Below, in pieces: positions 1-64,000 of a stretch of DNA of 64,000 nucleotides (position 1 is its first letter; every line of letters begins with the position of its first letter). Source of the DNA: a bacterium (lineage in GTDB: Bacteria; Fidelibacterota; Fidelibacteria; Fidelibacterales; Fidelibacteraceae). The notes beneath the pieces were generated by a model, which made no database searches, was not told where the DNA came from, and saw only the letters and a program-made list of their open reading frames with translations. The stretch is taken from contig OY781066.1 of NCBI GenBank assembly GCA_963676395.1, positions 2,047,586 to 2,111,585 of the forward strand. Reading direction: 5' to 3'. The translations under genes were made by a program, and so were the position numbers.

Positions 1-640
1 CGGCTTGAGCATCATCAATAAATGCGATCTTAGGGCCAACATTAGAAAGGGCAATACCTAAATCCAATCTATCGTCTAATAGGCGTTTAATCTGATATCC
101 AATATCAAAACCAAGATGGAAAGAATCTCCATTACCCTGTTCTGCACCGGTATTAACATTAGAAAGCATTTGGTATGCAAACTTAAGGTTAACACCCAAA
201 GCAGAATTTGAAGTAATTTTTGTAGCATAGGATCCGCTGACAGCCATCATATATGATCTAAATTCACCTCTTACATGGCCATATTCATCAGTCCACTGCT
301 GTTGTCCAAGATCCAAATAGATCATATGACCACCAAACGTACCTAAATTAGGGACTTTATAGCCACCGGTTAAAAAAGTATATCCCATATCGCTTACAAG
401 ATTGGGTAACCATTTTGCATACATGGCTCCAACCTCATTCTTGCGCAAATAAGCAAGACCGGCAGGGTTATAAAATGAAGCATAAGCGTCATCTGTGATG
501 GCAACATGGGCTTCTCCCATAGCTTCTGCACGAGCACCGGGAGCGATCAATAACCAAACTGCACCGGTTGATGTAATCGCGAATGCAGATGATACCGTTA
601 GAATGAGTCCGAGGATGAGGGTAAACACTTTGCGTTTCAT
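1..640 (-). CDS. PorV/PorQ-family outer-membrane beta-barrel protein, N-terminal part (gene runs off the left edge)
   Basis: Not in the ORF track (no stop in window). Own translation from ATG 640..638: MKRKVFTLILGLILTVSSAFA signal peptide, then APGARAEAMGEAHVAITDDAYASFYNPAGLAYL (PorV/PorQ-like GAR-x-MG...DDA...NPAGLA signature). AGGAG RBS is upstream. Confidence 0.6.
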   Translation of the reverse strand, partial: MKRKVFTLILGLILTVSSAFAITSTGAVWLLIAPGARAEAMGEAHVAITDDAYASFYNPAGLAYLRKNEVGAMYAKWLPNLVSDMGYTFLTGGYKVPNLGTFGGHMIYLDLGQQQWTDEYGHVRGEFRSYMMAVSGSYATKITSNSALGVNLKFAYQMLSNVNTGAEQGNGDSFHLGFDIGYQIKRLLDDRLDLGIALSNVGPKIAFIDDAQA

Positions 641-712
641 AAAACTTATCTCCTAATAATGAAAATGAGCGATCTTATAACGCTCATACGACATATCGTT
701 ATAAGATGCGAC

Positions 713-741
713 ACCTTAACTTAAACTTCTATTTTTGTCAA
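713..741 (-). promoter_or_regulatory. candidate sigma70-type promoter for the PorV-like gene
   Basis: Minus strand TTGACA (741..736), 17-nt spacer, TAAGGT (718..713), about 70 nt upstream of the ATG at 640. Confidence 0.35.
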
Positions 742-846
742 GCACCTTTAACGAACTGATCTTTAATGTATACCTCTTTTTGTATTGACTAAATATTGGT
801 AATTATTTTCTAAATGTCAAATGAAAATTATCATTTGAAAAGTTAT

Positions 847-1299
847 TTATTCTTTCTCTATGTCCCGTATTCGTTTGTTGAATTCTTCAACCGATTCAAA
901 CTCGTGATATACCGACGCAAAGCGGATATAAGCTACTTTATCAATATCTTTAAGGGCATCAATGACAAGTTCACCGATTTGTTTTGATGGCACTTCGCTC
1001 AGCCCTTCGGTCAGGATCATATTTTCAACATCTTTTACGATCGTGTGTATAGCCTCCATGGAAACCGGACGTTTTACACAAGCTAAAGAAATACTTCTGA
1101 TCAGTTTTTCGCGATTGAATTCTTCACGTGAGCCATTTGATTTAATAACCAAAGCTGTGGTAAGACTCACATATTCATAAGTTGTAAAACGAAATTTACA
1201 TTTTTCGCATTCGCGACGGCGACGGATCCCGTTCTCTTTGTTAAGGGGACGGGAATCTATCACTTTATTTTCTTCGTATCCGCAATTGGGACATCTCAT
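847..1299 (-). CDS. nrdR: transcriptional repressor NrdR
   Basis: [18 protein letters not shown] zinc ribbon plus an ATP-cone region. 150 aa. 4-nt overlap with glyA. Confidence 0.95.
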
Positions 1300-2597
1300 A
1301 CTTTAAAATCCTCGTAGAGGGGGTATTTCTTAATTAACACATCAACATCTTTGCGAGCTGCTTTTAAGTTGTCTTCATTTTCAGGATTATTGATCACCTT
1401 ATTAATGATATCAGCAATACTCTTCATGTCGTCTTCTTTTAATCCCCTGCTTGTCAATGCCGGCGTTCCAAGTCTAATACCGCTGGTTACAAACGGTGAG
1501 CGGTCATCGAAAGGAACCATATTTTTATTGCTTGTTATACCAATGGATTCCAGCACCTGTTCCGCTTTTTTTCCACTAATATTTTTATTATGAAGATCAA
1601 CGAGTACCAAATGGTTATCTGTACCACCTGAAACCAGGTCAAAGTTATAGGATACAAGCGCTTCTCCGAGAGCTTTGGCATTCTTGATAACCTGATGACA
1701 GTAGTCTTTAAACTCAGGCTGTAGGGCTTCACCGAAGGCAACGGCTTTCGCAGCAATAATGTGCATGAGCGGGCCGCCTTGAATTCCCGGCATAACCGTT
1801 GAATCATAGAGCTCGGACATCATTTTTACGCGACCTGATTTTGGAGCTACGATACCAAAGGGATTTTCTTTGTCTTTACCCATTAGAATCATACCACCTC
1901 TGGGACCACGTAAGGTTTTGTGGGTCGTCGTGGTTACAACATCACAGTAGGGGATGGGAGAGGGGTGTAAGCCCGTAGCGATCAGTCCGGCAGGATGTGC
2001 AATATCGGCCATGAGAAATGCACCAACCTCATCGGCGATCTCGCGGAATTTTGCAAAATCATAATGACGTGTATAGGCCGAAGCACCTGCAATAATTAGT
2101 TTTGGTTTATGTCTATGGGCTTTTTCTGCCAGATCATTATAGTCTATACGTCCATCCTCTTTCTTAACGCCATAAGACACAATATTATAGAGTTTGCCAG
2201 AAAAATTAACGGGGGAACCGTGGGTAAGATGACCGCCGTGAGACAGATCCATGCCAAGAATGGTGTCGCCCGGTTTAAGTAAGGTGAAAAATACAGCCAT
2301 GTTGGCTTGTGAGCCGGAGTGAGGCTGTACATTGGCATATTCGCAGTTAAAAAGTTCTTTAGCACGCTTGCGAGCAAGGTTTTCAACTTCATCAACGCAT
2401 TCACAACCGCCGTAGTAACGCTTACCCGGGTAACCTTCGGCATATTTATTGGTCATGATATTACCTGAGGCTTCCAAAACTGCTTTAGAGACAAAGTTCT
2501 CTGAAGCAATCATTTCAAGAGAATTACGTTGACGTTCAAGTTCATTTTTAATGGTTGAAAAAACATCAGGATCGTTCTTTTTGATGTTCTCGTACAT
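1296..2597 (-). CDS. glyA: serine hydroxymethyltransferase
   Basis: 433 aa with [26 protein letters not shown] and [14 protein letters not shown] (PLP-lysine motif). Confidence 0.97.
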
Positions 2598-2606
2598 ACT
2601 TCATCC

Positions 2607-3071
2607 TTATTTTTCTGTTAAGCTGTGGATTTTTTCCACTCTTTTTTGATGGCGTCCACCCTCAAAATTACTTGCAAACCAAGCATCGATGATCTTATCC
2701 ATTTCTTGAAGGGAGTTCATTCTTGCTCCCATAGCCAGAATATTGGCATCGTTATGCTTGCGTGCCATTTCTGCGTGTAGAGGTGTTGTACAAAGACCAG
2801 CTCGCACACCTTTTACTTTATTGGCGGCAATACTTATACCTATACCGGTTCCGCAAATGATAATGCCCTGAGAACCGGGGTCTTCTGTTACCGCTTTACC
2901 GACCGCAACACCAAAGTCCGGATAGTCAACGGAGTCCTCAGAAAAACATCCTTTATCTATAACGGAATATCCCATGTTACCGACATAATCGATAACATGG
3001 GATTTTGCTTCGAATCCGGCATGATCGGATCCTATGTAAATTATTCTACGGTTACTGTTCGTGTTATCCAC
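2607..3071 (-). CDS. rpiB: ribose-5-phosphate isomerase B (RpiB/LacA/LacB family)
   Basis: IYIGSDHAGF, ICGTGIGISIAANK, GGRHQKRV. 154 aa. The only start codon gives a 31-nt overlap with the upstream gene. Confidence 0.9.
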   Translation of the reverse strand: MDNTNSNRRIIYIGSDHAGFEAKSHVIDYVGNMGYSVIDKGCFSEDSVDYPDFGVAVGKAVTEDPGSQGIIICGTGIGISIAANKVKGVRAGLCTTPLHAEMARKHNDANILAMGARMNSLQEMDKIIDAWFASNFEGGRHQKRVEKIHSLTEK

Positions 3072-4318
3072 TTGTAACTATTTCCCAGGGGTTTGTAAGT
3101 GTTTGTACCTACTTTGTTTGCGTCACCAATAAGGAAACGATCTTTTGCTTTTGCAATGGTCAGATCATTATCATAGAGATATTTTAAACGGAATTGAGCG
3201 TTAAAGTTACCCAATTCTTTTGATTTCTTGTAATCTTCAAATGCCATATGGTAAACGATTTTATCATTACAGTCAATCTTACCTTTTTCCAATGTGCCCA
3301 TTTCAGCGGTCGTTTCAAGAACTTTTGCTCTTGCAAAGTAAACGTCTTTATTTTGAGGAGCGACCTTAACTGCGGCAGAAATAATCTGGTATGCTTTTTC
3401 GTAATTACCCATTGAAACGTTTTTATTGGTGACTTCAATTTGCATGTTGATATCGCGAGGATTTGAGCGTGCATAGTTTTCTAACACTTCCAAACCTTCA
3501 ACAGGCTGGCCACTGTATTCGTAACATTCGGCTAATTTTTGGACTAGCGTTACATTCATTGGATTTAATGATAATGTTTGCTTTGCAACCGTGATGGCTG
3601 TTTTATAATCGTTGCCATTAAATAAAGCATTAATATAAGCTAAAGCCTTTGACGCATCTGATGTGTTGTTTTCCCATGCTTTCTGGTAGAATGCCTTAGG
3701 ATCGCGACCCATTTTCCCAAGAACGGAAATGATGGAGTTAATCGCGGTGTTGTTGTTTGGGTCTATATCAAGGATTGTTTCCCAAATATCCAATTCTTCA
3801 TCATAAAGACCCAACATATCGTAAGCATTGGCCTGTTTTGACATGTATTCCACATCATCAATGTAAAGAGCATTATACTGCTGATATACATTTAAAGCAC
3901 CTTCAAAATCACCGGCACGTTCTTTGTAGTAAGCTGATAATTGGAGCAAGTGCTGATTAGTTCCATCGTAAGTTAAACCTTCGTCAATGTAGAAAGCAGA
4001 TGAATCGGGGTTGCCGAGTTTGTTGTAACAAAAGGCAATATCTTTAAATAAAGGATCAATAAAATCTTCAGCACAACCCATGTTAATGATCTCACGATAG
4101 TTTTTGATCGCGCTTGTCCAATTTTGTTGCTTTTTGTATTCTTTTCCATTACTCAAATAGAATTTACATTTGTTAAATACTTCTTCTTTTTTTTGCTCTT
4201 TTAATGCGTTAGCCTCTTCCGTGTTGACCTGTCCTTGAGGGGGAACACAGTTGTAAACACCTGTTAAGAGGAAGATGAACAGCAAAGATATAAGTAGAGC
4301 TTTTCTGGTTCTTGACAT
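3041..4318 (-). CDS. secreted TPR-repeat protein
   Basis: N-terminal hydrophobic signal (LLISLLFIFLLTGVYNC). Repeated about 34-aa A/Y/L-rich helices (AIKNYREII, ALNVYQQY, AITVAKQTLSLNP, AYQIISAAVKVAP). Confidence 0.7.
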   Translation of the reverse strand: MSRTRKALLISLLFIFLLTGVYNCVPPQGQVNTEEANALKEQKKEEVFNKCKFYLSNGKEYKKQQNWTSAIKNYREIINMGCAEDFIDPLFKDIAFCYNKLGNPDSSAFYIDEGLTYDGTNQHLLQLSAYYKERAGDFEGALNVYQQYNALYIDDVEYMSKQANAYDMLGLYDEELDIWETILDIDPNNNTAINSIISVLGKMGRDPKAFYQKAWENNTSDASKALAYINALFNGNDYKTAITVAKQTLSLNPMNVTLVQKLAECYEYSGQPVEGLEVLENYARSNPRDINMQIEVTNKNVSMGNYEKAYQIISAAVKVAPQNKDVYFARAKVLETTAEMGTLEKGKIDCNDKIVYHMAFEDYKKSKELGNFNAQFRLKYLYDNDLTIAKAKDRFLIGDANKVGTNTYKPLGNSYKWITRTVTVE

Positions 4319-4332
4319 TTTGTCTCCTATTC

Positions 4333-5589
4333 CTATCTATATTTTCCGCGAGTTTTAAACCAATTTTCTGCGATCGTAATACTAAAATTAAGGCTGTAGA
4401 CCATTTCATTAAGGTTTAATGGCTCAATACCTTCTTCTTCGTAAATGGTACCGTAATTGTATTCTGCAACAAAGGCAACATCAAGTCGGTTACGATATCC
4501 CGTAAACGGGAGTCCAAGACCAAGTGTGATCCCGTAAGTCTTAACAGGAACTCCTGATGAGCTTGCCATATATTGTTCTTCGTAAAAAGCTCCCGCCCTA
4601 TAAGTTAAGGACTTATAATAGGGAACATATTCACTAAGAATACCTTTTCTTTCAAAACCTAATCCATAATGATTATATGCTTGGATCTGTGATCCTTCGT
4701 AGAAAGGATTGAATGAAAAATCGGGTGATAAAGTAGTAAACTGATACTGCATCCAATCTACGGTGAAAATATAACGAGCTGTAGGCATGAATGCAAGACC
4801 TACCGCAAAACGATTTGGAAGCAGGTTTACATTATTATATTCGAATGTATCAATATGAGAATAAAAATCATTTAAATTTGAACCAACCATATAATTGGCG
4901 ATCTGTCTGTGTGAAATATTATTTACATGGGTATACGATGCTCCTAGAGACAAAAATTTGAAAGGTTTCACGTTGATACCGCCGGTAAACTGCCAACCAT
5001 TAAAACCTTCGTCTTTTTCTATCCTGACATCAGAATAGTCTTTGGAAGTAAAATCCATCTCATGTACGATATTATAACCACCGACTAAATAATCGGCAGA
5101 CAATCCAACAGCCACTTCACCATTCTTGAAAAAAGAATACGCAACACCGGCAGTAGCAGCATAAATGCTTCCCTCCGAGGATGAGGTTTCCGTATATGTA
5201 TTCTCGGGTGTAGTGATCTGATAAGAGGCATGTGATGATGTGATGGGAGTCATACCGATCACTAATCCACCTTTATCTGCAAGGGGGAATTTGAGTAGAC
5301 CGCAAGAAAACCCTGTATAACCATTTGTATACCCGATGCCTTCTATTGCGTTCAACTGAGTTCCAACACCAACTTCCATACCGGCTTTTTGCAAGAATGC
5401 TATATTTGCAGGATTTTGCATATTGGCAGAGAGTGAGTCTGAGTAAGCCACCGAACTTTTACCTCGGCCTTGGGCAGCTACAGTGTAGTTAATACCGACC
5501 TTACCAATACCGTAAATGTCAAAGATACCCGCATAAGCCGAAGCGGATACTAAAATTGAAAAAAGTATTATATATAGTTTTTTATTCAT
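4333..5589 (-). CDS. outer-membrane beta-barrel protein, PorV/FadL-like
   Basis: Signal peptide ending SASAYA. AAQGRGKSSVAYSDSLSANMQNPANIAFL resembles the PorV-type N-terminal motif. Alternating beta-strand pattern throughout. Confidence 0.5.
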   Translation of the reverse strand: MNKKLYIILFSILVSASAYAGIFDIYGIGKVGINYTVAAQGRGKSSVAYSDSLSANMQNPANIAFLQKAGMEVGVGTQLNAIEGIGYTNGYTGFSCGLLKFPLADKGGLVIGMTPITSSHASYQITTPENTYTETSSSEGSIYAATAGVAYSFFKNGEVAVGLSADYLVGGYNIVHEMDFTSKDYSDVRIEKDEGFNGWQFTGGINVKPFKFLSLGASYTHVNNISHRQIANYMVGSNLNDFYSHIDTFEYNNVNLLPNRFAVGLAFMPTARYIFTVDWMQYQFTTLSPDFSFNPFYEGSQIQAYNHYGLGFERKGILSEYVPYYKSLTYRAGAFYEEQYMASSSGVPVKTYGITLGLGLPFTGYRNRLDVAFVAEYNYGTIYEEEGIEPLNLNEMVYSLNFSITIAENWFKTRGKYR

Positions 5590-6838
5590 CGTTAACCTTT
5601 GTGTACACGATATCTAGCGAAATGTCATCCGGATCGATCAATATCTGATTAAAGTCATATAAATCGTTTTCCAAGTAGAAAAAAATTCCTTCGTATTCCA
5701 TGTCCTTCGGATTGGAAACCAGGTACTGGATTAATTGAACGATATTAATGACTACCGTGTCTTCAATGCTTGTAAGCTTATTTGAAAGCGCAGTATATAT
5801 ATAGGTAAGACTATCAATTTCCCAATAATCACTGCGGAATAATCTTGCACCGATCTTTAGTGTATCATTTTCACCGATACTGCTTAAACTGTCATCCATT
5901 AGGAATTTTAATTCAGCGCGATTAAGTAATTGCCTGGGGCCAAGCAGTGTGTCGACCCTGAGACTATCCATTTCGATATATGATCTTGATATGTTTCCTT
6001 GGGACAAGTAGAAAAGATCTTCATCAAGAACGCGTTCGTTAACGGATTGCTGTAGGTCACCACTACAATAAATTGAGAATGTACTGTCTTTAATATATGT
6101 ACCGTTTGTATCGTTTAAGGTGCATTGAATTTCTATACGAGGATCAAAAGTACCTTTATGATCCATGGCATAAAAAGCGATAAGTCCTTCCGAACCAGCA
6201 CTGGGAGTTACGGTGAAACCTGTGTTTGAGTCGGGATATTCATACCAATTACTAATAGTGTTAAGGTCAATGGGAATTTCAATCGATTCATCAGAGGTAT
6301 TAAAGCTGAAAGAACTGTAAAATGATGTTCTTCCCTCTATATCTGTATATACCTTTTCTACATCGCTGGTATTTAACCAATGGAGCGAAGTGTCAGGGTC
6401 TACCATGTTTAGATCAATGGAAAAATCACCGGCATCACCCCAGTAATCATCAAGGAAAAACTTGATTTTAGCTTCATTCATGACAAAATCAATGCTGTCA
6501 GCTAAATGCGTAAATACCGTGAAGTTGGTGAACTTAATAATAAACTCTGTTGATAAACCCAAATATTTACCGACTTTATCTTGCAGTAGTTTATTACCGC
6601 TTGCATCAGCGGATAGGTTCTTTGTTGAGGTGATAACGCTTTGATCATAACTAAGCGTATCCAGTAAAAATGTTTTACCCCCATAAGGAGTACTGAAAAT
6701 ACCCTGCGTACAGGATGTGGAAGCGATCATGATTATTACAATACAAAAAAAAGTCAAAGTAATGCTACTTTGACGATTTATTTTCGCTTTGCGTGTAATA
6801 TCAGATGCTGTCGAGGAATTCATAAAGTTCTTTTGCAA
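5582..6838 (-). CDS. lipoprotein, DUF4270-like (call by synteny)
   Basis: Lipobox-like IASTSC. Sits directly downstream of a short glycogen-synthase-like gene, the arrangement I recall for DUF4270 genes in Bacteroidota. No catalytic motif seen. Confidence 0.4.
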   Translation of the reverse strand: MQKNFMNSSTASDITRKAKINRQSSITLTFFCIVIIMIASTSCTQGIFSTPYGGKTFLLDTLSYDQSVITSTKNLSADASGNKLLQDKVGKYLGLSTEFIIKFTNFTVFTHLADSIDFVMNEAKIKFFLDDYWGDAGDFSIDLNMVDPDTSLHWLNTSDVEKVYTDIEGRTSFYSSFSFNTSDESIEIPIDLNTISNWYEYPDSNTGFTVTPSAGSEGLIAFYAMDHKGTFDPRIEIQCTLNDTNGTYIKDSTFSIYCSGDLQQSVNERVLDEDLFYLSQGNISRSYIEMDSLRVDTLLGPRQLLNRAELKFLMDDSLSSIGENDTLKIGARLFRSDYWEIDSLTYIYTALSNKLTSIEDTVVINIVQLIQYLVSNPKDMEYEGIFFYLENDLYDFNQILIDPDDISLDIVYTKVNDE

Positions 6839-7637
6839 TTGGACCCCAAAATTCTATGTTATCGTTAGAGCTGTTTATGTCGAAAATCTTATTATGTTCC
6901 TTTTTGGAAGATAATATTTCAGCGATTTTCTTTTTCTTTAGCATTGAGGACATTTTATCCTCTTTTCCTGATTTTAGCTGAATGATCGCATCGGAATATT
7001 CCATGGCTGACTGCATGAATGTTTGGGGATCTAGCAGATCTTTATTGTTTGTAACATGGAATTTCTTTAAAGCATCTTCTGTAAAATTGTAAAAAGGTTC
7101 ATCATGGGAAAATACCGAAACGACCTTGGTGTTGGCAAACCATTCATGATCTTTTAATACTGTTTTTAGTAAGATCGGAATAAGTAAGGATTGCCAGTTA
7201 TAACAAAGCAGGACATCCGGTTGCCAATACAATCTTTCCAAAGTATTCAGGGCCGCAAAACTGTACATTAAAAAGGTATCAAATACATTTTTATTTTTTG
7301 GTTGCTGATAATTGCTGGTTACCTGTTTACTGATCTCTTTATAGAATTCAGGAAAAATATTAAAGTATACTTGAACTCGTGAGTCGGGAATAAAGGCCGA
7401 TTTAACCGAAGAAATAGTTTCTTCTTCACCCATATTAACCGAGATCTCTTTGAGACGGATCACTTCACGAAGGATGTATTTTCTTTCGGAAATAAACCCA
7501 TAGCGAGGTAAAAAGACCCTGACATCTATTTTGTTTTCGTTGAAAACCTTAGAGGTATTCGATATGAAGTCGCCCTCGGTAGATGCCGGAGTGAAAGGCG
7601 AAACACGTTTGGAAATGTTGTAAATCTTAAGACTCAT
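6801..7637 (-). CDS. short glycogen/starch-synthase-like protein (GT5 N-terminal domain only)
   Basis: 278 aa. VSPFTPASTEGDFISN and VRVFLPRYG resemble the GlgA N-terminus (APF..TGGL.DV, V.V.LP.Y). The C-terminal GT domain is absent. Confidence 0.5.
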   Translation of the reverse strand: MSLKIYNISKRVSPFTPASTEGDFISNTSKVFNENKIDVRVFLPRYGFISERKYILREVIRLKEISVNMGEEETISSVKSAFIPDSRVQVYFNIFPEFYKEISKQVTSNYQQPKNKNVFDTFLMYSFAALNTLERLYWQPDVLLCYNWQSLLIPILLKTVLKDHEWFANTKVVSVFSHDEPFYNFTEDALKKFHVTNNKDLLDPQTFMQSAMEYSDAIIQLKSGKEDKMSSMLKKKKIAEILSSKKEHNKIFDINSSNDNIEFWGPIAKELYEFLDSI

Positions 7638-7671
7638 TTACGCATTTTGGTTTTTATGAACTTAACTCTGT

Positions 7672-7700
7672 AAATTACAAAAATATTTGGCAGGTGTCAA
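7672..7700 (-). promoter_or_regulatory. candidate sigma70-type promoter of the 7637->847 operon
   Basis: Minus strand TTGACA (7700..7695), 17 nt, TAATTT (7677..7672), about 35 nt upstream of the ATG at 7637. Confidence 0.45.
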
Positions 7701-7888
7701 TCATTTAACCAATTATATAAAAGCGTATAAATCTGTAAATTATTGGGCGATTTAAAATACATTATTTCGGTAAATGGGAACATTTGATTTTTTCTGATTT
7801 TAGAATTTTGGTTTAAATCAATATAAATACCTTGCAATGTCATTAGGAAGTAATAAATTCAGTCAGCACAAAGGGAAAGAGGCAAGTC

Positions 7889-8965
7889 ATGGCAGAAAAA
7901 CTAAAAGATCAATTAAAGAATGTTAACTACCTGAGAACAATTGCCATTTTATTGGCATTTGTGATTGCCGTATATTTTTTTAAAGAACTTTCAGCGATAT
8001 TTATCCCCTTGTTATTGTCGGTGTTCTTTGCCTTTATGATGGGACCTCTGGTAGCATTTATGGATAAGAAAAAAGTTCCTAATTTTATCAGTATGATGCT
8101 CGTTTTGGTTATAGTGACGATCATTCTTTTTATTATAGGTACTGTGGTTTATGCTTCTATTGCTTCATTTGCAGGTGAATTCCCTAAATATCAGGATAAG
8201 TTTATACTTGCCTATGAAAACATTATGTCTACATTGAAAATACCTATTGAGGATGCACAATTTTTCTTCCAGAATCGCGTAAATTGGTTTGAGATAGCCG
8301 ATAGGATCTCTCTGCAAAGTATTATTACCTCAACCATGGGGTCCTTTTTAGATTTCGTGGTATCACTGATTATCATGATCCTATTAATGATGTTTATGCT
8401 TGGAGAGCGTAAACATATCGCTGAAAGATTACAGGCGGTACTAAAAAGAAAAAATTCGACGATCAAGCCCAATATTGCCAAAGAAATACAAAAAAAGATC
8501 CAAACCTATATATCTCGTAAAACATTGATTTCGCTTGGAACTGCTCTGGGTGCTATGGCCATCGGTTTGATATTTAAACTGGATTTTATTGTTATCATAG
8601 GTATTTTAACATTTATATTAAATTTCATTCCAAGTATTGGTTCGATCATTGCAACTATATTTCCAATTTTGATTTATCTTCTTCAGTACGGTTTTGATGG
8701 TAAATTCTTATTGCTGATTATTCTTCTTACTTCCTCACAGTTCCTGTTCGGGAATGTCCTTGATCCACGATTTGTCGGTCAGGGCTTAAAACTCTCACCT
8801 CTATTTATTATTGTATCCTTGTTTTTCTGGAATTGGTTGTGGGGACCGATCGGAATGATCCTGTGCGTACCATTGCAGTCGATCATTGCTTTAATTCTTC
8901 AAAATAGTGGAGGTTCGATTACCATACGAGCAATTATGGGGGAAACGGTTCCACTTTCTGATTAA
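7889..8965 (+). CDS. AI-2E family transporter (PerM/UPF0118)
   Basis: 358 aa, multi-TM. LNFIPSIGSIIATIFP and WGPIGMILCVPL are typical of the family. Confidence 0.85.
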   Translation: MAEKLKDQLKNVNYLRTIAILLAFVIAVYFFKELSAIFIPLLLSVFFAFMMGPLVAFMDKKKVPNFISMMLVLVIVTIILFIIGTVVYASIASFAGEFPKYQDKFILAYENIMSTLKIPIEDAQFFFQNRVNWFEIADRISLQSIITSTMGSFLDFVVSLIIMILLMMFMLGERKHIAERLQAVLKRKNSTIKPNIAKEIQKKIQTYISRKTLISLGTALGAMAIGLIFKLDFIVIIGILTFILNFIPSIGSIIATIFPILIYLLQYGFDGKFLLLIILLTSSQFLFGNVLDPRFVGQGLKLSPLFIIVSLFFWNWLWGPIGMILCVPLQSIIALILQNSGGSITIRAIMGETVPLSD

Positions 8966-8996
8966 TTGAGAGTTAAGGGTTGAGAATATTAAGAAT
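8966..8996 (+). repeat. short low-complexity intergenic motif (TTGAGAGTTAAG ... ATTAAGAAT)
   Basis: TTGAGAGTTAAG at 8966-8977 and ATTAAGAAT at 8988-8996, starting directly after the stop codon. Confidence 0.25.
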
Positions 8997-9033
8997 CAAG
9001 AGTTCTATGTTCAGCTCTAAATTCTAAGCTTTT

Positions 9034-9960
9034 TTAGATCTGATAATAACAATTGTCGTTGATAAATTTTCTTACGAATTCCCATTCATTTTCACTGAGT
9101 CCCCATTTGCCTAGGACATTGGTTTTATTTCTGCGAAGATCGTGAAAATCAGAACCTCCGGTATAGGGAAGCTCATGTTTAAGGCAATGGTCAATGAGGA
9201 TTCGCGAAAATGAAGCAGAATGATTAGGATGGTAGGCTTCAAAACCGTTTACCGGGATCATTTTCATAATATCAAATGATAGTTCTTTCAGGAAAAGGCC
9301 CGGATGTGCAAGGATACTGATACCTCCGGCTTTCTTGATTAACTCCATGGCTTCTTCAAATTCTAAACGTGCTTTAGGAACGTAGGCCGGTTTACCATCT
9401 CCAATATACTTATTAAAGGCTTCGTTAAAAGATTTAATATAACCTTTGGCGATCATTGCGCGAGCAATATGCGGACGACCAAGTGTTGTATCTTTTGGAT
9501 AATTTTTTTTAACTTCTTCAATACTTAGTGGCTTCCCCAATTCACATAATTTATCACACATGCCTTCAATACGACGATAACGGATTTTTTGGAAGTATTC
9601 TAAACGCTTAATAAAGGTTTCATTTTCAGGGTCGAATCCATAAGCCAATAAATGTAAGCCGACATTTTTATAGTCAACAGACAGTTCAACACCGGGTAGA
9701 GCAATTCCATTAAAGGTTTTTTTAAATTCTTTAAACCCGCTAAATGTATCATGATCGGCTAATGCCCCAACCTTGATTTTGTTTTTTTGAAGCATTTTTG
9801 CAATATCTGTGGGTGAGTATTCACCATCGGATGCAGTTGAATGAATATGAAGATCGGCAATGATCTCTTGGGCCGGCTGTGAGTCGGGTACTTCTGCAGT
9901 CATTTTAGAAAATGTAATCGTCATAAGACAAAAAGATAAACCAATATTAAAAATAAACAA
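9034..9960 (-). CDS. PHP-domain phosphoesterase (TrpH/YciV family)
   Basis: DLHIHSTASDG, LADHDT, GVELS, ILAHPG, GGSDFH follow the E. coli YciV motif order. Start uncertain: TTG 9960, ATG 9924 or ATG 9903, none with a clear RBS. Confidence 0.85.
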   Translation of the reverse strand: MFIFNIGLSFCLMTITFSKMTAEVPDSQPAQEIIADLHIHSTASDGEYSPTDIAKMLQKNKIKVGALADHDTFSGFKEFKKTFNGIALPGVELSVDYKNVGLHLLAYGFDPENETFIKRLEYFQKIRYRRIEGMCDKLCELGKPLSIEEVKKNYPKDTTLGRPHIARAMIAKGYIKSFNEAFNKYIGDGKPAYVPKARLEFEEAMELIKKAGGISILAHPGLFLKELSFDIMKMIPVNGFEAYHPNHSASFSRILIDHCLKHELPYTGGSDFHDLRRNKTNVLGKWGLSENEWEFVRKFINDNCYYQI

Positions 9961-10135
9961 AAGGGTATTTTAGATAATTATGATATTAAATAAAGTGATC
10001 TTTTAAGTTTGGTATAATGCGCAAGAATTCGATAATCTTTGCTTGGAACCCTGGATTATTAAACAGTACATATGCAATACTTATTAAGGAACATTATTTA
10101 TGGCCGGGTAGTATAGACACGCGGTAGAATTATTA

Positions 10136-10164
10136 TTGGCAATAGTGAATAAAAACGCTATATT
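10136..10164 (+). promoter_or_regulatory. candidate sigma70-type promoter for the ytfJ-like gene
   Basis: TTGGCA (10136-10141), 17 nt, TATATT (10159-10164). GGAGG RBS precedes the ATG at 10196. Confidence 0.45.
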
Positions 10165-10195
10165 TTTGAACTTAACTACCTAACAGGAGGGAAAA

Positions 10196-10723
10196 ATGAA
10201 AAAGTTATTGATCGTCGTATTGACTATCGTATGCCTTACCGGATTCGCTTTTGCAGACGCATTGGAAGTCGGTAAAAAACCTACTATGCTCATTCTTGAA
10301 GGAAAAGAGGGTGGTCGCTTGGATAAAACTTCCTGGTGCTCATGTGAGCTTGAGAACACGGCTTGGGTTGTATTTTATGTTGACCCTGATATGTCAGATA
10401 TGAATATAGCTGCTGAAGAAGCTTTGAACGCTTTGGATATTCCCAGCGAAAAACTTGAAAGCTGTGCAGTTATTAATTACAAAGGTACTAAACTTCCGGC
10501 ATTTGCGATCAATTTGGTATTGAAAAACAAACAGAAAAAATATCCCGGTACACTCTATTTAGCTGATAAAAAACATGTTTTAGTTGAAAAATGGGGTTTA
10601 ACGGATAATTCTTATTGTACATTGCTTTTTGATAAGAATGGTGTGCTTAGATACCGTTATGATGGAGCGATGGATGAAGCTGAGATTGCTAAATATATAA
10701 AAGCAATTCAGGATAATATCTAA
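10196..10723 (+). CDS. YtfJ-family periplasmic protein (thioredoxin-like fold)
   Basis: Signal peptide ending FAFA. Collinear with E. coli YtfJ as I recall it (W.S...L.GK, KKKYP, W.L......V.L.DK.G.V...). Confidence 0.6.
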   Translation: MKKLLIVVLTIVCLTGFAFADALEVGKKPTMLILEGKEGGRLDKTSWCSCELENTAWVVFYVDPDMSDMNIAAEEALNALDIPSEKLESCAVINYKGTKLPAFAINLVLKNKQKKYPGTLYLADKKHVLVEKWGLTDNSYCTLLFDKNGVLRYRYDGAMDEAEIAKYIKAIQDNI

Positions 10724-10738
10724 GAAAATTGTAAAGAG

Positions 10739-10764
10739 AGCGCGAGTAAAATCGCGCTTTTTTT
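10739..10764 (+). terminator. rho-independent terminator
   Basis: AGCGCGA / TCGCGCT 7-bp stem with a 6-nt loop, followed by TTTTTT. Confidence 0.75.
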
Positions 10765-10790
10765 CTAAACATTATAGTAGGAGTTAAAAT

Positions 10791-11231
10791 ATGGATGCTG
10801 CAACTGTTATCATTATTTGGTTCGTTGTTGGGCTTGTCCTTATCCTCCTGGAGTTCGTGATACCATCATTGGTGATCGTATTCTTTGGTTTGGGGGCGTG
10901 GGTATCGGCCATAGCTGTTGCCATATTCCCCGGAATGGCCTTTTGGGTTCAAATGATGATTTTTACAGTCTTTTCCGTACTTAGCCTTGTTCTTCTGCGC
11001 CGTGCTCTTAAAGAGCGTTTCTTTGCCGACCATGAAGGTGTAGATGATTATATCGGAAAAACCGCAGTTGTTGAAGTTGCCATTAAAGATGGAGAAGGCA
11101 AGGTCAATTACCGTGGTGTTTCATGGACAGCAGAAGCTAAAGAAGATATTCCTAAAGGCAGTAAAGTTAAGATTGTTGGTAAAGATTCTATTGTACTTAA
11201 TGTTGAAGCCTTGAAAAAGAATGATAAGTAA
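10791..11231 (+). CDS. NfeD-family membrane protein
   Basis: 146 aa. N-terminal TM helices plus a C-terminal OB-like soluble domain, immediately upstream of an SPFH gene (canonical NfeD-SPFH pair). Confidence 0.85.
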   Translation: MDAATVIIIWFVVGLVLILLEFVIPSLVIVFFGLGAWVSAIAVAIFPGMAFWVQMMIFTVFSVLSLVLLRRALKERFFADHEGVDDYIGKTAVVEVAIKDGEGKVNYRGVSWTAEAKEDIPKGSKVKIVGKDSIVLNVEALKKNDK

Positions 11232-11272
11232 TTAATTAGGCATTAATTAGCTAATAAATAAAGGAGTTAGAC

Positions 11273-12223
11273 ATGTCACCCGTATTAACAGTAGTATGGA
11301 TAGGTTTATTTATATTTGTATTGGTCATCCTGGGTAAATCGATTCGGATCGTTCCTCAAAAATCAGCTTTTATTATTGAGAGATTGGGTAAATATAAAAA
11401 GACATTGATGGCAGGTTTTCATGTGTTGGTACCGCTTGTTGATCGTGTAGCATATAAGCATACATTAAAAGAACAAGCACTTGACGTTGCTTCGCAGATA
11501 TGTATTACAAAAGATAACATTTCCGTTGAAGTCGATGGTATTTTGTACCTTCAAGTTATGGATGCCATGAAATCATCTTATGGTATTGATGATTACCAAT
11601 TTGCTTCTACTCAGCTTGCACAGACAACCATGCGTTCAATTATTGGTAAAATGGAGTTGGATAAAACGTTTGAAGAGCGTGATGCTATTAACACCTCAAT
11701 TGTGGATGCTGTTGATAAAGCTTCTGATCCTTGGGGTGTAAAAGTCACTCGTTATGAAGTCAAGAATATTACACCTCCTCAGAGCATTAAGGATGCAATG
11801 GAAAAACAGATGCGTGCCGAACGTGAAAAACGTGCATTGATCGCTGAATCTGAAGGTGATAAGCAAGCCAAGATCAATCGTGCCGAAGGTGCAAAACAAG
11901 AATTGATCGCTAAATCTGAGGGTGAAAAACAACGTAGGATCAACGAGGCTGAAGGACGTGCTGCAGAGATTGAAAAGGTTGCCGTAGCTACCGCGATGGG
12001 GCTTAAAGAGATTGCAACGTCTATTAACGCTAAAGGCGGAGCTGATGCGGTTAATCTTCGTATTGCAGAACAATATATTGGTGAGTTTGGTAAGCTTGCG
12101 AAAACCAATAATACCATGATCCTCCCGGCTGAAATGTCGAATATTGCTTCTGTCGTCGCAACGGTTGGTAAGGTTTTTGATGAAACTAAAAATAAAGATA
12201 CAAAGGTTCCGATTAAGAAATAA
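11273..12223 (+). CDS. SPFH/band-7 (stomatin-like) protein
   Basis: [28 protein letters not shown] and a C-terminal AE/K-rich coiled-coil region. Confidence 0.9.
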
Positions 12224-12645
12224 TGAAATCTTTTACTGAACATCTTACTCTTACAGTTCCTTCGCGAATGGATTTTGTAAATATCACACCTAGTATTAGA
12301 GAATGTTTGAAAAAATCAGGTATTCAAGAAGGTCTTTGTTTGGTAAATGCCATGCATATTACCGCTTCGGTTTTTATTAATGATGATGAACCGGGTTTAC
12401 ATGCCGACTACAAAAAATGGTTGGAAGATCTGGCCCCATTTGACCCTTCTCCCATGAGATATAATCATAATCGTACCGGAGAGGATAATGGTGACGCACA
12501 CCATAAGCGACAAATTATGGGCCGTGAAGTTGTTGTTGCCGTTACCGAAGGTCGTTTGGATTTTGGCCCTTGGGAGCAGATTTTTTACGGAGAATTTGAT
12601 GGACGTAGACCCAAAAGGATCCTTGTGAAGATTATCGGAGAGTAA
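12223..12645 (+). CDS. YjbQ/UPF0047 family protein (secondary thiamine-phosphate synthase-like)
   Basis: [41 protein letters not shown]. 140 aa. Confidence 0.9.
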
Positions 12646-12883
12646 GATTATTAAGGTAAAAGTAGAAGAAAAGTATAATGCCCTGTTCGTTTGAGCGGGG
12701 CTTTTTAAATGATAGAAGTCTGTTTTTGCTAAGCTTCTACGGACAGATAAACTCCAATAAACAAAAAAATACAAGATGAAGGTGCAAATAATAAAGGCGG
12801 GAGTGTTCTTTCTTCTTTGTTACTTTAATCTTTTGTTCTAAGACTAAGGTTCTAGCTTGAACTTGAACTCGATAACACCGATA

Positions 12884-12912
12884 ATTCTTAACTCTCAATT
12901 TTAATTCTTAAT
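12884..12912 (-). repeat. short low-complexity intergenic motif, inverted copy
   Basis: The reverse complement contains ATTAAGAAT (12912..12904) and TTGAGAGTTAAG (12898..12887), the same 12-mer as at 8966. Confidence 0.25.
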
Positions 12913-12926
12913 TTCATAAATATCGC

Positions 12927-12955
12927 TTGACTGACAGCATCTTATTAGATATATT
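12927..12955 (+). promoter_or_regulatory. candidate sigma70-type promoter for rplU-rpmA
   Basis: TTGACT (12927-12932), 17 nt, TATATT (12950-12955), about 48 nt upstream of the rplU ATG. Confidence 0.5.
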
Positions 12956-13003
12956 TATCGGCTGTTTGTGATGCAGAAGTAAAAGAAATAGGAAACAAAT
13001 AAA

Positions 13004-13390
13004 ATGTATGCAATCGTAGAGATCAGTGGAAAGCAATTTAAAGTGGCGAAATCAGACGTTGTAAAGGTTCCCTTACAGAACGCCGCAGCTAAAGATAAAC
13101 TTAAATTCGCAAATGTTTTGCTTGTAGACGATAAAGGCAAAGTCGAAATCGGCACACCTTTCGTTAAAAATGCAAAAGTTGCTGCTACCGTCGTTGAACA
13201 CGGCCGTGACAGAAAAGTCATCGTATTTAAGAAAAAACGTCGTAAAGACTATAAAGTTAAACGCGGACATCGTCAGGGTTACACAATGATCAAGATCGAT
13301 TCGATCACGATCGCTAAACCTAAAGAAGCAGCTCCTAAAAAGGCAGCCCCTAAGAAGAGCGAAACAGCAAAAAAGACTGAAAAGGAATAA
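13004..13390 (+). CDS. rplU: 50S ribosomal protein L21 with a Lys/Ala/Pro-rich C-terminal extension
   Basis: MYAIVEISGKQFKV, VIVFKKKRRKDYKVKRGHRQ. The tail is AKPKEAAPKKAAPKKSETAKKTEKE. Confidence 0.95.
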   Translation: MYAIVEISGKQFKVAKSDVVKVPLQNAAAKDKLKFANVLLVDDKGKVEIGTPFVKNAKVAATVVEHGRDRKVIVFKKKRRKDYKVKRGHRQGYTMIKIDSITIAKPKEAAPKKAAPKKSETAKKTEKE

Positions 13391-13393
13391 GCA

Positions 13394-13645
13394 ATGGCAC
13401 ATAAGAAAGGTCAAGGTAGCTCGAATAACGGTCGCGATTCAAACCCACAATACCTGGGTGTCAAACGCTATGGTGGTCAATTTGTAACAGCCGGCACAAT
13501 TATTGTAAGACAGCGTGGAACAAAGTTTTTCCCCGGTGATAATGCTAAGATCGGTGGTGATGACACTATCTTTGCTACAGCCGATGGTACTGTCGAATTT
13601 CATACTCGCCGCGGTCGCAAAATGGTAAACATTCTTACCGCCTAA
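13394..13645 (+). CDS. rpmA: 50S ribosomal protein L27
   Basis: [28 protein letters not shown]...[10 protein letters not shown]. Confidence 0.97.
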
Positions 13646-13668
13646 GTAAGAAGCTACACATACTATTT

Positions 13669-13698
13669 AAGCCCTGTCCTTGAGATGGGGCTTTTTTT
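13669..13698 (+). terminator. rho-independent terminator after rpmA
   Basis: AAGCCC / GGGCTT stem (extendable with wobble pairs), followed by a T7 run. Confidence 0.6.
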
Positions 13699-13818
13699 AT
13701 CAATTGAAAATTGATAAAAGTTTGATTTACTCCCAATATTCTAATCTCACATACTTTTTTATTTTCCTTTTAACTTTTTCCATGTTTGGTTAAATTTCTT
13801 AAAAGGAAAAGAGACACT

Positions 13819-14343
13819 ATGAAAAAAGATAATAAAAAGAAAAATTTCGAACAGATGTGGGCACCTTGGCGAATGGAGTATATTAAAACTCCAAAAGAGA
13901 ATAAGCCAAAGGGATGTATTTTTTGTAATAAACCAAAAGAAGATAGTGATAGAGAAAATCTGATACTATATAAGGGGAAAACGGTATTTGTGATTATGAA
14001 TCGCTATCCCTACAATAATGGTCATCTTATGGTTGTACCTTATCGTCATTTGTCTGATTATAATGCATTGACAGAAGAAGAGTTATTGGAGATTGCTAAA
14101 GTGACTCAAATGACTCTTGATATATTAAAGCGAAACATGCATCCTCAGGGTTTTAATGTAGGCTTTAACTTAGGGGAATCTGCGGGGGCAGGCATTGCGG
14201 AACATATTCATCAACATATTGTTCCCAGGTGGACTGGTGATACAAATTTTATGCCTGTGCTTTGTCATACAAAAGTGTTGGTTGATGGTTTATGTGAATG
14301 TTGGGATGAACTACGGTCTGAGTTTGACAAGTACGCAATGTAG
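13819..14343 (+). CDS. HIT-family nucleotide hydrolase/transferase
   Basis: WAPWRMEYI and histidine triad HIHQHIVPRW. ATG 13819 has an AGGAAAAGAG RBS; the ORF-track TTG at 13786 has none. Confidence 0.85.
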   Translation: MKKDNKKKNFEQMWAPWRMEYIKTPKENKPKGCIFCNKPKEDSDRENLILYKGKTVFVIMNRYPYNNGHLMVVPYRHLSDYNALTEEELLEIAKVTQMTLDILKRNMHPQGFNVGFNLGESAGAGIAEHIHQHIVPRWTGDTNFMPVLCHTKVLVDGLCECWDELRSEFDKYAM

Positions 14344-14406
14344 TGATCCGGAGATGCAATGAATTGTATTTCTGATGCGTGTAAAATCAATATATAATGT
14401 AATTTG

Positions 14407-15234
14407 ATGAAAATTAGAAAACCTGCTGTCGCCGGTCAATTTTATCCCGGGAGTGAACATGAGTTAAGATCGATGCTCGAAAATATGTTCATGATAGTGG
14501 AAAAAGATAAAAAAAATATTCATCAGCATGTTTCGGGCATAATTGCTCCACATGCCGGCTATGTATATTCCGGAATACAGGCTGCAAAAGCATATCAATA
14601 CATAAAACATCTCAATTATGATCTGGTTTGCATCATATCTCCATCACATAGGAGTTACTTTCAGGGTGTTTCGGTATATCCGCATGATGCCTATGCAACA
14701 CCATTGGGACTATGTAAAATACATAAAGAAGCTCGCCAATTGCTTTTGGATGGGCAATATGTGAACAATGCACCTCAACCACATGCCGGTGAACATGCTT
14801 TAGAAGTTCAATTGCCTTTTATACAATTTTGTTTGGGTAATATTCCCATTCTTCCTTTGATCATGGGAGATCAAGGACCTGAAAATATTGATCTTCTTGC
14901 AAAGGAATTAAAGGAATTGTTCTTATATTATGGTGATAGAATTCTCTTTATTGCTTCGACAGATCTTTCACATTTTTATCCATTAGAATTTGCACAACAT
15001 AAAGATCTGATGTTTGTTGATTTGCTGAAAAAAGCGGATGCCGCCTTACTTCTTGAAAAATTAACAGAAGAAAGTGTGGAAGCATGTGGAAGTGGTCCTC
15101 TTTTAGCTTTAATGAAGGCGTTGAATATAGATAAAGAGCATATTAGCACATTGGGATATTCTCATTCGGGGCAAGTCTCGGGTGATAACTCCAGCGTGGT
15201 AGGGTACTGTTCGGCTCTTTTATTTAAAAACTAA
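14407..15234 (+). CDS. MEMO1-family protein (AmmeMemoRadiSam system protein B-like)
   Basis: PAVAGQFYPG, APHAGYVYSG, STDLSH. The ATG at 14407 follows an in-frame TTG at 14404. Confidence 0.8.
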   Translation: MKIRKPAVAGQFYPGSEHELRSMLENMFMIVEKDKKNIHQHVSGIIAPHAGYVYSGIQAAKAYQYIKHLNYDLVCIISPSHRSYFQGVSVYPHDAYATPLGLCKIHKEARQLLLDGQYVNNAPQPHAGEHALEVQLPFIQFCLGNIPILPLIMGDQGPENIDLLAKELKELFLYYGDRILFIASTDLSHFYPLEFAQHKDLMFVDLLKKADAALLLEKLTEESVEACGSGPLLALMKALNIDKEHISTLGYSHSGQVSGDNSSVVGYCSALLFKN

Positions 15235-15242
15235 GGAAGAAG

Positions 15243-16208
15243 ATGATCAAGCTTATACGATTTAATGAAAGCGAACACAAATTTTGGGATAAATTTGTTC
15301 AAGAAGCAAACAATGGAACGATTTTTCATGAGCGAAAGTTTTTAAATTATCATCCAAAAGAACGCTTTAATGATCATTCTTTGATTTTTATGGAAAAAAA
15401 TAAACCCATTGCTCTTTTTCCGGCTGTTGATATAATGTTAGAAGGAAAACGCACCTTATTATCGCATCGGGGATCATCATATGGGGGAGTTGTACAGCCT
15501 GTAAGTCAAGGTGTCGAGAAAAATGTAAAGATTGTAAAAGCCTTGTCTAAATATGCAAAGCAAGAAGGTTTTGAAGTCGTGACAATGACCTTACCTCCTG
15601 ATATCTACAATCAGCAATTGAACAATTATCTGGAGTTTGCTTGTTTTCTTGAAGGATATCACTATCAAAAACGTGAAATATCTTCAGTATTAAAATTGGA
15701 AGACAATATTGAAGATAATATCGCCAAATTTAAAAGTACGCATCGAACCGCTTATCGTCGCGGAGAAAAAATGGGTGTGCTTGTTAAAGAAACCGAAGAT
15801 TATGAATCGTTTTACGCAATTCTTGAGAATAATTTAAATATTCGCCATGGCGTAAAACCAACGCATACTTTGGATGAGTTGAAAGATCTAAAGTCTAGGT
15901 ATCCTGAGCGTATTCGTCTTTATGGGGCTTTTGTAGATAACACTATGATCGCCGGTTTAGTCATGTTTGATGCCAATAAATTAGTGACATTGGCTTTCTA
16001 TATATCACATGATGAGACTTATCAAGAATATCGTGGTGTGAATGTTCTATTTAAAGAGGTGATAGCCGATAGTATTAAACGGGGATTTCATTATTTGGAT
16101 TATGGAATATTTACCGTGAATCAGGAACCAAATTACGGATTGGCAAGATTTAAAGAAAATTTTGGCTCAGGGGGTGTTTTTAGGGATACCCTAAAATTGA
16201 TGATCTAA
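15243..16208 (+). CDS. FemAB-like / GNAT-fold acyltransferase
   Basis: 321 aa. C-terminal YLDYG...GLARFKENFG resembles the FemAB/BioF2-like acetyltransferase signature. AAGGAAG RBS. Confidence 0.55.
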   Translation: MIKLIRFNESEHKFWDKFVQEANNGTIFHERKFLNYHPKERFNDHSLIFMEKNKPIALFPAVDIMLEGKRTLLSHRGSSYGGVVQPVSQGVEKNVKIVKALSKYAKQEGFEVVTMTLPPDIYNQQLNNYLEFACFLEGYHYQKREISSVLKLEDNIEDNIAKFKSTHRTAYRRGEKMGVLVKETEDYESFYAILENNLNIRHGVKPTHTLDELKDLKSRYPERIRLYGAFVDNTMIAGLVMFDANKLVTLAFYISHDETYQEYRGVNVLFKEVIADSIKRGFHYLDYGIFTVNQEPNYGLARFKENFGSGGVFRDTLKLMI

Positions 16209-16247
16209 GATTAAAGATTGAACGATAGACTGCATAATTGAGGAAGT

Positions 16248-17678
16248 ATGATAAAACAAGATATCATTCGCTTAAGTAAACAAACGATCGTCTATGGCAT
16301 TGGCTATGTTGCGGCACGTATGATCAATTTTTTATTGCTGCCTTTTTATTCTTATCATATTACACCTGAGGAGTATGGTGTAGTTTCATTGGTTTATGCC
16401 TTTATCGCATTTTTGAATATTTTTTATCACTATGGACTGGAAAGCGCTTTTTTGCGTTTTTATACCAAGTCTGATGAAGAAGGTAAAAAAGAGGTCTTTA
16501 CTACCGTTTATTCGTCTTTAGTAATTACTTCTGTCGCCTTTTCATTGATCATATTTCTTGCTGCGCCGGCAATTGCAAAAGGTATATTGCATTCACTGGT
16601 TTATACCAATGTTATACGCATGACAGCCGGTATTTTATTTTTGGATTCAATGTTCTTGATTCCCTTACATTATTTACGCATTAACAATAAAGCAGCCATA
16701 TTTACTACAATTACTCTCATCAATGTATTGATCAATGTTTCATTAAATATTATTTTGATACGATATAAAGGAATGGGGATCGAGGCGGTATTTATTTCAA
16801 ATTTAGTTGCTTCGTGTTTTTCCTTCTTGGTGCTTTTACCGGTCGTCGTTAAAAATTGGAATGGGAAGTATTCAGGTGGTTTATGGAAAAAGCTGATTCT
16901 GTTTGGTTTGCCCTTTGTTCCCAGCGGATTATCAAGCATGTTGATCGAGTTAAGTGATAGGTTTATGCTGGAATGGATGCGTGGTATGGAAGATGTGGGG
17001 CTTTATTCGGCAGGACATAAATTAGGCATTTTTATGATGTTAATCGTTATGGCTTTTCGCTTTGCCTGGCAACCATTTTTTCTGCAGAAACAAAATGATC
17101 CCAATGCTCCCGAATTATTCTCAAAGATCATGACTTGGTTTGTGTTTTTAATGACCCTTGTTTTTCTTGGGGTATCATTTTTTATAAAGGAGATCGTTGC
17201 TTTAGAAATATTCGGTCGACATATTATTGCCGAAAGCTACTGGTCCGGTATTGTTGTAGTACCGCTTATTCTTGCGGCTTATTTGTTTAACGGCATCTAT
17301 ATTAACTTCCATCCATCAATATTTTATACCGGAAAAACTTGGGTGATTTCTATCGTTGTGGGGATTGCCGCGTTGATCAATATCGGGTTTAATTTAATTC
17401 TTATTCCTAATGTAGGCATGATCGGAGCCGGTATTTCATCTTTATCGGCATATGTATTTATGGCAATATCAACCTATTTAATTGTTCGTAATTGGATAAA
17501 GGTTCCTTATGAATGGTTGAGATTAGGTACAATGTTTATTTTAACACTAATACTAACACTATTATATTTTATTTACGGTATACCCAATCCTTGGATGCGT
17601 TTTGCTGTGATCCTTATCTATTCAATTATCATGTTAATCATATTATTCCCAAGAAAAAAAGAGGCTCTCATTGAGTAA
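16248..17678 (+). CDS. MOP-superfamily polysaccharide flippase (Wzx-like), copy 1
   Basis: 476 aa, about 12-14 TM helices. Polysaccharide-biosynthesis-protein N-terminal pattern (VYGIGYVAARMINFLLLPFYS). Confidence 0.75.
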   Translation: MIKQDIIRLSKQTIVYGIGYVAARMINFLLLPFYSYHITPEEYGVVSLVYAFIAFLNIFYHYGLESAFLRFYTKSDEEGKKEVFTTVYSSLVITSVAFSLIIFLAAPAIAKGILHSLVYTNVIRMTAGILFLDSMFLIPLHYLRINNKAAIFTTITLINVLINVSLNIILIRYKGMGIEAVFISNLVASCFSFLVLLPVVVKNWNGKYSGGLWKKLILFGLPFVPSGLSSMLIELSDRFMLEWMRGMEDVGLYSAGHKLGIFMMLIVMAFRFAWQPFFLQKQNDPNAPELFSKIMTWFVFLMTLVFLGVSFFIKEIVALEIFGRHIIAESYWSGIVVVPLILAAYLFNGIYINFHPSIFYTGKTWVISIVVGIAALINIGFNLILIPNVGMIGAGISSLSAYVFMAISTYLIVRNWIKVPYEWLRLGTMFILTLILTLLYFIYGIPNPWMRFAVILIYSIIMLIILFPRKKEALIE

Positions 17679-19107
17679 ACGGCTCCTGAAAGATTCCATG
17701 ATCTATACCGGCGGAAATGTCATTGCACGTGGTTTGAATTTTATTATTCAAGTTACAATATGGTCAAATTTGTTTCCACCTGAAGCCTATGGACAATTAG
17801 CTTATTGTTATGTATTTATTTCATTTATGGCGGTAATTCTTCCCTTTGGTATGGATGCCGCATTTATGAATTATTATGTAAGGGGTAAAGATAAAGCCTC
17901 TTATCTCAAGAATACGCTGTTTTTTATTTCAATAATTGCGATGATCTTTGTGTTGTTTGCACTGATATTTAAACAACGGCTTTCTCCTCTTTTTCTTCGG
18001 ACCAATGCAGCTGAACTGTTTGTGCTTTCTTTGGCTATTCTCTTTTTTGATATTCTTAACAATATGGGAATGCTCTATCTTCGTGCCGAGGGAAAAGCCA
18101 TAAGCTCGGTTGTTTTACAAAATATTGAGATTATTGTACGTTTGGTATTGCTGCTAATGCTCATATTTTTTGTGGGCGAAAATATTAAATATATACTATG
18201 GGCAAATGTCGGGTCTTCTGCGTTGCTTTTTAGCATATTTATGATTTTACTTTTACCAAGAATTCGGGGCGCGGTCATTTCTAAAGATGTTATCAAAGAA
18301 CTACTTATCTTTGCTCTTCCATTTTTAATATCGGGTATTTTCGATAGGACTATTGAATTGGCAGATCGCCGATTAATTGGTTATTACATGGGGGATGAAG
18401 CGACGGGGTTGTATGTTGCTTCATATACCGTTGCCGTATTGATGCGATTGCTTGTTTATAGTTTTAATGCTGGATGGCAACCGTATTTTTTGAGTCGAAT
18501 TGATAAAGAGGGTGGAAGAGAAGAGCTGGAAAGCTTATATACCAGAGCAGGGATCATATTTATTAGTGTATGGTTTCTGGCTGCGGTCTGGGTGCCTATT
18601 CTTATAAAGATCCCCATTGGACATAATAGGTATGTGCTTCATCCGTCATATTGGGAGGGCATAAGCATCATTCCGGTCATTATGGGAGCTTATGTTGCCA
18701 TGGGTTTGTATTTTTTACAATTACCCTCGTTGTATTATTATAAAAGAACCGGATTAAATGCCGTGTTCATTGGCATTGGTGCCGCAGTAAATGTAATTTT
18801 AAATATTATATTGATCCCTGTCTTAGGAATAATAGGTGCAGCTGTTTCCACTTTGGTTTCATACGGAACCATGGCTTCGATCATGAGAATTTGGGTCCTT
18901 TCGAAAACAAAAATTGTTCATCAGGATTTTAAATTACCTGGGGTAGTGGGCTTAGCTTTAATCTTATATATAAATCTTGGTTTACTTCCTATCGGTTTAG
19001 GTGCTAAGGCCTTGGTCTCATTGATCTATGTTGTTATTGTAATATTTTTAATGCCCAAAAAAGATTCAGAAAATAAAAAACGTATATCTGAAAGAAATAA
19101 AGATTAA
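17671..19107 (+). CDS. MOP-superfamily polysaccharide flippase (Wzx-like), copy 2
   Basis: 478 aa and multi-TM, with the same architecture as copy 1. TTG start overlaps the upstream stop by 8 nt; the alternative ATG is at 17698. Confidence 0.7.
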   Translation: MSKRLLKDSMIYTGGNVIARGLNFIIQVTIWSNLFPPEAYGQLAYCYVFISFMAVILPFGMDAAFMNYYVRGKDKASYLKNTLFFISIIAMIFVLFALIFKQRLSPLFLRTNAAELFVLSLAILFFDILNNMGMLYLRAEGKAISSVVLQNIEIIVRLVLLLMLIFFVGENIKYILWANVGSSALLFSIFMILLLPRIRGAVISKDVIKELLIFALPFLISGIFDRTIELADRRLIGYYMGDEATGLYVASYTVAVLMRLLVYSFNAGWQPYFLSRIDKEGGREELESLYTRAGIIFISVWFLAAVWVPILIKIPIGHNRYVLHPSYWEGISIIPVIMGAYVAMGLYFLQLPSLYYYKRTGLNAVFIGIGAAVNVILNIILIPVLGIIGAAVSTLVSYGTMASIMRIWVLSKTKIVHQDFKLPGVVGLALILYINLGLLPIGLGAKALVSLIYVVIVIFLMPKKDSENKKRISERNKD

Positions 19108-19149
19108 TAAAGAGAAATATTCCAAAAGTTGAGAACTATTTTTTTGAAC

Positions 19150-20301
19150 CTAATTTTTTAATAGATCATCGTATAATTGTTCTAGAGATCTTATAATTAC
19201 CCTTTTATCAAATCGTTTTATAGCATCTTTGCGGATAATGTCTTTATCATAACGTTTGATATTTAAGATCATATCTTTCATGGCATTTTGTAATGCTTTA
19301 AGATCATTTGTAGGGACGATCAATCCGTTTTCAGGTGTGATTATGTCATTAGCACCACCTACATTCCCCCCGATGACCGGTATACCGCAGGATAAAGCTT
19401 CGATAAGCGTAACACCAAAGGTCTCCATCTCAGAATAAAGCAAACAAACATCAGCTTGTTGCATGTTCCTCAAGACCTCCTCTTTTCCAGTTTTTTGGAT
19501 AAATTTTATTTGTCGGGATAAACTTAGTTCTTGTGCAAGTTTTAATAGAGATTTAGCCTCCGGACCATCACCGACGATAATGAGTTTTGACAAATAATTA
19601 TTTCCAACTGTCATGAATGCTTCAAGGATCTTGTCAATTTGCTTTTCAGGTCGTAGCATTGCAACAACCACAAATGTGAAGCGGTCATTTATGTTTTTGT
19701 TTTTGTCAGGAAGAAAAAAATCCGTATCAACCATATTGGGGATAATCTTGGAGCTTTCAGGGACTTTAAATTGTTTTTTTATAGCCTCCATAACGGCCGT
19801 AGAGGGTGTTACAAGGCATTGAATATGGTCATAGGTATATTGGATCAATTTATGTTGAAATGCGTCAAAACCATCATCTAACAAGAATTCTTTGATATGC
19901 TCAGAAACGATAATAGGTATTCCCAAATTCATTTCACATAATGCCGCACCGGCCCAGAGTGATGAGTGAACGTGAAAAAGCTCAGGTTTCCCCTCTTGTT
20001 GCATAGCTTTATTGAGTAGTGATTTAAATGCCTCTTTATATCGTTCATAGAATTTAGGATAATTCCCCGGATGTTGATTCATCAGGATATGTTGGTATGT
20101 TTTCACTCCTTGCTGTTGATAGATCTTTTTTCCCAGATCAGTACGAGATTTAAAAATGGAGCGTAAGGATATGATTTCGGTGCTTACAATTGTAACATCA
20201 TGCCCCGCTTCCGCTAATTTTTCGGCATGGTCCTTAAAAAAAGTTCCGTTAATGGGATTACTGGGGTAGGGATACCATGAGGGAATGATAAATATTTTCA
20301 T
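19150..20301 (-). CDS. glycosyltransferase family 4 (GT-B fold)
   Basis: 383 aa. C-terminal ETFGVTLIEALSCGIPVI (E-x7-E type GT4 motif). Confidence 0.85.
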   Translation of the reverse strand: MKIFIIPSWYPYPSNPINGTFFKDHAEKLAEAGHDVTIVSTEIISLRSIFKSRTDLGKKIYQQQGVKTYQHILMNQHPGNYPKFYERYKEAFKSLLNKAMQQEGKPELFHVHSSLWAGAALCEMNLGIPIIVSEHIKEFLLDDGFDAFQHKLIQYTYDHIQCLVTPSTAVMEAIKKQFKVPESSKIIPNMVDTDFFLPDKNKNINDRFTFVVVAMLRPEKQIDKILEAFMTVGNNYLSKLIIVGDGPEAKSLLKLAQELSLSRQIKFIQKTGKEEVLRNMQQADVCLLYSEMETFGVTLIEALSCGIPVIGGNVGGANDIITPENGLIVPTNDLKALQNAMKDMILNIKRYDKDIIRKDAIKRFDKRVIIRSLEQLYDDLLKN

Positions 20302-20302
20302 T

Positions 20303-21091
20303 TTATATGCGATTCTTTATTTCAATGAATTCAGTTTCGATATCATAATTATTTTCACACCATTTTTGTAAAGCTTTTATACCAATGGTTTCGGACCAAT
20401 AATGTCCCAAATTGATATAATTACTTTTACTTTCGTAGGCAATGGCTGGGTGCTGTTCACGAATATCTCCGGTGATATAGGTATCAATTCCTAATTCCAA
20501 AGCCTGTTCATAGTATGAGCCACCGCCACCTGAAACAATGGCAATGTTTTCCGGAATATCTGGACCAAAATTGCAGTGATCCATTCCAAAAGATTTACCC
20601 GGATTGATACCTTCTGCTTGAATAAATCCCTGTTCATCGGTGCCTAATTTCTTGTGAAAAAGTTCAAGGATCTTGCTTATATTGTATTTTGCCGTATTCT
20701 TGACAATATAACCGACTTCAAAAGGTTCGATGATCGTTGCGGAAATACAAGCAGCCAATAAGGCATTATTTCCCAATTCTCGGTGAGCATCTAGGGGAAG
20801 ATGAATACCATATAGGTTTAAGTTGTTGTCAATAATATTTTTGATTTTGTTCTTTTCACGTCCTGTAATTGAAAAGAAATTCTTGCCGAACACACCATGA
20901 TGAACGATGAGAGCATCTGCTCCTGAATCTATAGCTTTCTGCAGAGACAGTTGGTTGTATGACACGGCAAATGCTATCTTATGGATGTCTTCTTTACCTT
21001 CGATCTGAAGACCGTTATGGCAGAAATCATCGTAGTCTTCGTATCTGAAAAGCTGTTTTAAGCCACTGCTAAGCTCGTCTCGCTTAATCAT
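20303..21091 (-). CDS. Nif3-like dinuclear metal centre protein
   Basis: NGLQIEG, ADALIVHHGVF, GHYWSE. 262 aa. Confidence 0.85.
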   Translation of the reverse strand: MIKRDELSSGLKQLFRYEDYDDFCHNGLQIEGKEDIHKIAFAVSYNQLSLQKAIDSGADALIVHHGVFGKNFFSITGREKNKIKNIIDNNLNLYGIHLPLDAHRELGNNALLAACISATIIEPFEVGYIVKNTAKYNISKILELFHKKLGTDEQGFIQAEGINPGKSFGMDHCNFGPDIPENIAIVSGGGGSYYEQALELGIDTYITGDIREQHPAIAYESKSNYINLGHYWSETIGIKALQKWCENNYDIETEFIEIKNRI

Positions 21092-21959
21092 TTACATCCT
21101 CCTCTATGACCAAAGAAATTGCAACCGGTCGGTGATCTGAAATGTGCTCATAATATTCAGTCAATCTACCTTCAAGGTATGTATCGTATCGTATAGTTTC
21201 AGTTTTGTAATGCTCTTCGAATAACTCATTTGTTATTGCAATATGATCAATATGAGATGGATATCTTGGGTAGGACCAAAATAAATTGCTACCTTCCGCA
21301 ATGGTCATATCGGTAAAGAAATATGATTGTCGGTCATTTATCATTTCACTAAAAACATTATCATTAACATCTGTTAGTTCATCGTTCATGTCACCCAAAA
21401 TCACAACGCGTTCATTATCGAGATAATCTTCAATGTACTCATCCAAAAGATTGATAGCACTCGTTCTGCGAGCAATATTTTCGGCGTCACCGTAAGCTTT
21501 TAGGTGATTATTGATGATATAAACAGTTTTCCCATTCCAATTTGCTTCCATGATATAGGGTGGGCGAGGGAAAGCACTCCATTGATTTGTATATATTTCA
21601 TATGGATCTTTAACCAATGAAACCTCTGAATTATTATAAAGGTAGGCCAGTCCCCATGAACCCCCACCAGGTGCAATGGTGTATTCATAATTATCAAGAC
21701 TATCTGCAAGATAACTTAATGATAATTCGGAGCTTATCTCTTGTAGTGCTATGATATCGGGCTGCAGGGCCCTTACCGCTGTGACCATATAGTCAATACT
21801 TTGAGAACTTGATGGAAATAAATGTAAGTTCCATGTGACGATATCTAAGGTATCACCGGAATTAAAAGATGGTTTGTCATCATCATTGTCATCGGGTATA
21901 TCTACGGCACATGAAAAGATCAGCAGTACACTGAGGAAATATATTAAGTATCGTTTCAA
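21084..21959 (-). CDS. exported endonuclease/exonuclease/phosphatase (EEP) family lipoprotein
   Basis: Signal plus lipobox-like LLIFSC. DIVTWNLHLF, IIALQEI, VILGDMND, SDHRPV are the EEP catalytic motifs. Confidence 0.8.
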   Translation of the reverse strand: MKRYLIYFLSVLLIFSCAVDIPDDNDDDKPSFNSGDTLDIVTWNLHLFPSSSQSIDYMVTAVRALQPDIIALQEISSELSLSYLADSLDNYEYTIAPGGGSWGLAYLYNNSEVSLVKDPYEIYTNQWSAFPRPPYIMEANWNGKTVYIINNHLKAYGDAENIARRTSAINLLDEYIEDYLDNERVVILGDMNDELTDVNDNVFSEMINDRQSYFFTDMTIAEGSNLFWSYPRYPSHIDHIAITNELFEEHYKTETIRYDTYLEGRLTEYYEHISDHRPVAISLVIEEDVND

Positions 21960-22357
21960 TTTAGCTCCAAGTCAATAATATACAAGTTGTTAGAAAAACT
22001 AATGTTCCGAATTCGTGTGCTTGATTTGAAATCTTGCATCATTAAATCGGTATTGATCCTTAATGTTGGATATTCTAAGTCAATATAAGACAGATCTTTC
22101 AAAAATCGTCTGGCAAAACCAAAAAGGATATCAGCTATCTTTCGATCAGATAAGATATTCATGCTAAGCATGCCATTTCTAAAGGTAATAAAATCTAATT
22201 CTAACGTCACTTTATTAAGAATGGGTGCTGTAGCACTAAGAAAGATGGTTGCTCCGGTTTTTTTAAGATCAAAATCCATTTTTTTTATAAGCATAATATC
22301 CGGATCCAAAGATCCTGAAAAGTGAAAATGGTCGAAAGTCAGTTGTAAAGTTTTCAT
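21956..22357 (-). CDS. hypothetical protein (133 aa)
   Basis: ORF only. 4-nt overlap with the EEP gene suggests co-translation. No recognisable motif. Confidence 0.45.
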   Translation of the reverse strand: MKTLQLTFDHFHFSGSLDPDIMLIKKMDFDLKKTGATIFLSATAPILNKVTLELDFITFRNGMLSMNILSDRKIADILFGFARRFLKDLSYIDLEYPTLRINTDLMMQDFKSSTRIRNISFSNNLYIIDLELN

Positions 22358-22424
22358 ACTTGAATTTACTAATAAATTTAATATGGGAAAAGGATAATTT
22401 AAACGTGAAATGATACTTAGTTAG

Positions 22425-23576
<1,152 letters not shown>

Positions 23577-23590
23577 TTGTCATAAATCAA

Positions 23591-23623
23591 TAAAGGCTGC
23601 TCGTTAGAGCAGCCTTTATTTTT
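23591..23623 (+). terminator. rho-independent terminator after gap
   Basis: TAAAGGCTGCTC / GAGCAGCCTTTA 12-bp stem with a GTTA loop, then a T run. Confidence 0.85.
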
Positions 23624-23634
23624 CCAAACACACT

Positions 23635-25578
23635 ATGTCAAAGATCAAATTTATATTTGCCTTGCACAATCATCAACCCGTCGGAAACTTCGACGATGTT
23701 TTTGATAATGTTTATAAAAAATCCTATAAAGTCTATCTTGATCTACTCAAGAAGTATCCTTCTATTTCCACATCACTTCACTATAGTGGTCCCTTATTGG
23801 AATGGTTGATAGGTCATCAGCCTGAATTTCTTGATAGTATTAACGAGTTAACGGGGCATGATAGAGTTGAACTCTTATCTTCGGCGTATTATGAACCTAT
23901 GTTAACATTATTGCCTGAATCAGATCGTATTGGTCAGATTAAATTGCAAAACGCTTTGTTAAGAGATACCTTTGGTTATACACCTTTAGGAATGTGGCTA
24001 CCCGAACGTGTCTGGTCGCTTGACCTGCCTTACAGCATTTGTGAGAGTGGTTTAAAGTATACGATCATTGATGAACATCATGTGAGCAATAAACCACCTG
24101 TAAAAGGATATTACAATACAGAATCCGAAGGTCGAACAATTGGTGTATTTTCCATTTCTCAAAGGCTTCGTGAAATGATCCCTTATGAGAAACCTCAGAA
24201 AGTGATCGATTATATACTTTCACAAGCAACTGATAATGAGCAAGATGTAATAGTATTTATGGAGAATGGCGAGAAGTTTGGTGTGTATCCGGATTCCGAT
24301 TCACATTTGGAATGGTTGAATGAATTCTTCGAACTCTTAATGAAGTATCAGGATAAAATAGAAACGACTACATTCAAAGAGTATTGGACACATTTTATGC
24401 CGCTTGGCCTAGTTTATCCTACCGAAGGCGGTTACCCCGAAATGGATACCTGGGCTTCTTCTATGAATGGATTTGGTAAGGGCTGGCGTTCATTTTTAAT
24501 GAAGTATCCCGAAGCTAACTGGATGCATAAGCGTATGTGTCAGATATCAAGGAAGATTAAAACATTGGAATGCACGGATAAAGCTAAACGAAGTATTCGC
24601 AATATCCGTAAGCAATTTTGGTCAGGAACATCTCACGATGCCTATTGGCACGGTATACACGGCGGGATATATCTCCCACATTTAAGAAATGCAACATGGT
24701 CTAATCTTATCAAAGCTGAAGCGGCTATAGATAAGCATCTATATAATCTTTCCGATCAAGTGTATCAAGAAGTTACAGATATTAATCGAGACGGTTATAA
24801 CGATGTAACCATTACAACAAAAAATTTTAGAGCAGTGTTTGATTCCAGTATTATGGGGGGCATGGAAGAACTGGATTTTAAACCTGCAGCAGTAAATCTC
24901 TGCAACAATATTTCTTGCCATCCTGAGCTCTTTCATGAGGATATGGATGAGAAACCCGTATATGATAATCATCCACGCTATTCTTTGATAGAGCGTTATT
25001 ATGATAAAGACATTAGTGTTGATATGGTGCGGGAACAACAAATTGAAGATGCCAGTGATTTTTTAAATGAAGCCGTAGAAGTAAAATCCACGGTCAAATC
25101 ATGTTGTGTAAAATTTTCCAGAAACGGGTGGATCAATTGGCAACGTGCATATTTATACAAAAATATCCAATTTTCTGAAAATGGTTTCGAAGTAAATTAT
25201 AGAATTAAAAATAATGGTATAGGTCCTATTGATTTTCTTTTCGGTCCGGAATTCAATTTTTCTGTAAATAGCGGAGAATGGGAAAAACGATTCTATTCAG
25301 CTCCCAAAGAGCTTAATGGAAAGACCATGGAACATGTCTCTGATCTTGATGAAGTAAATGAATTGGAAATCAAGAATACTGCAGATAAATATAAGATAAA
25401 GATCACAAGCAAAGAAGCTGCTCGTGTTATGACATACCCCAATATTATTCCGGTTCTACAACCGTCCGGGCTTGAGAATATTTTCCAGAACGTGGTATTG
25501 AATTATTTTTGGAAAGTTCATTTGGACCCACGAGAAGAAAAAGAGATCAAATTGGAAGTAGAGATTTGCAAAGCGTAA
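23635..25578 (+). CDS. GH57-family alpha-glucan enzyme (4-alpha-glucanotransferase/alpha-amylase type)
   Basis: N-terminus IKFIFALHNHQPVGNF is the GH57 signature. 647 aa. Confidence 0.85.
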   Translation: MSKIKFIFALHNHQPVGNFDDVFDNVYKKSYKVYLDLLKKYPSISTSLHYSGPLLEWLIGHQPEFLDSINELTGHDRVELLSSAYYEPMLTLLPESDRIGQIKLQNALLRDTFGYTPLGMWLPERVWSLDLPYSICESGLKYTIIDEHHVSNKPPVKGYYNTESEGRTIGVFSISQRLREMIPYEKPQKVIDYILSQATDNEQDVIVFMENGEKFGVYPDSDSHLEWLNEFFELLMKYQDKIETTTFKEYWTHFMPLGLVYPTEGGYPEMDTWASSMNGFGKGWRSFLMKYPEANWMHKRMCQISRKIKTLECTDKAKRSIRNIRKQFWSGTSHDAYWHGIHGGIYLPHLRNATWSNLIKAEAAIDKHLYNLSDQVYQEVTDINRDGYNDVTITTKNFRAVFDSSIMGGMEELDFKPAAVNLCNNISCHPELFHEDMDEKPVYDNHPRYSLIERYYDKDISVDMVREQQIEDASDFLNEAVEVKSTVKSCCVKFSRNGWINWQRAYLYKNIQFSENGFEVNYRIKNNGIGPIDFLFGPEFNFSVNSGEWEKRFYSAPKELNGKTMEHVSDLDEVNELEIKNTADKYKIKITSKEAARVMTYPNIIPVLQPSGLENIFQNVVLNYFWKVHLDPREEKEIKLEVEICKA

Positions 25579-25852
25579 GTCGTAAGATCCTCCTTCGCTT
25601 CTTTGAAACTTCGTATGGGCAAGCGTTGGTCGATAATCGCAATATGTCGTAATTTGAATAAGAATAAATAGTCATTATAGAATATTATCCTAGACTTGGT
25701 TTGGGATTTTTTTATTGGGTAAATAAAAGAGCCACACGATCGCGTGCCTGCATTATCAATCACTATAAATTTAACTTTTTTTCACATCTTACGTTTTACG
25801 AAGGCCAGCCTTCGCATAAGGCTTTGGCCGGTCAGCATTTTATGCTGATAAT

Positions 25853-25875
25853 AAAAAACCCGATCAAAGATCGGG
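25853..25875 (-). terminator. rho-independent terminator after rpsU
   Basis: Minus strand CCCGATC-UUU-GATCGGG followed by UUUUUU, 28 nt after the rpsU stop. Confidence 0.75.
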
Positions 25876-25902
25876 AATTTCATACACAATTGTCAGCAGA
25901 GA

Positions 25903-26100
25903 TTATCTGTTGGCAATACGGGCAAGTCGTTTGAGTCTACGTTCGGCTTTTGCCTTTTTGATGCGTTTATCCTGGCTAGGTTTGATATAATAAGAATTCT
26001 TATTGATATCTTTCATAATGCCGGCTTTTTCGAATTTCTTCTTGAAGCGTCGTAGGGCTCTTTCCAAAGGTTCATCTTTATGAACTGTGACTTGTACCAT
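25903..26100 (-). CDS. rpsU: 30S ribosomal protein S21
   Basis: MVQVTVHKDEPLERALRRFKKKFEKAGI. The ATG at 26100 has a GGAAGGTGG RBS 8 nt upstream; the ORF-track GTG at 26112 lies inside that RBS. Confidence 0.93.
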   Translation of the reverse strand: MVQVTVHKDEPLERALRRFKKKFEKAGIMKDINKNSYYIKPSQDKRIKKAKAERRLKRLARIANR

Positions 26101-26131
26101 GTGTTTCACCACCTTCCAATGGGATTAAAGT

Positions 26132-27043
26132 TTATCCTAAGTAATTTCTTAATTTCGTGCTGCGTGATTTATGACGCAGGCGACGAATTGCTTTTTCTTT
26201 GATCTGACGTACACGTTCGCGAGTCAGATTAAATTCTTCACCGATTTCGTTCAAGGTCAGTGCATATTCACGGTCAATACCGAAATACATCTTAATCACT
26301 TCACGTTCACGGTCTTTTAATGTATCCAAAGCAGATTGAATTTCTGATTCAAGAGATTCATCCATTAAACCGCGATCCGGAGACTTTTGACCACCGTCTT
26401 CGATAATATCGATCAGAGAGTTTTTTTCTCCGTCACGGAAAGGAGCATCCAAAGAGTGGTGGCGACGAGAAATACGTACGGCATCGGAAACTTCTTGAGT
26501 TTTGATACCTAATTTTGTTGCCAATTCTTCTTCATTGGGAGTTCTTTCCTGTTCACCTTCAAGTTCTTCAGCTGCGCGGGTGATTTTTGAGATGGTACCA
26601 ACACGGTTGAGAGGAAGGCGAACGATACGGCTATGTTCAGCTAGAGCCTGTAAAATTGACTGACGAATCCACCAAACAGCGTATGAGATAAATTTGAATC
26701 CACGGGTTTCGTCAAATCTCTCGGCTGCCTTAATTAAGCCCAAGTTACCCTCATTGATTAAATCGGTAAGAGGTAGACCTTGTCCTTGATAATCTTTTGC
26801 AACAGAAACCACGAAACGCAGGTTAGCCTCACATAGTTTTTTTAATGCTCTTCGGTCTCCCTGTTTCGTACGGCGTGCCAGATCGATCTCTTCCTCGGGT
26901 TTCAAGGGTTCGAAATTACCGATCTCGTCCAAGTAACGACTTAAGGCACGGTTTGCTTCAGAGCTATTACGTTTTTTACGTGCAGCAGCTTCGCTGTTTA
27001 CTTTAACTCGCTTTGATTTTGTTTTCTTTGCAGTTTCTGCCAT
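26132..27043 (-). CDS. rpoD: primary-type sigma-70 factor, short form lacking region 1.1
   Basis: 303 aa. [64 protein letters not shown]. Confidence 0.85.
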
Positions 27044-27177
27044 TTCTTGTCCTTATAAAATTATATGGAAAAAAGCCAATTAATATAAGGTCAAAGGGGG
27101 CAAAATACAAGTAAAAAGGTAAAAGATAAAAGGGAAGGGGGAAGTTAAAACAGGTTGTTATATTCTTTTATAAATGA

Positions 27178-27630
27178 TTATAAATCAGTCATAAGAATCG
27201 AAACAATACTCTCAAGAGAATTCTTATCTATTTCATCAAAGCGATCTATGGTAGGACTATCGATATCCAGCACTCCCAACTTGATACCATCTTTAATCAT
27301 AGGGATCACGATTTCTGAGCGTGAAGCTGAGTCACAAGCTATATGCCCCGGAAATGCATGGACATCGGCAACGATAAGAGTTTTGGATAATGAAATGGAA
27401 GTTCCGCAAACACCTTTGCCAAGTTGGATTTCTACACAGGCCGGTTTGCCCTGAAAAGGCCCCAGTATTAGTTTATCTTCATGTAAAAAGTAGAATCCCG
27501 CCCAACTAATATCCGGCAGTTTGTTGAAAATAGCAGCAGCAACATTGGCATAGTTGCTGATAGATTGATTCACATTCTTGATAAGAGATTTGATTTCGCA
27601 GATGAGTTCATTGTATAATTGTTCTTTCAT
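27178..27630 (-). CDS. GAF-domain protein, YebR/MsrC (free methionine-R-sulfoxide reductase) family
   Basis: WAGFYFLHEDKLILGPFQGKPACVEIQLGKGVCGT...HIACDSASRSEIV is nearly collinear with E. coli YebR as I recall it. Confidence 0.85.
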   Translation of the reverse strand: MKEQLYNELICEIKSLIKNVNQSISNYANVAAAIFNKLPDISWAGFYFLHEDKLILGPFQGKPACVEIQLGKGVCGTSISLSKTLIVADVHAFPGHIACDSASRSEIVIPMIKDGIKLGVLDIDSPTIDRFDEIDKNSLESIVSILMTDL

Positions 27631-27772
27631 ATTAAAGTTTAATCAAAATATGGTATGATACCAATTCTAAATTATATGAATTCTAATGTCCCGGTCATTC
27701 GGTACAATGTGTTAGCTAAATAAAAAATATTTTTTTATATTATTGTATCAAAATAACTATTTAGGAGGAAGT

Positions 27773-28423
27773 ATGACTCAGGCTACTCTTCAAGCCTTGG
27801 ATGGCTTACGTGATCTCTCAATGATGAAATGGTATGTGATTCCATTATTGTCTGTGGTGTTTTATATTTACACGCAAGAAATAAATAAAGCTCGTTTGAC
27901 AAAAAATTGGGATGCGGTATTTGCCGGTCTCATGGTGTTCGGATTGGATTTTTTTAACGAAACCTGGAATGGGTGGGCGTTATGGATTTCAGGACGATCT
28001 GCATTTTGGACCGCTCCAGGTGATACGGGTTTACGAGTTACGATTGGTTGGAACATTGAGATAATTTTTATGTTTTTGATGTTAGGTATTATATTCTACA
28101 ACTCCTTATCCGAAAAACAGGATAAAAAGATTTTTGGGTTAAATGAAAAATGGGCCATAGCGATTGCTTACACTATTCTCTGTGTTTTTATTGAGTGTGT
28201 CCTAAATAAAGCCGATCTGTTGATTTGGGAATATACATTATGGAATCGTTCTTTTATAGGTATTTGGGCGATATTGATATTTGGGTATTTTATTTTCTTT
28301 GCCGGTGCGATATTTATTATTACACGGAAGACCATGAAAGAAAAAATGATAACTCTTGGCGTAGTTTATGGTGTGCCGATCCTGATGAATATTATTGCAG
28401 CGATAGCTGGCGCCAAGTATTAA
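27773..28423 (+). CDS. hypothetical integral membrane protein
   Basis: About 6 hydrophobic segments. The ATG at 27773 follows AGGAGG; the ORF-track TTG at 27743 has no RBS. Confidence 0.55.
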   Translation: MTQATLQALDGLRDLSMMKWYVIPLLSVVFYIYTQEINKARLTKNWDAVFAGLMVFGLDFFNETWNGWALWISGRSAFWTAPGDTGLRVTIGWNIEIIFMFLMLGIIFYNSLSEKQDKKIFGLNEKWAIAIAYTILCVFIECVLNKADLLIWEYTLWNRSFIGIWAILIFGYFIFFAGAIFIITRKTMKEKMITLGVVYGVPILMNIIAAIAGAKY

Positions 28424-28517
28424 AATTGAACAGATATAAAGAATTATGTCGTGTAAGGTGTCCCGAAATTATCCGGGGAAGCCGTTCCCTACATTTTTTA
28501 TGGAAAGTAGATAATAG

Positions 28518-29186
28518 ATGCGAAAGAGAAACTTCATTTTATTTTTAATATTGATTATTACAATATCCTGTTCTAATAAGCAGGATATATTACAGGTTTT
28601 TGATATTGAGAACGACGATCGCTTGCTGGCTCACGTAGACGTTGAAACTACAGGTTTAATTCCCGGATATCATGAGATGATTGATATAGGTTTGGTGATT
28701 ACTGATGTTGTCGGCAATAAGATCGATAGTTTATTTTTATTAATTAAACCTGATCACCCGGAACGTTTACAACCGGGTGCATACGCGGTTAATGCCTTTG
28801 ATGCAGTGAAATGGGAGGAACGTGGCGCATTTTCAATTGATGCCGCTGTGGATAGCATCCTCTCATTTCACCAAAGGGTCTGTGGTGATAAGCAGGTGCT
28901 GATGATCGCCTATAATTCTCATTTCGATTCGGCATTTCTAGACCATTTGTTCAGACATGCAGATCATAGTTGGCGGGAAATGTATCATTATTTCATTTTA
29001 GATATTCCTTCAATGCTATGGGGAATGGGATACACCGATCCTCTGGCCGATGAGTTTATGGAATATTATCAGGTCAAAGATGAACCTCATGTTGCCGAAG
29101 ACCATACCGGTATCACCGGTGTGATGTTGAATGTGAGAATTTATAAAGCCTTGATGGCGATTCATCTTAAACAAAGATGTAAATAA
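28518..29186 (+). CDS. DnaQ-like DEDDh 3'-5' exonuclease with an N-terminal export signal
   Basis: Signal/lipobox-like FILFLILIITISC. Exo motifs HVDVETTG, AYNSHFDSAFL and HVAEDH. Confidence 0.65.
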   Translation: MRKRNFILFLILIITISCSNKQDILQVFDIENDDRLLAHVDVETTGLIPGYHEMIDIGLVITDVVGNKIDSLFLLIKPDHPERLQPGAYAVNAFDAVKWEERGAFSIDAAVDSILSFHQRVCGDKQVLMIAYNSHFDSAFLDHLFRHADHSWREMYHYFILDIPSMLWGMGYTDPLADEFMEYYQVKDEPHVAEDHTGITGVMLNVRIYKALMAIHLKQRCK

Positions 29187-29286
29187 TAACTACTTAGGGT
29201 TCAACATGTTGGAACCGGTTAAAACAAAGTTTGGATATGTCTACCATTTATGTGCTGTTTATCAAAATAAATAATCAAAATTTTCA

Positions 29287-29315
29287 TTGATTTAAGACCG
29301 AAAAATAACGATAAT
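29287..29315 (+). promoter_or_regulatory. candidate sigma70-type promoter for the purM operon
   Basis: TTGATT (29287-29292), 17 nt, GATAAT (29310-29315), about 63 nt upstream of the purM ATG. Confidence 0.45.
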
Positions 29316-29378
29316 TTGCTGTGGTAGGGTTACAAATAAAATATCAGTTCTATATTCCAATAAAATAAGAGGATAGCT

Positions 29379-30467
29379 ATGTCCAAGAATGTTCAGAGCG
29401 GTGTAAATATTGATCTCGGAAATCAATGCTCCCGCACGGCCTACGCATGGGCTAAAAAAACTTTCAATAATCGACCGGCAGGTGAAGGTAATCCCGAACT
29501 GGATGTCGAAGGTTCATTTTCTAATATCATGGATTTTCGCGGTGTAAAAGTCGGAATGTCCTCAGACGGTATCGGAACAAAGATCGAGCTGGCAGAGCGT
29601 ACGGGTATTTATGATACCATCGGTTATGATCTGATCGCCATGACGGCTGATGATCTGGCCGCCAATGGCATGGAAACCGTTAATATGACCAATATTCTTG
29701 ATGTCGATCATCTGGATCATGATATTATCAACGAGCTGATGAAAGGCCTGCACGAAGCCGCCAACTTCTCGCATGTCATTATAACAGGTGGAGAAATTGC
29801 CGAATTGGGTAATCGTATTTGTGGTTATGGCGACAAAATGCATTTTAACTGGTGTGCGGCCGGTGTTTCGATGCTTCCTGAAGGTTTAAAACCCGTGGAT
29901 GGTGCCGATATCAAGCCCGGAGACAAAGTGATCTCACTTAAGAGTCGTGGATTCCGCTCGAATGGCTATTCGCTGCTGCGCAGAATTATGGAAGATAATT
30001 TTGGTGACTCATGGCACGAACATCCTTATTGTGATGGAACTTGGGGTGAAGCCCTCTTAACACCTTCATTGATCTATACTCCCTTGATCTCAGCCCTTCG
30101 CAAAGCGGGACATGAATTAAAAGGCATTTCCCATATCACAGGCGGTGGACTGGGTGATAATTTCGGTCGCGTACTCAAAGTCAGTGGTTACGGAGCCATT
30201 CTTGATAATATTTACGAACCTCTTCCGGTAATGAAAGCTGTTCAAGAAATCGGTAAAGTCAGTGAAGAGCAAGCTTATCGTTTATGGAACCAGGGAAACG
30301 GTATGTTGTTGGTTGTTCCTGCCGAAGAAGCGGATGCTGTTGTTGCAGACGCAGCAAAACAGCAGTACGAAGCTAAGGTTTGTGGTGAGATCATTGAAGA
30401 AGCAAAGATCCATATTGATACCAAGGGACTTGATCCTCAACAATTAAGTTATAAGGTTGAGAGTTAG
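29379..30467 (+). CDS. purM: phosphoribosylformylglycinamidine cyclo-ligase (AIR synthetase), divergent
   Basis: SSDGIGTKIELAE, GYDLIAMTADDLAANG and PurM-type N/C domains, at the head of the pur operon. Confidence 0.8.
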   Translation: MSKNVQSGVNIDLGNQCSRTAYAWAKKTFNNRPAGEGNPELDVEGSFSNIMDFRGVKVGMSSDGIGTKIELAERTGIYDTIGYDLIAMTADDLAANGMETVNMTNILDVDHLDHDIINELMKGLHEAANFSHVIITGGEIAELGNRICGYGDKMHFNWCAAGVSMLPEGLKPVDGADIKPGDKVISLKSRGFRSNGYSLLRRIMEDNFGDSWHEHPYCDGTWGEALLTPSLIYTPLISALRKAGHELKGISHITGGGLGDNFGRVLKVSGYGAILDNIYEPLPVMKAVQEIGKVSEEQAYRLWNQGNGMLLVVPAEEADAVVADAAKQQYEAKVCGEIIEEAKIHIDTKGLDPQQLSYKVES

Positions 30468-30496
30468 GTTGAGTAATGAGAGTATGTATTAAGTAA
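30457..30496 (+). repeat. short low-complexity motif, degenerate copy
   Basis: TTGAGAGTTAG (one base shorter than the 12-mer), then GTTGAGTAATGAGAGTATGTATTAAG, spanning the purM stop. Confidence 0.2.
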
Positions 30497-30509
30497 CAAA
30501 GGAGCTTAT

Positions 30510-33497
30510 GTGAACACCTATACCATTCAGTTGATGCTCAAGGACAATGTTCCGGATGTTGCCGGAAAAGCGCTTGAGCAGGACGCAAAGCGGTATTTTA
30601 ATATTAAAACAGGCAAGGTGAGAGCTTCAAAGATTTTTACTGTTTTGTCTGAAAAATCTGCCGATGAAATTTTAAAATTTGCAGAGTTGACCCTCAAAGA
30701 CGCCGTCCTTCATGAAGTATTTATAGATAAGCTTTTTGTTGATAAAGTTTTCCAGCGTCATCTTTATATGGCCAAACTTCCCGGCGTGACCGATGATGAG
30801 GGTGTTTCTGCTCAAAAGACTTATGCAGATTATTTTAACCTTGATCTGCTTGCCGGCGAACAGTTCATTTTTACCGGAGAATATTATTACATAGAACATT
30901 CACTTAGAGATGAAGAATTGAAAATCTTGGGTGATGATCTATTGGGTAATCCACTGATCAATCATATTGAACACGGTCCTTTAAAGAAAGTCATTGAATA
31001 TGTACCTACCGTGTTGATCAAATCAGATGTGAAGATTGATAAGATCGAAATCGATTTGGGTGATGATGAATTACTTGAGTTGTCTAAGAATATGCTACTT
31101 TCTTTAGATCTTAAAGAAATGCAAACGATTAAAGAACACTTTCTTTCAGCTAAAACTCAAGCTGTTCGTAAAGAGCTTGGCATGAGCGATATGCCAACGG
31201 ATCTTGAGTTGGAAGTTCTAGGTCAGACCTGGAGTGAACATTGTAAACACAAAGAATTCTCTTCGATGATCACTTACAAAGATCTCGATACAGGCGAAGA
31301 AAAGACAATTGATTCGCTTTTTAAGACATATATTTTTAAATCAACTAAAGAGATCCGTAAACGCTTTGAAGAAGGTGATAACAATTGGATCTTAAAGGTT
31401 TTTAACGATAATGCCGGTGTGGTGAAGATCGATGATGAAAATGTATTCATCTGGAAGGTTGAAACTCACAATTCTCCCTCTGCGCTGGATCCTTACGGTG
31501 GTGCTCTAACGGGTATTGTCGGTGTGAACCGCGATCCTATGGGAACCGGTATTGGAGGTGGTAAATGTCTATTCAATACCAATGTGCTTTGTTTCGGTTC
31601 GCCTTATTATGAGGGTGAATTGCTCGAAGGTCAGCTTCATCCTCGTCGTATTATGAGTGGTGTGGTAAAAGGTATTGAAGATGGTGGAAATAAATCCGGT
31701 ATTCCAACTATCAATGGTTCTATCGTTTTCGATGATCGTTTTCGTGGGAAACCTTTGGTTTACTGTGGTACGGCGGCAGTGATGCCTTATGATTATAATG
31801 GTCGTCCTTCTTGGGATAAGCCTATTGATGTCGGTGATCGTATTGTTATGGCCGGTGGTCGTATCGGTAAAGATGGTATTCACGGTGCGACTTTTTCCTC
31901 CTTAGAGATCGATGAACACTCACCTCGTTCCGCCGTGCAGATCGGTTCACCTATCACTCAGAAAAATATGAGCGATTTTATGACCAAAGCAGCGAAAGCA
32001 GGGCTATTGAAATCCTCTACGGATAACGGTGCGGGTGGTTTGTCTTCTTCTATTGGCGAGCTCGCTGAAACAACCAATGGAGCGGTTGTTGAGTTGGATA
32101 AAGCTCCTTTAAAATATCACGGTCTGCAACCTTGGGAGATATTTGTTTCAGAATCCCAGGAACGTATGAGTTTTGTTGTGGAACCCGATAAAATAGATGC
32201 TCTCTTTGCTATGGCAAAAGATTTTGAAGTGGAAGTAACTGACATTGGTTACTTTACCGATAACGGTTACTTGGATATTCAATACAAAGGTGAGCGAGCC
32301 GCTTATCTTGATCTGGATTTCTTACATAATGCAGTTCCAAAGAAATATATGGAAGCCGAGTGGAAAGCACCTCAGCTTTCGGAACCCGGACTTGTAGATG
32401 CCGATTACAATGATATCCTAATCAGACTTATGGGTTCCTTGAACATTTGTTCTAAAGATCCTGTTATTCGTGTTTACGATCATGAAGTCAAAGGTAAGAC
32501 CGTCATCAAACCCCTGATGGGTGAGGATGGGAATGCGCCTCAGGATGCCGGTGTGATCAGGATCGATCATAACAGTTTTACCGGTGTAGCGGTATCGAAT
32601 GGTATTTTGCCCAGGTATGGTGACATCGATGCCTATGAAATGTCGGCGGGTTCATTTGATGAAGCTGTTCGTCAGATCATTGCGGTAGGTGGTAAGTTAC
32701 CCAATCCAAATAAAAAAGATGGTATTTTTTGGACCGTGAACGATAACTTTTGTGTTCCGGATTCGCTTTACGATGCAGAAAAAAATCCCGATGGTAAGTA
32801 TAAGCTGGCGCAGTTGGTGCGCATGAATGAAGCGCTATATGATATGGCTACGTATTTCAATATTCCGCTGACTTCAGGTAAGGACAGCATGAAGAATGAT
32901 TTCAAAAAAGGTGATGTTAAGATCTCAGTACCACCGACCATTTTATATTCTATGGTTGCAAAGATTGATGATGTTCGCAAGACCTTGACATCTGATTTCA
33001 AAGAAGCCGGTGATGTGATCTATCAGGTAGGAAAGACCTATAATGAACTTGGTGGTTCGGAATGTTATGCACTTTTTGATGTGCTGGGTGCGAATGTTCC
33101 CAAAGTCCGTAAAGATGATGCAAAACGTATTTATGATAAAATGAGTCAAGCTAATGAAGCTGGTTTGCTGGCATCGGTACATGATATGTCCGATGGAGGT
33201 TTAGCCGTTGCTCTTGCCGAATCTGCATTCGGAGGTCGTAAAGGTTGTCAGATAGTGATCAACGAAACTGAAATAGGTGCTTTGGCTGAACTTTATTCTG
33301 AATCACACTCACGGTTTGTTGTTTCTGTCGAAGCCACTAAAGCCGAAGAATTTGAAGCACTACTTGGTGCAGATTGTACAAAACTTGGCTTGGTGACAGA
33401 TGAGGATAATATGAGCATTTTTGTTGAAAATAAAGAAGTTATTAAAAGTAAAGTTTCAAACCTGCATGAGGCCTGGAGCAATGGTTTAAGAAAATAA
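30510..33497 (+). CDS. purL: FGAM synthase, PurS-like N-domain plus linker fused to PurL
   Basis: 995 aa. N-terminus MLKDNVPDVAGKALE is PurS-like. SEHCKHK, ETHNSPSALDPYGGALTG, QIGSP are PurL motifs. GTG start with AAGGAG 5 nt upstream. Confidence 0.9.
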   Translation: MNTYTIQLMLKDNVPDVAGKALEQDAKRYFNIKTGKVRASKIFTVLSEKSADEILKFAELTLKDAVLHEVFIDKLFVDKVFQRHLYMAKLPGVTDDEGVSAQKTYADYFNLDLLAGEQFIFTGEYYYIEHSLRDEELKILGDDLLGNPLINHIEHGPLKKVIEYVPTVLIKSDVKIDKIEIDLGDDELLELSKNMLLSLDLKEMQTIKEHFLSAKTQAVRKELGMSDMPTDLELEVLGQTWSEHCKHKEFSSMITYKDLDTGEEKTIDSLFKTYIFKSTKEIRKRFEEGDNNWILKVFNDNAGVVKIDDENVFIWKVETHNSPSALDPYGGALTGIVGVNRDPMGTGIGGGKCLFNTNVLCFGSPYYEGELLEGQLHPRRIMSGVVKGIEDGGNKSGIPTINGSIVFDDRFRGKPLVYCGTAAVMPYDYNGRPSWDKPIDVGDRIVMAGGRIGKDGIHGATFSSLEIDEHSPRSAVQIGSPITQKNMSDFMTKAAKAGLLKSSTDNGAGGLSSSIGELAETTNGAVVELDKAPLKYHGLQPWEIFVSESQERMSFVVEPDKIDALFAMAKDFEVEVTDIGYFTDNGYLDIQYKGERAAYLDLDFLHNAVPKKYMEAEWKAPQLSEPGLVDADYNDILIRLMGSLNICSKDPVIRVYDHEVKGKTVIKPLMGEDGNAPQDAGVIRIDHNSFTGVAVSNGILPRYGDIDAYEMSAGSFDEAVRQIIAVGGKLPNPNKKDGIFWTVNDNFCVPDSLYDAEKNPDGKYKLAQLVRMNEALYDMATYFNIPLTSGKDSMKNDFKKGDVKISVPPTILYSMVAKIDDVRKTLTSDFKEAGDVIYQVGKTYNELGGSECYALFDVLGANVPKVRKDDAKRIYDKMSQANEAGLLASVHDMSDGGLAVALAESAFGGRKGCQIVINETEIGALAELYSESHSRFVVSVEATKAEEFEALLGADCTKLGLVTDEDNMSIFVENKEVIKSKVSNLHEAWSNGLRK

Positions 33498-33507
33498 AGG
33501 AAGCATC

Positions 33508-34329
33508 ATGGTAAAAGCACTGGTCGTTACCGGTTTTGGTATTAACTGTGAAGAGGAAATGGCAGCAGCATATCGTCTTGCGGGTGCTGAAGCCACCATT
33601 TTGCATCTAAATGAACTCTTTCAAGAAAGAGACAGCATTCATAACTACGATATTTTAAACTTTCCCGGTGGATTTTCATTTGGTGATGATATCGGTTCTG
33701 CAAAAGTCTTGGCTAATAAATTTAAATTCAAGAAAATGAAATCCGGTAAACTGTTCATTGATGAGATTACACAGTTTTTAAATGATGGTAAATACATTAT
33801 TGGTGTATGTAATGGTTTCCAAGCCTTGGTAAAAATGGGCTTACTGCCAAATATTGCTGGTAAGTTTGAACAAGAAGTCACGCTCACCAACAATGCTTCC
33901 GGTCACTTTGAAGATCGTTGGGTACATTGTTTACTTACACCCGATAATCCTACGCCCTTTCTATCTGATCCTGCTATAAGCGGTATGGATTTGCCTGTGC
34001 GACACGGTGAAGGAAAGTTACTGATCCGTGATGATGAGATCCGTCAGGCTATTCTTGATAATAAGTTGAACGTACTGACCTATGCCGATAAGGATAAACA
34101 ACCGACGGCTGAATATCCTGCAAATCCCAATGGTTCCGACTTGAATTGTGCGGGACTTTGCGATCTTAGCGGTCAGGTATTTGGATTAATGCCTCACCCT
34201 GAAGCATATCTTTCACTTTATAATCATCCGGATTGGACGGGTAAGAAACGCTCTAATCCAGATGTTTCGGAAGATGGGGAAGGATTGGGGATTTTTAAAA
34301 ATATTGTAAATAAAATTCAATCAAAATAA
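33508..34329 (+). CDS. purQ: FGAM synthase glutaminase subunit
   Basis: GVCNGFQ (nucleophile elbow) and MPHPE. 273 aa. Confidence 0.9.
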   Translation: MVKALVVTGFGINCEEEMAAAYRLAGAEATILHLNELFQERDSIHNYDILNFPGGFSFGDDIGSAKVLANKFKFKKMKSGKLFIDEITQFLNDGKYIIGVCNGFQALVKMGLLPNIAGKFEQEVTLTNNASGHFEDRWVHCLLTPDNPTPFLSDPAISGMDLPVRHGEGKLLIRDDEIRQAILDNKLNVLTYADKDKQPTAEYPANPNGSDLNCAGLCDLSGQVFGLMPHPEAYLSLYNHPDWTGKKRSNPDVSEDGEGLGIFKNIVNKIQSK

Positions 34330-34377
34330 CTGGTAGGGAGCGGTTGCAATCGTTCTTTACAACATGAATGTTATAAA

Positions 34378-35343
34378 ATGACAAGCATCAGACAACAAGC
34401 TCAACATCGTCGCCTCCGAGTGGTAGCCTTTTACGAGAATGCCTGGGAGTTCATTGTTCGCCTGTTAATGGGGCTTGGGATTTATATCGTTTTACGCATT
34501 ATTTTAATGAGCTATCTCACAAGAGTACAAGGCATTGCACTAACTTTTGCCGATAGTTTGGCGGAGCTGAGTGTTTTATTGCTTAGCGCAATACTTATGA
34601 TATTGTTCATTTGGTTTAAAGGTTCTCGCTCACATTTGGCGACTGCATTATGGATGCCGGCAATTTTGTGTTTAGTGATCGCGGATTCATTAAGATTGTT
34701 TCATCTTATAATGGCAGGACATACCTTTGATGCAATATGGGGTTATTTGCCTTTTTTAATTCCACTTATACTGATGTTGCTTTATTGGGCGCTTGATCCT
34801 GACTCTCTGATCTTTCGAATTGCCGCAAGCTTATTCTTTCTTGCGATGAGTATATTTTGGGTAAGTGATATTCCAAAGAGTTTACAAGAAGCCAAAGATG
34901 TTCAAAGCATGGTGAGAGCTTATCAGGAATTTTCAATGGTTTTGCAAGAAGATCATATGCTTGATTTTAAAAAGTCACCTAGGGCGGTTGAAACTAAAAC
35001 CGTTACTAGTGTTTGGCATTCAAAGCTCGTTAATCAATACGATTATAAATTGGCTGAGGATATCCCGGAAGTGGAAAATATCTATTATGTGATGGGGACG
35101 GATATAATTATTTCTGGAGTTAAAGAAGAGCTTAAAGAAAGCACTCAAGTGTTGAGTTACGCTAAACTAGAGTATATTTCATTACATTATTTTTTCAAAT
35201 ATGTTACCAGCCGAAAAATAGTAACAAGGGATTTTCAATATACCGGCAACGCATTTTTCATAGTTAAATTGAAAAATAAGGAAGCGCTTGTCGTAGATAA
35301 TGTATTGGTAAGAAAACAAACAAAGGAGGCTATAGCGTCATGA
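34378..35343 (+). CDS. hypothetical membrane protein embedded in the pur operon
   Basis: 321 aa. About 5-6 TM segments in the N-terminal half, soluble C-terminal half. ATGA overlap with purH. No recognisable motif. Confidence 0.55.
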   Translation: MTSIRQQAQHRRLRVVAFYENAWEFIVRLLMGLGIYIVLRIILMSYLTRVQGIALTFADSLAELSVLLLSAILMILFIWFKGSRSHLATALWMPAILCLVIADSLRLFHLIMAGHTFDAIWGYLPFLIPLILMLLYWALDPDSLIFRIAASLFFLAMSIFWVSDIPKSLQEAKDVQSMVRAYQEFSMVLQEDHMLDFKKSPRAVETKTVTSVWHSKLVNQYDYKLAEDIPEVENIYYVMGTDIIISGVKEELKESTQVLSYAKLEYISLHYFFKYVTSRKIVTRDFQYTGNAFFIVKLKNKEALVVDNVLVRKQTKEAIAS

Positions 35344-36944
35344 TCAAGATCAAACGAGCATTGATCTCAGTATCGGATAAAACCGGGATCGTGGATTTTG
35401 CAGCTGCACTGGAGAGACAGGGCTGTGAGATCATATCAACCGGTGGAACTAAGAAAGTCCTGCAAGAAGCGGGTATTGAAGTCACCGATATTTCAAAAGT
35501 CACAGGTAACCCCGAAGCTTTTGGCGGAAGAATGAAAACCATTTCTTTTCAGATTGAATCTGCCTTGCTTTATGACCGTGAAAAAGACGCTGAAGAGGCT
35601 AAATCTTTGAATATAGAGCCGATCGATATGGTGGTCTGCAACTTATACCCTTTTGCAAAAGTAAAGGCTCAGGGTGCAGATTTTCCGACGCTCATTGAAA
35701 ATATTGATATCGGCGGTCCAACTATGGTCCGCGCTTCCGCCAAAAATTATAAATATGTCGCAACTGTTGTTGATCCTCTTGATTATCCTGCCTTGTTGGA
35801 AGAGTTAGTCAAGAATGCCGGGGCGCTTGAAGAGTCGACTCGATTCAATTTAATGCGAAAAGCTTTTAATCACACCGCTGACTACGATGCATTGATCGCA
35901 ACGACCCTGGATGCCGAAGCCGGTGAATTATCCGTGCGCTTGGCTTATGATCAAGCCAAGAAATTGCGTTATGGCGAGAATTCACATCAGGATGGTTATT
36001 TTCTGCGACAAAAAGGAGCAGACAGCTCTTATTATGATATGAAAGTTCTGCACGGTAAAGAATTGTCATACAACAATATGTTTGATATGTACGGCGCCAT
36101 TGAGTCTATTCGCGATATGCGTCAGCATGGTGTTGCCGTGATCAAACATGCCAATCCTTGCGGTTTAGCAACAGGGGACGATCAACGGAAATGTATGGAA
36201 TTAGCATGGGCCGGTGATCCCGTATCGGCTTATGGTTCCGTGATCGCATTTAATACTGTTGTCGAACGTGAAACGGTTGAGTTTTTTGCCTTGGATGCCG
36301 AAGATAAAAGTAAGCGTAAATTTGTAGAAATAGTGGTTGCACCCGGTTTTACGCCTGATGCTCTCGAATACTTACAGCTTCACAAGAATTTACGTGTTGT
36401 TGAGTTTGACCCTCATTTCTTATTTCCTGAAAAAGATATGAAGGTGTTGCATAATGCATTGTTATATCAGGATTCAGATCTTAAGATCAAAGCAAAAATG
36501 GATAATGTTACAGAATTAAAAGCTAAGATAGATGATGAATTACTAGACTTTGGTTTAAAAACCGTACGTCAATTAAAATCAAATGCTATTTGTATTGTTC
36601 GCAAACTTAAAAGCGGTTATTGTCAACTTCTTGGTATGGGGTGCGGACAGCCTAATCGTTTAAATTCTACGGAATTGAGCGTAAAACGTTCACGCGAAAA
36701 TTTAAAAGCGGAGTGGAACGGTGAAGGTAATGTAGAAGATTTTATTGCAGCTAAAATGTCTGAGGCCGTGTTGGTTTCCGATGCATTTTTTCCATTTCCC
36801 GATAATGTCGAAGTTGCCCACGAAGCCGGTTTAAGAACCATTGTTCAACCCGGTGGATCCATTCGTGATAAAAGTGTAATTGCGAAAGCGGATGAGTTGG
36901 GAATGGGAATGGTATATGTTGGGATGAGGCATTTTAAACATTAA
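35340..36944 (+). CDS. purH: bifunctional AICAR transformylase / IMP cyclohydrolase
   Basis: RALISVSDKTGIV, STGGT, DIGGPTMVRASAKN, AFFPFPD, IVQPGGSIRD. Confidence 0.95.
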   Translation: MIKIKRALISVSDKTGIVDFAAALERQGCEIISTGGTKKVLQEAGIEVTDISKVTGNPEAFGGRMKTISFQIESALLYDREKDAEEAKSLNIEPIDMVVCNLYPFAKVKAQGADFPTLIENIDIGGPTMVRASAKNYKYVATVVDPLDYPALLEELVKNAGALEESTRFNLMRKAFNHTADYDALIATTLDAEAGELSVRLAYDQAKKLRYGENSHQDGYFLRQKGADSSYYDMKVLHGKELSYNNMFDMYGAIESIRDMRQHGVAVIKHANPCGLATGDDQRKCMELAWAGDPVSAYGSVIAFNTVVERETVEFFALDAEDKSKRKFVEIVVAPGFTPDALEYLQLHKNLRVVEFDPHFLFPEKDMKVLHNALLYQDSDLKIKAKMDNVTELKAKIDDELLDFGLKTVRQLKSNAICIVRKLKSGYCQLLGMGCGQPNRLNSTELSVKRSRENLKAEWNGEGNVEDFIAAKMSEAVLVSDAFFPFPDNVEVAHEAGLRTIVQPGGSIRDKSVIAKADELGMGMVYVGMRHFKH

Positions 36945-37034
36945 CAGCCTACGGCGATCAGTTATTGCTAAATAGCATGCTGACAGTAATAGGCTGAAGG
37001 CTGAAAGCTTAAAATAATAAAGAGGAGTACATAT

Positions 37035-38414
37035 ATGAAAGCCATGCAAACTATCTCAAGCCCACAGATTAAAAAGATCCATAAGGGCAAAGTGCGTGAC
37101 AGTTTTAGAATTGATGACAAACGTCGCTTGATCGTAGCGACCGATCGTATATCCAGTTTTGATATGGTTTTGGATTCTCTTATTCCGGGCAAAGGAGCTG
37201 TGTTGAATTCATTGGCTGCATGGTGGTTTGATAATACCAAAGATATTGTTGAAAACCATTTGATTAAACCTATTGGTGTGAATGCTTCTTTGGTTCATGA
37301 TGTAGAACCCATTAAAATTGAGATGATTGTTCGTGGATATATTACAGGTTCGGCATGGCGTAAATACGAAAAAGGCGGCAGGGAAGTATCCGGTGTTGAA
37401 ATTCCTGACGGTTTAAAGAAAAATGATAAATTTCCCACCCCGATTTTGACTCCGACCACCAAAGAAGAAAGTGATCGTGAAATCTCACGTGAAGATCTTT
37501 TAGCAGAAGGTTGGACAACGGAAAATATCTATAAACAAATGGAAGAGTACTCACTCAAACTTTTCGAACGCGGTTCAAAAGTATTGAGAGAAAAGGGTAT
37601 TATTCTTGTTGACACAAAATATGAATTCGGTTTAAAAGATGGTAAGGTCATTTTGATCGATGAGATCCATACACCCGATTCATCACGATTTTGGTCTGCG
37701 GAAGATTATGAAAAGAATGTTGAAAAAGTCGAGCAGCTGGATAAAGAATTTGTCCGTACATACTTGATGAAAAATAAAGTAGATGGTAAGTATCCCACTA
37801 CACTGCCCAACGAAATTATTGCCGAAACCGTTCGTCGCTATGAAGGTATTTATAAAATGATTACCGCTGAAGATATTCTTCATGTTAAACGACCGGAACA
37901 CTATCTTGCAGCATGTTTACAGGATGAAGGTTTGATGAAAGATGGATTTGTATCCATTATTATGGGCTCATCTTCTGATCTTCCTCATGCCGAGAAAATG
38001 AAAAACATCATTGAAAAATATGATATTCCATGTGATCTGCGTATCATGTCCGCTCACAAGAACGGAGAAGCTATTTTGACTATTGCTGATGAATATAACC
38101 ATGCGCTTGAGCCTGTTACCGTGATCGCTGTTGCCGGACGTTCAAACGGACTTGGTGGTGCATTGGCGGCCAATTTGAGTTGTCCGGTTATTTCTTGTCC
38201 TCCATTTGCTGATAAAGTTGATCTGATGGTGAATATCAACTCATCCTTGATGATGCCTTCTAATACACCGGCAGCGACTGTTGTCGATCCTAAAAATGCG
38301 GCATATCTTGCGCTTCGTTCATTAAATCTTCATCGTTTGAAAAATGTGATATCAGATGAGATCGCTGAAATTAAAGCTGGGTTGTTGGAAGCTGATGCTA
38401 AAGTGAGGATGTAA
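37035..38414 (+). CDS. purCE: PAICS-like fusion: SAICAR synthetase (PurC) + class II AIR carboxylase (PurE)
   Basis: N-terminal half: KGKVRDSF, ATDRISSFD, GKGAVLN. C-terminal half: IIMGSSSDLPHAEKM, MSAHKNG, AVAGRSNGLG, PVISCPP, close to human PAICS as I recall it. Confidence 0.88.
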   Translation: MKAMQTISSPQIKKIHKGKVRDSFRIDDKRRLIVATDRISSFDMVLDSLIPGKGAVLNSLAAWWFDNTKDIVENHLIKPIGVNASLVHDVEPIKIEMIVRGYITGSAWRKYEKGGREVSGVEIPDGLKKNDKFPTPILTPTTKEESDREISREDLLAEGWTTENIYKQMEEYSLKLFERGSKVLREKGIILVDTKYEFGLKDGKVILIDEIHTPDSSRFWSAEDYEKNVEKVEQLDKEFVRTYLMKNKVDGKYPTTLPNEIIAETVRRYEGIYKMITAEDILHVKRPEHYLAACLQDEGLMKDGFVSIIMGSSSDLPHAEKMKNIIEKYDIPCDLRIMSAHKNGEAILTIADEYNHALEPVTVIAVAGRSNGLGGALAANLSCPVISCPPFADKVDLMVNINSSLMMPSNTPAATVVDPKNAAYLALRSLNLHRLKNVISDEIAEIKAGLLEADAKVRM

Positions 38415-38430
38415 AGGATAAATAGAAAAT

Positions 38431-38462
38431 AAGGAACGGTCTAAACCGTTCCTTACATTTTT
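38431..38462 (+). terminator. stem-loop after purCE
   Basis: AAGGAACGGT / ACCGTTCCTT 10-bp stem with a CTAA loop, then ACATTTTT. Confidence 0.55.
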
Positions 38463-38473
38463 GGATAAAATAC

Positions 38474-38508
38474 AAACGCCTCCCATTGGGAGGCGTTTTC
38501 TTATTTTG
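38474..38508. terminator. bidirectional rho-independent terminator (purCE / bioY convergent)
   Basis: AAACGCCTCCC-ATT-GGGAGGCGTTT 11-bp stem, T-rich on the plus side and A-rich before it. Confidence 0.75.
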
Positions 38509-38550
38509 CTAGTGTAATGGACTGTTATAACCGTCCGATACACTTCATCA

Positions 38551-39093
38551 TTATTTTTTAATAATAGGGATCAATGCAAACGCAATAAAGGTTTTTACAA
38601 TTGCACCGGGTAGAAAAGGGACAAAACCTGCTGCTAATACCGTATTCCATCCTGTAAAATTAGCTAGCCAGAGTAACCCAAATGCAAAGACAATTGCATG
38701 ACCGATCATCAAAGCAGCGATTGCCGTATGAACTTTATTATACCAGCCTTTATCACCCAGCCAACCCATGACGAATGCGGCAGGTATGAATCCAAGCAGG
38801 TAACCGCAGGTCGGGCCGATCAGGGTTGCCAGTCCGAATGCGCCATTGGCAAATACGGGGAATCCAATAAATCCCATGGCAAGATAGGTGACTATTGCTG
38901 CCAGCGCACGTTTTTGTCCTAGCATGATTCCTGCGATCAAAACACCAAGCGTTTGACCTGTAACAGGGATCGGTTGAAGTGGAATTGATATGCGCGATAA
39001 TGCTGCCAACATTAAAACGGCAGACATGATCATTGTTATTTCTTTAACAATGGGATTTGATGATACGATTGAAACCTTGCTTTCTGTTCTCAT
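38551..39093 (-). CDS. bioY: biotin transporter BioY (ECF S-component)
   Basis: ISIPLQPIPVTGQTLGVLIAGIMLG is the BioY signature. 180 aa, 5-6 TM. Confidence 0.85.
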   Translation of the reverse strand: MRTESKVSIVSSNPIVKEITMIMSAVLMLAALSRISIPLQPIPVTGQTLGVLIAGIMLGQKRALAAIVTYLAMGFIGFPVFANGAFGLATLIGPTCGYLLGFIPAAFVMGWLGDKGWYNKVHTAIAALMIGHAIVFAFGLLWLANFTGWNTVLAAGFVPFLPGAIVKTFIAFALIPIIKK

Positions 39094-39302
39094 ATTACCT
39101 TCCTGTGATACTTAATTTCAAGACGAGAAGATAAAATTAATAATTAAGAATTAAAAATTAAAAATGGAAAAAAGGTACCATAAATAAATTGGCAGGCGGG
39201 GAATACACGCGAGTGTTCTTGCTTATTCATGAGACTTATAACAGCTACGCGCTAAAACCAAGCCTTATGAATACTTTTATTAATAGGAATACAGATCACT
39301 GA

Positions 39303-40222
39303 TCACGGCAACACATTTCCCGCTGCCCGATATACCTCATACCACTCTTCACGACTCATTTCAATATTCGTTGCTTCGCATATCTGTGTCAGTCGATCGG
39401 GCTTGGTCGTGCCAACGATTGGCTGCATTTTTGCAGGATGTCGCAGTATCCATGCAATGGCAATGGCATTCTTGTTAGTATGTTTCTCTTGAGCAAGTCG
39501 ATCCAATACGGTATTCAGTTCAAGGAAATCCGGATGATTGATAAATACACCTTCAAAAAAGCCGAACATAAATGGCGACCAAGGCTGAATACGAATATCA
39601 TGTAGTCGGCAATATTCCAGAATGCCACTATCATGATCGATAGATGCAGTGTTTTCCATGTTGACATTTAATCCGGAGTCGATCATACCTGTATTGGTAA
39701 TGGAGAACTGAAGTTGATTGATGATCAGTTTTTGGTCTAAATATTCCTGTAAAAGAGCGATTTGCCCACTATTATGGTTTGAGACGCCGAAATGTCTTAC
39801 TTTTCCCGTCGATTCAAGGGTAGAGAAGGCTTCTGCGACCTCTTCAGGCTCCATGAGTGTGATCCGGGTCGGTGCAAGAGAAAGGTATCGATATAATCCG
39901 TCTTTAGTCGTTTTAAACTTTCATTAACCGAGTGAAGGATATGTTCTTTTGAAAAATCGAAGAATCCCTTACGGATACCACATTTTGTTTGAATATAGAT
40001 ATTTTCTCTTATTTCATCATTCATGTTAAGGGCTTGGGCAAAGATCTCTTCAGATTTTCCTGCTCCATAGATATCGGCATGATCGAAAAAGTTAATACCG
40101 CAGTCAATAGCGGTTTTTAATAAAAATTCTGCATCTTTGATATTCATCTTTGCAATGCGCATGCAACCGTGGATGATCTCGGATGTGGGAAGATCGGTTT
40201 GAGGGAGGGGAAGTTTTTTCAT
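39303..40222 (-). pseudogene. aldo/keto reductase (YdhF-like), split by a frameshift
   Basis: Two overlapping ORFs (40222..39797 and 39854..39303) together match one AKR. The first ends LLHRP, then out of frame; the second resumes LMEPEEVAEAF...GKVRHFGVSN and ends GNVLP. Confidence 0.7.
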
Positions 40223-40362
40223 ATGATTTTTAAGTTATGAGTTATAAGTGATGAGTACTCGAGGGGGCAATTTTCCTCTCCAGCAAATATCCCCGTGCTT
40301 GAAAGTAATATAAGCAATGCAATATATATTACTTTGTTTGGAATAAACGCTGTTTTTTTCAT
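40219..40362 (-). CDS. candidate 47-aa signal-peptide-bearing small ORF
   Basis: Own translation: MKKTAFIPNKVIYIALLILLSSTGIFAGEENCPLEYSSLITHNLKII. GAAGGG RBS 6 nt upstream. Its TGA overlaps the reductase ATG (ATATGA). Confidence 0.3.
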   Translation of the reverse strand: MKKTAFIPNKVIYIALLILLSSTGIFAGEENCPLEYSSLITHNLKII

Positions 40363-40530
40363 TTTATACCCTTCTTGTTTAAGCTTTACTTAGATTCGAT
40401 ATATGTTAAAAACTTATTAACATAATGTGGATGGGTGTAACTTGCATTCCTCTTTTGTATATGGTTTAATAAAAGGATAAAAAATTAAAATAGAAAAAGC
40501 GAGAAAAAATTACTGATTACTAATCAGCGG

Positions 40531-41208
40531 TCATTTCAGATTATTGTTTACCGTTTCCTGCTTACTGAATTTCCGTCCTACCCACACAAAGTCATAGATT
40601 TGCCAAAACATTCGCTGTTCATCTTCCGTGCCGGGTTTATATACGTCTTCATGCCAATTATTTTTAAGAAGCTTTTTTATTTTTTTGGGATTGAGCTCAT
40701 CCAGTTTCTCATAAAGATAATCTCGGACTTCGTAAGTGGTCCATTCAAAATCCTGGGGGTCAAAGGCAGCACATTTCAGGTATTTATATGACTGAAAATC
40801 ATATTGTTCTGGACATGGATGAAAATAGTTTGTTCGTTGCTCACCCTGTTTTTCTACGGCGGCACAAACAAGTTGTGAATCCATCATATGTTCATCATAT
40901 AACCAGAGTTGAAGATCATAAGCTTGCTTACCTTTTTTAAATGCTTTATCCCACTCATCATACATGCGTGCCATGGCATCCAACATACCTAAAAAAACAG
41001 GTAGGGGTGGTTTTTTTTTATTCATGGCATACCATGGCTTGATCCAAAGTCCGGCATGGTGATCTTTGAATTCATTTATGGCGTCCAATGGTGGTTCCTT
41101 GAATAATTCATACCACATATTAATCCGTTTCATGAATTTACGTTCAGGAATTGGATGTGTGTGCATAGTTCTTTGGAGGTGTTTAAGTTGTTTTTCTAAA
41201 TTTGGCAT
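40531..41208 (-). CDS. hypothetical Trp-rich cytoplasmic protein
   Basis: ORF only. The ORF-track start at 41241 lies in the loop of a strong hairpin, so the ATG at 41208 (MPNLEKQ...) is preferred. Confidence 0.5.
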   Translation of the reverse strand: MPNLEKQLKHLQRTMHTHPIPERKFMKRINMWYELFKEPPLDAINEFKDHHAGLWIKPWYAMNKKKPPLPVFLGMLDAMARMYDEWDKAFKKGKQAYDLQLWLYDEHMMDSQLVCAAVEKQGEQRTNYFHPCPEQYDFQSYKYLKCAAFDPQDFEWTTYEVRDYLYEKLDELNPKKIKKLLKNNWHEDVYKPGTEDEQRMFWQIYDFVWVGRKFSKQETVNNNLK

Positions 41209-41229
41209 AAATTTCTCTGATATAATGAA

Positions 41230-41252
41230 AAGCCGCAGCATTGCTGCGGCTT
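41230..41252 (-). terminator. GC-rich stem-loop after the DUF4180 gene
   Basis: AAGCCGCAGC-ATT-GCTGCGGCTT 10-bp stem; on the minus strand it is followed by TTCATTAT. Confidence 0.5.
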
Positions 41253-41261
41253 AAATATAAG

Positions 41262-41624
41262 TTAATCACGTGTCAATAATTCAACGGCACGTTTAGCATC
41301 TTCAACGAAGATGATGCGACCGGTTTTATTACTTTCGTACATAAAGTCTAACCAGCTTTTACGTTGCAGATCATCGAAATCACCAATTACGGCTAGATAT
41401 TTATAGTAATTAATGACTTTTTGCATGATTTCTCCCGCCAATTTTGTTTTCAGGTCAAAGAAATTATCATGTAGATGTTCTCGTTTAATCATGATCTTAT
41501 TTGCACCTTGATAATCGGCATTCCCTAATAGATCCAAGGCATCTTGTACCGTGGAAATTGGTTGTGATATAGATTCAAGTGCAGCGATTGTAGTATTGTT
41601 TATATTTAATATTGTCAGTTTCAT
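41262..41624 (-). CDS. DUF4180-family protein
   Basis: 120 aa. DALDLLGNADYQGANKIMIKREHLHDNFFDLKTKLAGEIMQKVINYYKYLAVIGDF matches my recollection of DUF4180 sequences. Confidence 0.65.
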   Translation of the reverse strand: MKLTILNINNTTIAALESISQPISTVQDALDLLGNADYQGANKIMIKREHLHDNFFDLKTKLAGEIMQKVINYYKYLAVIGDFDDLQRKSWLDFMYESNKTGRIIFVEDAKRAVELLTRD

Positions 41625-41646
41625 TTATCTTCCTAATGGTTTTGTT

Positions 41647-41684
41647 AAAAAAATGATCGGTTATCAATGAAGACAGACCGATCA
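41647..41684 (-). terminator. rho-independent terminator after the GDPD/small-membrane-protein pair
   Basis: Minus strand TGATCGGT ... ACCGATCA 8-bp stem with a 15-nt loop, followed by TTTTTTT. Confidence 0.55.
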
Positions 41685-41704
41685 GATAAAAAAATATCAT
41701 TTGA

Positions 41705-41938
41705 TCAAGATCGATCGTCGGGTGATTCTTCTGGATCTAAAAATTGATCTGAATCGGTATTATTCAGATCATTATTCACCTTTTTGATTTCTTTTGAACG
41801 TAAAATCAAGACAATGAAAATACATAATAAACCCGGAAGAATATACAGGTAGTGTTTAACTGATACGGCAATAAGTATAAAGATTATTGCAAGAACAGCC
41901 AACAGTATATTCAGTAGGGCATAATTCCTTTTTTTCAT
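41705..41938 (-). CDS. small membrane protein (77 aa, two hydrophobic helices)
   Basis: ALLNILLAVLAIIFILIAV and LYILPGLLCIFIVLIL. ATGA overlap with the upstream GDPD gene. Confidence 0.5.
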   Translation of the reverse strand: MKKRNYALLNILLAVLAIIFILIAVSVKHYLYILPGLLCIFIVLILRSKEIKKVNNDLNNTDSDQFLDPEESPDDRS

Positions 41939-42807
41939 TTTTCTCCGTATAATACTTTTCCAACTTCCAGCGGTCTATCTGTTGCAAAGATATCAATGCC
42001 GAGTCTTTCCCAGCGTTTGTACCAATGATCTCCCTTTGCTTCCGCTTTCTTGTCTAAATTACCAAGTGTTCCGCAATTGGCAAAGACTTTTTCTTCATGA
42101 AGCATGTTATAGAGTTTCTTTTTTTGTAAATGTGTACCGGTGAATGCCGTAATGCGGTTCATGGGGATCCCCGCATCCTTTGAGCGTTGTAATTCTTCTT
42201 CAGAGCGGATGGCTAGAGATAACATGAGGTCCTTATCAAGTTTATTGACCTTAACACCATCATTTATATTGTAAACAATGATTAATACATTGGCTTCAGT
42301 ATCTGTTTTATGAACAAGATCAACAACTTTTTCAAAAGGAACCCCGCGCTTGACATCAAGATTTAAGACGGTTTTTCCCTTTGCCCAGATCAGCGCTTTT
42401 TCCAAAGTCGGTACACGAAAATTCGTAAGCTGTCCATTGTTATCTTCCAAAAATAGTTGTTCTATCGTTTTAAAATCGGTTTCATTTACAGAGCCTTCCC
42501 CTGTAGTTGTTCGTTTTAGATTCCAGTCGTGCATCAGTATTAATACTGAGTCTTTTGTAATTGAGACATCCACTTCGAGTGTTGATGGATAATGATCAAG
42601 AATATGGTCAAATGTCTCTATACAATTTTCCGGATAACCCGGATAAGGACCGCCGCGGTGCGCCGAAAGGATGGGCGTGGCGTTTTGTGACCAGGAAAAG
42701 AAATGTTGGATCTCTTCCACACTCTCAAAAGTGAGGTCCGGGACAGGATATGGTGGCTTAGCGACTAATATTGTAGCAATGAGTAAGAATGTTATTAGTT
42801 TATTCAT
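41935..42807 (-). CDS. secreted glycerophosphodiester phosphodiesterase (GDPD) family protein
   Basis: SAHRGGPYPGYPENCIETF, LEVDVSITKD, ILMHD. The ATG at 42807 has an AAGGGA RBS; the ORF-track TTG at 42843 is less likely. Confidence 0.8.
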   Translation of the reverse strand: MNKLITFLLIATILVAKPPYPVPDLTFESVEEIQHFFSWSQNATPILSAHRGGPYPGYPENCIETFDHILDHYPSTLEVDVSITKDSVLILMHDWNLKRTTTGEGSVNETDFKTIEQLFLEDNNGQLTNFRVPTLEKALIWAKGKTVLNLDVKRGVPFEKVVDLVHKTDTEANVLIIVYNINDGVKVNKLDKDLMLSLAIRSEEELQRSKDAGIPMNRITAFTGTHLQKKKLYNMLHEEKVFANCGTLGNLDKKAEAKGDHWYKRWERLGIDIFATDRPLEVGKVLYGEK

Positions 42808-42830
42808 ATTATTCCCTTTTTTATGGATAA

Positions 42831-42860
42831 TGTAAAGACGCAAAATATTGCGTCTTTACA
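42831..42860 (-). terminator. strong stem-loop ending the six-gene envelope operon
   Basis: TGTAAAGACGC / GCGTCTTTACA perfect 11-bp stem with an 8-nt loop, 35 nt after the last stop. The U-tract is weak (TTATCC). Confidence 0.6.
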
Positions 42861-42894
42861 TTACAAATATATTCTGAATCAACACTGATTTAAT

Positions 42895-44250
42895 TTATTC
42901 TTCTCTATCGGGATCTTCAACGACAACGTCATCTACTTTGGTAAATCTTAAAACTCTGTTATTGCCATTATCAAAGGTGTAGAGTACTTCATCGTAAAAA
43001 GTAAGTGCCAAAGGATTGTTCAGGAGATCGGGGTATTGTTGTAAAACAAGTGTATCTTTTACAACAAGAGAATCTCCTATATATGAGGAATCGCTTACTC
43101 TGATCCATTCCTCTCGTACTACGATAGATTTAATGAATTTACCTTGAGCTGAAAACATTTTTACATCACGATCTAATGTATCGAGCACAAAGATGCTATT
43201 ATCGTTTGCTACGGTAATATCTCTGGCATAGCCATAAGCACCCAAACCCATGATGTCATCGATACCAACGAGAAATTGTGTGTTATAAGAACTTGAGTTT
43301 AGTTTATGTACAGAAAAATATTCTCCGGTTTGTGTGTAATAAACACTTCCACCATTATCTGATGCCATTGATATAGGTTGAGAAACCGTTCCGGCACCTG
43401 TTCCGGGTGTAGCGATAAAGTCATCAAGCATACCGGTATACTGCCATACATTTTGACCGTTTTCCAAATGTACCAAGACCGTGGGTACCAGAAGTATTTC
43501 TAAAAGATAATTGTTTATGGCATCTGCCGCATAAATGGACATTTGGTCAGTCGCCGCCGGTGCTAAAGCAACAAATGATTTGTTCTGAGCGGCATAAATA
43601 GGATTTCCCCCAACAATTGTTGTGCCGCTTGCGGTATCAACTAATCCATTTATATTAAGATCGGAGCTTGGATCATAAAAAATTCTTGGTGCCATCATTG
43701 AATCAATAGCGGCAGTGCTTGTACTGTCGATTACTTCTGAGCCTGAAATGGGTGAGTACCCCATGTAGAGTCCATCCAAAGGATGCATGGTAACCGTATC
43801 GGAGCCTACAAGGTAATCCCGTTCAAGCACAATGCCTTTAATGCCGATGGTCGCTACAAATTGCGGCCAGAACCAGATCACATCACTATCATCGGTATAA
43901 TACACATTAAATCTTGCATCTAAACATACCGCAGTCGGAGAAATGTTAAGATGTTTTAGTGAATCATATAAACCGTTTTCCACTTCTCCCGAAGGGCGGA
44001 TAACAGTAATGCTGTTTGCGATAGAATCAGCAATATATATACGTCCGTCTTTAGAAGAAAAGGCATCAACAGGTGTGTGCAGATCCAATTCGCCAAAGGT
44101 CCAATCAGGAGTAATTTGCACATATTTATTAGGATCATTGTTGATCCCGCCGTTTCCACCGCCATTGCTGGGAAGTGATATGTTTTCCGAACAGGAGATC
44201 AATAAGATGATCGTAAATAAGATCAGGGATGTTTTTAATAGATTTTTCAT
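42895..44250 (-). CDS. lipoprotein with NHL/beta-propeller-like repeats
   Basis: Lipobox LLISC. Recurrent hydrophobic-Y-x-x-D strand motifs (RIYIADS, NVYYTDD, SIYAADA, SVYYTQT, SIFVLDT, VLYTFDN). Confidence 0.5.
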   Translation of the reverse strand: MKNLLKTSLILFTIILLISCSENISLPSNGGGNGGINNDPNKYVQITPDWTFGELDLHTPVDAFSSKDGRIYIADSIANSITVIRPSGEVENGLYDSLKHLNISPTAVCLDARFNVYYTDDSDVIWFWPQFVATIGIKGIVLERDYLVGSDTVTMHPLDGLYMGYSPISGSEVIDSTSTAAIDSMMAPRIFYDPSSDLNINGLVDTASGTTIVGGNPIYAAQNKSFVALAPAATDQMSIYAADAINNYLLEILLVPTVLVHLENGQNVWQYTGMLDDFIATPGTGAGTVSQPISMASDNGGSVYYTQTGEYFSVHKLNSSSYNTQFLVGIDDIMGLGAYGYARDITVANDNSIFVLDTLDRDVKMFSAQGKFIKSIVVREEWIRVSDSSYIGDSLVVKDTLVLQQYPDLLNNPLALTFYDEVLYTFDNGNNRVLRFTKVDDVVVEDPDREE

Positions 44251-45212
44251 TAGAAATTATAACTTATTTGAATTTGATTAACGATACCAAGATATATATG
44301 TGGACGAAATGCATAATCGACCGTTAGGCCGGAATTCCATCGCTCAGTTGAAAATCCCAGTCCCATAGAAAAAGGGATCTCTGTTCCTATACAATAACCA
44401 GCGCGGACTTCCACAGCTTCAAAGAGTTTTGCATTCACGCCAAGAACATAGGTTTCATCATTGTCAACCGGGTGATTTAATTGTGCGGATACAAGAAGGT
44501 CCATGAAGTCATTTTCATAAATGGTTATAGAAGAGCCGATATGAAAGGTAGTGGGAGGAGCAAAAGTTGCGTATTCGCGTTCATCTCCATCACTTGAGAT
44601 ATAAGTGCCTGCGGGTCCTGCCGGAGTTCCGAAATTCAATAACGCAACAGCAAGAGTCATATCTTTAAATCCGGTTCTATAGAATGTTCCCAGATCCATA
44701 ACAATGGATGTGGTTGCCATATCAAGGTATTCTTCCCTTACCATTCTTGCTGAAAAACCAAAAGAAAATCGATCGCTCATTTTACGTGAGGCATTTAAAC
44801 CCACATAATAGTCGGCGTATGAAAAATAATCTCCGGAACCGTAGGGATTGTATTCGGTAGTGATTTCCATCGGATCCATGTGTAAGGCGCCAATTTCCAC
44901 ACCGAATGCCCAAGAGCCCATGGTATGAGCAGCCGCAATGTATTCGTAGCCGATACCGTCAAACCATTGTAGGTGGCTCAAACTTACAGATGTTCCCTCT
45001 AATTGCACCGTAATGGCAGGATTCCAATGGATGGCGGATGCATCGGAAACAACCGAAGTAAAAGCACCACCAATGCCGGCTGATGTTGCCGATGGATCAA
45101 TTTTGAGGAAGTTGAAAATAGATGTTCCGGCTCTTTGTCCGCCTAAACCGGCGAATAGCATTGAAGCGCTAAAAAGTAGAACAATTGCGAATTTATGTTT
45201 GTTTTGTCTCAT
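44250..45212 (-). CDS. PorV/PorQ-family outer-membrane beta-barrel protein
   Basis: RAGTSIFNFLKIDPSATSAGIGGAFTSVVSDASAIHWNPA. C-terminus ISYNF (aromatic terminal residue). Confidence 0.7.
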   Translation of the reverse strand: MRQNKHKFAIVLLFSASMLFAGLGGQRAGTSIFNFLKIDPSATSAGIGGAFTSVVSDASAIHWNPAITVQLEGTSVSLSHLQWFDGIGYEYIAAAHTMGSWAFGVEIGALHMDPMEITTEYNPYGSGDYFSYADYYVGLNASRKMSDRFSFGFSARMVREEYLDMATTSIVMDLGTFYRTGFKDMTLAVALLNFGTPAGPAGTYISSDGDEREYATFAPPTTFHIGSSITIYENDFMDLLVSAQLNHPVDNDETYVLGVNAKLFEAVEVRAGYCIGTEIPFSMGLGFSTERWNSGLTVDYAFRPHIYLGIVNQIQISYNF

Positions 45213-45215
45213 TTG

Positions 45216-47915
45216 TTAAAACCTTAAAAAGAGTCCTAGCATGATCTGGCGGGGTGAATAGTAACGGGATGGATCCAAATTGGGATTTCTTCCCGCATAG
45301 TAGGTGTATGAAATGATCTCGCCGGGATCATAAGGTTGACCGGTAAAAGGATTGATCCTTCTGGGTACTTTGTAATTGAAAATATTTTCTACATCGATAT
45401 AAAATCCGTATGTCAGGTTTTTATAATAGAAGTCTTTAGTAAATTTTAGATCAACCGTAATATAGGGATCCGCGATTTCGCCATAGGGATTGTCACTACG
45501 TGAAGTACCAATATACCACATGGTTCCATCAGAGGTAGTTACCGTATCCAAAACTACACTTTCAGTATAGCGTTTTCCCGCTTGTGCTTCAATATGCGCA
45601 TTTAATGACCAGTTGTTAATCCATGGAGAAAGATCATCTTCATACATATGAAGCCTGAGGTTTCCGATCAATCTGAAGGGCTCATCCCATGAAAGATAAT
45701 TCTCGGTCAGAGGTTTTTCGGGGATCATACCTGCTTCAACCAATACATTATCATCGGGTGAGGAGCTTTTACCGGTTGTTACTGAATAGGTAAAAGAAGC
45801 ATCGCCGCTGAAGAATCTACCGGCGGTTTGACGGAACATAAATTCAAGTCCGTAAGAGCGGGCATAATCCATATTTAAATACATCATTAAGCTATAGTTT
45901 CCAACCAAGGGGTTGAAAGATGTAATGGTTTGTGCCGTTTCATAATCAAACATATCTTTGTAATAGGCTTTAAATTCGACGGCCGATGCGGCGGAGAACT
46001 TATGTTTTAGACCGATCTCGTATGCCACGGTTGTTTTAGGATCTAAATTCGGGTTACCGATAAGTGAATAGGGGTTATCTGAAACGGTATTCAATTTGGC
46101 ATAAACATAATTGTAAGTGGGTAGCTGTGAGAAATGCCCATAGTTAAAGTACAATACATCATTATCCGTAACCGGATGAGAAATACCCAAGCGAGGACTC
46201 AGGTGCCCTTTAAATCTTGCACCAAAGAGATTATTGGTTTCATCAAAATAACGTTGCCTACCGGCTTCTGTGATCGTTAAGATATCCGGATTCATCATTG
46301 CTTCGGTGACTTCTTTTCCGATGAACCAGTAATCATAGCGCATACCGATATTTGCGATCATACCTTCGAAAGTGATTTTATCTTGTAGGTAAAAAGAACC
46401 ATCGGAGGGTTTTACATTATAGTAATCATAACTTTCTCCCAAGCCGGAACCCAACCAAGGTTTATAAATATCAATAACCTGCATATCGGTTGAACGGTGT
46501 TCAAAGCCAGCCTTTACTTTATGTCGAGTGCTTGGGTGATAGGTAAAATCAGTCGACAAGGTGAAATTTTTACTCCAGTAGTCATACCAATAGGGTGCAT
46601 CACCATGATCCCAGAACTCATCACCGGTATAAACCACAACATTACCAAATTCATCGCGAGTTGAATATTCGGTAGGATCTATATCAAGAATTTCATCGTA
46701 TTGGGTCCAGTGTTTATTTTGTACGGCTTTATGAAACGAGGTATAAAAGTAGCCGGCATTAACCGTATAAAATAGTTTTGGATTGATAGTATGAGTCCAC
46801 AAGGCATTCACAACCTTAGATTCTGATGTAAAGGTGGGGTAATTATCCAGCATTTCTTGGAATGCATATGGATATGATGATTTTCTAAAATAGCCTTGAT
46901 TGACATTTGCAGACTGGTTATATGAGATGGAAAATTTATATTTTTGTTGATAATTCCAAGAAAGCTTTGCCATGGTGGACATATTGTTCTCTTGACGATT
47001 AGTAAAGACATTCATCCAATCCCGATAGGGATACAGTTTTTCAGAGCCCGGTAAATAGGAGTCGGATAAATATAGATATCCACTGACAAAATATGAAAGA
47101 TACCCGGGAATAAGTTTACTGTTGCCATTGATCAGAGGTCCGCCCAAGGTGAATTCGATATTGTCTGTACCAAAGCCGTTACTTCCAAAAAGCTGGTCTG
47201 TTTTATATCTTGCGGAGCCTTCAAGATTAGCAGCACCTTCTTTTAATTTAACATCAATGATACCTGACATTGCTTGCCCGTATTCGGCATTAAATCCTCC
47301 GGTAATGATCTCTAACTCTTCAATAGCGTTTGAATTAACATACAAACTGGAAGTTTGTCCGGTAAGGGGATCCTTGATTGAAAGTCCATCAACGATGAAC
47401 TGTGATTCGTCAACTCGACCACCCCGGATATGGATTTCGTTGTTTGATGTAGAAACACCGGCTTGCTGACCGACAATATCTGCGACACTTTCAACGATCT
47501 TACCCAAAAGGTCATCGGATGAAACCGAAACGGAAGACGCTGTTGATGTTGCATCGATCAGAGGTTTTTCTCCCACAACCACGACATCTTCGCCAAGGGC
47601 GAGAACAGTTGTTTCCAAGGCGACATCAATTTTAATGGTTTCATCTTGATCTAACTCTATACCACCGTGGATATATTGTTTATAACCGATCATAGAAACC
47701 ATCATATCGTAGGTTCCCTGGCCCATACCTGTGATGGTAAATGAACCATCCATGGATGTTGCTGCCCCGTAATATGTACCTTTGAGGATGATATTTACAC
47801 CTACCATTGGTTCCTTGGTTTCTGCATCGGTGACAACACCACGAATGACAGCTGCGCTTAAAATACAGCTTAAGGTTATTGTTAAAACAGCAATGTACTT
47901 GATAATTTGTTTCAT
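45216..47915 (-). CDS. SusC-like TonB-dependent outer-membrane receptor (CarboxypepD_reg + plug + barrel)
   Basis: IRGVVTDAETKEPMVGVNIILKGT...DGSFTI (CarboxypepD_reg), IHIRGGRVDESQFIVDGLSIKDPLTG (plug), C-terminal LGLFLRF. Confidence 0.85.
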   Translation of the reverse strand: MKQIIKYIAVLTITLSCILSAAVIRGVVTDAETKEPMVGVNIILKGTYYGAATSMDGSFTITGMGQGTYDMMVSMIGYKQYIHGGIELDQDETIKIDVALETTVLALGEDVVVVGEKPLIDATSTASSVSVSSDDLLGKIVESVADIVGQQAGVSTSNNEIHIRGGRVDESQFIVDGLSIKDPLTGQTSSLYVNSNAIEELEIITGGFNAEYGQAMSGIIDVKLKEGAANLEGSARYKTDQLFGSNGFGTDNIEFTLGGPLINGNSKLIPGYLSYFVSGYLYLSDSYLPGSEKLYPYRDWMNVFTNRQENNMSTMAKLSWNYQQKYKFSISYNQSANVNQGYFRKSSYPYAFQEMLDNYPTFTSESKVVNALWTHTINPKLFYTVNAGYFYTSFHKAVQNKHWTQYDEILDIDPTEYSTRDEFGNVVVYTGDEFWDHGDAPYWYDYWSKNFTLSTDFTYHPSTRHKVKAGFEHRSTDMQVIDIYKPWLGSGLGESYDYYNVKPSDGSFYLQDKITFEGMIANIGMRYDYWFIGKEVTEAMMNPDILTITEAGRQRYFDETNNLFGARFKGHLSPRLGISHPVTDNDVLYFNYGHFSQLPTYNYVYAKLNTVSDNPYSLIGNPNLDPKTTVAYEIGLKHKFSAASAVEFKAYYKDMFDYETAQTITSFNPLVGNYSLMMYLNMDYARSYGLEFMFRQTAGRFFSGDASFTYSVTTGKSSSPDDNVLVEAGMIPEKPLTENYLSWDEPFRLIGNLRLHMYEDDLSPWINNWSLNAHIEAQAGKRYTESVVLDTVTTSDGTMWYIGTSRSDNPYGEIADPYITVDLKFTKDFYYKNLTYGFYIDVENIFNYKVPRRINPFTGQPYDPGEIISYTYYAGRNPNLDPSRYYSPRQIMLGLFLRF

Positions 47916-47916
47916 A

Positions 47917-49437
47917 TTACTCGTTTATTTCAAATATGTGTCTGAATAGTTCGTCAAGATTGTTATTTCCTCTTAAATAATACAAAGGAATTGACATATA
48001 GTAACAGGTGCCATCTCCAATGGGAGTTTCGATCATGACTGTTGGTTCACCGGTATAATCACTGGTATTCAATGAGTCGTGTTCAAAATGATATCTTAAT
48101 GTTGAAGTAGCACCGGGTTCAATGGCATATAGTTTATCTGCCAAAGTAGAGGAGGTTTTTAGAGTCAATTCACTATTTAATGTTGAGTCTCCCCAGCTAG
48201 GAATAATATTTACATCCGAATATATACGACCGGTGGGGCTGTATTGATAGACTGTGTCGATATCCGTAAAGGTCCATACCGTGTCGGGGCGTGAGCCGGT
48301 AGCAACTTTTTGAGCGTTATTAACAAACAGTGTACCGCCATCACCAACAAAACGTGTTAAGGCCAAGGAAGCTTCATTTAATGAGTTTGATCCTCTAAAG
48401 GTAAACCAGAAGACGTTGGAAAAAGTACTTAAGTTAAGTTCGATATCTTCAGCGGAGTAGGGAATGGTGTTTGCCGTATTGTTGCTTCCCCCGCCAATTT
48501 CCCAAATAGAATAGTTATTTGCACCCAGTAAACCTTCTACAATACCTGTGTAGAGATTCTGGTGAGAATAAGCTACTTGATCTCCGGGGAAATCATTGAC
48601 GATGAGCATATCACCTTTAGGTTCAATAACTTCCCATGTAAGGATCTCAGATTCATCTGAATTAGGATCCGGGAATGATATTATATCGCTTTCGGCACCA
48701 GCAATATCCTTAACTTTCAGGTAGAAACGATGTCTTCCTGCCGGGATCTCAGTCAGCATGATCTCACTGATATCTCCATCTAATTTAATCCATGTGCTGG
48801 TATCGTCTAAAGCATAAAATACTTCTGTAATAGTTTCCCTTCCGTCAATATCAGAGACATCCCAGAAAAACGAATGGTGCTGGAAAGAATAATGCACTGA
48901 GTCTTCTGTTTTTGAGCTTTGAGGGATAGTGCCGAGTTTCCATTCAACCTCGGGAGGTGAGTTGAAAACCGGAAATGTCGCTATTGCTGGTGTTGGGTCA
49001 ATGGCATTACTGTCATCCACTGCCTGAACATAAAAAGAATACACATCAAGTTGTGTACGTAGCGGTAAATAAAAAATTGCTGATTCGTCCTGTGTGAAAA
49101 TCGATGTATCCATATAGGACCAACGGTAATAGTAGCCGATAACATTGCCATCGGGATCATCTCCCCACCAATGAACTTCTTGGACTGAGATGGTTGTATC
49201 CAATCCCATGATTAATGTATCACCATCTTCTACCCAAACGGTATCTCCGTTATTGATCCAATAATCTCCGGGCCCCAATGTTGTATCGGGATTATAGAAA
49301 AATGAAACATGAGTTTCGGGAGGTAAGTTTCCGGATGTTGAATCAGGTAATTTTGGGTGAAACAGATCGCAGGCAACCAATGACAGTAAAATGATAACTG
49401 CGAATACAACTAATGTTATTTGCTTGGTATTTTTCAT
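47917..49437 (-). CDS. lipoprotein of unknown function
   Basis: Lipobox LSLVAC. Motifs such as HWWGDDPDGNVIGYYYRW suggest Ig/beta-sandwich modules. No catalytic motif recognised. Confidence 0.55.
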   Translation of the reverse strand: MKNTKQITLVVFAVIILLSLVACDLFHPKLPDSTSGNLPPETHVSFFYNPDTTLGPGDYWINNGDTVWVEDGDTLIMGLDTTISVQEVHWWGDDPDGNVIGYYYRWSYMDTSIFTQDESAIFYLPLRTQLDVYSFYVQAVDDSNAIDPTPAIATFPVFNSPPEVEWKLGTIPQSSKTEDSVHYSFQHHSFFWDVSDIDGRETITEVFYALDDTSTWIKLDGDISEIMLTEIPAGRHRFYLKVKDIAGAESDIISFPDPNSDESEILTWEVIEPKGDMLIVNDFPGDQVAYSHQNLYTGIVEGLLGANNYSIWEIGGGSNNTANTIPYSAEDIELNLSTFSNVFWFTFRGSNSLNEASLALTRFVGDGGTLFVNNAQKVATGSRPDTVWTFTDIDTVYQYSPTGRIYSDVNIIPSWGDSTLNSELTLKTSSTLADKLYAIEPGATSTLRYHFEHDSLNTSDYTGEPTVMIETPIGDGTCYYMSIPLYYLRGNNNLDELFRHIFEINE

Positions 49438-49450
49438 AATTTGAAAATGA

Positions 49451-49476
49451 TCCGCCTCTTCCGAAGAAGAGGCGGA
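49451..49476 (-). terminator. intra-operon stem-loop with UUCG tetraloop (attenuator or RNA-stabilising hairpin)
   Basis: Minus strand UCCGCCUCUUC-UUCG-GAAGAGGCGGA, perfect 11 bp, then UCAUUUUC and the next ATG only 13 nt away. Confidence 0.6.
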
Positions 49477-49491
49477 TACTATCCTAAACTC

Positions 49492-52143
49492 TTATTTTAA
49501 GAGTACAAGTTTGTTTGTAGCGGTGAATTCGGGTGTTTCGATACGATAGAGATACATACCTGATGAGAGGTGTGCGGCATTCCAACGTAAGTCGTAAGCA
49601 CCGGCATTCATGCTGGTGTTGACCAATTCTTCAACCAGACGACCTGAGATGTCATAAACTGACAATTTTACGTCTGTGGCACTAGCCAATTCAAAACGAA
49701 TGGTAGTTACAGGGTTGAAAGGATTGGGGAAGTTTTGATGCAATGCAAAGCTTGAAGGTATATCGGAAATTGCATCAGGAGGTGTTTCCATAAGTGTTAC
49801 ATCACCGTTTTTACGAACTTCGATCTTGATACTGCCATATGAGTACATGACAACACCTTTAACGGCGGCAAGTGAATCACCGGTAACCAAAGTATCGTTC
49901 CCAACAACAACATTTTCTTCATAGTTGATAACCATAACAGAATCTGCAACACAATCATCATCAAGTAAAAATGAGTTTGTACCATCGGTTAGTGTCAAAT
50001 CGTAACTGTTGATAGATCCAATTACCAATGGTGCTTCCAATTCAACCAGAACACCTTCGAATGATTCGGGATTAGCTTCCAATTCTGCAAGTGTTGCAGG
50101 GGTGGTACCAAGGGGACCTTCACTTAGTTTTAGAGATACTGAGCCGTCAACATAAGTATTGGTCTGGTACTTCCAGTAAGCTTCATGGTCATCATCAACT
50201 TTACCGGTTACGGTAACCAAGTCACCTTCAACGAGTGAGGCAATTTCGCTTGCAGGGGCAAGAACCCAAACACCGTTCCACGCACCTGTTGCAGAGGCAA
50301 CAGGGAAAGCGCATTTATCGGCTGAATTTTTAAATGTAGCCATATCTGCACCATCACTCATCATGTAGGCATCGAATGTTACATTGCAACCATCTAGCGG
50401 ACTTTTACCGCTTGCAGCGTGTGTATATTGAATGTCGTATACACTTACATTACCATCAATGACTTTGTATGTAAAGTAATTACTTTCTTCATAATTTGAA
50501 GGAAGTGCAGATACATCGCTTGAATCATCAACAACATAGTAATAGTATTCAACAATAGCGTCATCAGCTTGCGCAGGGATAACACCTGTCCAGATATTGC
50601 CTGTACTTTCAGTCATATTTACAGATGTAAAATCACCATCGTTGACTTTGTAATATATTTTTGCAGTGTCAATGTTTCTCAACGTTGAGATAAGAACATT
50701 GGCTGTAACGGTTTGAGTAGGTGTTGGGATATTAGCCGGTGTTCTTGAAGGGTTCAAGAGCATAGCAGGACCTTCACCCAAAACAATGTCTTCTTTGTAA
50801 AGCGGTTCGATTTTGTATGTTGTAGAATCGACATGAGAACCATAGTGATGATAGATCCATCCGGTGACAGATTCAATCGGGGTCATTACCGGAGGAGCAA
50901 GATAATCTTCCAAACTATCAGAATCACTGTCTACAAGGATATCACCTGAGCCATCATCAATGCCCATAATTTCGTATTGTGGCGTATTATTTACAACCAA
51001 GGCATTTTCAATTTTTACAATATTGTTACCCCATTGTTCGGCTGTAAGAGGTATACGAAGATCACCGGTTGTTACAACTGCTGTATCAGGAAGAGCGCTA
51101 ACGCCAACAACGTTGACGTCGCCAACCAAGAAGAATTCAGTCATATTTGCAGGTGAAGTAGAATATTCACCGACATAACCGCTCATTTCAATGAGATCAG
51201 TGGCAAATAAGTCAGGATATACCGAAGCATCCTGGTTGTAGGATAGAATACATGACCAAGGACCGCCGTGTACATCTGATAGGATGAACTTAACACCATC
51301 TCCGGCATACGATAAACCGGTAGGCATGGTAACAACGCCTTTAATGTGGAAAGTTGTATCGGCAGGGTTATCTCTATCGGCACCTTCATCAAAGTAAGAT
51401 TTATCTGATTCGCCGTCTTTTAGTGCTTTCATAAGATCAGAGGCGCGAACTTGCTGAATTCTTTGAATACGAGTGTAAATTTTTGTTCCACCTTTTAAAG
51501 GACCTTCGATAATATCCCATGCCAGGCGAGGTAGGATTTTAGGATTATCGTAAGAGTAATTCATAACACCTGTAATTGAAATTAATGAATCATATTCATC
51601 TTGCCAGAAATAATATGGTGCTTGACCTTCGTCGTCAACCATAACTGAATCTGTCGCATCGCAAACTTCCCATTCACCGTAGCTTTTATCGGGATTAGAG
51701 ATAGCTACATTTTTTAAACTGACAAGTACAGATTCATATTCTTCAAGTTTTGCATCGGCAGCGCTTAATACTAGTGGAGCAGGGCAACCAACACCGGCTT
51801 GTTCAACAACAACGGCTGTAACATCTTTAAGTCTTGTCATACCGTAGTTTTCATGTGTTGTACCTGAAATTGTGACCGAATCACCTTCAGCAACGATCGT
51901 CGTATCACCAACGAAAGATGAAATATTAGCACCGAGCTTGATATATAGTCCGCTCCAAGGGCCAGTACCGTCCTGAATAAACATGTAATCGCCACCCAAG
52001 GCATATGGTTCAACGGTAACAACACCGGAAACCGTTACAGCGGTTCCTTCGGCAACTGTACCTTGTTGGATATCACTGATCGTGGTCGCAAAAGCTGATA
52101 CGGCCAAGACGAGTGATATCATAATGATTAGAAATTTTCTCAT
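49492..52143 (-). CDS. large modular secreted protein with a T9SS C-terminal sorting domain
   Basis: Signal peptide ending AFA. C-terminus FPNPFNPVTTIRFEL...VYDISGRLV...GMYLYRIE...KLVLLK. Repeated IQ...G..V.V.G.V modules. Confidence 0.8.
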   Translation of the reverse strand: MRKFLIIMISLVLAVSAFATTISDIQQGTVAEGTAVTVSGVVTVEPYALGGDYMFIQDGTGPWSGLYIKLGANISSFVGDTTIVAEGDSVTISGTTHENYGMTRLKDVTAVVVEQAGVGCPAPLVLSAADAKLEEYESVLVSLKNVAISNPDKSYGEWEVCDATDSVMVDDEGQAPYYFWQDEYDSLISITGVMNYSYDNPKILPRLAWDIIEGPLKGGTKIYTRIQRIQQVRASDLMKALKDGESDKSYFDEGADRDNPADTTFHIKGVVTMPTGLSYAGDGVKFILSDVHGGPWSCILSYNQDASVYPDLFATDLIEMSGYVGEYSTSPANMTEFFLVGDVNVVGVSALPDTAVVTTGDLRIPLTAEQWGNNIVKIENALVVNNTPQYEIMGIDDGSGDILVDSDSDSLEDYLAPPVMTPIESVTGWIYHHYGSHVDSTTYKIEPLYKEDIVLGEGPAMLLNPSRTPANIPTPTQTVTANVLISTLRNIDTAKIYYKVNDGDFTSVNMTESTGNIWTGVIPAQADDAIVEYYYYVVDDSSDVSALPSNYEESNYFTYKVIDGNVSVYDIQYTHAASGKSPLDGCNVTFDAYMMSDGADMATFKNSADKCAFPVASATGAWNGVWVLAPASEIASLVEGDLVTVTGKVDDDHEAYWKYQTNTYVDGSVSLKLSEGPLGTTPATLAELEANPESFEGVLVELEAPLVIGSINSYDLTLTDGTNSFLLDDDCVADSVMVINYEENVVVGNDTLVTGDSLAAVKGVVMYSYGSIKIEVRKNGDVTLMETPPDAISDIPSSFALHQNFPNPFNPVTTIRFELASATDVKLSVYDISGRLVEELVNTSMNAGAYDLRWNAAHLSSGMYLYRIETPEFTATNKLVLLK

Positions 52144-52165
52144 CTGTTTTCTCCTTGTTTGTATA

Positions 52166-54316
52166 CTATTTTATTACAAGAAATCTGCCGGTTTTTATGT
52201 AACCGTTAGATTCATTTTCGACTGCGAAAATATACATACCTGTTGCAAGCGCTTGATCGTGGTCCGTAATAAGATCCCAAGCATGTTCTCCGCCGGCATA
52301 TGCGGTGTTAGAACTTAGGCCTTCTTGTAAGCGGCGGGTTTCACTTCCGGTATAGGTAGCTGCATCATGTTCAATGGTTTTCACCAATTCACCGGATATA
52401 GTAAAAACTCTGATCGTCGCTTTTGCCGGTAGACCGGTAAACCAGATCATTCTGTCACGTACACCTGAGCCATCCCATAATGCATTAACGCGGTAAGGGT
52501 TAGGATATACACCAACTTCCGTTTCTTCGTCTTCAATGGATTGTTGACCGGTGATAACGGTGATCTTATTCTCTAATTGAGACGATTCAAGAGATTCAAG
52601 TCCGGTTCGAGCGTCACCTCGATCAAATGAAGTGACCGCAAAGATATTTTTATCGGGCCAGCCGTTTAAAAGATTGGCATTTTCGAATTTGTAATAAAAG
52701 GTGTCTTGTCCAAAGATCTCGTAAGATGGATTTCCTAATTCATCTTTAATACGGATATAGTCGAAACCCGTATTGTATCCAAGTTCATTCTTCAAGTCAA
52801 AGGTGGCAAGAAGTGTCCATTCGGCTGCTAACTGAGATGTTTTACGACGAGCGTAAACTTTGTAGCCTTCAAAATCTTTTTCACGAGAAATAGGATCTTC
52901 GGCAAATTCCGGGATATTGTTCCAATATAGTGTGACTTTACCTTTTTCGGGGACAACATGCAGTTTGGGTGAGGGAGGAGGTGCAGGAAGGACGAAACGA
53001 TTTAATATGCCATCACCATTCTGATCTTCATTGATCTCTGGATCCAAACGGCCATTTCCATTAACATCTTCGCCGTTAAATGCTTTTTGTGCCCAGTCTG
53101 CATTTACACGTAGAAGTGAACGACGAGCGGGAGTGTCATCGGGACCTTCGTTGGCCCATTGACCGCAAACGATGGCAAAAGCGACATCAATAGCTTGTCC
53201 GGGCTGAATTTCCCATGAGGAGCTATCCGGAGTGGCAGGCTGAGTTCCAAAAGGCCCGGCCGAAACCAGGATCATCCATGAGGCAGGTTTTGATGGATAA
53301 CCGGCATCTGTATAGTCCGATTCTCCGGGATGTTTGGGGACTGAATGACTTAACTTGTCATAACGTTCTTCATCGGTTAATGGCATAAAGTATTCTGGAT
53401 AATCCATATCTAATGAGGTATTCCATTTCCATTGATCGTAATGTGTATCCCAATAGGCACGCGGTACCGTTTCGGTACCGAGAAAAGTAAATCCCACATA
53501 GGATTGGGCGTATCCGTTATCACCATCTTGATCAAACTGGTAAGCGATATCTCTTTCCAATCCTTCAAACGAATCATCGGGAATTGGATCAAAGATGGAT
53601 TCATCATATCCATTTTGATTATCATACCAGCTCCAACCGCCACCGGGTTCATATATACTGGTATAATTCATATTACCTACGGCGGCATCTGCCCAAATAC
53701 CTACGTAGGCATCATTGATGATATCAGAACCGATATTGGTAATGTGATAGTTAAGGATCACAAAAGCATCCGTAAACGAGAAGTTCCAAGTATAAGTAGT
53801 AACATCAACCTGAATATTTAGAGGTTGGTGATCGACCACTTCACCTTGATCATGGAATGTTGCTTTGAAATCCTGATGCGATATGGCGTAAGGTGAGTAA
53901 ACCTTTGAAGTTGGTATAGATGAACGCTCAAAAATAGAGTCACCGTTATCGGTGAATTCAAATCCGGCTGAACCGTAATCAAAAACACCATCTACAACAC
54001 CGGTACTTACGCGTTTTTCCCCATTGATCTTGCCGCCGACCCATAGACCGCCGTAAGACATATGTTCAACTTGTTCCTTCAAGTTGTCGGGATATTGTTT
54101 ATACATACAAGAAGGCTGGTTAGGGTTGTTGTAACCCTCACCGATCACACCAAAGTTCGTAATTGTTAAACCGAGTTGTCCTACTGTAGTATAATGTACA
54201 TAATCCGCCACTGATGCGGAAGCTTTGGCCAAAGGCGCCGGATAGCGATCATTGGCAAAGGATTGACCTGCTAATATTAACAGAACAAATAGAAGAATTG
54301 GGAGCTGTTTTTTCAC
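52166..54316 (-). CDS. secreted protein with a T9SS-type (FlgD-Ig-like) C-terminal sorting domain
   Basis: GTG start with AGAGGA RBS and a signal ending SFA. C-terminus VYPNPY...ATIRVFTISGELV...GMYIFAV...GRFLVIK. Acidic loops DVNGNGRLD and DQNGDGILN look like Ca-binding sites. Confidence 0.75.
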   Translation of the reverse strand: MKKQLPILLFVLLILAGQSFANDRYPAPLAKASASVADYVHYTTVGQLGLTITNFGVIGEGYNNPNQPSCMYKQYPDNLKEQVEHMSYGGLWVGGKINGEKRVSTGVVDGVFDYGSAGFEFTDNGDSIFERSSIPTSKVYSPYAISHQDFKATFHDQGEVVDHQPLNIQVDVTTYTWNFSFTDAFVILNYHITNIGSDIINDAYVGIWADAAVGNMNYTSIYEPGGGWSWYDNQNGYDESIFDPIPDDSFEGLERDIAYQFDQDGDNGYAQSYVGFTFLGTETVPRAYWDTHYDQWKWNTSLDMDYPEYFMPLTDEERYDKLSHSVPKHPGESDYTDAGYPSKPASWMILVSAGPFGTQPATPDSSSWEIQPGQAIDVAFAIVCGQWANEGPDDTPARRSLLRVNADWAQKAFNGEDVNGNGRLDPEINEDQNGDGILNRFVLPAPPPSPKLHVVPEKGKVTLYWNNIPEFAEDPISREKDFEGYKVYARRKTSQLAAEWTLLATFDLKNELGYNTGFDYIRIKDELGNPSYEIFGQDTFYYKFENANLLNGWPDKNIFAVTSFDRGDARTGLESLESSQLENKITVITGQQSIEDEETEVGVYPNPYRVNALWDGSGVRDRMIWFTGLPAKATIRVFTISGELVKTIEHDAATYTGSETRRLQEGLSSNTAYAGGEHAWDLITDHDQALATGMYIFAVENESNGYIKTGRFLVIK

Positions 54317-54351
54317 TATAATCCTCTGTTTCCAAGTGCTAAGATAAGGGC

Positions 54352-54369
54352 ATTATATAGCAATGTCAA
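54352..54369 (-). promoter_or_regulatory. candidate extended -10 promoter of the six-gene operon
   Basis: Minus strand TTGACATTGCTATATAATG, i.e. TGC-TATATA/TATAAT, about 35-50 nt upstream of the GTG at 54316. Confidence 0.45.
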
Positions 54370-54937
54370 AAAATAAAAAATATTTTTCATTGTCAATATC
54401 TTGTGTATTACTCTGTTGATGTACACAATATATGTAGTTTTTTGCTTTGGGATTTATCATTGAATCATTCAAGTTAAAGATTAAAAGTCGTTATATACTA
54501 TTTATTGGCAATAAGTAAATGGAGAAATGCCTGAAATACCGAAGAAGTGAAGTTATAAGCAAATGAAATTAAAAACCCGCATTTGTAATTATTTACCTGT
54601 TTTTGCTTTACTTAAATTTATTTATTGAGATAAGTGCTTATACGTTCTTCTACATTTATGTGTAGATTTTATATCATATAGAGTCATCGTATCAATGCTA
54701 GACTTCTTCGGGGAAAGCCCTGATATCAGGCGTATCACTTGTTCGTCCGTTTTTAGGCATATTAACTCTGGTGATAAATACATTTATATAAGGCGTAAAT
54801 ACGCTGGGTTGGGTCGGAAATATTCCACTTACTGAAGCTATTTCTATAGATCAGATATATTCATGGTAGTGTAGCTATCATTGCTGATAGTGGAGAATAT
54901 TTAAAAAAACATCGGCAAATGAATTGATCATAAATAT

Positions 54938-54967
54938 TTGACAGATTATTTAAAATAAGGATAATAT
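54938..54967 (+). promoter_or_regulatory. strong sigma70-like promoter about 190 nt upstream of purB
   Basis: TTGACA (54938-54943), 17 nt, ATAATA (54961-54966). Confidence 0.45.
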
Positions 54968-55160
54968 GTTTAAGGTTTTAAGTATAATAAGTATCAGTCG
55001 TGTTCTAAACCTATATAAAATTGGTTGCTCATTATTTATAATTAATAATTCAATATTCACTATTCATAATTGCCTTAGGAGAATTGTTGCATTATATTTC
55101 AGCGTGGATGGTGAATCGCTCGATTTGCCGGGTAAAAGGGTAAAAAGTAAAGGATCAGAG

Positions 55161-56519
55161 ATGTTAAAAGCAATTTCTCCTCTCGATGGCCGTTATTTAA
55201 AGCGAGTCGAGGTGCTCGGTGATTATTTCTCAGAATTTGCATTGATGGGCTCACGCGTATGGGTTGAGTGTCAATTTTTGCTGGCTTTAGATAAAACAGG
55301 ACTTTTTGATCCTCTCAGTTCGCGTGAGATTAAGAAGATCCAAAAGCAACTTGAATTATTTACCGAAAAAGATTATTTGGCAATTAAAGAAATTGAAAAG
55401 ACCTTAAATCATGATGTAAAGTCTTGTGAGGTTTTTTTAATTAATACCCTTGGATTAAAACATCCTAATATGATCCATTTTGGGTTAACATCCGAAGATG
55501 TTAATAATCTTTCTCATACATTATTATTAAAAAGGTACCGCGATGAAGTCCAGCTTCCCGCCTTATCGGATTTTTTAGGCTTTCTTGCCGGAAAAATTAA
55601 GGAATGGAAAAGCATTCCTATGCCGGCTAGAACGCATGGCCAAATGGCTTCACCAACCACGGTCGGAAAAGAATTTGCCGTGTTTGCATCTCGTATACTG
55701 CGTCAGTATTCAGCACTGAAAAATTTCACCTTTAGAGGTAAGTTAAACGGTGCTACAGGTAATTATTCTGCCTTTACATCTGCCTCTAAAGATGTTGATT
55801 GGATAAAGTTTTCAAAGGATTTTATTGCCGGGATCGGCTTAGATATTAATCCTGTGACAACCCAGATCGAAGATCATGATAATTGGGCGGAATATTTTTT
55901 CCTGACAAAAATGATCAATACCATCTTGATTGATATGAATGAAGATATGTGGGTTTATCTGATGTTGGGATATTTAAAGCAAGAAGCAAAAACCGGAGAA
56001 GTAGGCTCTTCGACCATGCCTCATAAGGTTAATCCAATAAATTTTGAGAATTCTGAAGGTAATTTAGGCATCGCCAACTCATTGCTTGAACATTTTACAA
56101 GCAAACTTAGTCGCTCACGTTTACAACGTGATCTTTCAGATTCTACCGTAGAAAGAAATTTTGGTGTAGCACTTGGTCATACACATCTTGGTTTGGTTGA
56201 AACTATGCGAGGATTGAAAAAGCTTACCGTGAATGTTGAGTTTTGTGAGAGTGAGTTACATCGTTATCCGGAGTTATTGGCTGAACCTATTCAGACAATC
56301 TTACGTCGAGAAAATTTTGCTAATCCCTATGATGTAATGAAAAATCTTACGCGAGGAAATGATTTTACAGTCGCAAATTTGAATAAGTTCATTGATACAC
56401 TTAAAGTTGAAGATAAAACCCGTATGGAACTCTCACAATTGAGGACATATTCTTATGTTGGCCTGGCGGAGAAAGTCTGCGATGACCTATTGAAAGAGTT
56501 GAAGAGTTTAGGGTTCTAG
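55161..56519 (+). CDS. purB: adenylosuccinate lyase
   Basis: MLKAISPLDGRY..., SSTMPHKVNP. The ATG at 55161 is preferred; the ORF-track start at 54966 adds 65 non-homologous residues. Confidence 0.93.
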   Translation: MLKAISPLDGRYLKRVEVLGDYFSEFALMGSRVWVECQFLLALDKTGLFDPLSSREIKKIQKQLELFTEKDYLAIKEIEKTLNHDVKSCEVFLINTLGLKHPNMIHFGLTSEDVNNLSHTLLLKRYRDEVQLPALSDFLGFLAGKIKEWKSIPMPARTHGQMASPTTVGKEFAVFASRILRQYSALKNFTFRGKLNGATGNYSAFTSASKDVDWIKFSKDFIAGIGLDINPVTTQIEDHDNWAEYFFLTKMINTILIDMNEDMWVYLMLGYLKQEAKTGEVGSSTMPHKVNPINFENSEGNLGIANSLLEHFTSKLSRSRLQRDLSDSTVERNFGVALGHTHLGLVETMRGLKKLTVNVEFCESELHRYPELLAEPIQTILRRENFANPYDVMKNLTRGNDFTVANLNKFIDTLKVEDKTRMELSQLRTYSYVGLAEKVCDDLLKELKSLGF

Positions 56520-56761
56520 AGCTTCGTTTAGTTTGTCGGATTGATTCATTCTACATTGAGCGGGTGAAAAATCGAACGGTTGGGTAGGTATAGATTGAAA
56601 CGACTTAAACGCTTAAGAACATCCGAACAGGAAAAAAGGATATTTGAAGAATTATCATCAATATTTTCTGCGGTGGTATGCTATCGGACCACTTGCATTC
56701 GTATTCTCTAGATAGAAATTAAAAGTGATAGATTATTATTTTAAACGAAAAAGGTTTTGAT

Positions 56762-58021
56762 ATGAATATTGTCGTAATAGGCTCCGGTGGTCGAGAACAT
56801 GCTCTAGTTTGGAAGTTGGAACAATCACCTTTGGCAGAAAATGTTTTCGTTTTGCCCGGAAATGGCGGTACTAAAAACAATGTTGATATTGATGCTTCAG
56901 ATATTGATGCTTTAAAAGCATTTTGTGAAAAAGAAAATGTATCTCTTATCGTTGTTGGACCTGAGATCCCTCTTGCAGATGGAATTGTGGACGCTTTTAA
57001 TGATTCGAATGTGTTAGTTTTTGGTCCGGATAAAGCAGCGGCTCAATTGGAAGGTTCTAAGATCTTTTCAAAGAAATTCATGCAGAAGCATGGTGTTGCT
57101 ACAGCGGATTTTAGGATATTCACAGCAGCAGATGATCCTGTAGGTATGATCAAAGATTATGAAGGCAATGTAGTTATTAAATATGATGGCCTTGCTGCCG
57201 GTAAAGGTGTGTATGTTTGTTCATCTGAAGCTGAAGCTTTCGAAGCGGTAAATGATATCAAGATAAAATATGGTCAGGATGCCGAGTATATCATGGAAAC
57301 CAAGTTTTATGGTCAGGAATTGTCGATAATTGGTATTACAGACGGTAATGCTATTTCCTGTTTACTACCTTCACAAGATCATAAAGCTGCTTTTGATGGC
57401 GATAAAGGTCCCAATACCGGTGGTATGGGTGCTTATTGTCCGGCTCCTTTGGCGACAGACGAATTACTAATGAAGATAGATGATACAATTATTTTACCCA
57501 CTTTGAATGGTATTGAGGCAGAAGGTTTTAATTATAAAGGCGTGATCTACTTTGGTATTATGCTTGATGAAGATGGCGAACCTAAATTACTTGAATATAA
57601 TGTGCGTTTTGGTGATCCCGAAACCGAGGTGATCCTTCCTTCGTTGAAAAGTGATCTGTTAGAACTTATTCTTGCTGTTTTTGATGGTTCTTTGGGGGAC
57701 ATGGAATTGGAATTCAACGATGGATATTTCGTTGATGTTGTACTTACATCTGGTGGTTACCCCGGAGCCTATGAAAAAGGAAAAGAGATCACAGGTCTTG
57801 ATAATCTAAGTGCAGATACTATATGCTTTCATGCCGGAACGAAAGAAAGAGATGGAAAGTTGCTTACATCCGGTGGACGCGTATTAAATATCGTTTGTAA
57901 AGATAGAAGTCTTGAAAATGCTGTTAATAAATGCTATGAAGAGATATTGAAAGTAGAATTTAAAAACATGGCATATCGTAATGATATTGCCCATAAGGCT
58001 TTGAATCAATCATTAAGATAA
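56762..58021 (+). CDS. purD: phosphoribosylamine-glycine ligase
   Basis: MNIVVIGSGGREHALVWKL, ATP-grasp core, EYNVRFGDPE. Confidence 0.95.
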   Translation: MNIVVIGSGGREHALVWKLEQSPLAENVFVLPGNGGTKNNVDIDASDIDALKAFCEKENVSLIVVGPEIPLADGIVDAFNDSNVLVFGPDKAAAQLEGSKIFSKKFMQKHGVATADFRIFTAADDPVGMIKDYEGNVVIKYDGLAAGKGVYVCSSEAEAFEAVNDIKIKYGQDAEYIMETKFYGQELSIIGITDGNAISCLLPSQDHKAAFDGDKGPNTGGMGAYCPAPLATDELLMKIDDTIILPTLNGIEAEGFNYKGVIYFGIMLDEDGEPKLLEYNVRFGDPETEVILPSLKSDLLELILAVFDGSLGDMELEFNDGYFVDVVLTSGGYPGAYEKGKEITGLDNLSADTICFHAGTKERDGKLLTSGGRVLNIVCKDRSLENAVNKCYEEILKVEFKNMAYRNDIAHKALNQSLR

Positions 58022-58088
58022 CCTAGGGGACGGTCTGGCCCGCTCTGCATAAAAAATATACCTTGGATTTTAATTCAAGGGAAACAGG

Positions 58089-58826
58089 ATGAACAAAAAA
58101 ACATCACATCGCGGTTTAACATCACAATCGGCAGATAGATATATCGATTCATCGATCCCTCGACTTTTTTCTCAACGTTTCAACGTATTTAACTTTAAAC
58201 GAATTATCCTTCTTGTTGCAATTCTTGTTTTGTTGACTTCTTGTATAGAGTATCGTGAAGAGCTTTGGCTGGAGCACGATCTATCGGGACGTATTCATTT
58301 TGATATTGGCTTACCCTCGATGACAGGTATTGAAGACGATGATATATCAGAGTTGAGCATTGTCGCTTTGTGCGATACGGTAGAAGGTATCACTGTGACC
58401 GATCATAGTACGTATTTGATCGATGAGAATACCTGGATACATGTCGAGTTGACTTTTGATAATATTTATTTGTTGAATGAAATAGAAAACGAATGGTTTG
58501 GTAAATTTTATATTTTTGATGAACAAGGCAGTCGAACCTTGAAACGATTTATTACCATGAGCGATACGATAAAGGCCAGTTCCGGTAATTTTGCCAATGT
58601 GTTGAAATATGCAATGTTAGGTCAGTATTCATGGATCTATACTTTGCATTTTCCCGATGAGTTGTATGAGGTCAACGCTCACCTTGCCAGAACGGATACG
58701 ACGAGAAATACGGCTGTCTGGGAGTATAGCCTTGCCTCACTGATAAATGAACAGAAAACGATCATGGGGCGTTACCGGCAACGAAACAGCTTTAATCGAT
58801 TTATAAACAACATTTTTAAGCGATAG
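58089..58826 (+). CDS. hypothetical lipoprotein embedded between purD and purN
   Basis: Hydrophobic segment plus lipobox ILLVAILVLLTSC about 50 residues from the first ATG, so the true start may be internal. No motif recognised. Confidence 0.5.
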   Translation: MNKKTSHRGLTSQSADRYIDSSIPRLFSQRFNVFNFKRIILLVAILVLLTSCIEYREELWLEHDLSGRIHFDIGLPSMTGIEDDDISELSIVALCDTVEGITVTDHSTYLIDENTWIHVELTFDNIYLLNEIENEWFGKFYIFDEQGSRTLKRFITMSDTIKASSGNFANVLKYAMLGQYSWIYTLHFPDELYEVNAHLARTDTTRNTAVWEYSLASLINEQKTIMGRYRQRNSFNRFINNIFKR

Positions 58827-58830
58827 AACT

Positions 58831-59403
58831 ATGAAAAAAAGAATTGCAATCTTCATCTCGGGTCGCGGAAGCAATATGGACGCCATACTGCGTCAGGCAC
58901 GAGAGGGGATTTTAAAGCAAGCCTGTGATGTGGTATTGGTTTTTGCAAACAAGCAAAGTGCACAAGGTTTGCAAAGTGCCAAAGCAGCAGGATTTCCGGT
59001 TGCTTGTATTCCTTCAAAAGGTAAAAAACGTGAAGTTTACGATAACGAAGTGATTGCCCTGTTGCAAGAGTATTCTATAGACTATATAATTCTTGCAGGT
59101 TATATGCGTTTGCTAAGCGGGGATTTTATTCAAGCATATAAACAAAGGATCATTAATATTCATCCGGCTGACACACGGGCGTTTCAAGGTGTTGGAGGTT
59201 ACGAATGGGCTTGGGAAAATGGTTTAAAGAAAACGGCCGTAACGGTTCATTATGTTGATGAAGGTATGGATACGGGCGATATCATTGAATTACGAGAATT
59301 GGATATTAGTGACTGTAGTAGTCTTGAAGAAGTTGAAAAGAAAGGTTTGGCCTTAGAGCACAAAATGTACTCTGAAGTGTTAAAGAATATATTTGACAAA
59401 TAA
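58831..59403 (+). CDS. purN: phosphoribosylglycinamide formyltransferase
   Basis: IAIFISGRGSNM, LAGYMRLL, NIHPA. Confidence 0.93.
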   Translation: MKKRIAIFISGRGSNMDAILRQAREGILKQACDVVLVFANKQSAQGLQSAKAAGFPVACIPSKGKKREVYDNEVIALLQEYSIDYIILAGYMRLLSGDFIQAYKQRIINIHPADTRAFQGVGGYEWAWENGLKKTAVTVHYVDEGMDTGDIIELRELDISDCSSLEEVEKKGLALEHKMYSEVLKNIFDK

Positions 59404-59450
59404 TGGTCATTAAACAGAGTGTTTATTGACGATAAAGGAGAGAAAAATAC

Positions 59451-60887
59451 ATGTGTGGCATATTGGGAATTTGCGGATTTGAAGATGTTTCGAATGAACT
59501 GGTGAACGGTTTGGTTTCTATTCAGCATCGCGGGCAGGATGCTGCGGGGGTCTTAACTTTGAACGAAGGTCGTTTCCGGATGCATAAGGGTACAGGTCAT
59601 GTCTCTGAAGTATTCAAGAATTACGATGTGAAAAAATTAAAGGGTAATGTCGGTTTGGGACATGTGCGTTATGCAACCGTCGGTTCCACCGAAGCGATGG
59701 ATGCTCAGCCCTATGCGGTGAATTATCCTTTTGGGATTGCCATGGTGCATAATGGAAACGTGATTAACTTTGTTAAATTACGTAAAGTTTTAAATGATCA
59801 GTTTCATCGTATGGTGGAAACATCCAATGATGTGGAACTGTTGCTTTATACATTTGCCGCTTATTTACAGGAAAAGAATTTATCCAATATTGAGCTGAAA
59901 GACCTGTATGAGACGGTAGAATTTGTTCAACGTACTGTTAAAGGCGCCTATTCATGTATTACTTATATTAAAAGTAAAGGTTTTTTAGCCTTTACAGATC
60001 CTTACGGTATTCGTCCCCTTATGTTAGGCAAGAAAGTTACCGATCGGGGAACTAAGTACATTTTTACATCAGAAACGGCTGTGTTTGATTATCTTGGCTA
60101 TGATTATGTCCGTGATCTTGAAGCCGGTGAAGCGGTGTTTATTGATTTGAACAATAAATTGCATTCCAAAATTCTTGAACGCAAGAGACCTTCATTTTGT
60201 GTGTTTGAGTACATTTATTTTGCCCGTGAAGATTCTGTATTCCGTAATCGTTTGGTAGCAAGTGAACGCGTACGTATGGGCAAAGCACTCAAAGAACGTA
60301 TTGAGGAAGCTAAAGTTGATCCGGATATTATTATTGATGTTCCAAATTCAGCGTATTTCTTTGCTTCCGGTCTGGCCGAAGAGATCGAAGCACCTTATCG
60401 ACGCGGTTTAGCTAAAAATCGATTCGTAGGTCGTTCATTTATTACGCCTAACGCCGAATTGAGAAAGCGCGTTGTTCGTCAGAAACTTAATCCCATGAAA
60501 GATATTGTGCATGGTCGTAAAGTAGCTGTTGTAGATGATTCGATCGTTCGAGGAACGACATCAAGACATATTATTCATATGCTTAAAGAATGCGGTGCCA
60601 AAGAGGTTTACTTTGTTTCGGCGTCTCCTGCCGTAAAATATCCTTGTATCTACGGCATTGATATGTCAGTCAAGAAAGAGTTGATTGCAGCGAATAATAA
60701 TGAAGAAGAGATCGCAGAAAGTCTTGGTTGTGAAAAGGTTATTTACCAAAGTGTAGAAGGATTGCGTGATTTGTATCACGATCTACCGATTTGTGATGCC
60801 TGTTTTTCCGGTGAATATCCCACCGGTATCACCCAGGAGATTCTGGATCAGATTGAATCGGAAAAATTAAAATCAGATAGAGTATAA
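59451..60887 (+). CDS. purF: amidophosphoribosyltransferase
   Basis: MCGILGI (Ntn cysteine), HRGQDAAG, VDDSIVRGTT. Confidence 0.95.
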   Translation: MCGILGICGFEDVSNELVNGLVSIQHRGQDAAGVLTLNEGRFRMHKGTGHVSEVFKNYDVKKLKGNVGLGHVRYATVGSTEAMDAQPYAVNYPFGIAMVHNGNVINFVKLRKVLNDQFHRMVETSNDVELLLYTFAAYLQEKNLSNIELKDLYETVEFVQRTVKGAYSCITYIKSKGFLAFTDPYGIRPLMLGKKVTDRGTKYIFTSETAVFDYLGYDYVRDLEAGEAVFIDLNNKLHSKILERKRPSFCVFEYIYFAREDSVFRNRLVASERVRMGKALKERIEEAKVDPDIIIDVPNSAYFFASGLAEEIEAPYRRGLAKNRFVGRSFITPNAELRKRVVRQKLNPMKDIVHGRKVAVVDDSIVRGTTSRHIIHMLKECGAKEVYFVSASPAVKYPCIYGIDMSVKKELIAANNNEEEIAESLGCEKVIYQSVEGLRDLYHDLPICDACFSGEYPTGITQEILDQIESEKLKSDRV

Positions 60888-62387
<1,500 letters not shown>

Positions 62388-62491
62388 ACAGTAGGTAGTG
62401 TTAAATGAGTCTTTAATGGAATTTTATACTTTAAACTTACATTTGCACTATATAAGTTGATAAGTCTATTAAGCAAAAAAGTCATTTTAAA

Positions 62492-63028
62492 ATGAAAAGA
62501 AAAATTTTACTCCATACTTGCTGTGCCGTTTGTGCCAGCGCCTGTATCGAACGTTTGCGTTCGGAGGAGATCGAGCCGGTGATGTTTTTTTCTAATCATA
62601 ATATTGCTCCCAAAGAAGAATATGATAAACGTTTGGAAGCAGCCAGGAATTTGGCATCGGAATGGAACGTAGAGCTTGTAGAGGACAGCTATAACCACAA
62701 TGCTTGGCTAAAAGCCATTGAAGGTTATGAGAATGAACCCGAAAAAGGATTGCGTTGCGGAAAGTGTTTTGACTACAGCTTGGGACGTGCACATAAATAT
62801 GCTAAAGAACATGGATTGGAAAATTTTACAACGACATTGACCGTGTCACCACATAAGATCTCCAAAATGATCTTTGAGATCGGTGAGAAATACCCCGGGT
62901 ATGAGCCTTGGGATTTTAAGAAAAAAGATGGTTTCAGGCGAAGTAATGAAATAAGTAAAGAATTAAAATTGTATCGACAAAAGTATTGCGGTTGCGAATT
63001 CTCATTGAGAGATATGCGCCCTGAATAA
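62492..63028 (+). CDS. queH: epoxyqueuosine reductase QueH (DUF208)
   Basis: LLHTCCAVCAS, RCGKCF, YCGCEFS cysteine motifs. 178 aa. Confidence 0.85.
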   Translation: MKRKILLHTCCAVCASACIERLRSEEIEPVMFFSNHNIAPKEEYDKRLEAARNLASEWNVELVEDSYNHNAWLKAIEGYENEPEKGLRCGKCFDYSLGRAHKYAKEHGLENFTTTLTVSPHKISKMIFEIGEKYPGYEPWDFKKKDGFRRSNEISKELKLYRQKYCGCEFSLRDMRPE

Positions 63029-63042
63029 AAGGAAATATATAA

Positions 63043-64000
63043 ATGAACAGTAACAAAATTCTCATTCTTGATTTTGGGTCTCAATATACTCAATTGATCG
63101 CACGTCGTATTCGCGAGGCGAATGTCTATTGTGAGATCCATCCTTATAATGTAGACTTTGATAAGATAGAAGCTTTTGATGCTCAGGGACTTATCTTGTC
63201 CGGTGGCCCTTCAAGCGTATATGATGAAGAAGCACCGCATCCCGATAAGCGGATCTTTGAACTTGAAATTCCTGTATTGGGAATTTGCTATGGATTGCAG
63301 CTGTTAAGTCAGCATTATCATGGCAAAGTTGCGCGCGCCGAACACCGTGAATATGGTCGTGCTCACCTGAAGATTGATGATAATTCCGATCTGTTCAAAG
63401 GTATCTCCAATGAAGAGGACCTTGTTGTTTGGATGAGTCATGGTGACCGCGTAGATGCTATGCCCGATGGTTTTGGTATTATTGCGCATACCGATAATGC
63501 TCCCATTGCTGCGATAAAACATGAATCTCGTTCCCTTTTTGCAATTCAATTTCATCCGGAAGTCGCTCACACCGATCGTGGCATGGATATATTAAAGAAT
63601 TTTGCTGTGGGAATCTGCGGATGCGAGCAGAATTGGACACCGGAAAATTTTATTGATTCCGAAATAGAAAAAGTTAGAGAGATCGTAGGAGATAAACAGG
63701 TAATCTGTGGACTTTCCGGTGGTGTGGATTCATCGGTCGTTGCTGTTTTGTTACATCGTGCCATTGGTGATCAGCTGACCTGTGTTTTTGTAAATAATGG
63801 CCTGCTTCGTTTACATGAGGCGGAGGAAGTTCAAAAAACTTTTCGTGATCGTTATAATATGAAATTGGAATATGTTGATGCCGAAGAACAATTTTTAACG
63901 GCACTTAAGGGTGTGACCGACCCCGAAAAGAAACGCAAGATCATTGGTAATCTCTTTATTGATGTATTTGAAGAGACGGCTAATCGTTTGGGGGATTTTG
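63043..64000 (+). CDS. guaA: GMP synthase (glutamine-hydrolysing), 5' part (runs off the right edge)
   Basis: Not in the ORF track (no stop). Own translation: MNSNKILILDFGSQYTQLIARRIRE, GICYGLQ, QFHPEV, then the ATP-PPase SGGVDSSV. Confidence 0.92.
   Translation, partial: MNSNKILILDFGSQYTQLIARRIREANVYCEIHPYNVDFDKIEAFDAQGLILSGGPSSVYDEEAPHPDKRIFELEIPVLGICYGLQLLSQHYHGKVARAEHREYGRAHLKIDDNSDLFKGISNEEDLVVWMSHGDRVDAMPDGFGIIAHTDNAPIAAIKHESRSLFAIQFHPEVAHTDRGMDILKNFAVGICGCEQNWTPENFIDSEIEKVREIVGDKQVICGLSGGVDSSVVAVLLHRAIGDQLTCVFVNNGLLRLHEAEEVQKTFRDRYNMKLEYVDAEEQFLTALKGVTDPEKKRKIIGNLFIDVFEETANRLGDF

Follow-up and report, generated by a model that had tools for sequence, protein, structure and literature searches.

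The described systems closest to the locus reported here are DdbCD, encoded in the ddbABCDEF operon of Bacteroides thetaiotaomicron (PMC12478041), and RA0C_RS04915/RA0C_RS04920 of Riemerella anatipestifer (PMC8459023). DUF5689 is a domain of both DdbD and RA0C_RS04920, the DNA-binding partners of CarboxypepD_reg TonB-dependent transporters in DNA utilisation or natural transformation (PMC12478041, PMC8459023), and lipoprotein signals are present on DdbA, DdbE, and DdbF of B. thetaiotaomicron (PMC12478041). It is also established that PorU and PorZ stay bound to PorV and PorQ (PMC10947112, PMC12704123); these two pairs show that a barrel of the PorV/PorQ family can keep an uncleaved protein with a C-terminal domain (CTD) on the cell surface. 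The operon analysed here would, on balance of the sequence comparisons, encode a T9SS-assembled, TonB-energised outer-membrane import complex, probably for extracellular nucleic acid.

Six open reading frames, g1 to g6, run from 54316 to 42895 on the minus strand of the window, the 64,000-nt stretch of DNA that was analysed. They are listed with the gene directly downstream and three candidate control elements:

52166-54316, minus strand: g1, 716 aa, GTG start
49492-52143, minus strand: g2, 883 aa
47917-49437, minus strand: g3, 506 aa
45216-47915, minus strand: g4, 899 aa
44250-45212, minus strand: g5, 320 aa
42895-44250, minus strand: g6, 451 aa
41935..42807, minus strand: gene of the glycerophosphodiester phosphodiesterase (GDPD) family, secreted product (Pfam GDPD and NCBIfam), ATG at 42807, directly downstream of the operon
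54341..54369, minus strand: promoter-like sequence upstream of g1, TTGACA + TGCTATATAAT / TATCTT, tentative
49450..49477, minus strand: hairpin in the g2-g3 spacer, 12-bp GC-rich stem with a TTCG loop, then CATTTTC, -23.9 kcal/mol
42827..42864, minus strand: hairpin behind the g6 stop, 17-bp stem including one G-U pair, -24.8 kcal/mol

The gaps computed from these coordinates (22 nt, 54 nt, 1 nt, 3 nt, and a 1-nt overlap) reproduce exactly the frames and junctions first described in a sequence-only reading of this DNA, and housekeeping genes on either side mark the operon as the real and discrete unit which that reading had proposed. The order g1-g6 on one strand was kept in all 80 related loci fetched from Marinimicrobia/Fidelibacterota, KSB1, and Calditrichota, with all six genes inside 46 of them; it was found in the KSB1 locus L001 and also in three distant loci (L082-L084), in which g3 is 26-30% identical. 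Relatives of g3 are encoded in at least 567 species-representative genomes. Because the order recurs in all related loci examined, the arrangement is far beyond chance, and the gene neighbourhood is strictly kept in relatives, across phyla. The earlier remark that the gene order is not a described system also holds: no characterised PUL or gliding locus was matched in the searched libraries and literature, and no description of the six-gene system was found in the searchable literature. Co-translation of g4 with g5, in contrast, was not borne out. In the related loci coupling is tight at g3-g4 (median -1 nt; gap of 10 nt or less in 90% of loci) and g5-g6 (median -1 nt; in the window g6 begins on the last nucleotide of the g5 stop), not at g4-g5. 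The downstream GDPD-family gene may be an accessory phosphodiesterase of the operon, or its position may simply be inherited synteny, since it is kept only in close relatives (L002, L004-L006, L009, and L010).

Upstream of the g1 GTG, a consensus scan listed TTGACA-17-TATCTT; TGCTATATAAT lies at 54352-54362, TTGACA at 54364-54369, and the AGAGGA ribosome-binding site of g1 at 54322-54327. The extended -10-like element of the sequence-only reading is thus present, but a promoter is unproven because sigma-70-like matches in the region are not enriched (33 found vs 40 expected from shuffles). The hairpin noted in the 54-nt g2-g3 junction was recovered, and a comparably strong one occupies this spacer in 96% of 70 related loci vs 3% of coding controls, its sequence not being conserved. 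It is likely an attenuator or mRNA-stabilising element and splits the operon into g1-g2 and g3-g6, which would probably let g1 and g2, at the surface, be expressed at a level different from that of the membrane core g3-g6. The perfect 11-bp hairpin described after the last stop is the core of the 17-bp stem listed above. It likely marks the transcript end, with no T-run behind it, and is missing from the terminator scan because its tail is not T-rich; a strong hairpin stands at this position in only 17% of related loci.

The transporter g4 carries CarbopepD_reg_2, Plug, and TonB_dep_Rec, all above their Pfam cut-offs, and consists of an N-terminal CarboxypepD_reg domain, a conserved TonB-box-like motif (EDVVVVGEKP), a plug, and a 22-strand-type barrel. 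This is the architecture that had been read from the sequence; its assignment to the SusC/RagA type was rejected, as g4 reached 63.6 bits with TIGR04056 against a cut-off of 368. In the PDB, the g4 family profile matched classical TonB receptors, the best being PhuR, Cir, PirA, and FepA, and reached SusC only via the small N-terminal domain. Profile searches of the operon and flanks found no SusD, PorU, or PorZ-type protein, in line with the earlier statement that SusD and PorU are not encoded. Both g4 and g5 end in Phe, as is typical for outer-membrane beta-barrel proteins. The PorV/PorQ-like character proposed for g5 was confirmed by PorV_fam NF033709 (141.7 bits, cut-off 90) and by a PDB search in which the sole significant match of the family profile was Flavobacterium johnsoniae PorV (6h3i_F, E 9e-18). 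The equivalog models all scored under their cut-offs (PorQ 81.9 vs 220, PorV 44.7 vs 250, and PorV2), and g5 forms a distinct subfamily in the PorV/PorQ family.

Both large surface proteins have an SPI-type leader, read from the sequence. The leader of g1 is followed by a large beta-sandwich, by an acidic loop that is Ca-binding-like and has a PPPSP linker, and by an FN3-like domain; the T9SS CTD of g1 is divergent and contains an insertion. The family comprises 5152 clusters at 50% identity; none of 42 members matched a Pfam family, and a PDB sequence search with g1 gave no match. The sorting domain claimed for g1, not called by Pfam, holds through its profile-profile link to the g2 CTD (hhalign 96%, E 3e-9), and it also weakly matches the PorZ C-terminus. 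This CTD is as conserved as the rest of g1, with many invariant residues, and would therefore fit a docking domain that is kept better than a signal that is removed. The lipoprotein g3 was confirmed by its lipobox (LVAC|D, read from sequence) and combines two FN3/Ig-like domains bearing DxDxDG-type motifs with a C-terminal ThuA-like alpha/beta domain, in which no conserved catalytic Cys or His was found; its AlphaFold model (pLDDT 87.6) matched tandem FN3 domains and the ThuA-like protein 4e5v in Foldseek. For g6, the least conserved of the six genes, a lipobox is likewise readable (LISC|S), and the propeller-like part of the earlier description gained a weak NHL match in the profile search, faint in orthologues, plus a weak ScyE match; g6 is probably an NHL-type beta-propeller lipoprotein. 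The Bacteroidota export signal C(x/xx)(D/E)(D/E) is in neither g3 nor g6.

The nature of g2, missed by the sequence-only reading, points to a substrate. OB/DUF5689-type modules at residues ~20-215, ~220-450, and ~550-775 are mutually homologous (hhalign 99.3-99.9%) and are accompanied by an Ig-like domain (~455-548) and a T9SS type-A CTD (805-880), the latter called, as had been claimed, by Por_Secre_tail (42.2 bits, cut-off 27) and TIGR04183 (44 bits, cut-off 23). OB-fold family PF01336 was matched by 19 of 25 orthologues and DUF5689 by 13 of 25, with up to 34 bits vs a cut-off of 28.6; the DUF5689 match of the window's own g2 is below significance, and its assignment is transferred from orthologues aligning over the full length. 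Further matches are to the OB region at the N-terminus of an EEP nuclease of solved structure (9sf8_A, E 6e-9, with the family profile) and to ExeM/NucH N-domains. These similarities would link the operon to the Bacteroidota DNA-uptake systems, and since the modules resemble DdbD and RA0C_RS04920, extracellular nucleic acid is the most likely substrate. Uncertainty about this substrate comes from the charge of the OB modules: every one of the 25 orthologues has strongly acidic ones (median pI 4.05-4.14, net charge of -9 to -10 per 100 residues), which speaks against DNA binding by simple electrostatics, unless the contact is bridged by divalent cations. Secreted nucleases or phosphodiesterases lie beside or inside the operon in 12 related loci (among the 48 loci that have 1.5 kb or more of sequence upstream and the 41 that have as much downstream), and most loci, the window included, are without a nuclease. 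EEP nuclease-like genes with a CTD adjoin the operon in 10 loci and in three different placements, seven being an in-operon seventh gene that also encodes a lamin-tail domain. L082 carries a PLD/NucT-like CTD protein, a 5'-nucleotidase, and a Bmp nucleoside-binding protein, and in L084 an NPP phosphodiesterase is inserted between g3 and g4.

Homologues of g4, g1, and g5 are also adjacent elsewhere (221-253 bits for g4, 73-133 bits with hhalign 99.9% for g1, and 88-123 bits for g5), and these three, with g1 as the constant partner, form a co-inherited core trio; other CarboxypepD_reg transporters score only about 46-66 bits against the g4 family profile. The trio occurs on Rhodothermus marinus pRMAR01 (L085), in chromosomal Rhodothermales loci with FG-GAP-CTD and Amidase_2-CTD (peptidoglycan amidase) genes (L086 and L087), in one MAG with a CTD-carrying M6 peptidase (L091), and in a locus with ExbB, ExbD, ExbD, and TonB between the transporter and the g1-like gene (L088). 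A Rhodothermales protein of 1130 aa is homologous to g1 (hhalign 99.9%, E 7e-35). The partners elsewhere are thus differing T9SS hydrolases and, once, a dedicated set of ExbB-ExbD-TonB genes, which lends support to the earlier proposal of a capture/import module with T9SS cargo in SusD's place.

In the complex we propose, g1 and g2 would be exported by the T9SS via their CTDs and be neither released nor lipid-anchored. Instead, the dedicated PorV/PorQ paralogue g5 would hold their CTDs, on the model of PorV-PorU and PorQ-PorZ, and so place the cargo beside g4. The lipoproteins g3 and g6, whose genes are coupled to those of g4 and g5 respectively, would be subunits of the same assembly, and g1 with g5 would fill for g4 the part that SusD has for SusC. 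With its three OB/DUF5689 modules g2 may act as the substrate catcher; in some lineages neighbouring T9SS-secreted nucleases would cut the nucleic acid, and TonB would pull fragments through g4.

For a nutrient-specific locus, the very strong conservation that g1 and g4 show across phyla is out of the ordinary, and it would also fit a core envelope function. It looks near-universal in these phyla, as would be expected if the operon were no importer and instead belonged to the T9SS itself, as a lineage-specific module with an accessory or attachment role, with g4 PorF-like, g5 PorQ-like, and g1 and g2 CTD-retaining surface subunits like PorZ and PorU. PorQ is indeed the best equivalog match of g5, PorQ-PorZ and PorV-PorU are pairs of a barrel and a CTD protein (PMC10947112), and the P. 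gingivalis T9SS contains PorF (PG0534), a TonB-dependent-receptor-like barrel needed for full gingipain secretion (PMC5445135, PMC12704123). We consider such a module unlikely: g1 and g2 match PorU/PorZ only in their CTDs and have no sortase (C25-like) domain or PorZ-type propellers, the hydrolases differ between trio variants as in utilisation loci, and the variant with embedded ExbB-ExbD-TonB points to energised transport. As a further point against it, the trio would be an additional system in Rhodothermales, which are said, after McBride and Zhu in 2013, to have canonical T9SS genes. Strict conservation across phyla also speaks against a PUL-like locus for a polysaccharide, PULs being variable. 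A glycan might be suspected from the weak CBM56 matches of the g2 Ig-like domain (8 of 25 orthologues), from the all-beta AlphaFold model of g1 (pLDDT 74), whose only, weak fold matches are to the N-domains of GH63, GH116, and GH94, and from g3, which has a ThuA-like ('trehalose utilisation') fold and whose tandem Ig domains resemble those found in surface glycan-binding proteins. Yet the Ig-like domain of peptidylarginine deiminase is just as good a match to the CBM56 region, the fold matches have a TM-score of ~0.2, and none of the more than 80 operons examined contains a glycoside hydrolase, lyase, or esterase or has one as a recurrent neighbour; the single such enzyme encountered, an unrelated GH115, lies ~3 kb upstream of L001. 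A glycan substrate is accordingly highly improbable.

The same machine could also serve peptidoglycan fragments, as an outer-membrane muropeptide importer of Marinimicrobia and relatives; muropeptides are larger than the porin size limit and would therefore need a TonB-dependent transporter. Fidelibacter multiformis, the only cultured member of Marinimicrobia, and the whole of its class, AB16, lack peptidoglycan synthesis and live on exogenous muropeptides (PMC11652737). The operon is present in loci of the F. multiformis clade (L014 '46_43', L058 'M50B103', and L051 'TCS60'), and the paralogous Rhodothermales trio is tied to a T9SS-secreted Amidase_2/PGRP enzyme. This dependence is, however, confined to anaerobic Marinimicrobia sub-lineages (PMC11652737), whereas conservation of the operon is just as high in marine SAR406, KSB1, and Calditrichota; amidase, lytic transglycosylase, and LysM/SPOR-type domains are absent from the six-gene type, the genes that recur beside it encode nucleases and phosphodiesterases, and g2 is made of OB/DUF5689 modules, which together leave muropeptide import quite unlikely. 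Those modules would suit DNA uptake for natural transformation rather than nutrition, the operon being then the counterpart of RA0C_RS04915/04920 in Marinimicrobia and relatives; in R. anatipestifer both the DUF5689 protein and the CarboxypepD_reg transporter are essential for transformation (PMC8459023). Its broad conservation and the lack of a nuclease in most loci, which would favour import of intact DNA, agree with this role, but the repeated recruitment of secreted nucleases, 5'-nucleotidase, NPP phosphodiesterase, and Bmp protein points to degradation and salvage, and com genes (comEC, dprA) were found in no examined flank, so that we regard transformation as very unlikely.

The proposed import complex resembles DdbCD and the RA0C pair in joining a CarboxypepD_reg TonB-dependent transporter with a surface protein of DUF5689 (OB/HIN-like) modules, in the secreted nucleases in or beside the locus (here in the 12 related loci), and in a PUL-like operon of about six genes, g4 being likened to DdbC and RA0C_RS04915 by domain architecture and not by sequence. 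It differs in that the DUF5689-type protein has three very acidic modules, an SPI leader, and a T9SS CTD, the Bacteroidota counterparts not being described as CTD proteins; its conserved core is without a nuclease, its hosts belong to other phyla, and ddb is without a counterpart of the PorV/PorQ paralogue, of g1, or of the lipoproteins g3 and g6. PorF, likened here by description and not by sequence, is a TonB-receptor-type barrel functionally tied to the T9SS for which its authors speculate an import function, but no operon joining porF to a PorV paralogue or to CTD proteins is reported. With the SusCD utilisomes and PULs of Bacteroidota the operon shares a TonB-dependent barrel with an N-terminal carboxypeptidase-regulatory-like domain, encoded in one operon with surface binding proteins and enzymes, and a conserved core for transport around which the enzymes are exchanged in modular fashion. 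There, however, a SusC/RagA barrel works with SusD and the partners are surface-exported lipoproteins, whereas here they are T9SS CTD proteins, presumably held by the PorV-like barrel, and the conservation of order and sequence across phyla is unusual for PULs. The T9SS attachment complex of P. gingivalis (PorV-PorU, PorQ-PorZ) likewise has a PorV/PorQ-family barrel encoded with CTD-bearing surface proteins; this operon, in contrast, is without the sortase or PorZ propellers, its g5 falls below all three equivalog cut-offs, and the g5 gene is linked to that of a TonB-dependent transporter and, in one variant, also to ExbBD-TonB genes.

All six minus-strand ORFs of the operon were found at exactly the coordinates at which a sequence-only reading had placed them, with junctions of 22, 54, 1, 3, and −1 nt, and both hairpins claimed in that reading, one in the g2–g3 spacer and one after g6, are also present. 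The features are listed below in the direction of transcription, with CTD denoting a T9SS C-terminal sorting domain.

Genes and hairpins of the six-gene operon
52166-54316, minus strand: g1, 716 aa, GTG start, beta-sandwich protein with a probable CTD
49492-52143, minus strand: g2, 883 aa, OB/DUF5689-type protein with a CTD
49450-49477, minus strand: hairpin in the 54-nt g2–g3 spacer, 12-bp GC-rich stem
47917-49437, minus strand: g3, 506 aa, lipoprotein
45216-47915, minus strand: g4, 899 aa, predicted TonB-dependent transporter
44250-45212, minus strand: g5, 320 aa, PorV/PorQ-family barrel
42895-44250, minus strand: g6, 451 aa, lipoprotein
42827-42864, minus strand: hairpin after g6, 17-bp stem

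The window has a G+C content of ~39%, and its closest protein relatives are labelled Candidatus Marinimicrobia, Neomarinimicrobiota, or Fidelibacterota. Scanning it for sigma-70 promoters and terminators gave counts at or below shuffled expectation; both large hairpins, neither of which has a T-tail, were missed by the terminator scan. The promoter-like sequence TGCTATATAAT described upstream of g1 is indeed there, but sigma-70-type matches are no commoner than in shuffled sequence, and the promoter is therefore treated as unproven. tRNA and Rfam scans across the window were empty.

One flank of the operon encodes GDPD, DUF4180, aldo-keto reductase, and BioY proteins and the other the divergent purB, purD, and purN; as these are unrelated housekeeping genes, the six genes form a discrete unit. 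The GDPD gene encodes a secreted phosphodiesterase (41935-42807, minus strand) directly beyond the terminal hairpin and occupies the same place in the closest relatives (loci L002, L004-L006, L009, and L010), which may be simple synteny. The operon and four small minus-strand genes split a plus-strand purine-biosynthesis run (purL, purH, purC-E ... purB, purD, purN; 30510-38414 and 54966-59403). A functional tie between these genes and the operon was rejected because the association is confined to close relatives and is absent from the KSB1 locus and the distant loci; the purB/purD adjacency is common only to the close relatives L004, L008, L009, and L010. Within the purine run, a 459-aa ORF (37035-38414, plus strand) fuses SAICAR synthetase (PurC, residues 14-248) to an AIR carboxylase/PurE domain (residues 306-434), a domain order that resembles animal PAICS and is unusual for bacteria. 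The aldo-keto reductase (39303-40222, minus strand) lies in two overlapping ORFs of 141 aa (profile positions 2-112) and 183 aa (117-286) and represents either a pseudogene with a frameshift or an error in sequencing. Elsewhere in the window, a 418-aa ORF without a Pfam match (4333-5589, minus strand) matched BamG, a family of the Bacteroidota-type BAM complex, with 131.5 bits where the equivalog model requires 250. It adjoins a TPR protein (3041-4318) and a second unannotated 418-aa ORF (5582-6838), and the host phylum may thus have a set of BAM accessory proteins like that of Bacteroidota. That the two adjacent 418-aa ORFs (4333-6838) are paralogues was rejected.

Conservation of the gene order was examined with a g3 profile scan of one genome per GTDB species, in which at least 567 genomes encode a g3 relative. 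The best 80 of these loci, which by record title come from Marinimicrobia/Fidelibacterota, KSB1, Calditrichota, and some evidently mislabelled MAGs, were analysed. In all 80, the genes that fit on the contig are ordered g1-g2-g3-g4-g5-g6 on one strand, and 46 contain all six; a KSB1 genome has the same six genes in identical order. Three far more distant loci (L082-L084), with g3 only 26–30% identical, likewise keep the order. In L084, IS200/IS605-type Y1 transposase genes and small ORFs (L084:478-927 and 11318-11854) lie within and beside the operon copy, between g4 and g5, with the gene order kept. Clustering of flanking ORFs was swamped by antisense shadow ORFs, which were disregarded, and beyond the six genes the flanks are without conservation among loci. 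Median junctions across loci are −1 nt for g3–g4 and g5–g6, 13 nt for g4–g5, 54 nt for g1–g2, and 76 nt for g2–g3. A strong hairpin, counted where the best 45-nt window folds at −15 kcal/mol or below, is found in the g2–g3 spacer of 96% of 70 loci (median −25.4 kcal/mol), compared to 3% of coding controls, 21% of g1–g2 spacers, and 17% of post-g6 regions. Because of these junction medians and the near-universal g2–g3 hairpin, the operon has a conserved internal structure in which g1 and g2 are separated by the hairpin from the coupled pairs g3–g4 and g5–g6. The hairpins differ in sequence between loci, with T-runs following some copies and A-runs others (L001-L081), and selection appears to have kept the element within the operon as an attenuator or to stabilise the mRNA.

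Part of the operon was also found outside these lineages. A tblastn search of plasmids with g4 gave one outstanding match, Rhodothermus marinus pRMAR01 (E 5e-71), where five genes encode, in order, an FG-GAP protein with a CTD, a TonB-dependent transporter homologous to g4 (253 bits), a 1132-aa g1 homologue (E 1e-24; hhalign 99.9%, E 7e-35), a PorV/PorQ protein homologous to g5 (93 bits), and a peptidoglycan-recognition/Amidase_2 protein with a CTD. The pRMAR01 copy adjoins a type III-A CRISPR csm cluster. Across Rhodothermales, the same five genes also occur on the chromosome in highly conserved form (L086 and L087), and they suggest a relative of the operon that captures peptidoglycan fragments. 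Two further variants were found via divergent members of the g1 family, one with the order transporter, ExbB, ExbD, ExbD, TonB, g1-like, PorV-like (L088:2628-12283) and one with the order transporter, g1-like, PorV-like, CTD protein, M6 peptidase with a CTD (L091). The g4 of the window scored 221–253 bits against the transporters of these variants, compared to ~46–66 bits against other CarboxypepD_reg transporters in the same loci. Judging from these gene orders and scores, the transporter, the g1-like CTD protein, and the PorV-like barrel (hereafter the trio) are inherited as a unit. The trio stays constant while the secreted enzymes vary around it, a pattern typical of utilisation loci. The ExbB-ExbD-ExbD-TonB set of L088 is a predicted dedicated energising system inside the trio, and its presence there speaks for energised transport by the barrel.

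Profile searches refined the assignments of both barrels. The g4 protein exceeds the Pfam cut-offs for CarboxypepD_reg, Plug (41.6 bits, cut-off 23.9), and the TonB_dep_Rec barrel (75.9 bits, cut-off 27), and with plug and barrel both above cut-off belongs with generic TonB-dependent transporters. Its proposed SusC/RagA type did not hold, since TIGR04056 gave 63.6 bits against a cut-off of 368.25 and matched residues 24-502 only. In the PDB, the g4 family profile matches the classical receptors PhuR, Cir, PirA, and FepA, and SusC only via an 85-aa N-terminal domain; a single-sequence PDB search with g4 gave no match. By domain content, g4 is thus best described as a TonB-dependent transporter with a SusC-like domain order that is not itself a SusC. 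The motif EDVVVVGEKP ahead of the plug is conserved within the family and is a candidate TonB box. No SusD-like Pfam or NCBIfam match was obtained in the six proteins or their neighbours, in agreement with the reported lack of a SusD partner. The PorV-like call for g5 survived, with NF033709 at 141.7 bits against a cut-off of 90; g5 falls short of the PorV, PorQ, and PorV2 equivalogs (NF033710, NF033711, and NF052325), with PorV at 44.7 against 250, PorQ at 81.9 against 220, and PorV2 at 46 against 325. PF19572 matches were recorded for its orthologues, and the sole significant PDB match of the g5 family profile is PorV (6h3i_F, E 9e-18).

The g1 family is large. None of 42 members has a Pfam match, NCBIfam and Pfam hold no model for g1 or g3, and neither sequence nor family-profile searches of the PDB with g1 returned a match. 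The family comprises 5152 clusters at 50% identity (E ≤ 1e-3), or 460 at E ≤ 1e-30, and many representatives match best over the C-terminal FN3-like and CTD part. The last 120 residues of g1 are homologous to the g2 CTD (hhalign 96%, E 3e-9); this probable CTD contains an insertion, has no Pfam or TIGRFAM match and a weak match to the PorZ C-terminus, and g1 carries a VYPNPY motif and a terminal FLVIK. An AlphaFold model (pLDDT 74) places a large beta-sandwich before an FN3-like domain and the CTD. A fold search returned low-TM beta-sandwich/Ig matches and no convincing enzyme, and no enzyme function is therefore assigned to g1. Neither the C25-type sortase of PorU nor the two beta-propellers of PorZ was found; matches to the PorU and PorZ models were confined to their CTD parts, which bears out the stated absence of PorU, and the g1 model consists of beta-sandwiches. 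The g3 lipoprotein (model pLDDT 87.6) has two FN3/Ig domains and a ThuA-like alpha/beta domain without conserved catalytic residues, and its profile matches the PDB at titin FN3 only. For g6, described as a propeller-like lipoprotein, the lipoprotein call stands and the NHL-propeller signals are only weak.

The clue to the substrate comes from g2. Its T9SS type-A CTD was supported by TIGR04183 (44 bits, cut-off 23) and PF18962 (42.2 bits, cut-off 27) and was matched in 25 of 25 orthologues. Of the full-length-aligning orthologues, 19 of 25 match the nucleic-acid-binding OB fold PF01336 and 13 of 25 match DUF5689 (PF18942), several above cut-off (33.7, 34.0, and 30.5 against 28.6 bits); the g2 of the window itself has no DUF5689 match at E ≤ 0.1. 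The three ~200-residue modules of g2 are mutually homologous, and the g2 profile matches the N-terminal OB region of the solved EEP nuclease 9sf8_A (E 6e-9) and the N-domain of ExeM/NucH nucleases; a single-sequence PDB search with g2 gave nothing. The modules are very acidic in all orthologues (pI ~4.1, net charge ~−10 per 100 residues), which disfavours direct binding of DNA unless bridging cations are involved. In the searchable literature, DUF5689 appears only as a domain of DdbD and of RA0C_RS04920. DdbD, encoded in the ddbABCDEF DNA-utilisation locus of B. thetaiotaomicron, is modelled as a DNA-binding, p202-like subunit of a CarboxypepD_reg TonB-dependent transporter (PMC12478041), and RA0C_RS04920 is essential for natural transformation in Riemerella anatipestifer, where it is paired with a CarboxypepD_reg TonB-dependent transporter (PMC8459023).

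The gene neighbourhoods provide independent support for a nucleic-acid substrate. In 10 loci, the operon adjoins an EEP nuclease-like gene with a T9SS CTD, and these loci show three different arrangements. Seven of the 10 are from marine Marinimicrobia (L059, L060, L067, L068, L071, L076, and L080), whose operon has a seventh gene encoding an EEP nuclease-like protein with a lamin-tail domain and a CTD; this gene shares the strand of g1, immediately precedes it, and stops where g1 starts (e.g., L060:1975-3771). Beyond the operon, L082 encodes a PLD/NucT-like CTD protein, a 5'-nucleotidase, and a Bmp nucleoside-binding protein, and in L084 an NPP-type phosphodiesterase is inserted between g3 and g4. 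Nucleases or phosphodiesterases were found in only 12 related loci, most loci being without a nuclease; the window encodes no secreted nuclease, its neighbour being the GDPD-family phosphodiesterase.

We tentatively propose, as a reading that may well prove wrong, that the operon and the trio variants belong to a class of outer-membrane import machines that spans phyla and has so far gone unrecognised ("T9SS-assembled utilisomes"). A dedicated PorV/PorQ paralogue would permanently dock a conserved CTD protein onto a TonB-dependent transporter, and around this trio the substrate-specific T9SS cargo, made up of binders and a nuclease, amidase, or protease, would be exchanged. The six-gene subtype of the window would then serve Marinimicrobia, KSB1, and Calditrichota as their main means of capturing and taking up extracellular DNA, for nutrition or transformation. 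In the mechanism proposed for the operon itself, which is somewhat more likely than not, g1 and g2 would, judging from their CTDs, be exported by the T9SS and then retained through these CTDs by g5, as PorV/PorQ retain PorU/PorZ, a step suggested by this analogy, by co-inheritance, and by the unusually conserved CTD of g1. The conserved translational coupling points to a pairing of g3 with g4 and of g6 with g5. A polymer, most likely nucleic acid, would be caught by g2 and fragments driven through g4 by TonB, and the hairpin after g2 may tune the ratio of surface proteins to the membrane core.

A glycan PUL is very unlikely, as none of the operons examined has a carbohydrate-active enzyme associated with it. 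That the module is instead a T9SS accessory related to PorF, PorQ, and PorZ would fit its exceptional conservation; we consider this rather unlikely, given the variable hydrolases among trio settings, the TonB system embedded in L088, and the lack of sortase or PorZ folds. Unlikely too, and still a serious alternative, is a muropeptide substrate: exogenous muropeptides are required by the sole cultured member of Marinimicrobia and by its class (PMC11652737), and a peptidoglycan amidase accompanies the trio in Rhodothermales, but the six-gene type recruits nucleases, not amidases.

SusCD-type systems account for nearly all that is understood of TonB-dependent uptake in the FCB group, and PorV/PorQ barrels are known only as T9SS shuttles and anchors. 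The operon genetically ties the two together, with a PorV-like barrel and a conserved CTD protein accompanying a specific transporter clade in at least four lineages, amid differing secreted hydrolases and once with its own TonB system. If the proposed complex exists, it would show how SusD-less bacteria build surface capture devices, give a function to the g1 family of more than 5000 sequence clusters without a Pfam domain, suggest a function, open to testing, for PorF and similar TonB-receptor-like T9SS components, and point to a way in which Marinimicrobia, KSB1, and Calditrichota could take up extracellular DNA or muropeptides. All three, abundant and mostly uncultured, live in the dark ocean and in sediments, whose major phosphorus and nitrogen pools include dissolved DNA; were the utilisome and DNA readings both true, deep-ocean and sediment lineages would gain a defined role in environmental DNA turnover. 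Rhodothermus marinus is cultivable and genetically tractable and has the trio, so the model is directly testable there. The interest of the system lies in this testability, in its phylum span, and in the large uncharacterised g1 family.

As the sequence-only reading had recognised no described system in this gene order, so the searchable literature gave no paper on the operon, the trio, or the g1 family, and a tblastn search of the plasmid collection gave no ddb-like locus. The operon resembles the Ddb and R. anatipestifer systems in a shared CarboxypepD_reg and transporter architecture, known here from domain content (PMC8459023), and differs from Ddb in that secreted nucleases are not encoded in the locus of the window. 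Its known parts are the logic of TonB-dependent utilisation and the principle of T9SS anchoring; their combination is new.
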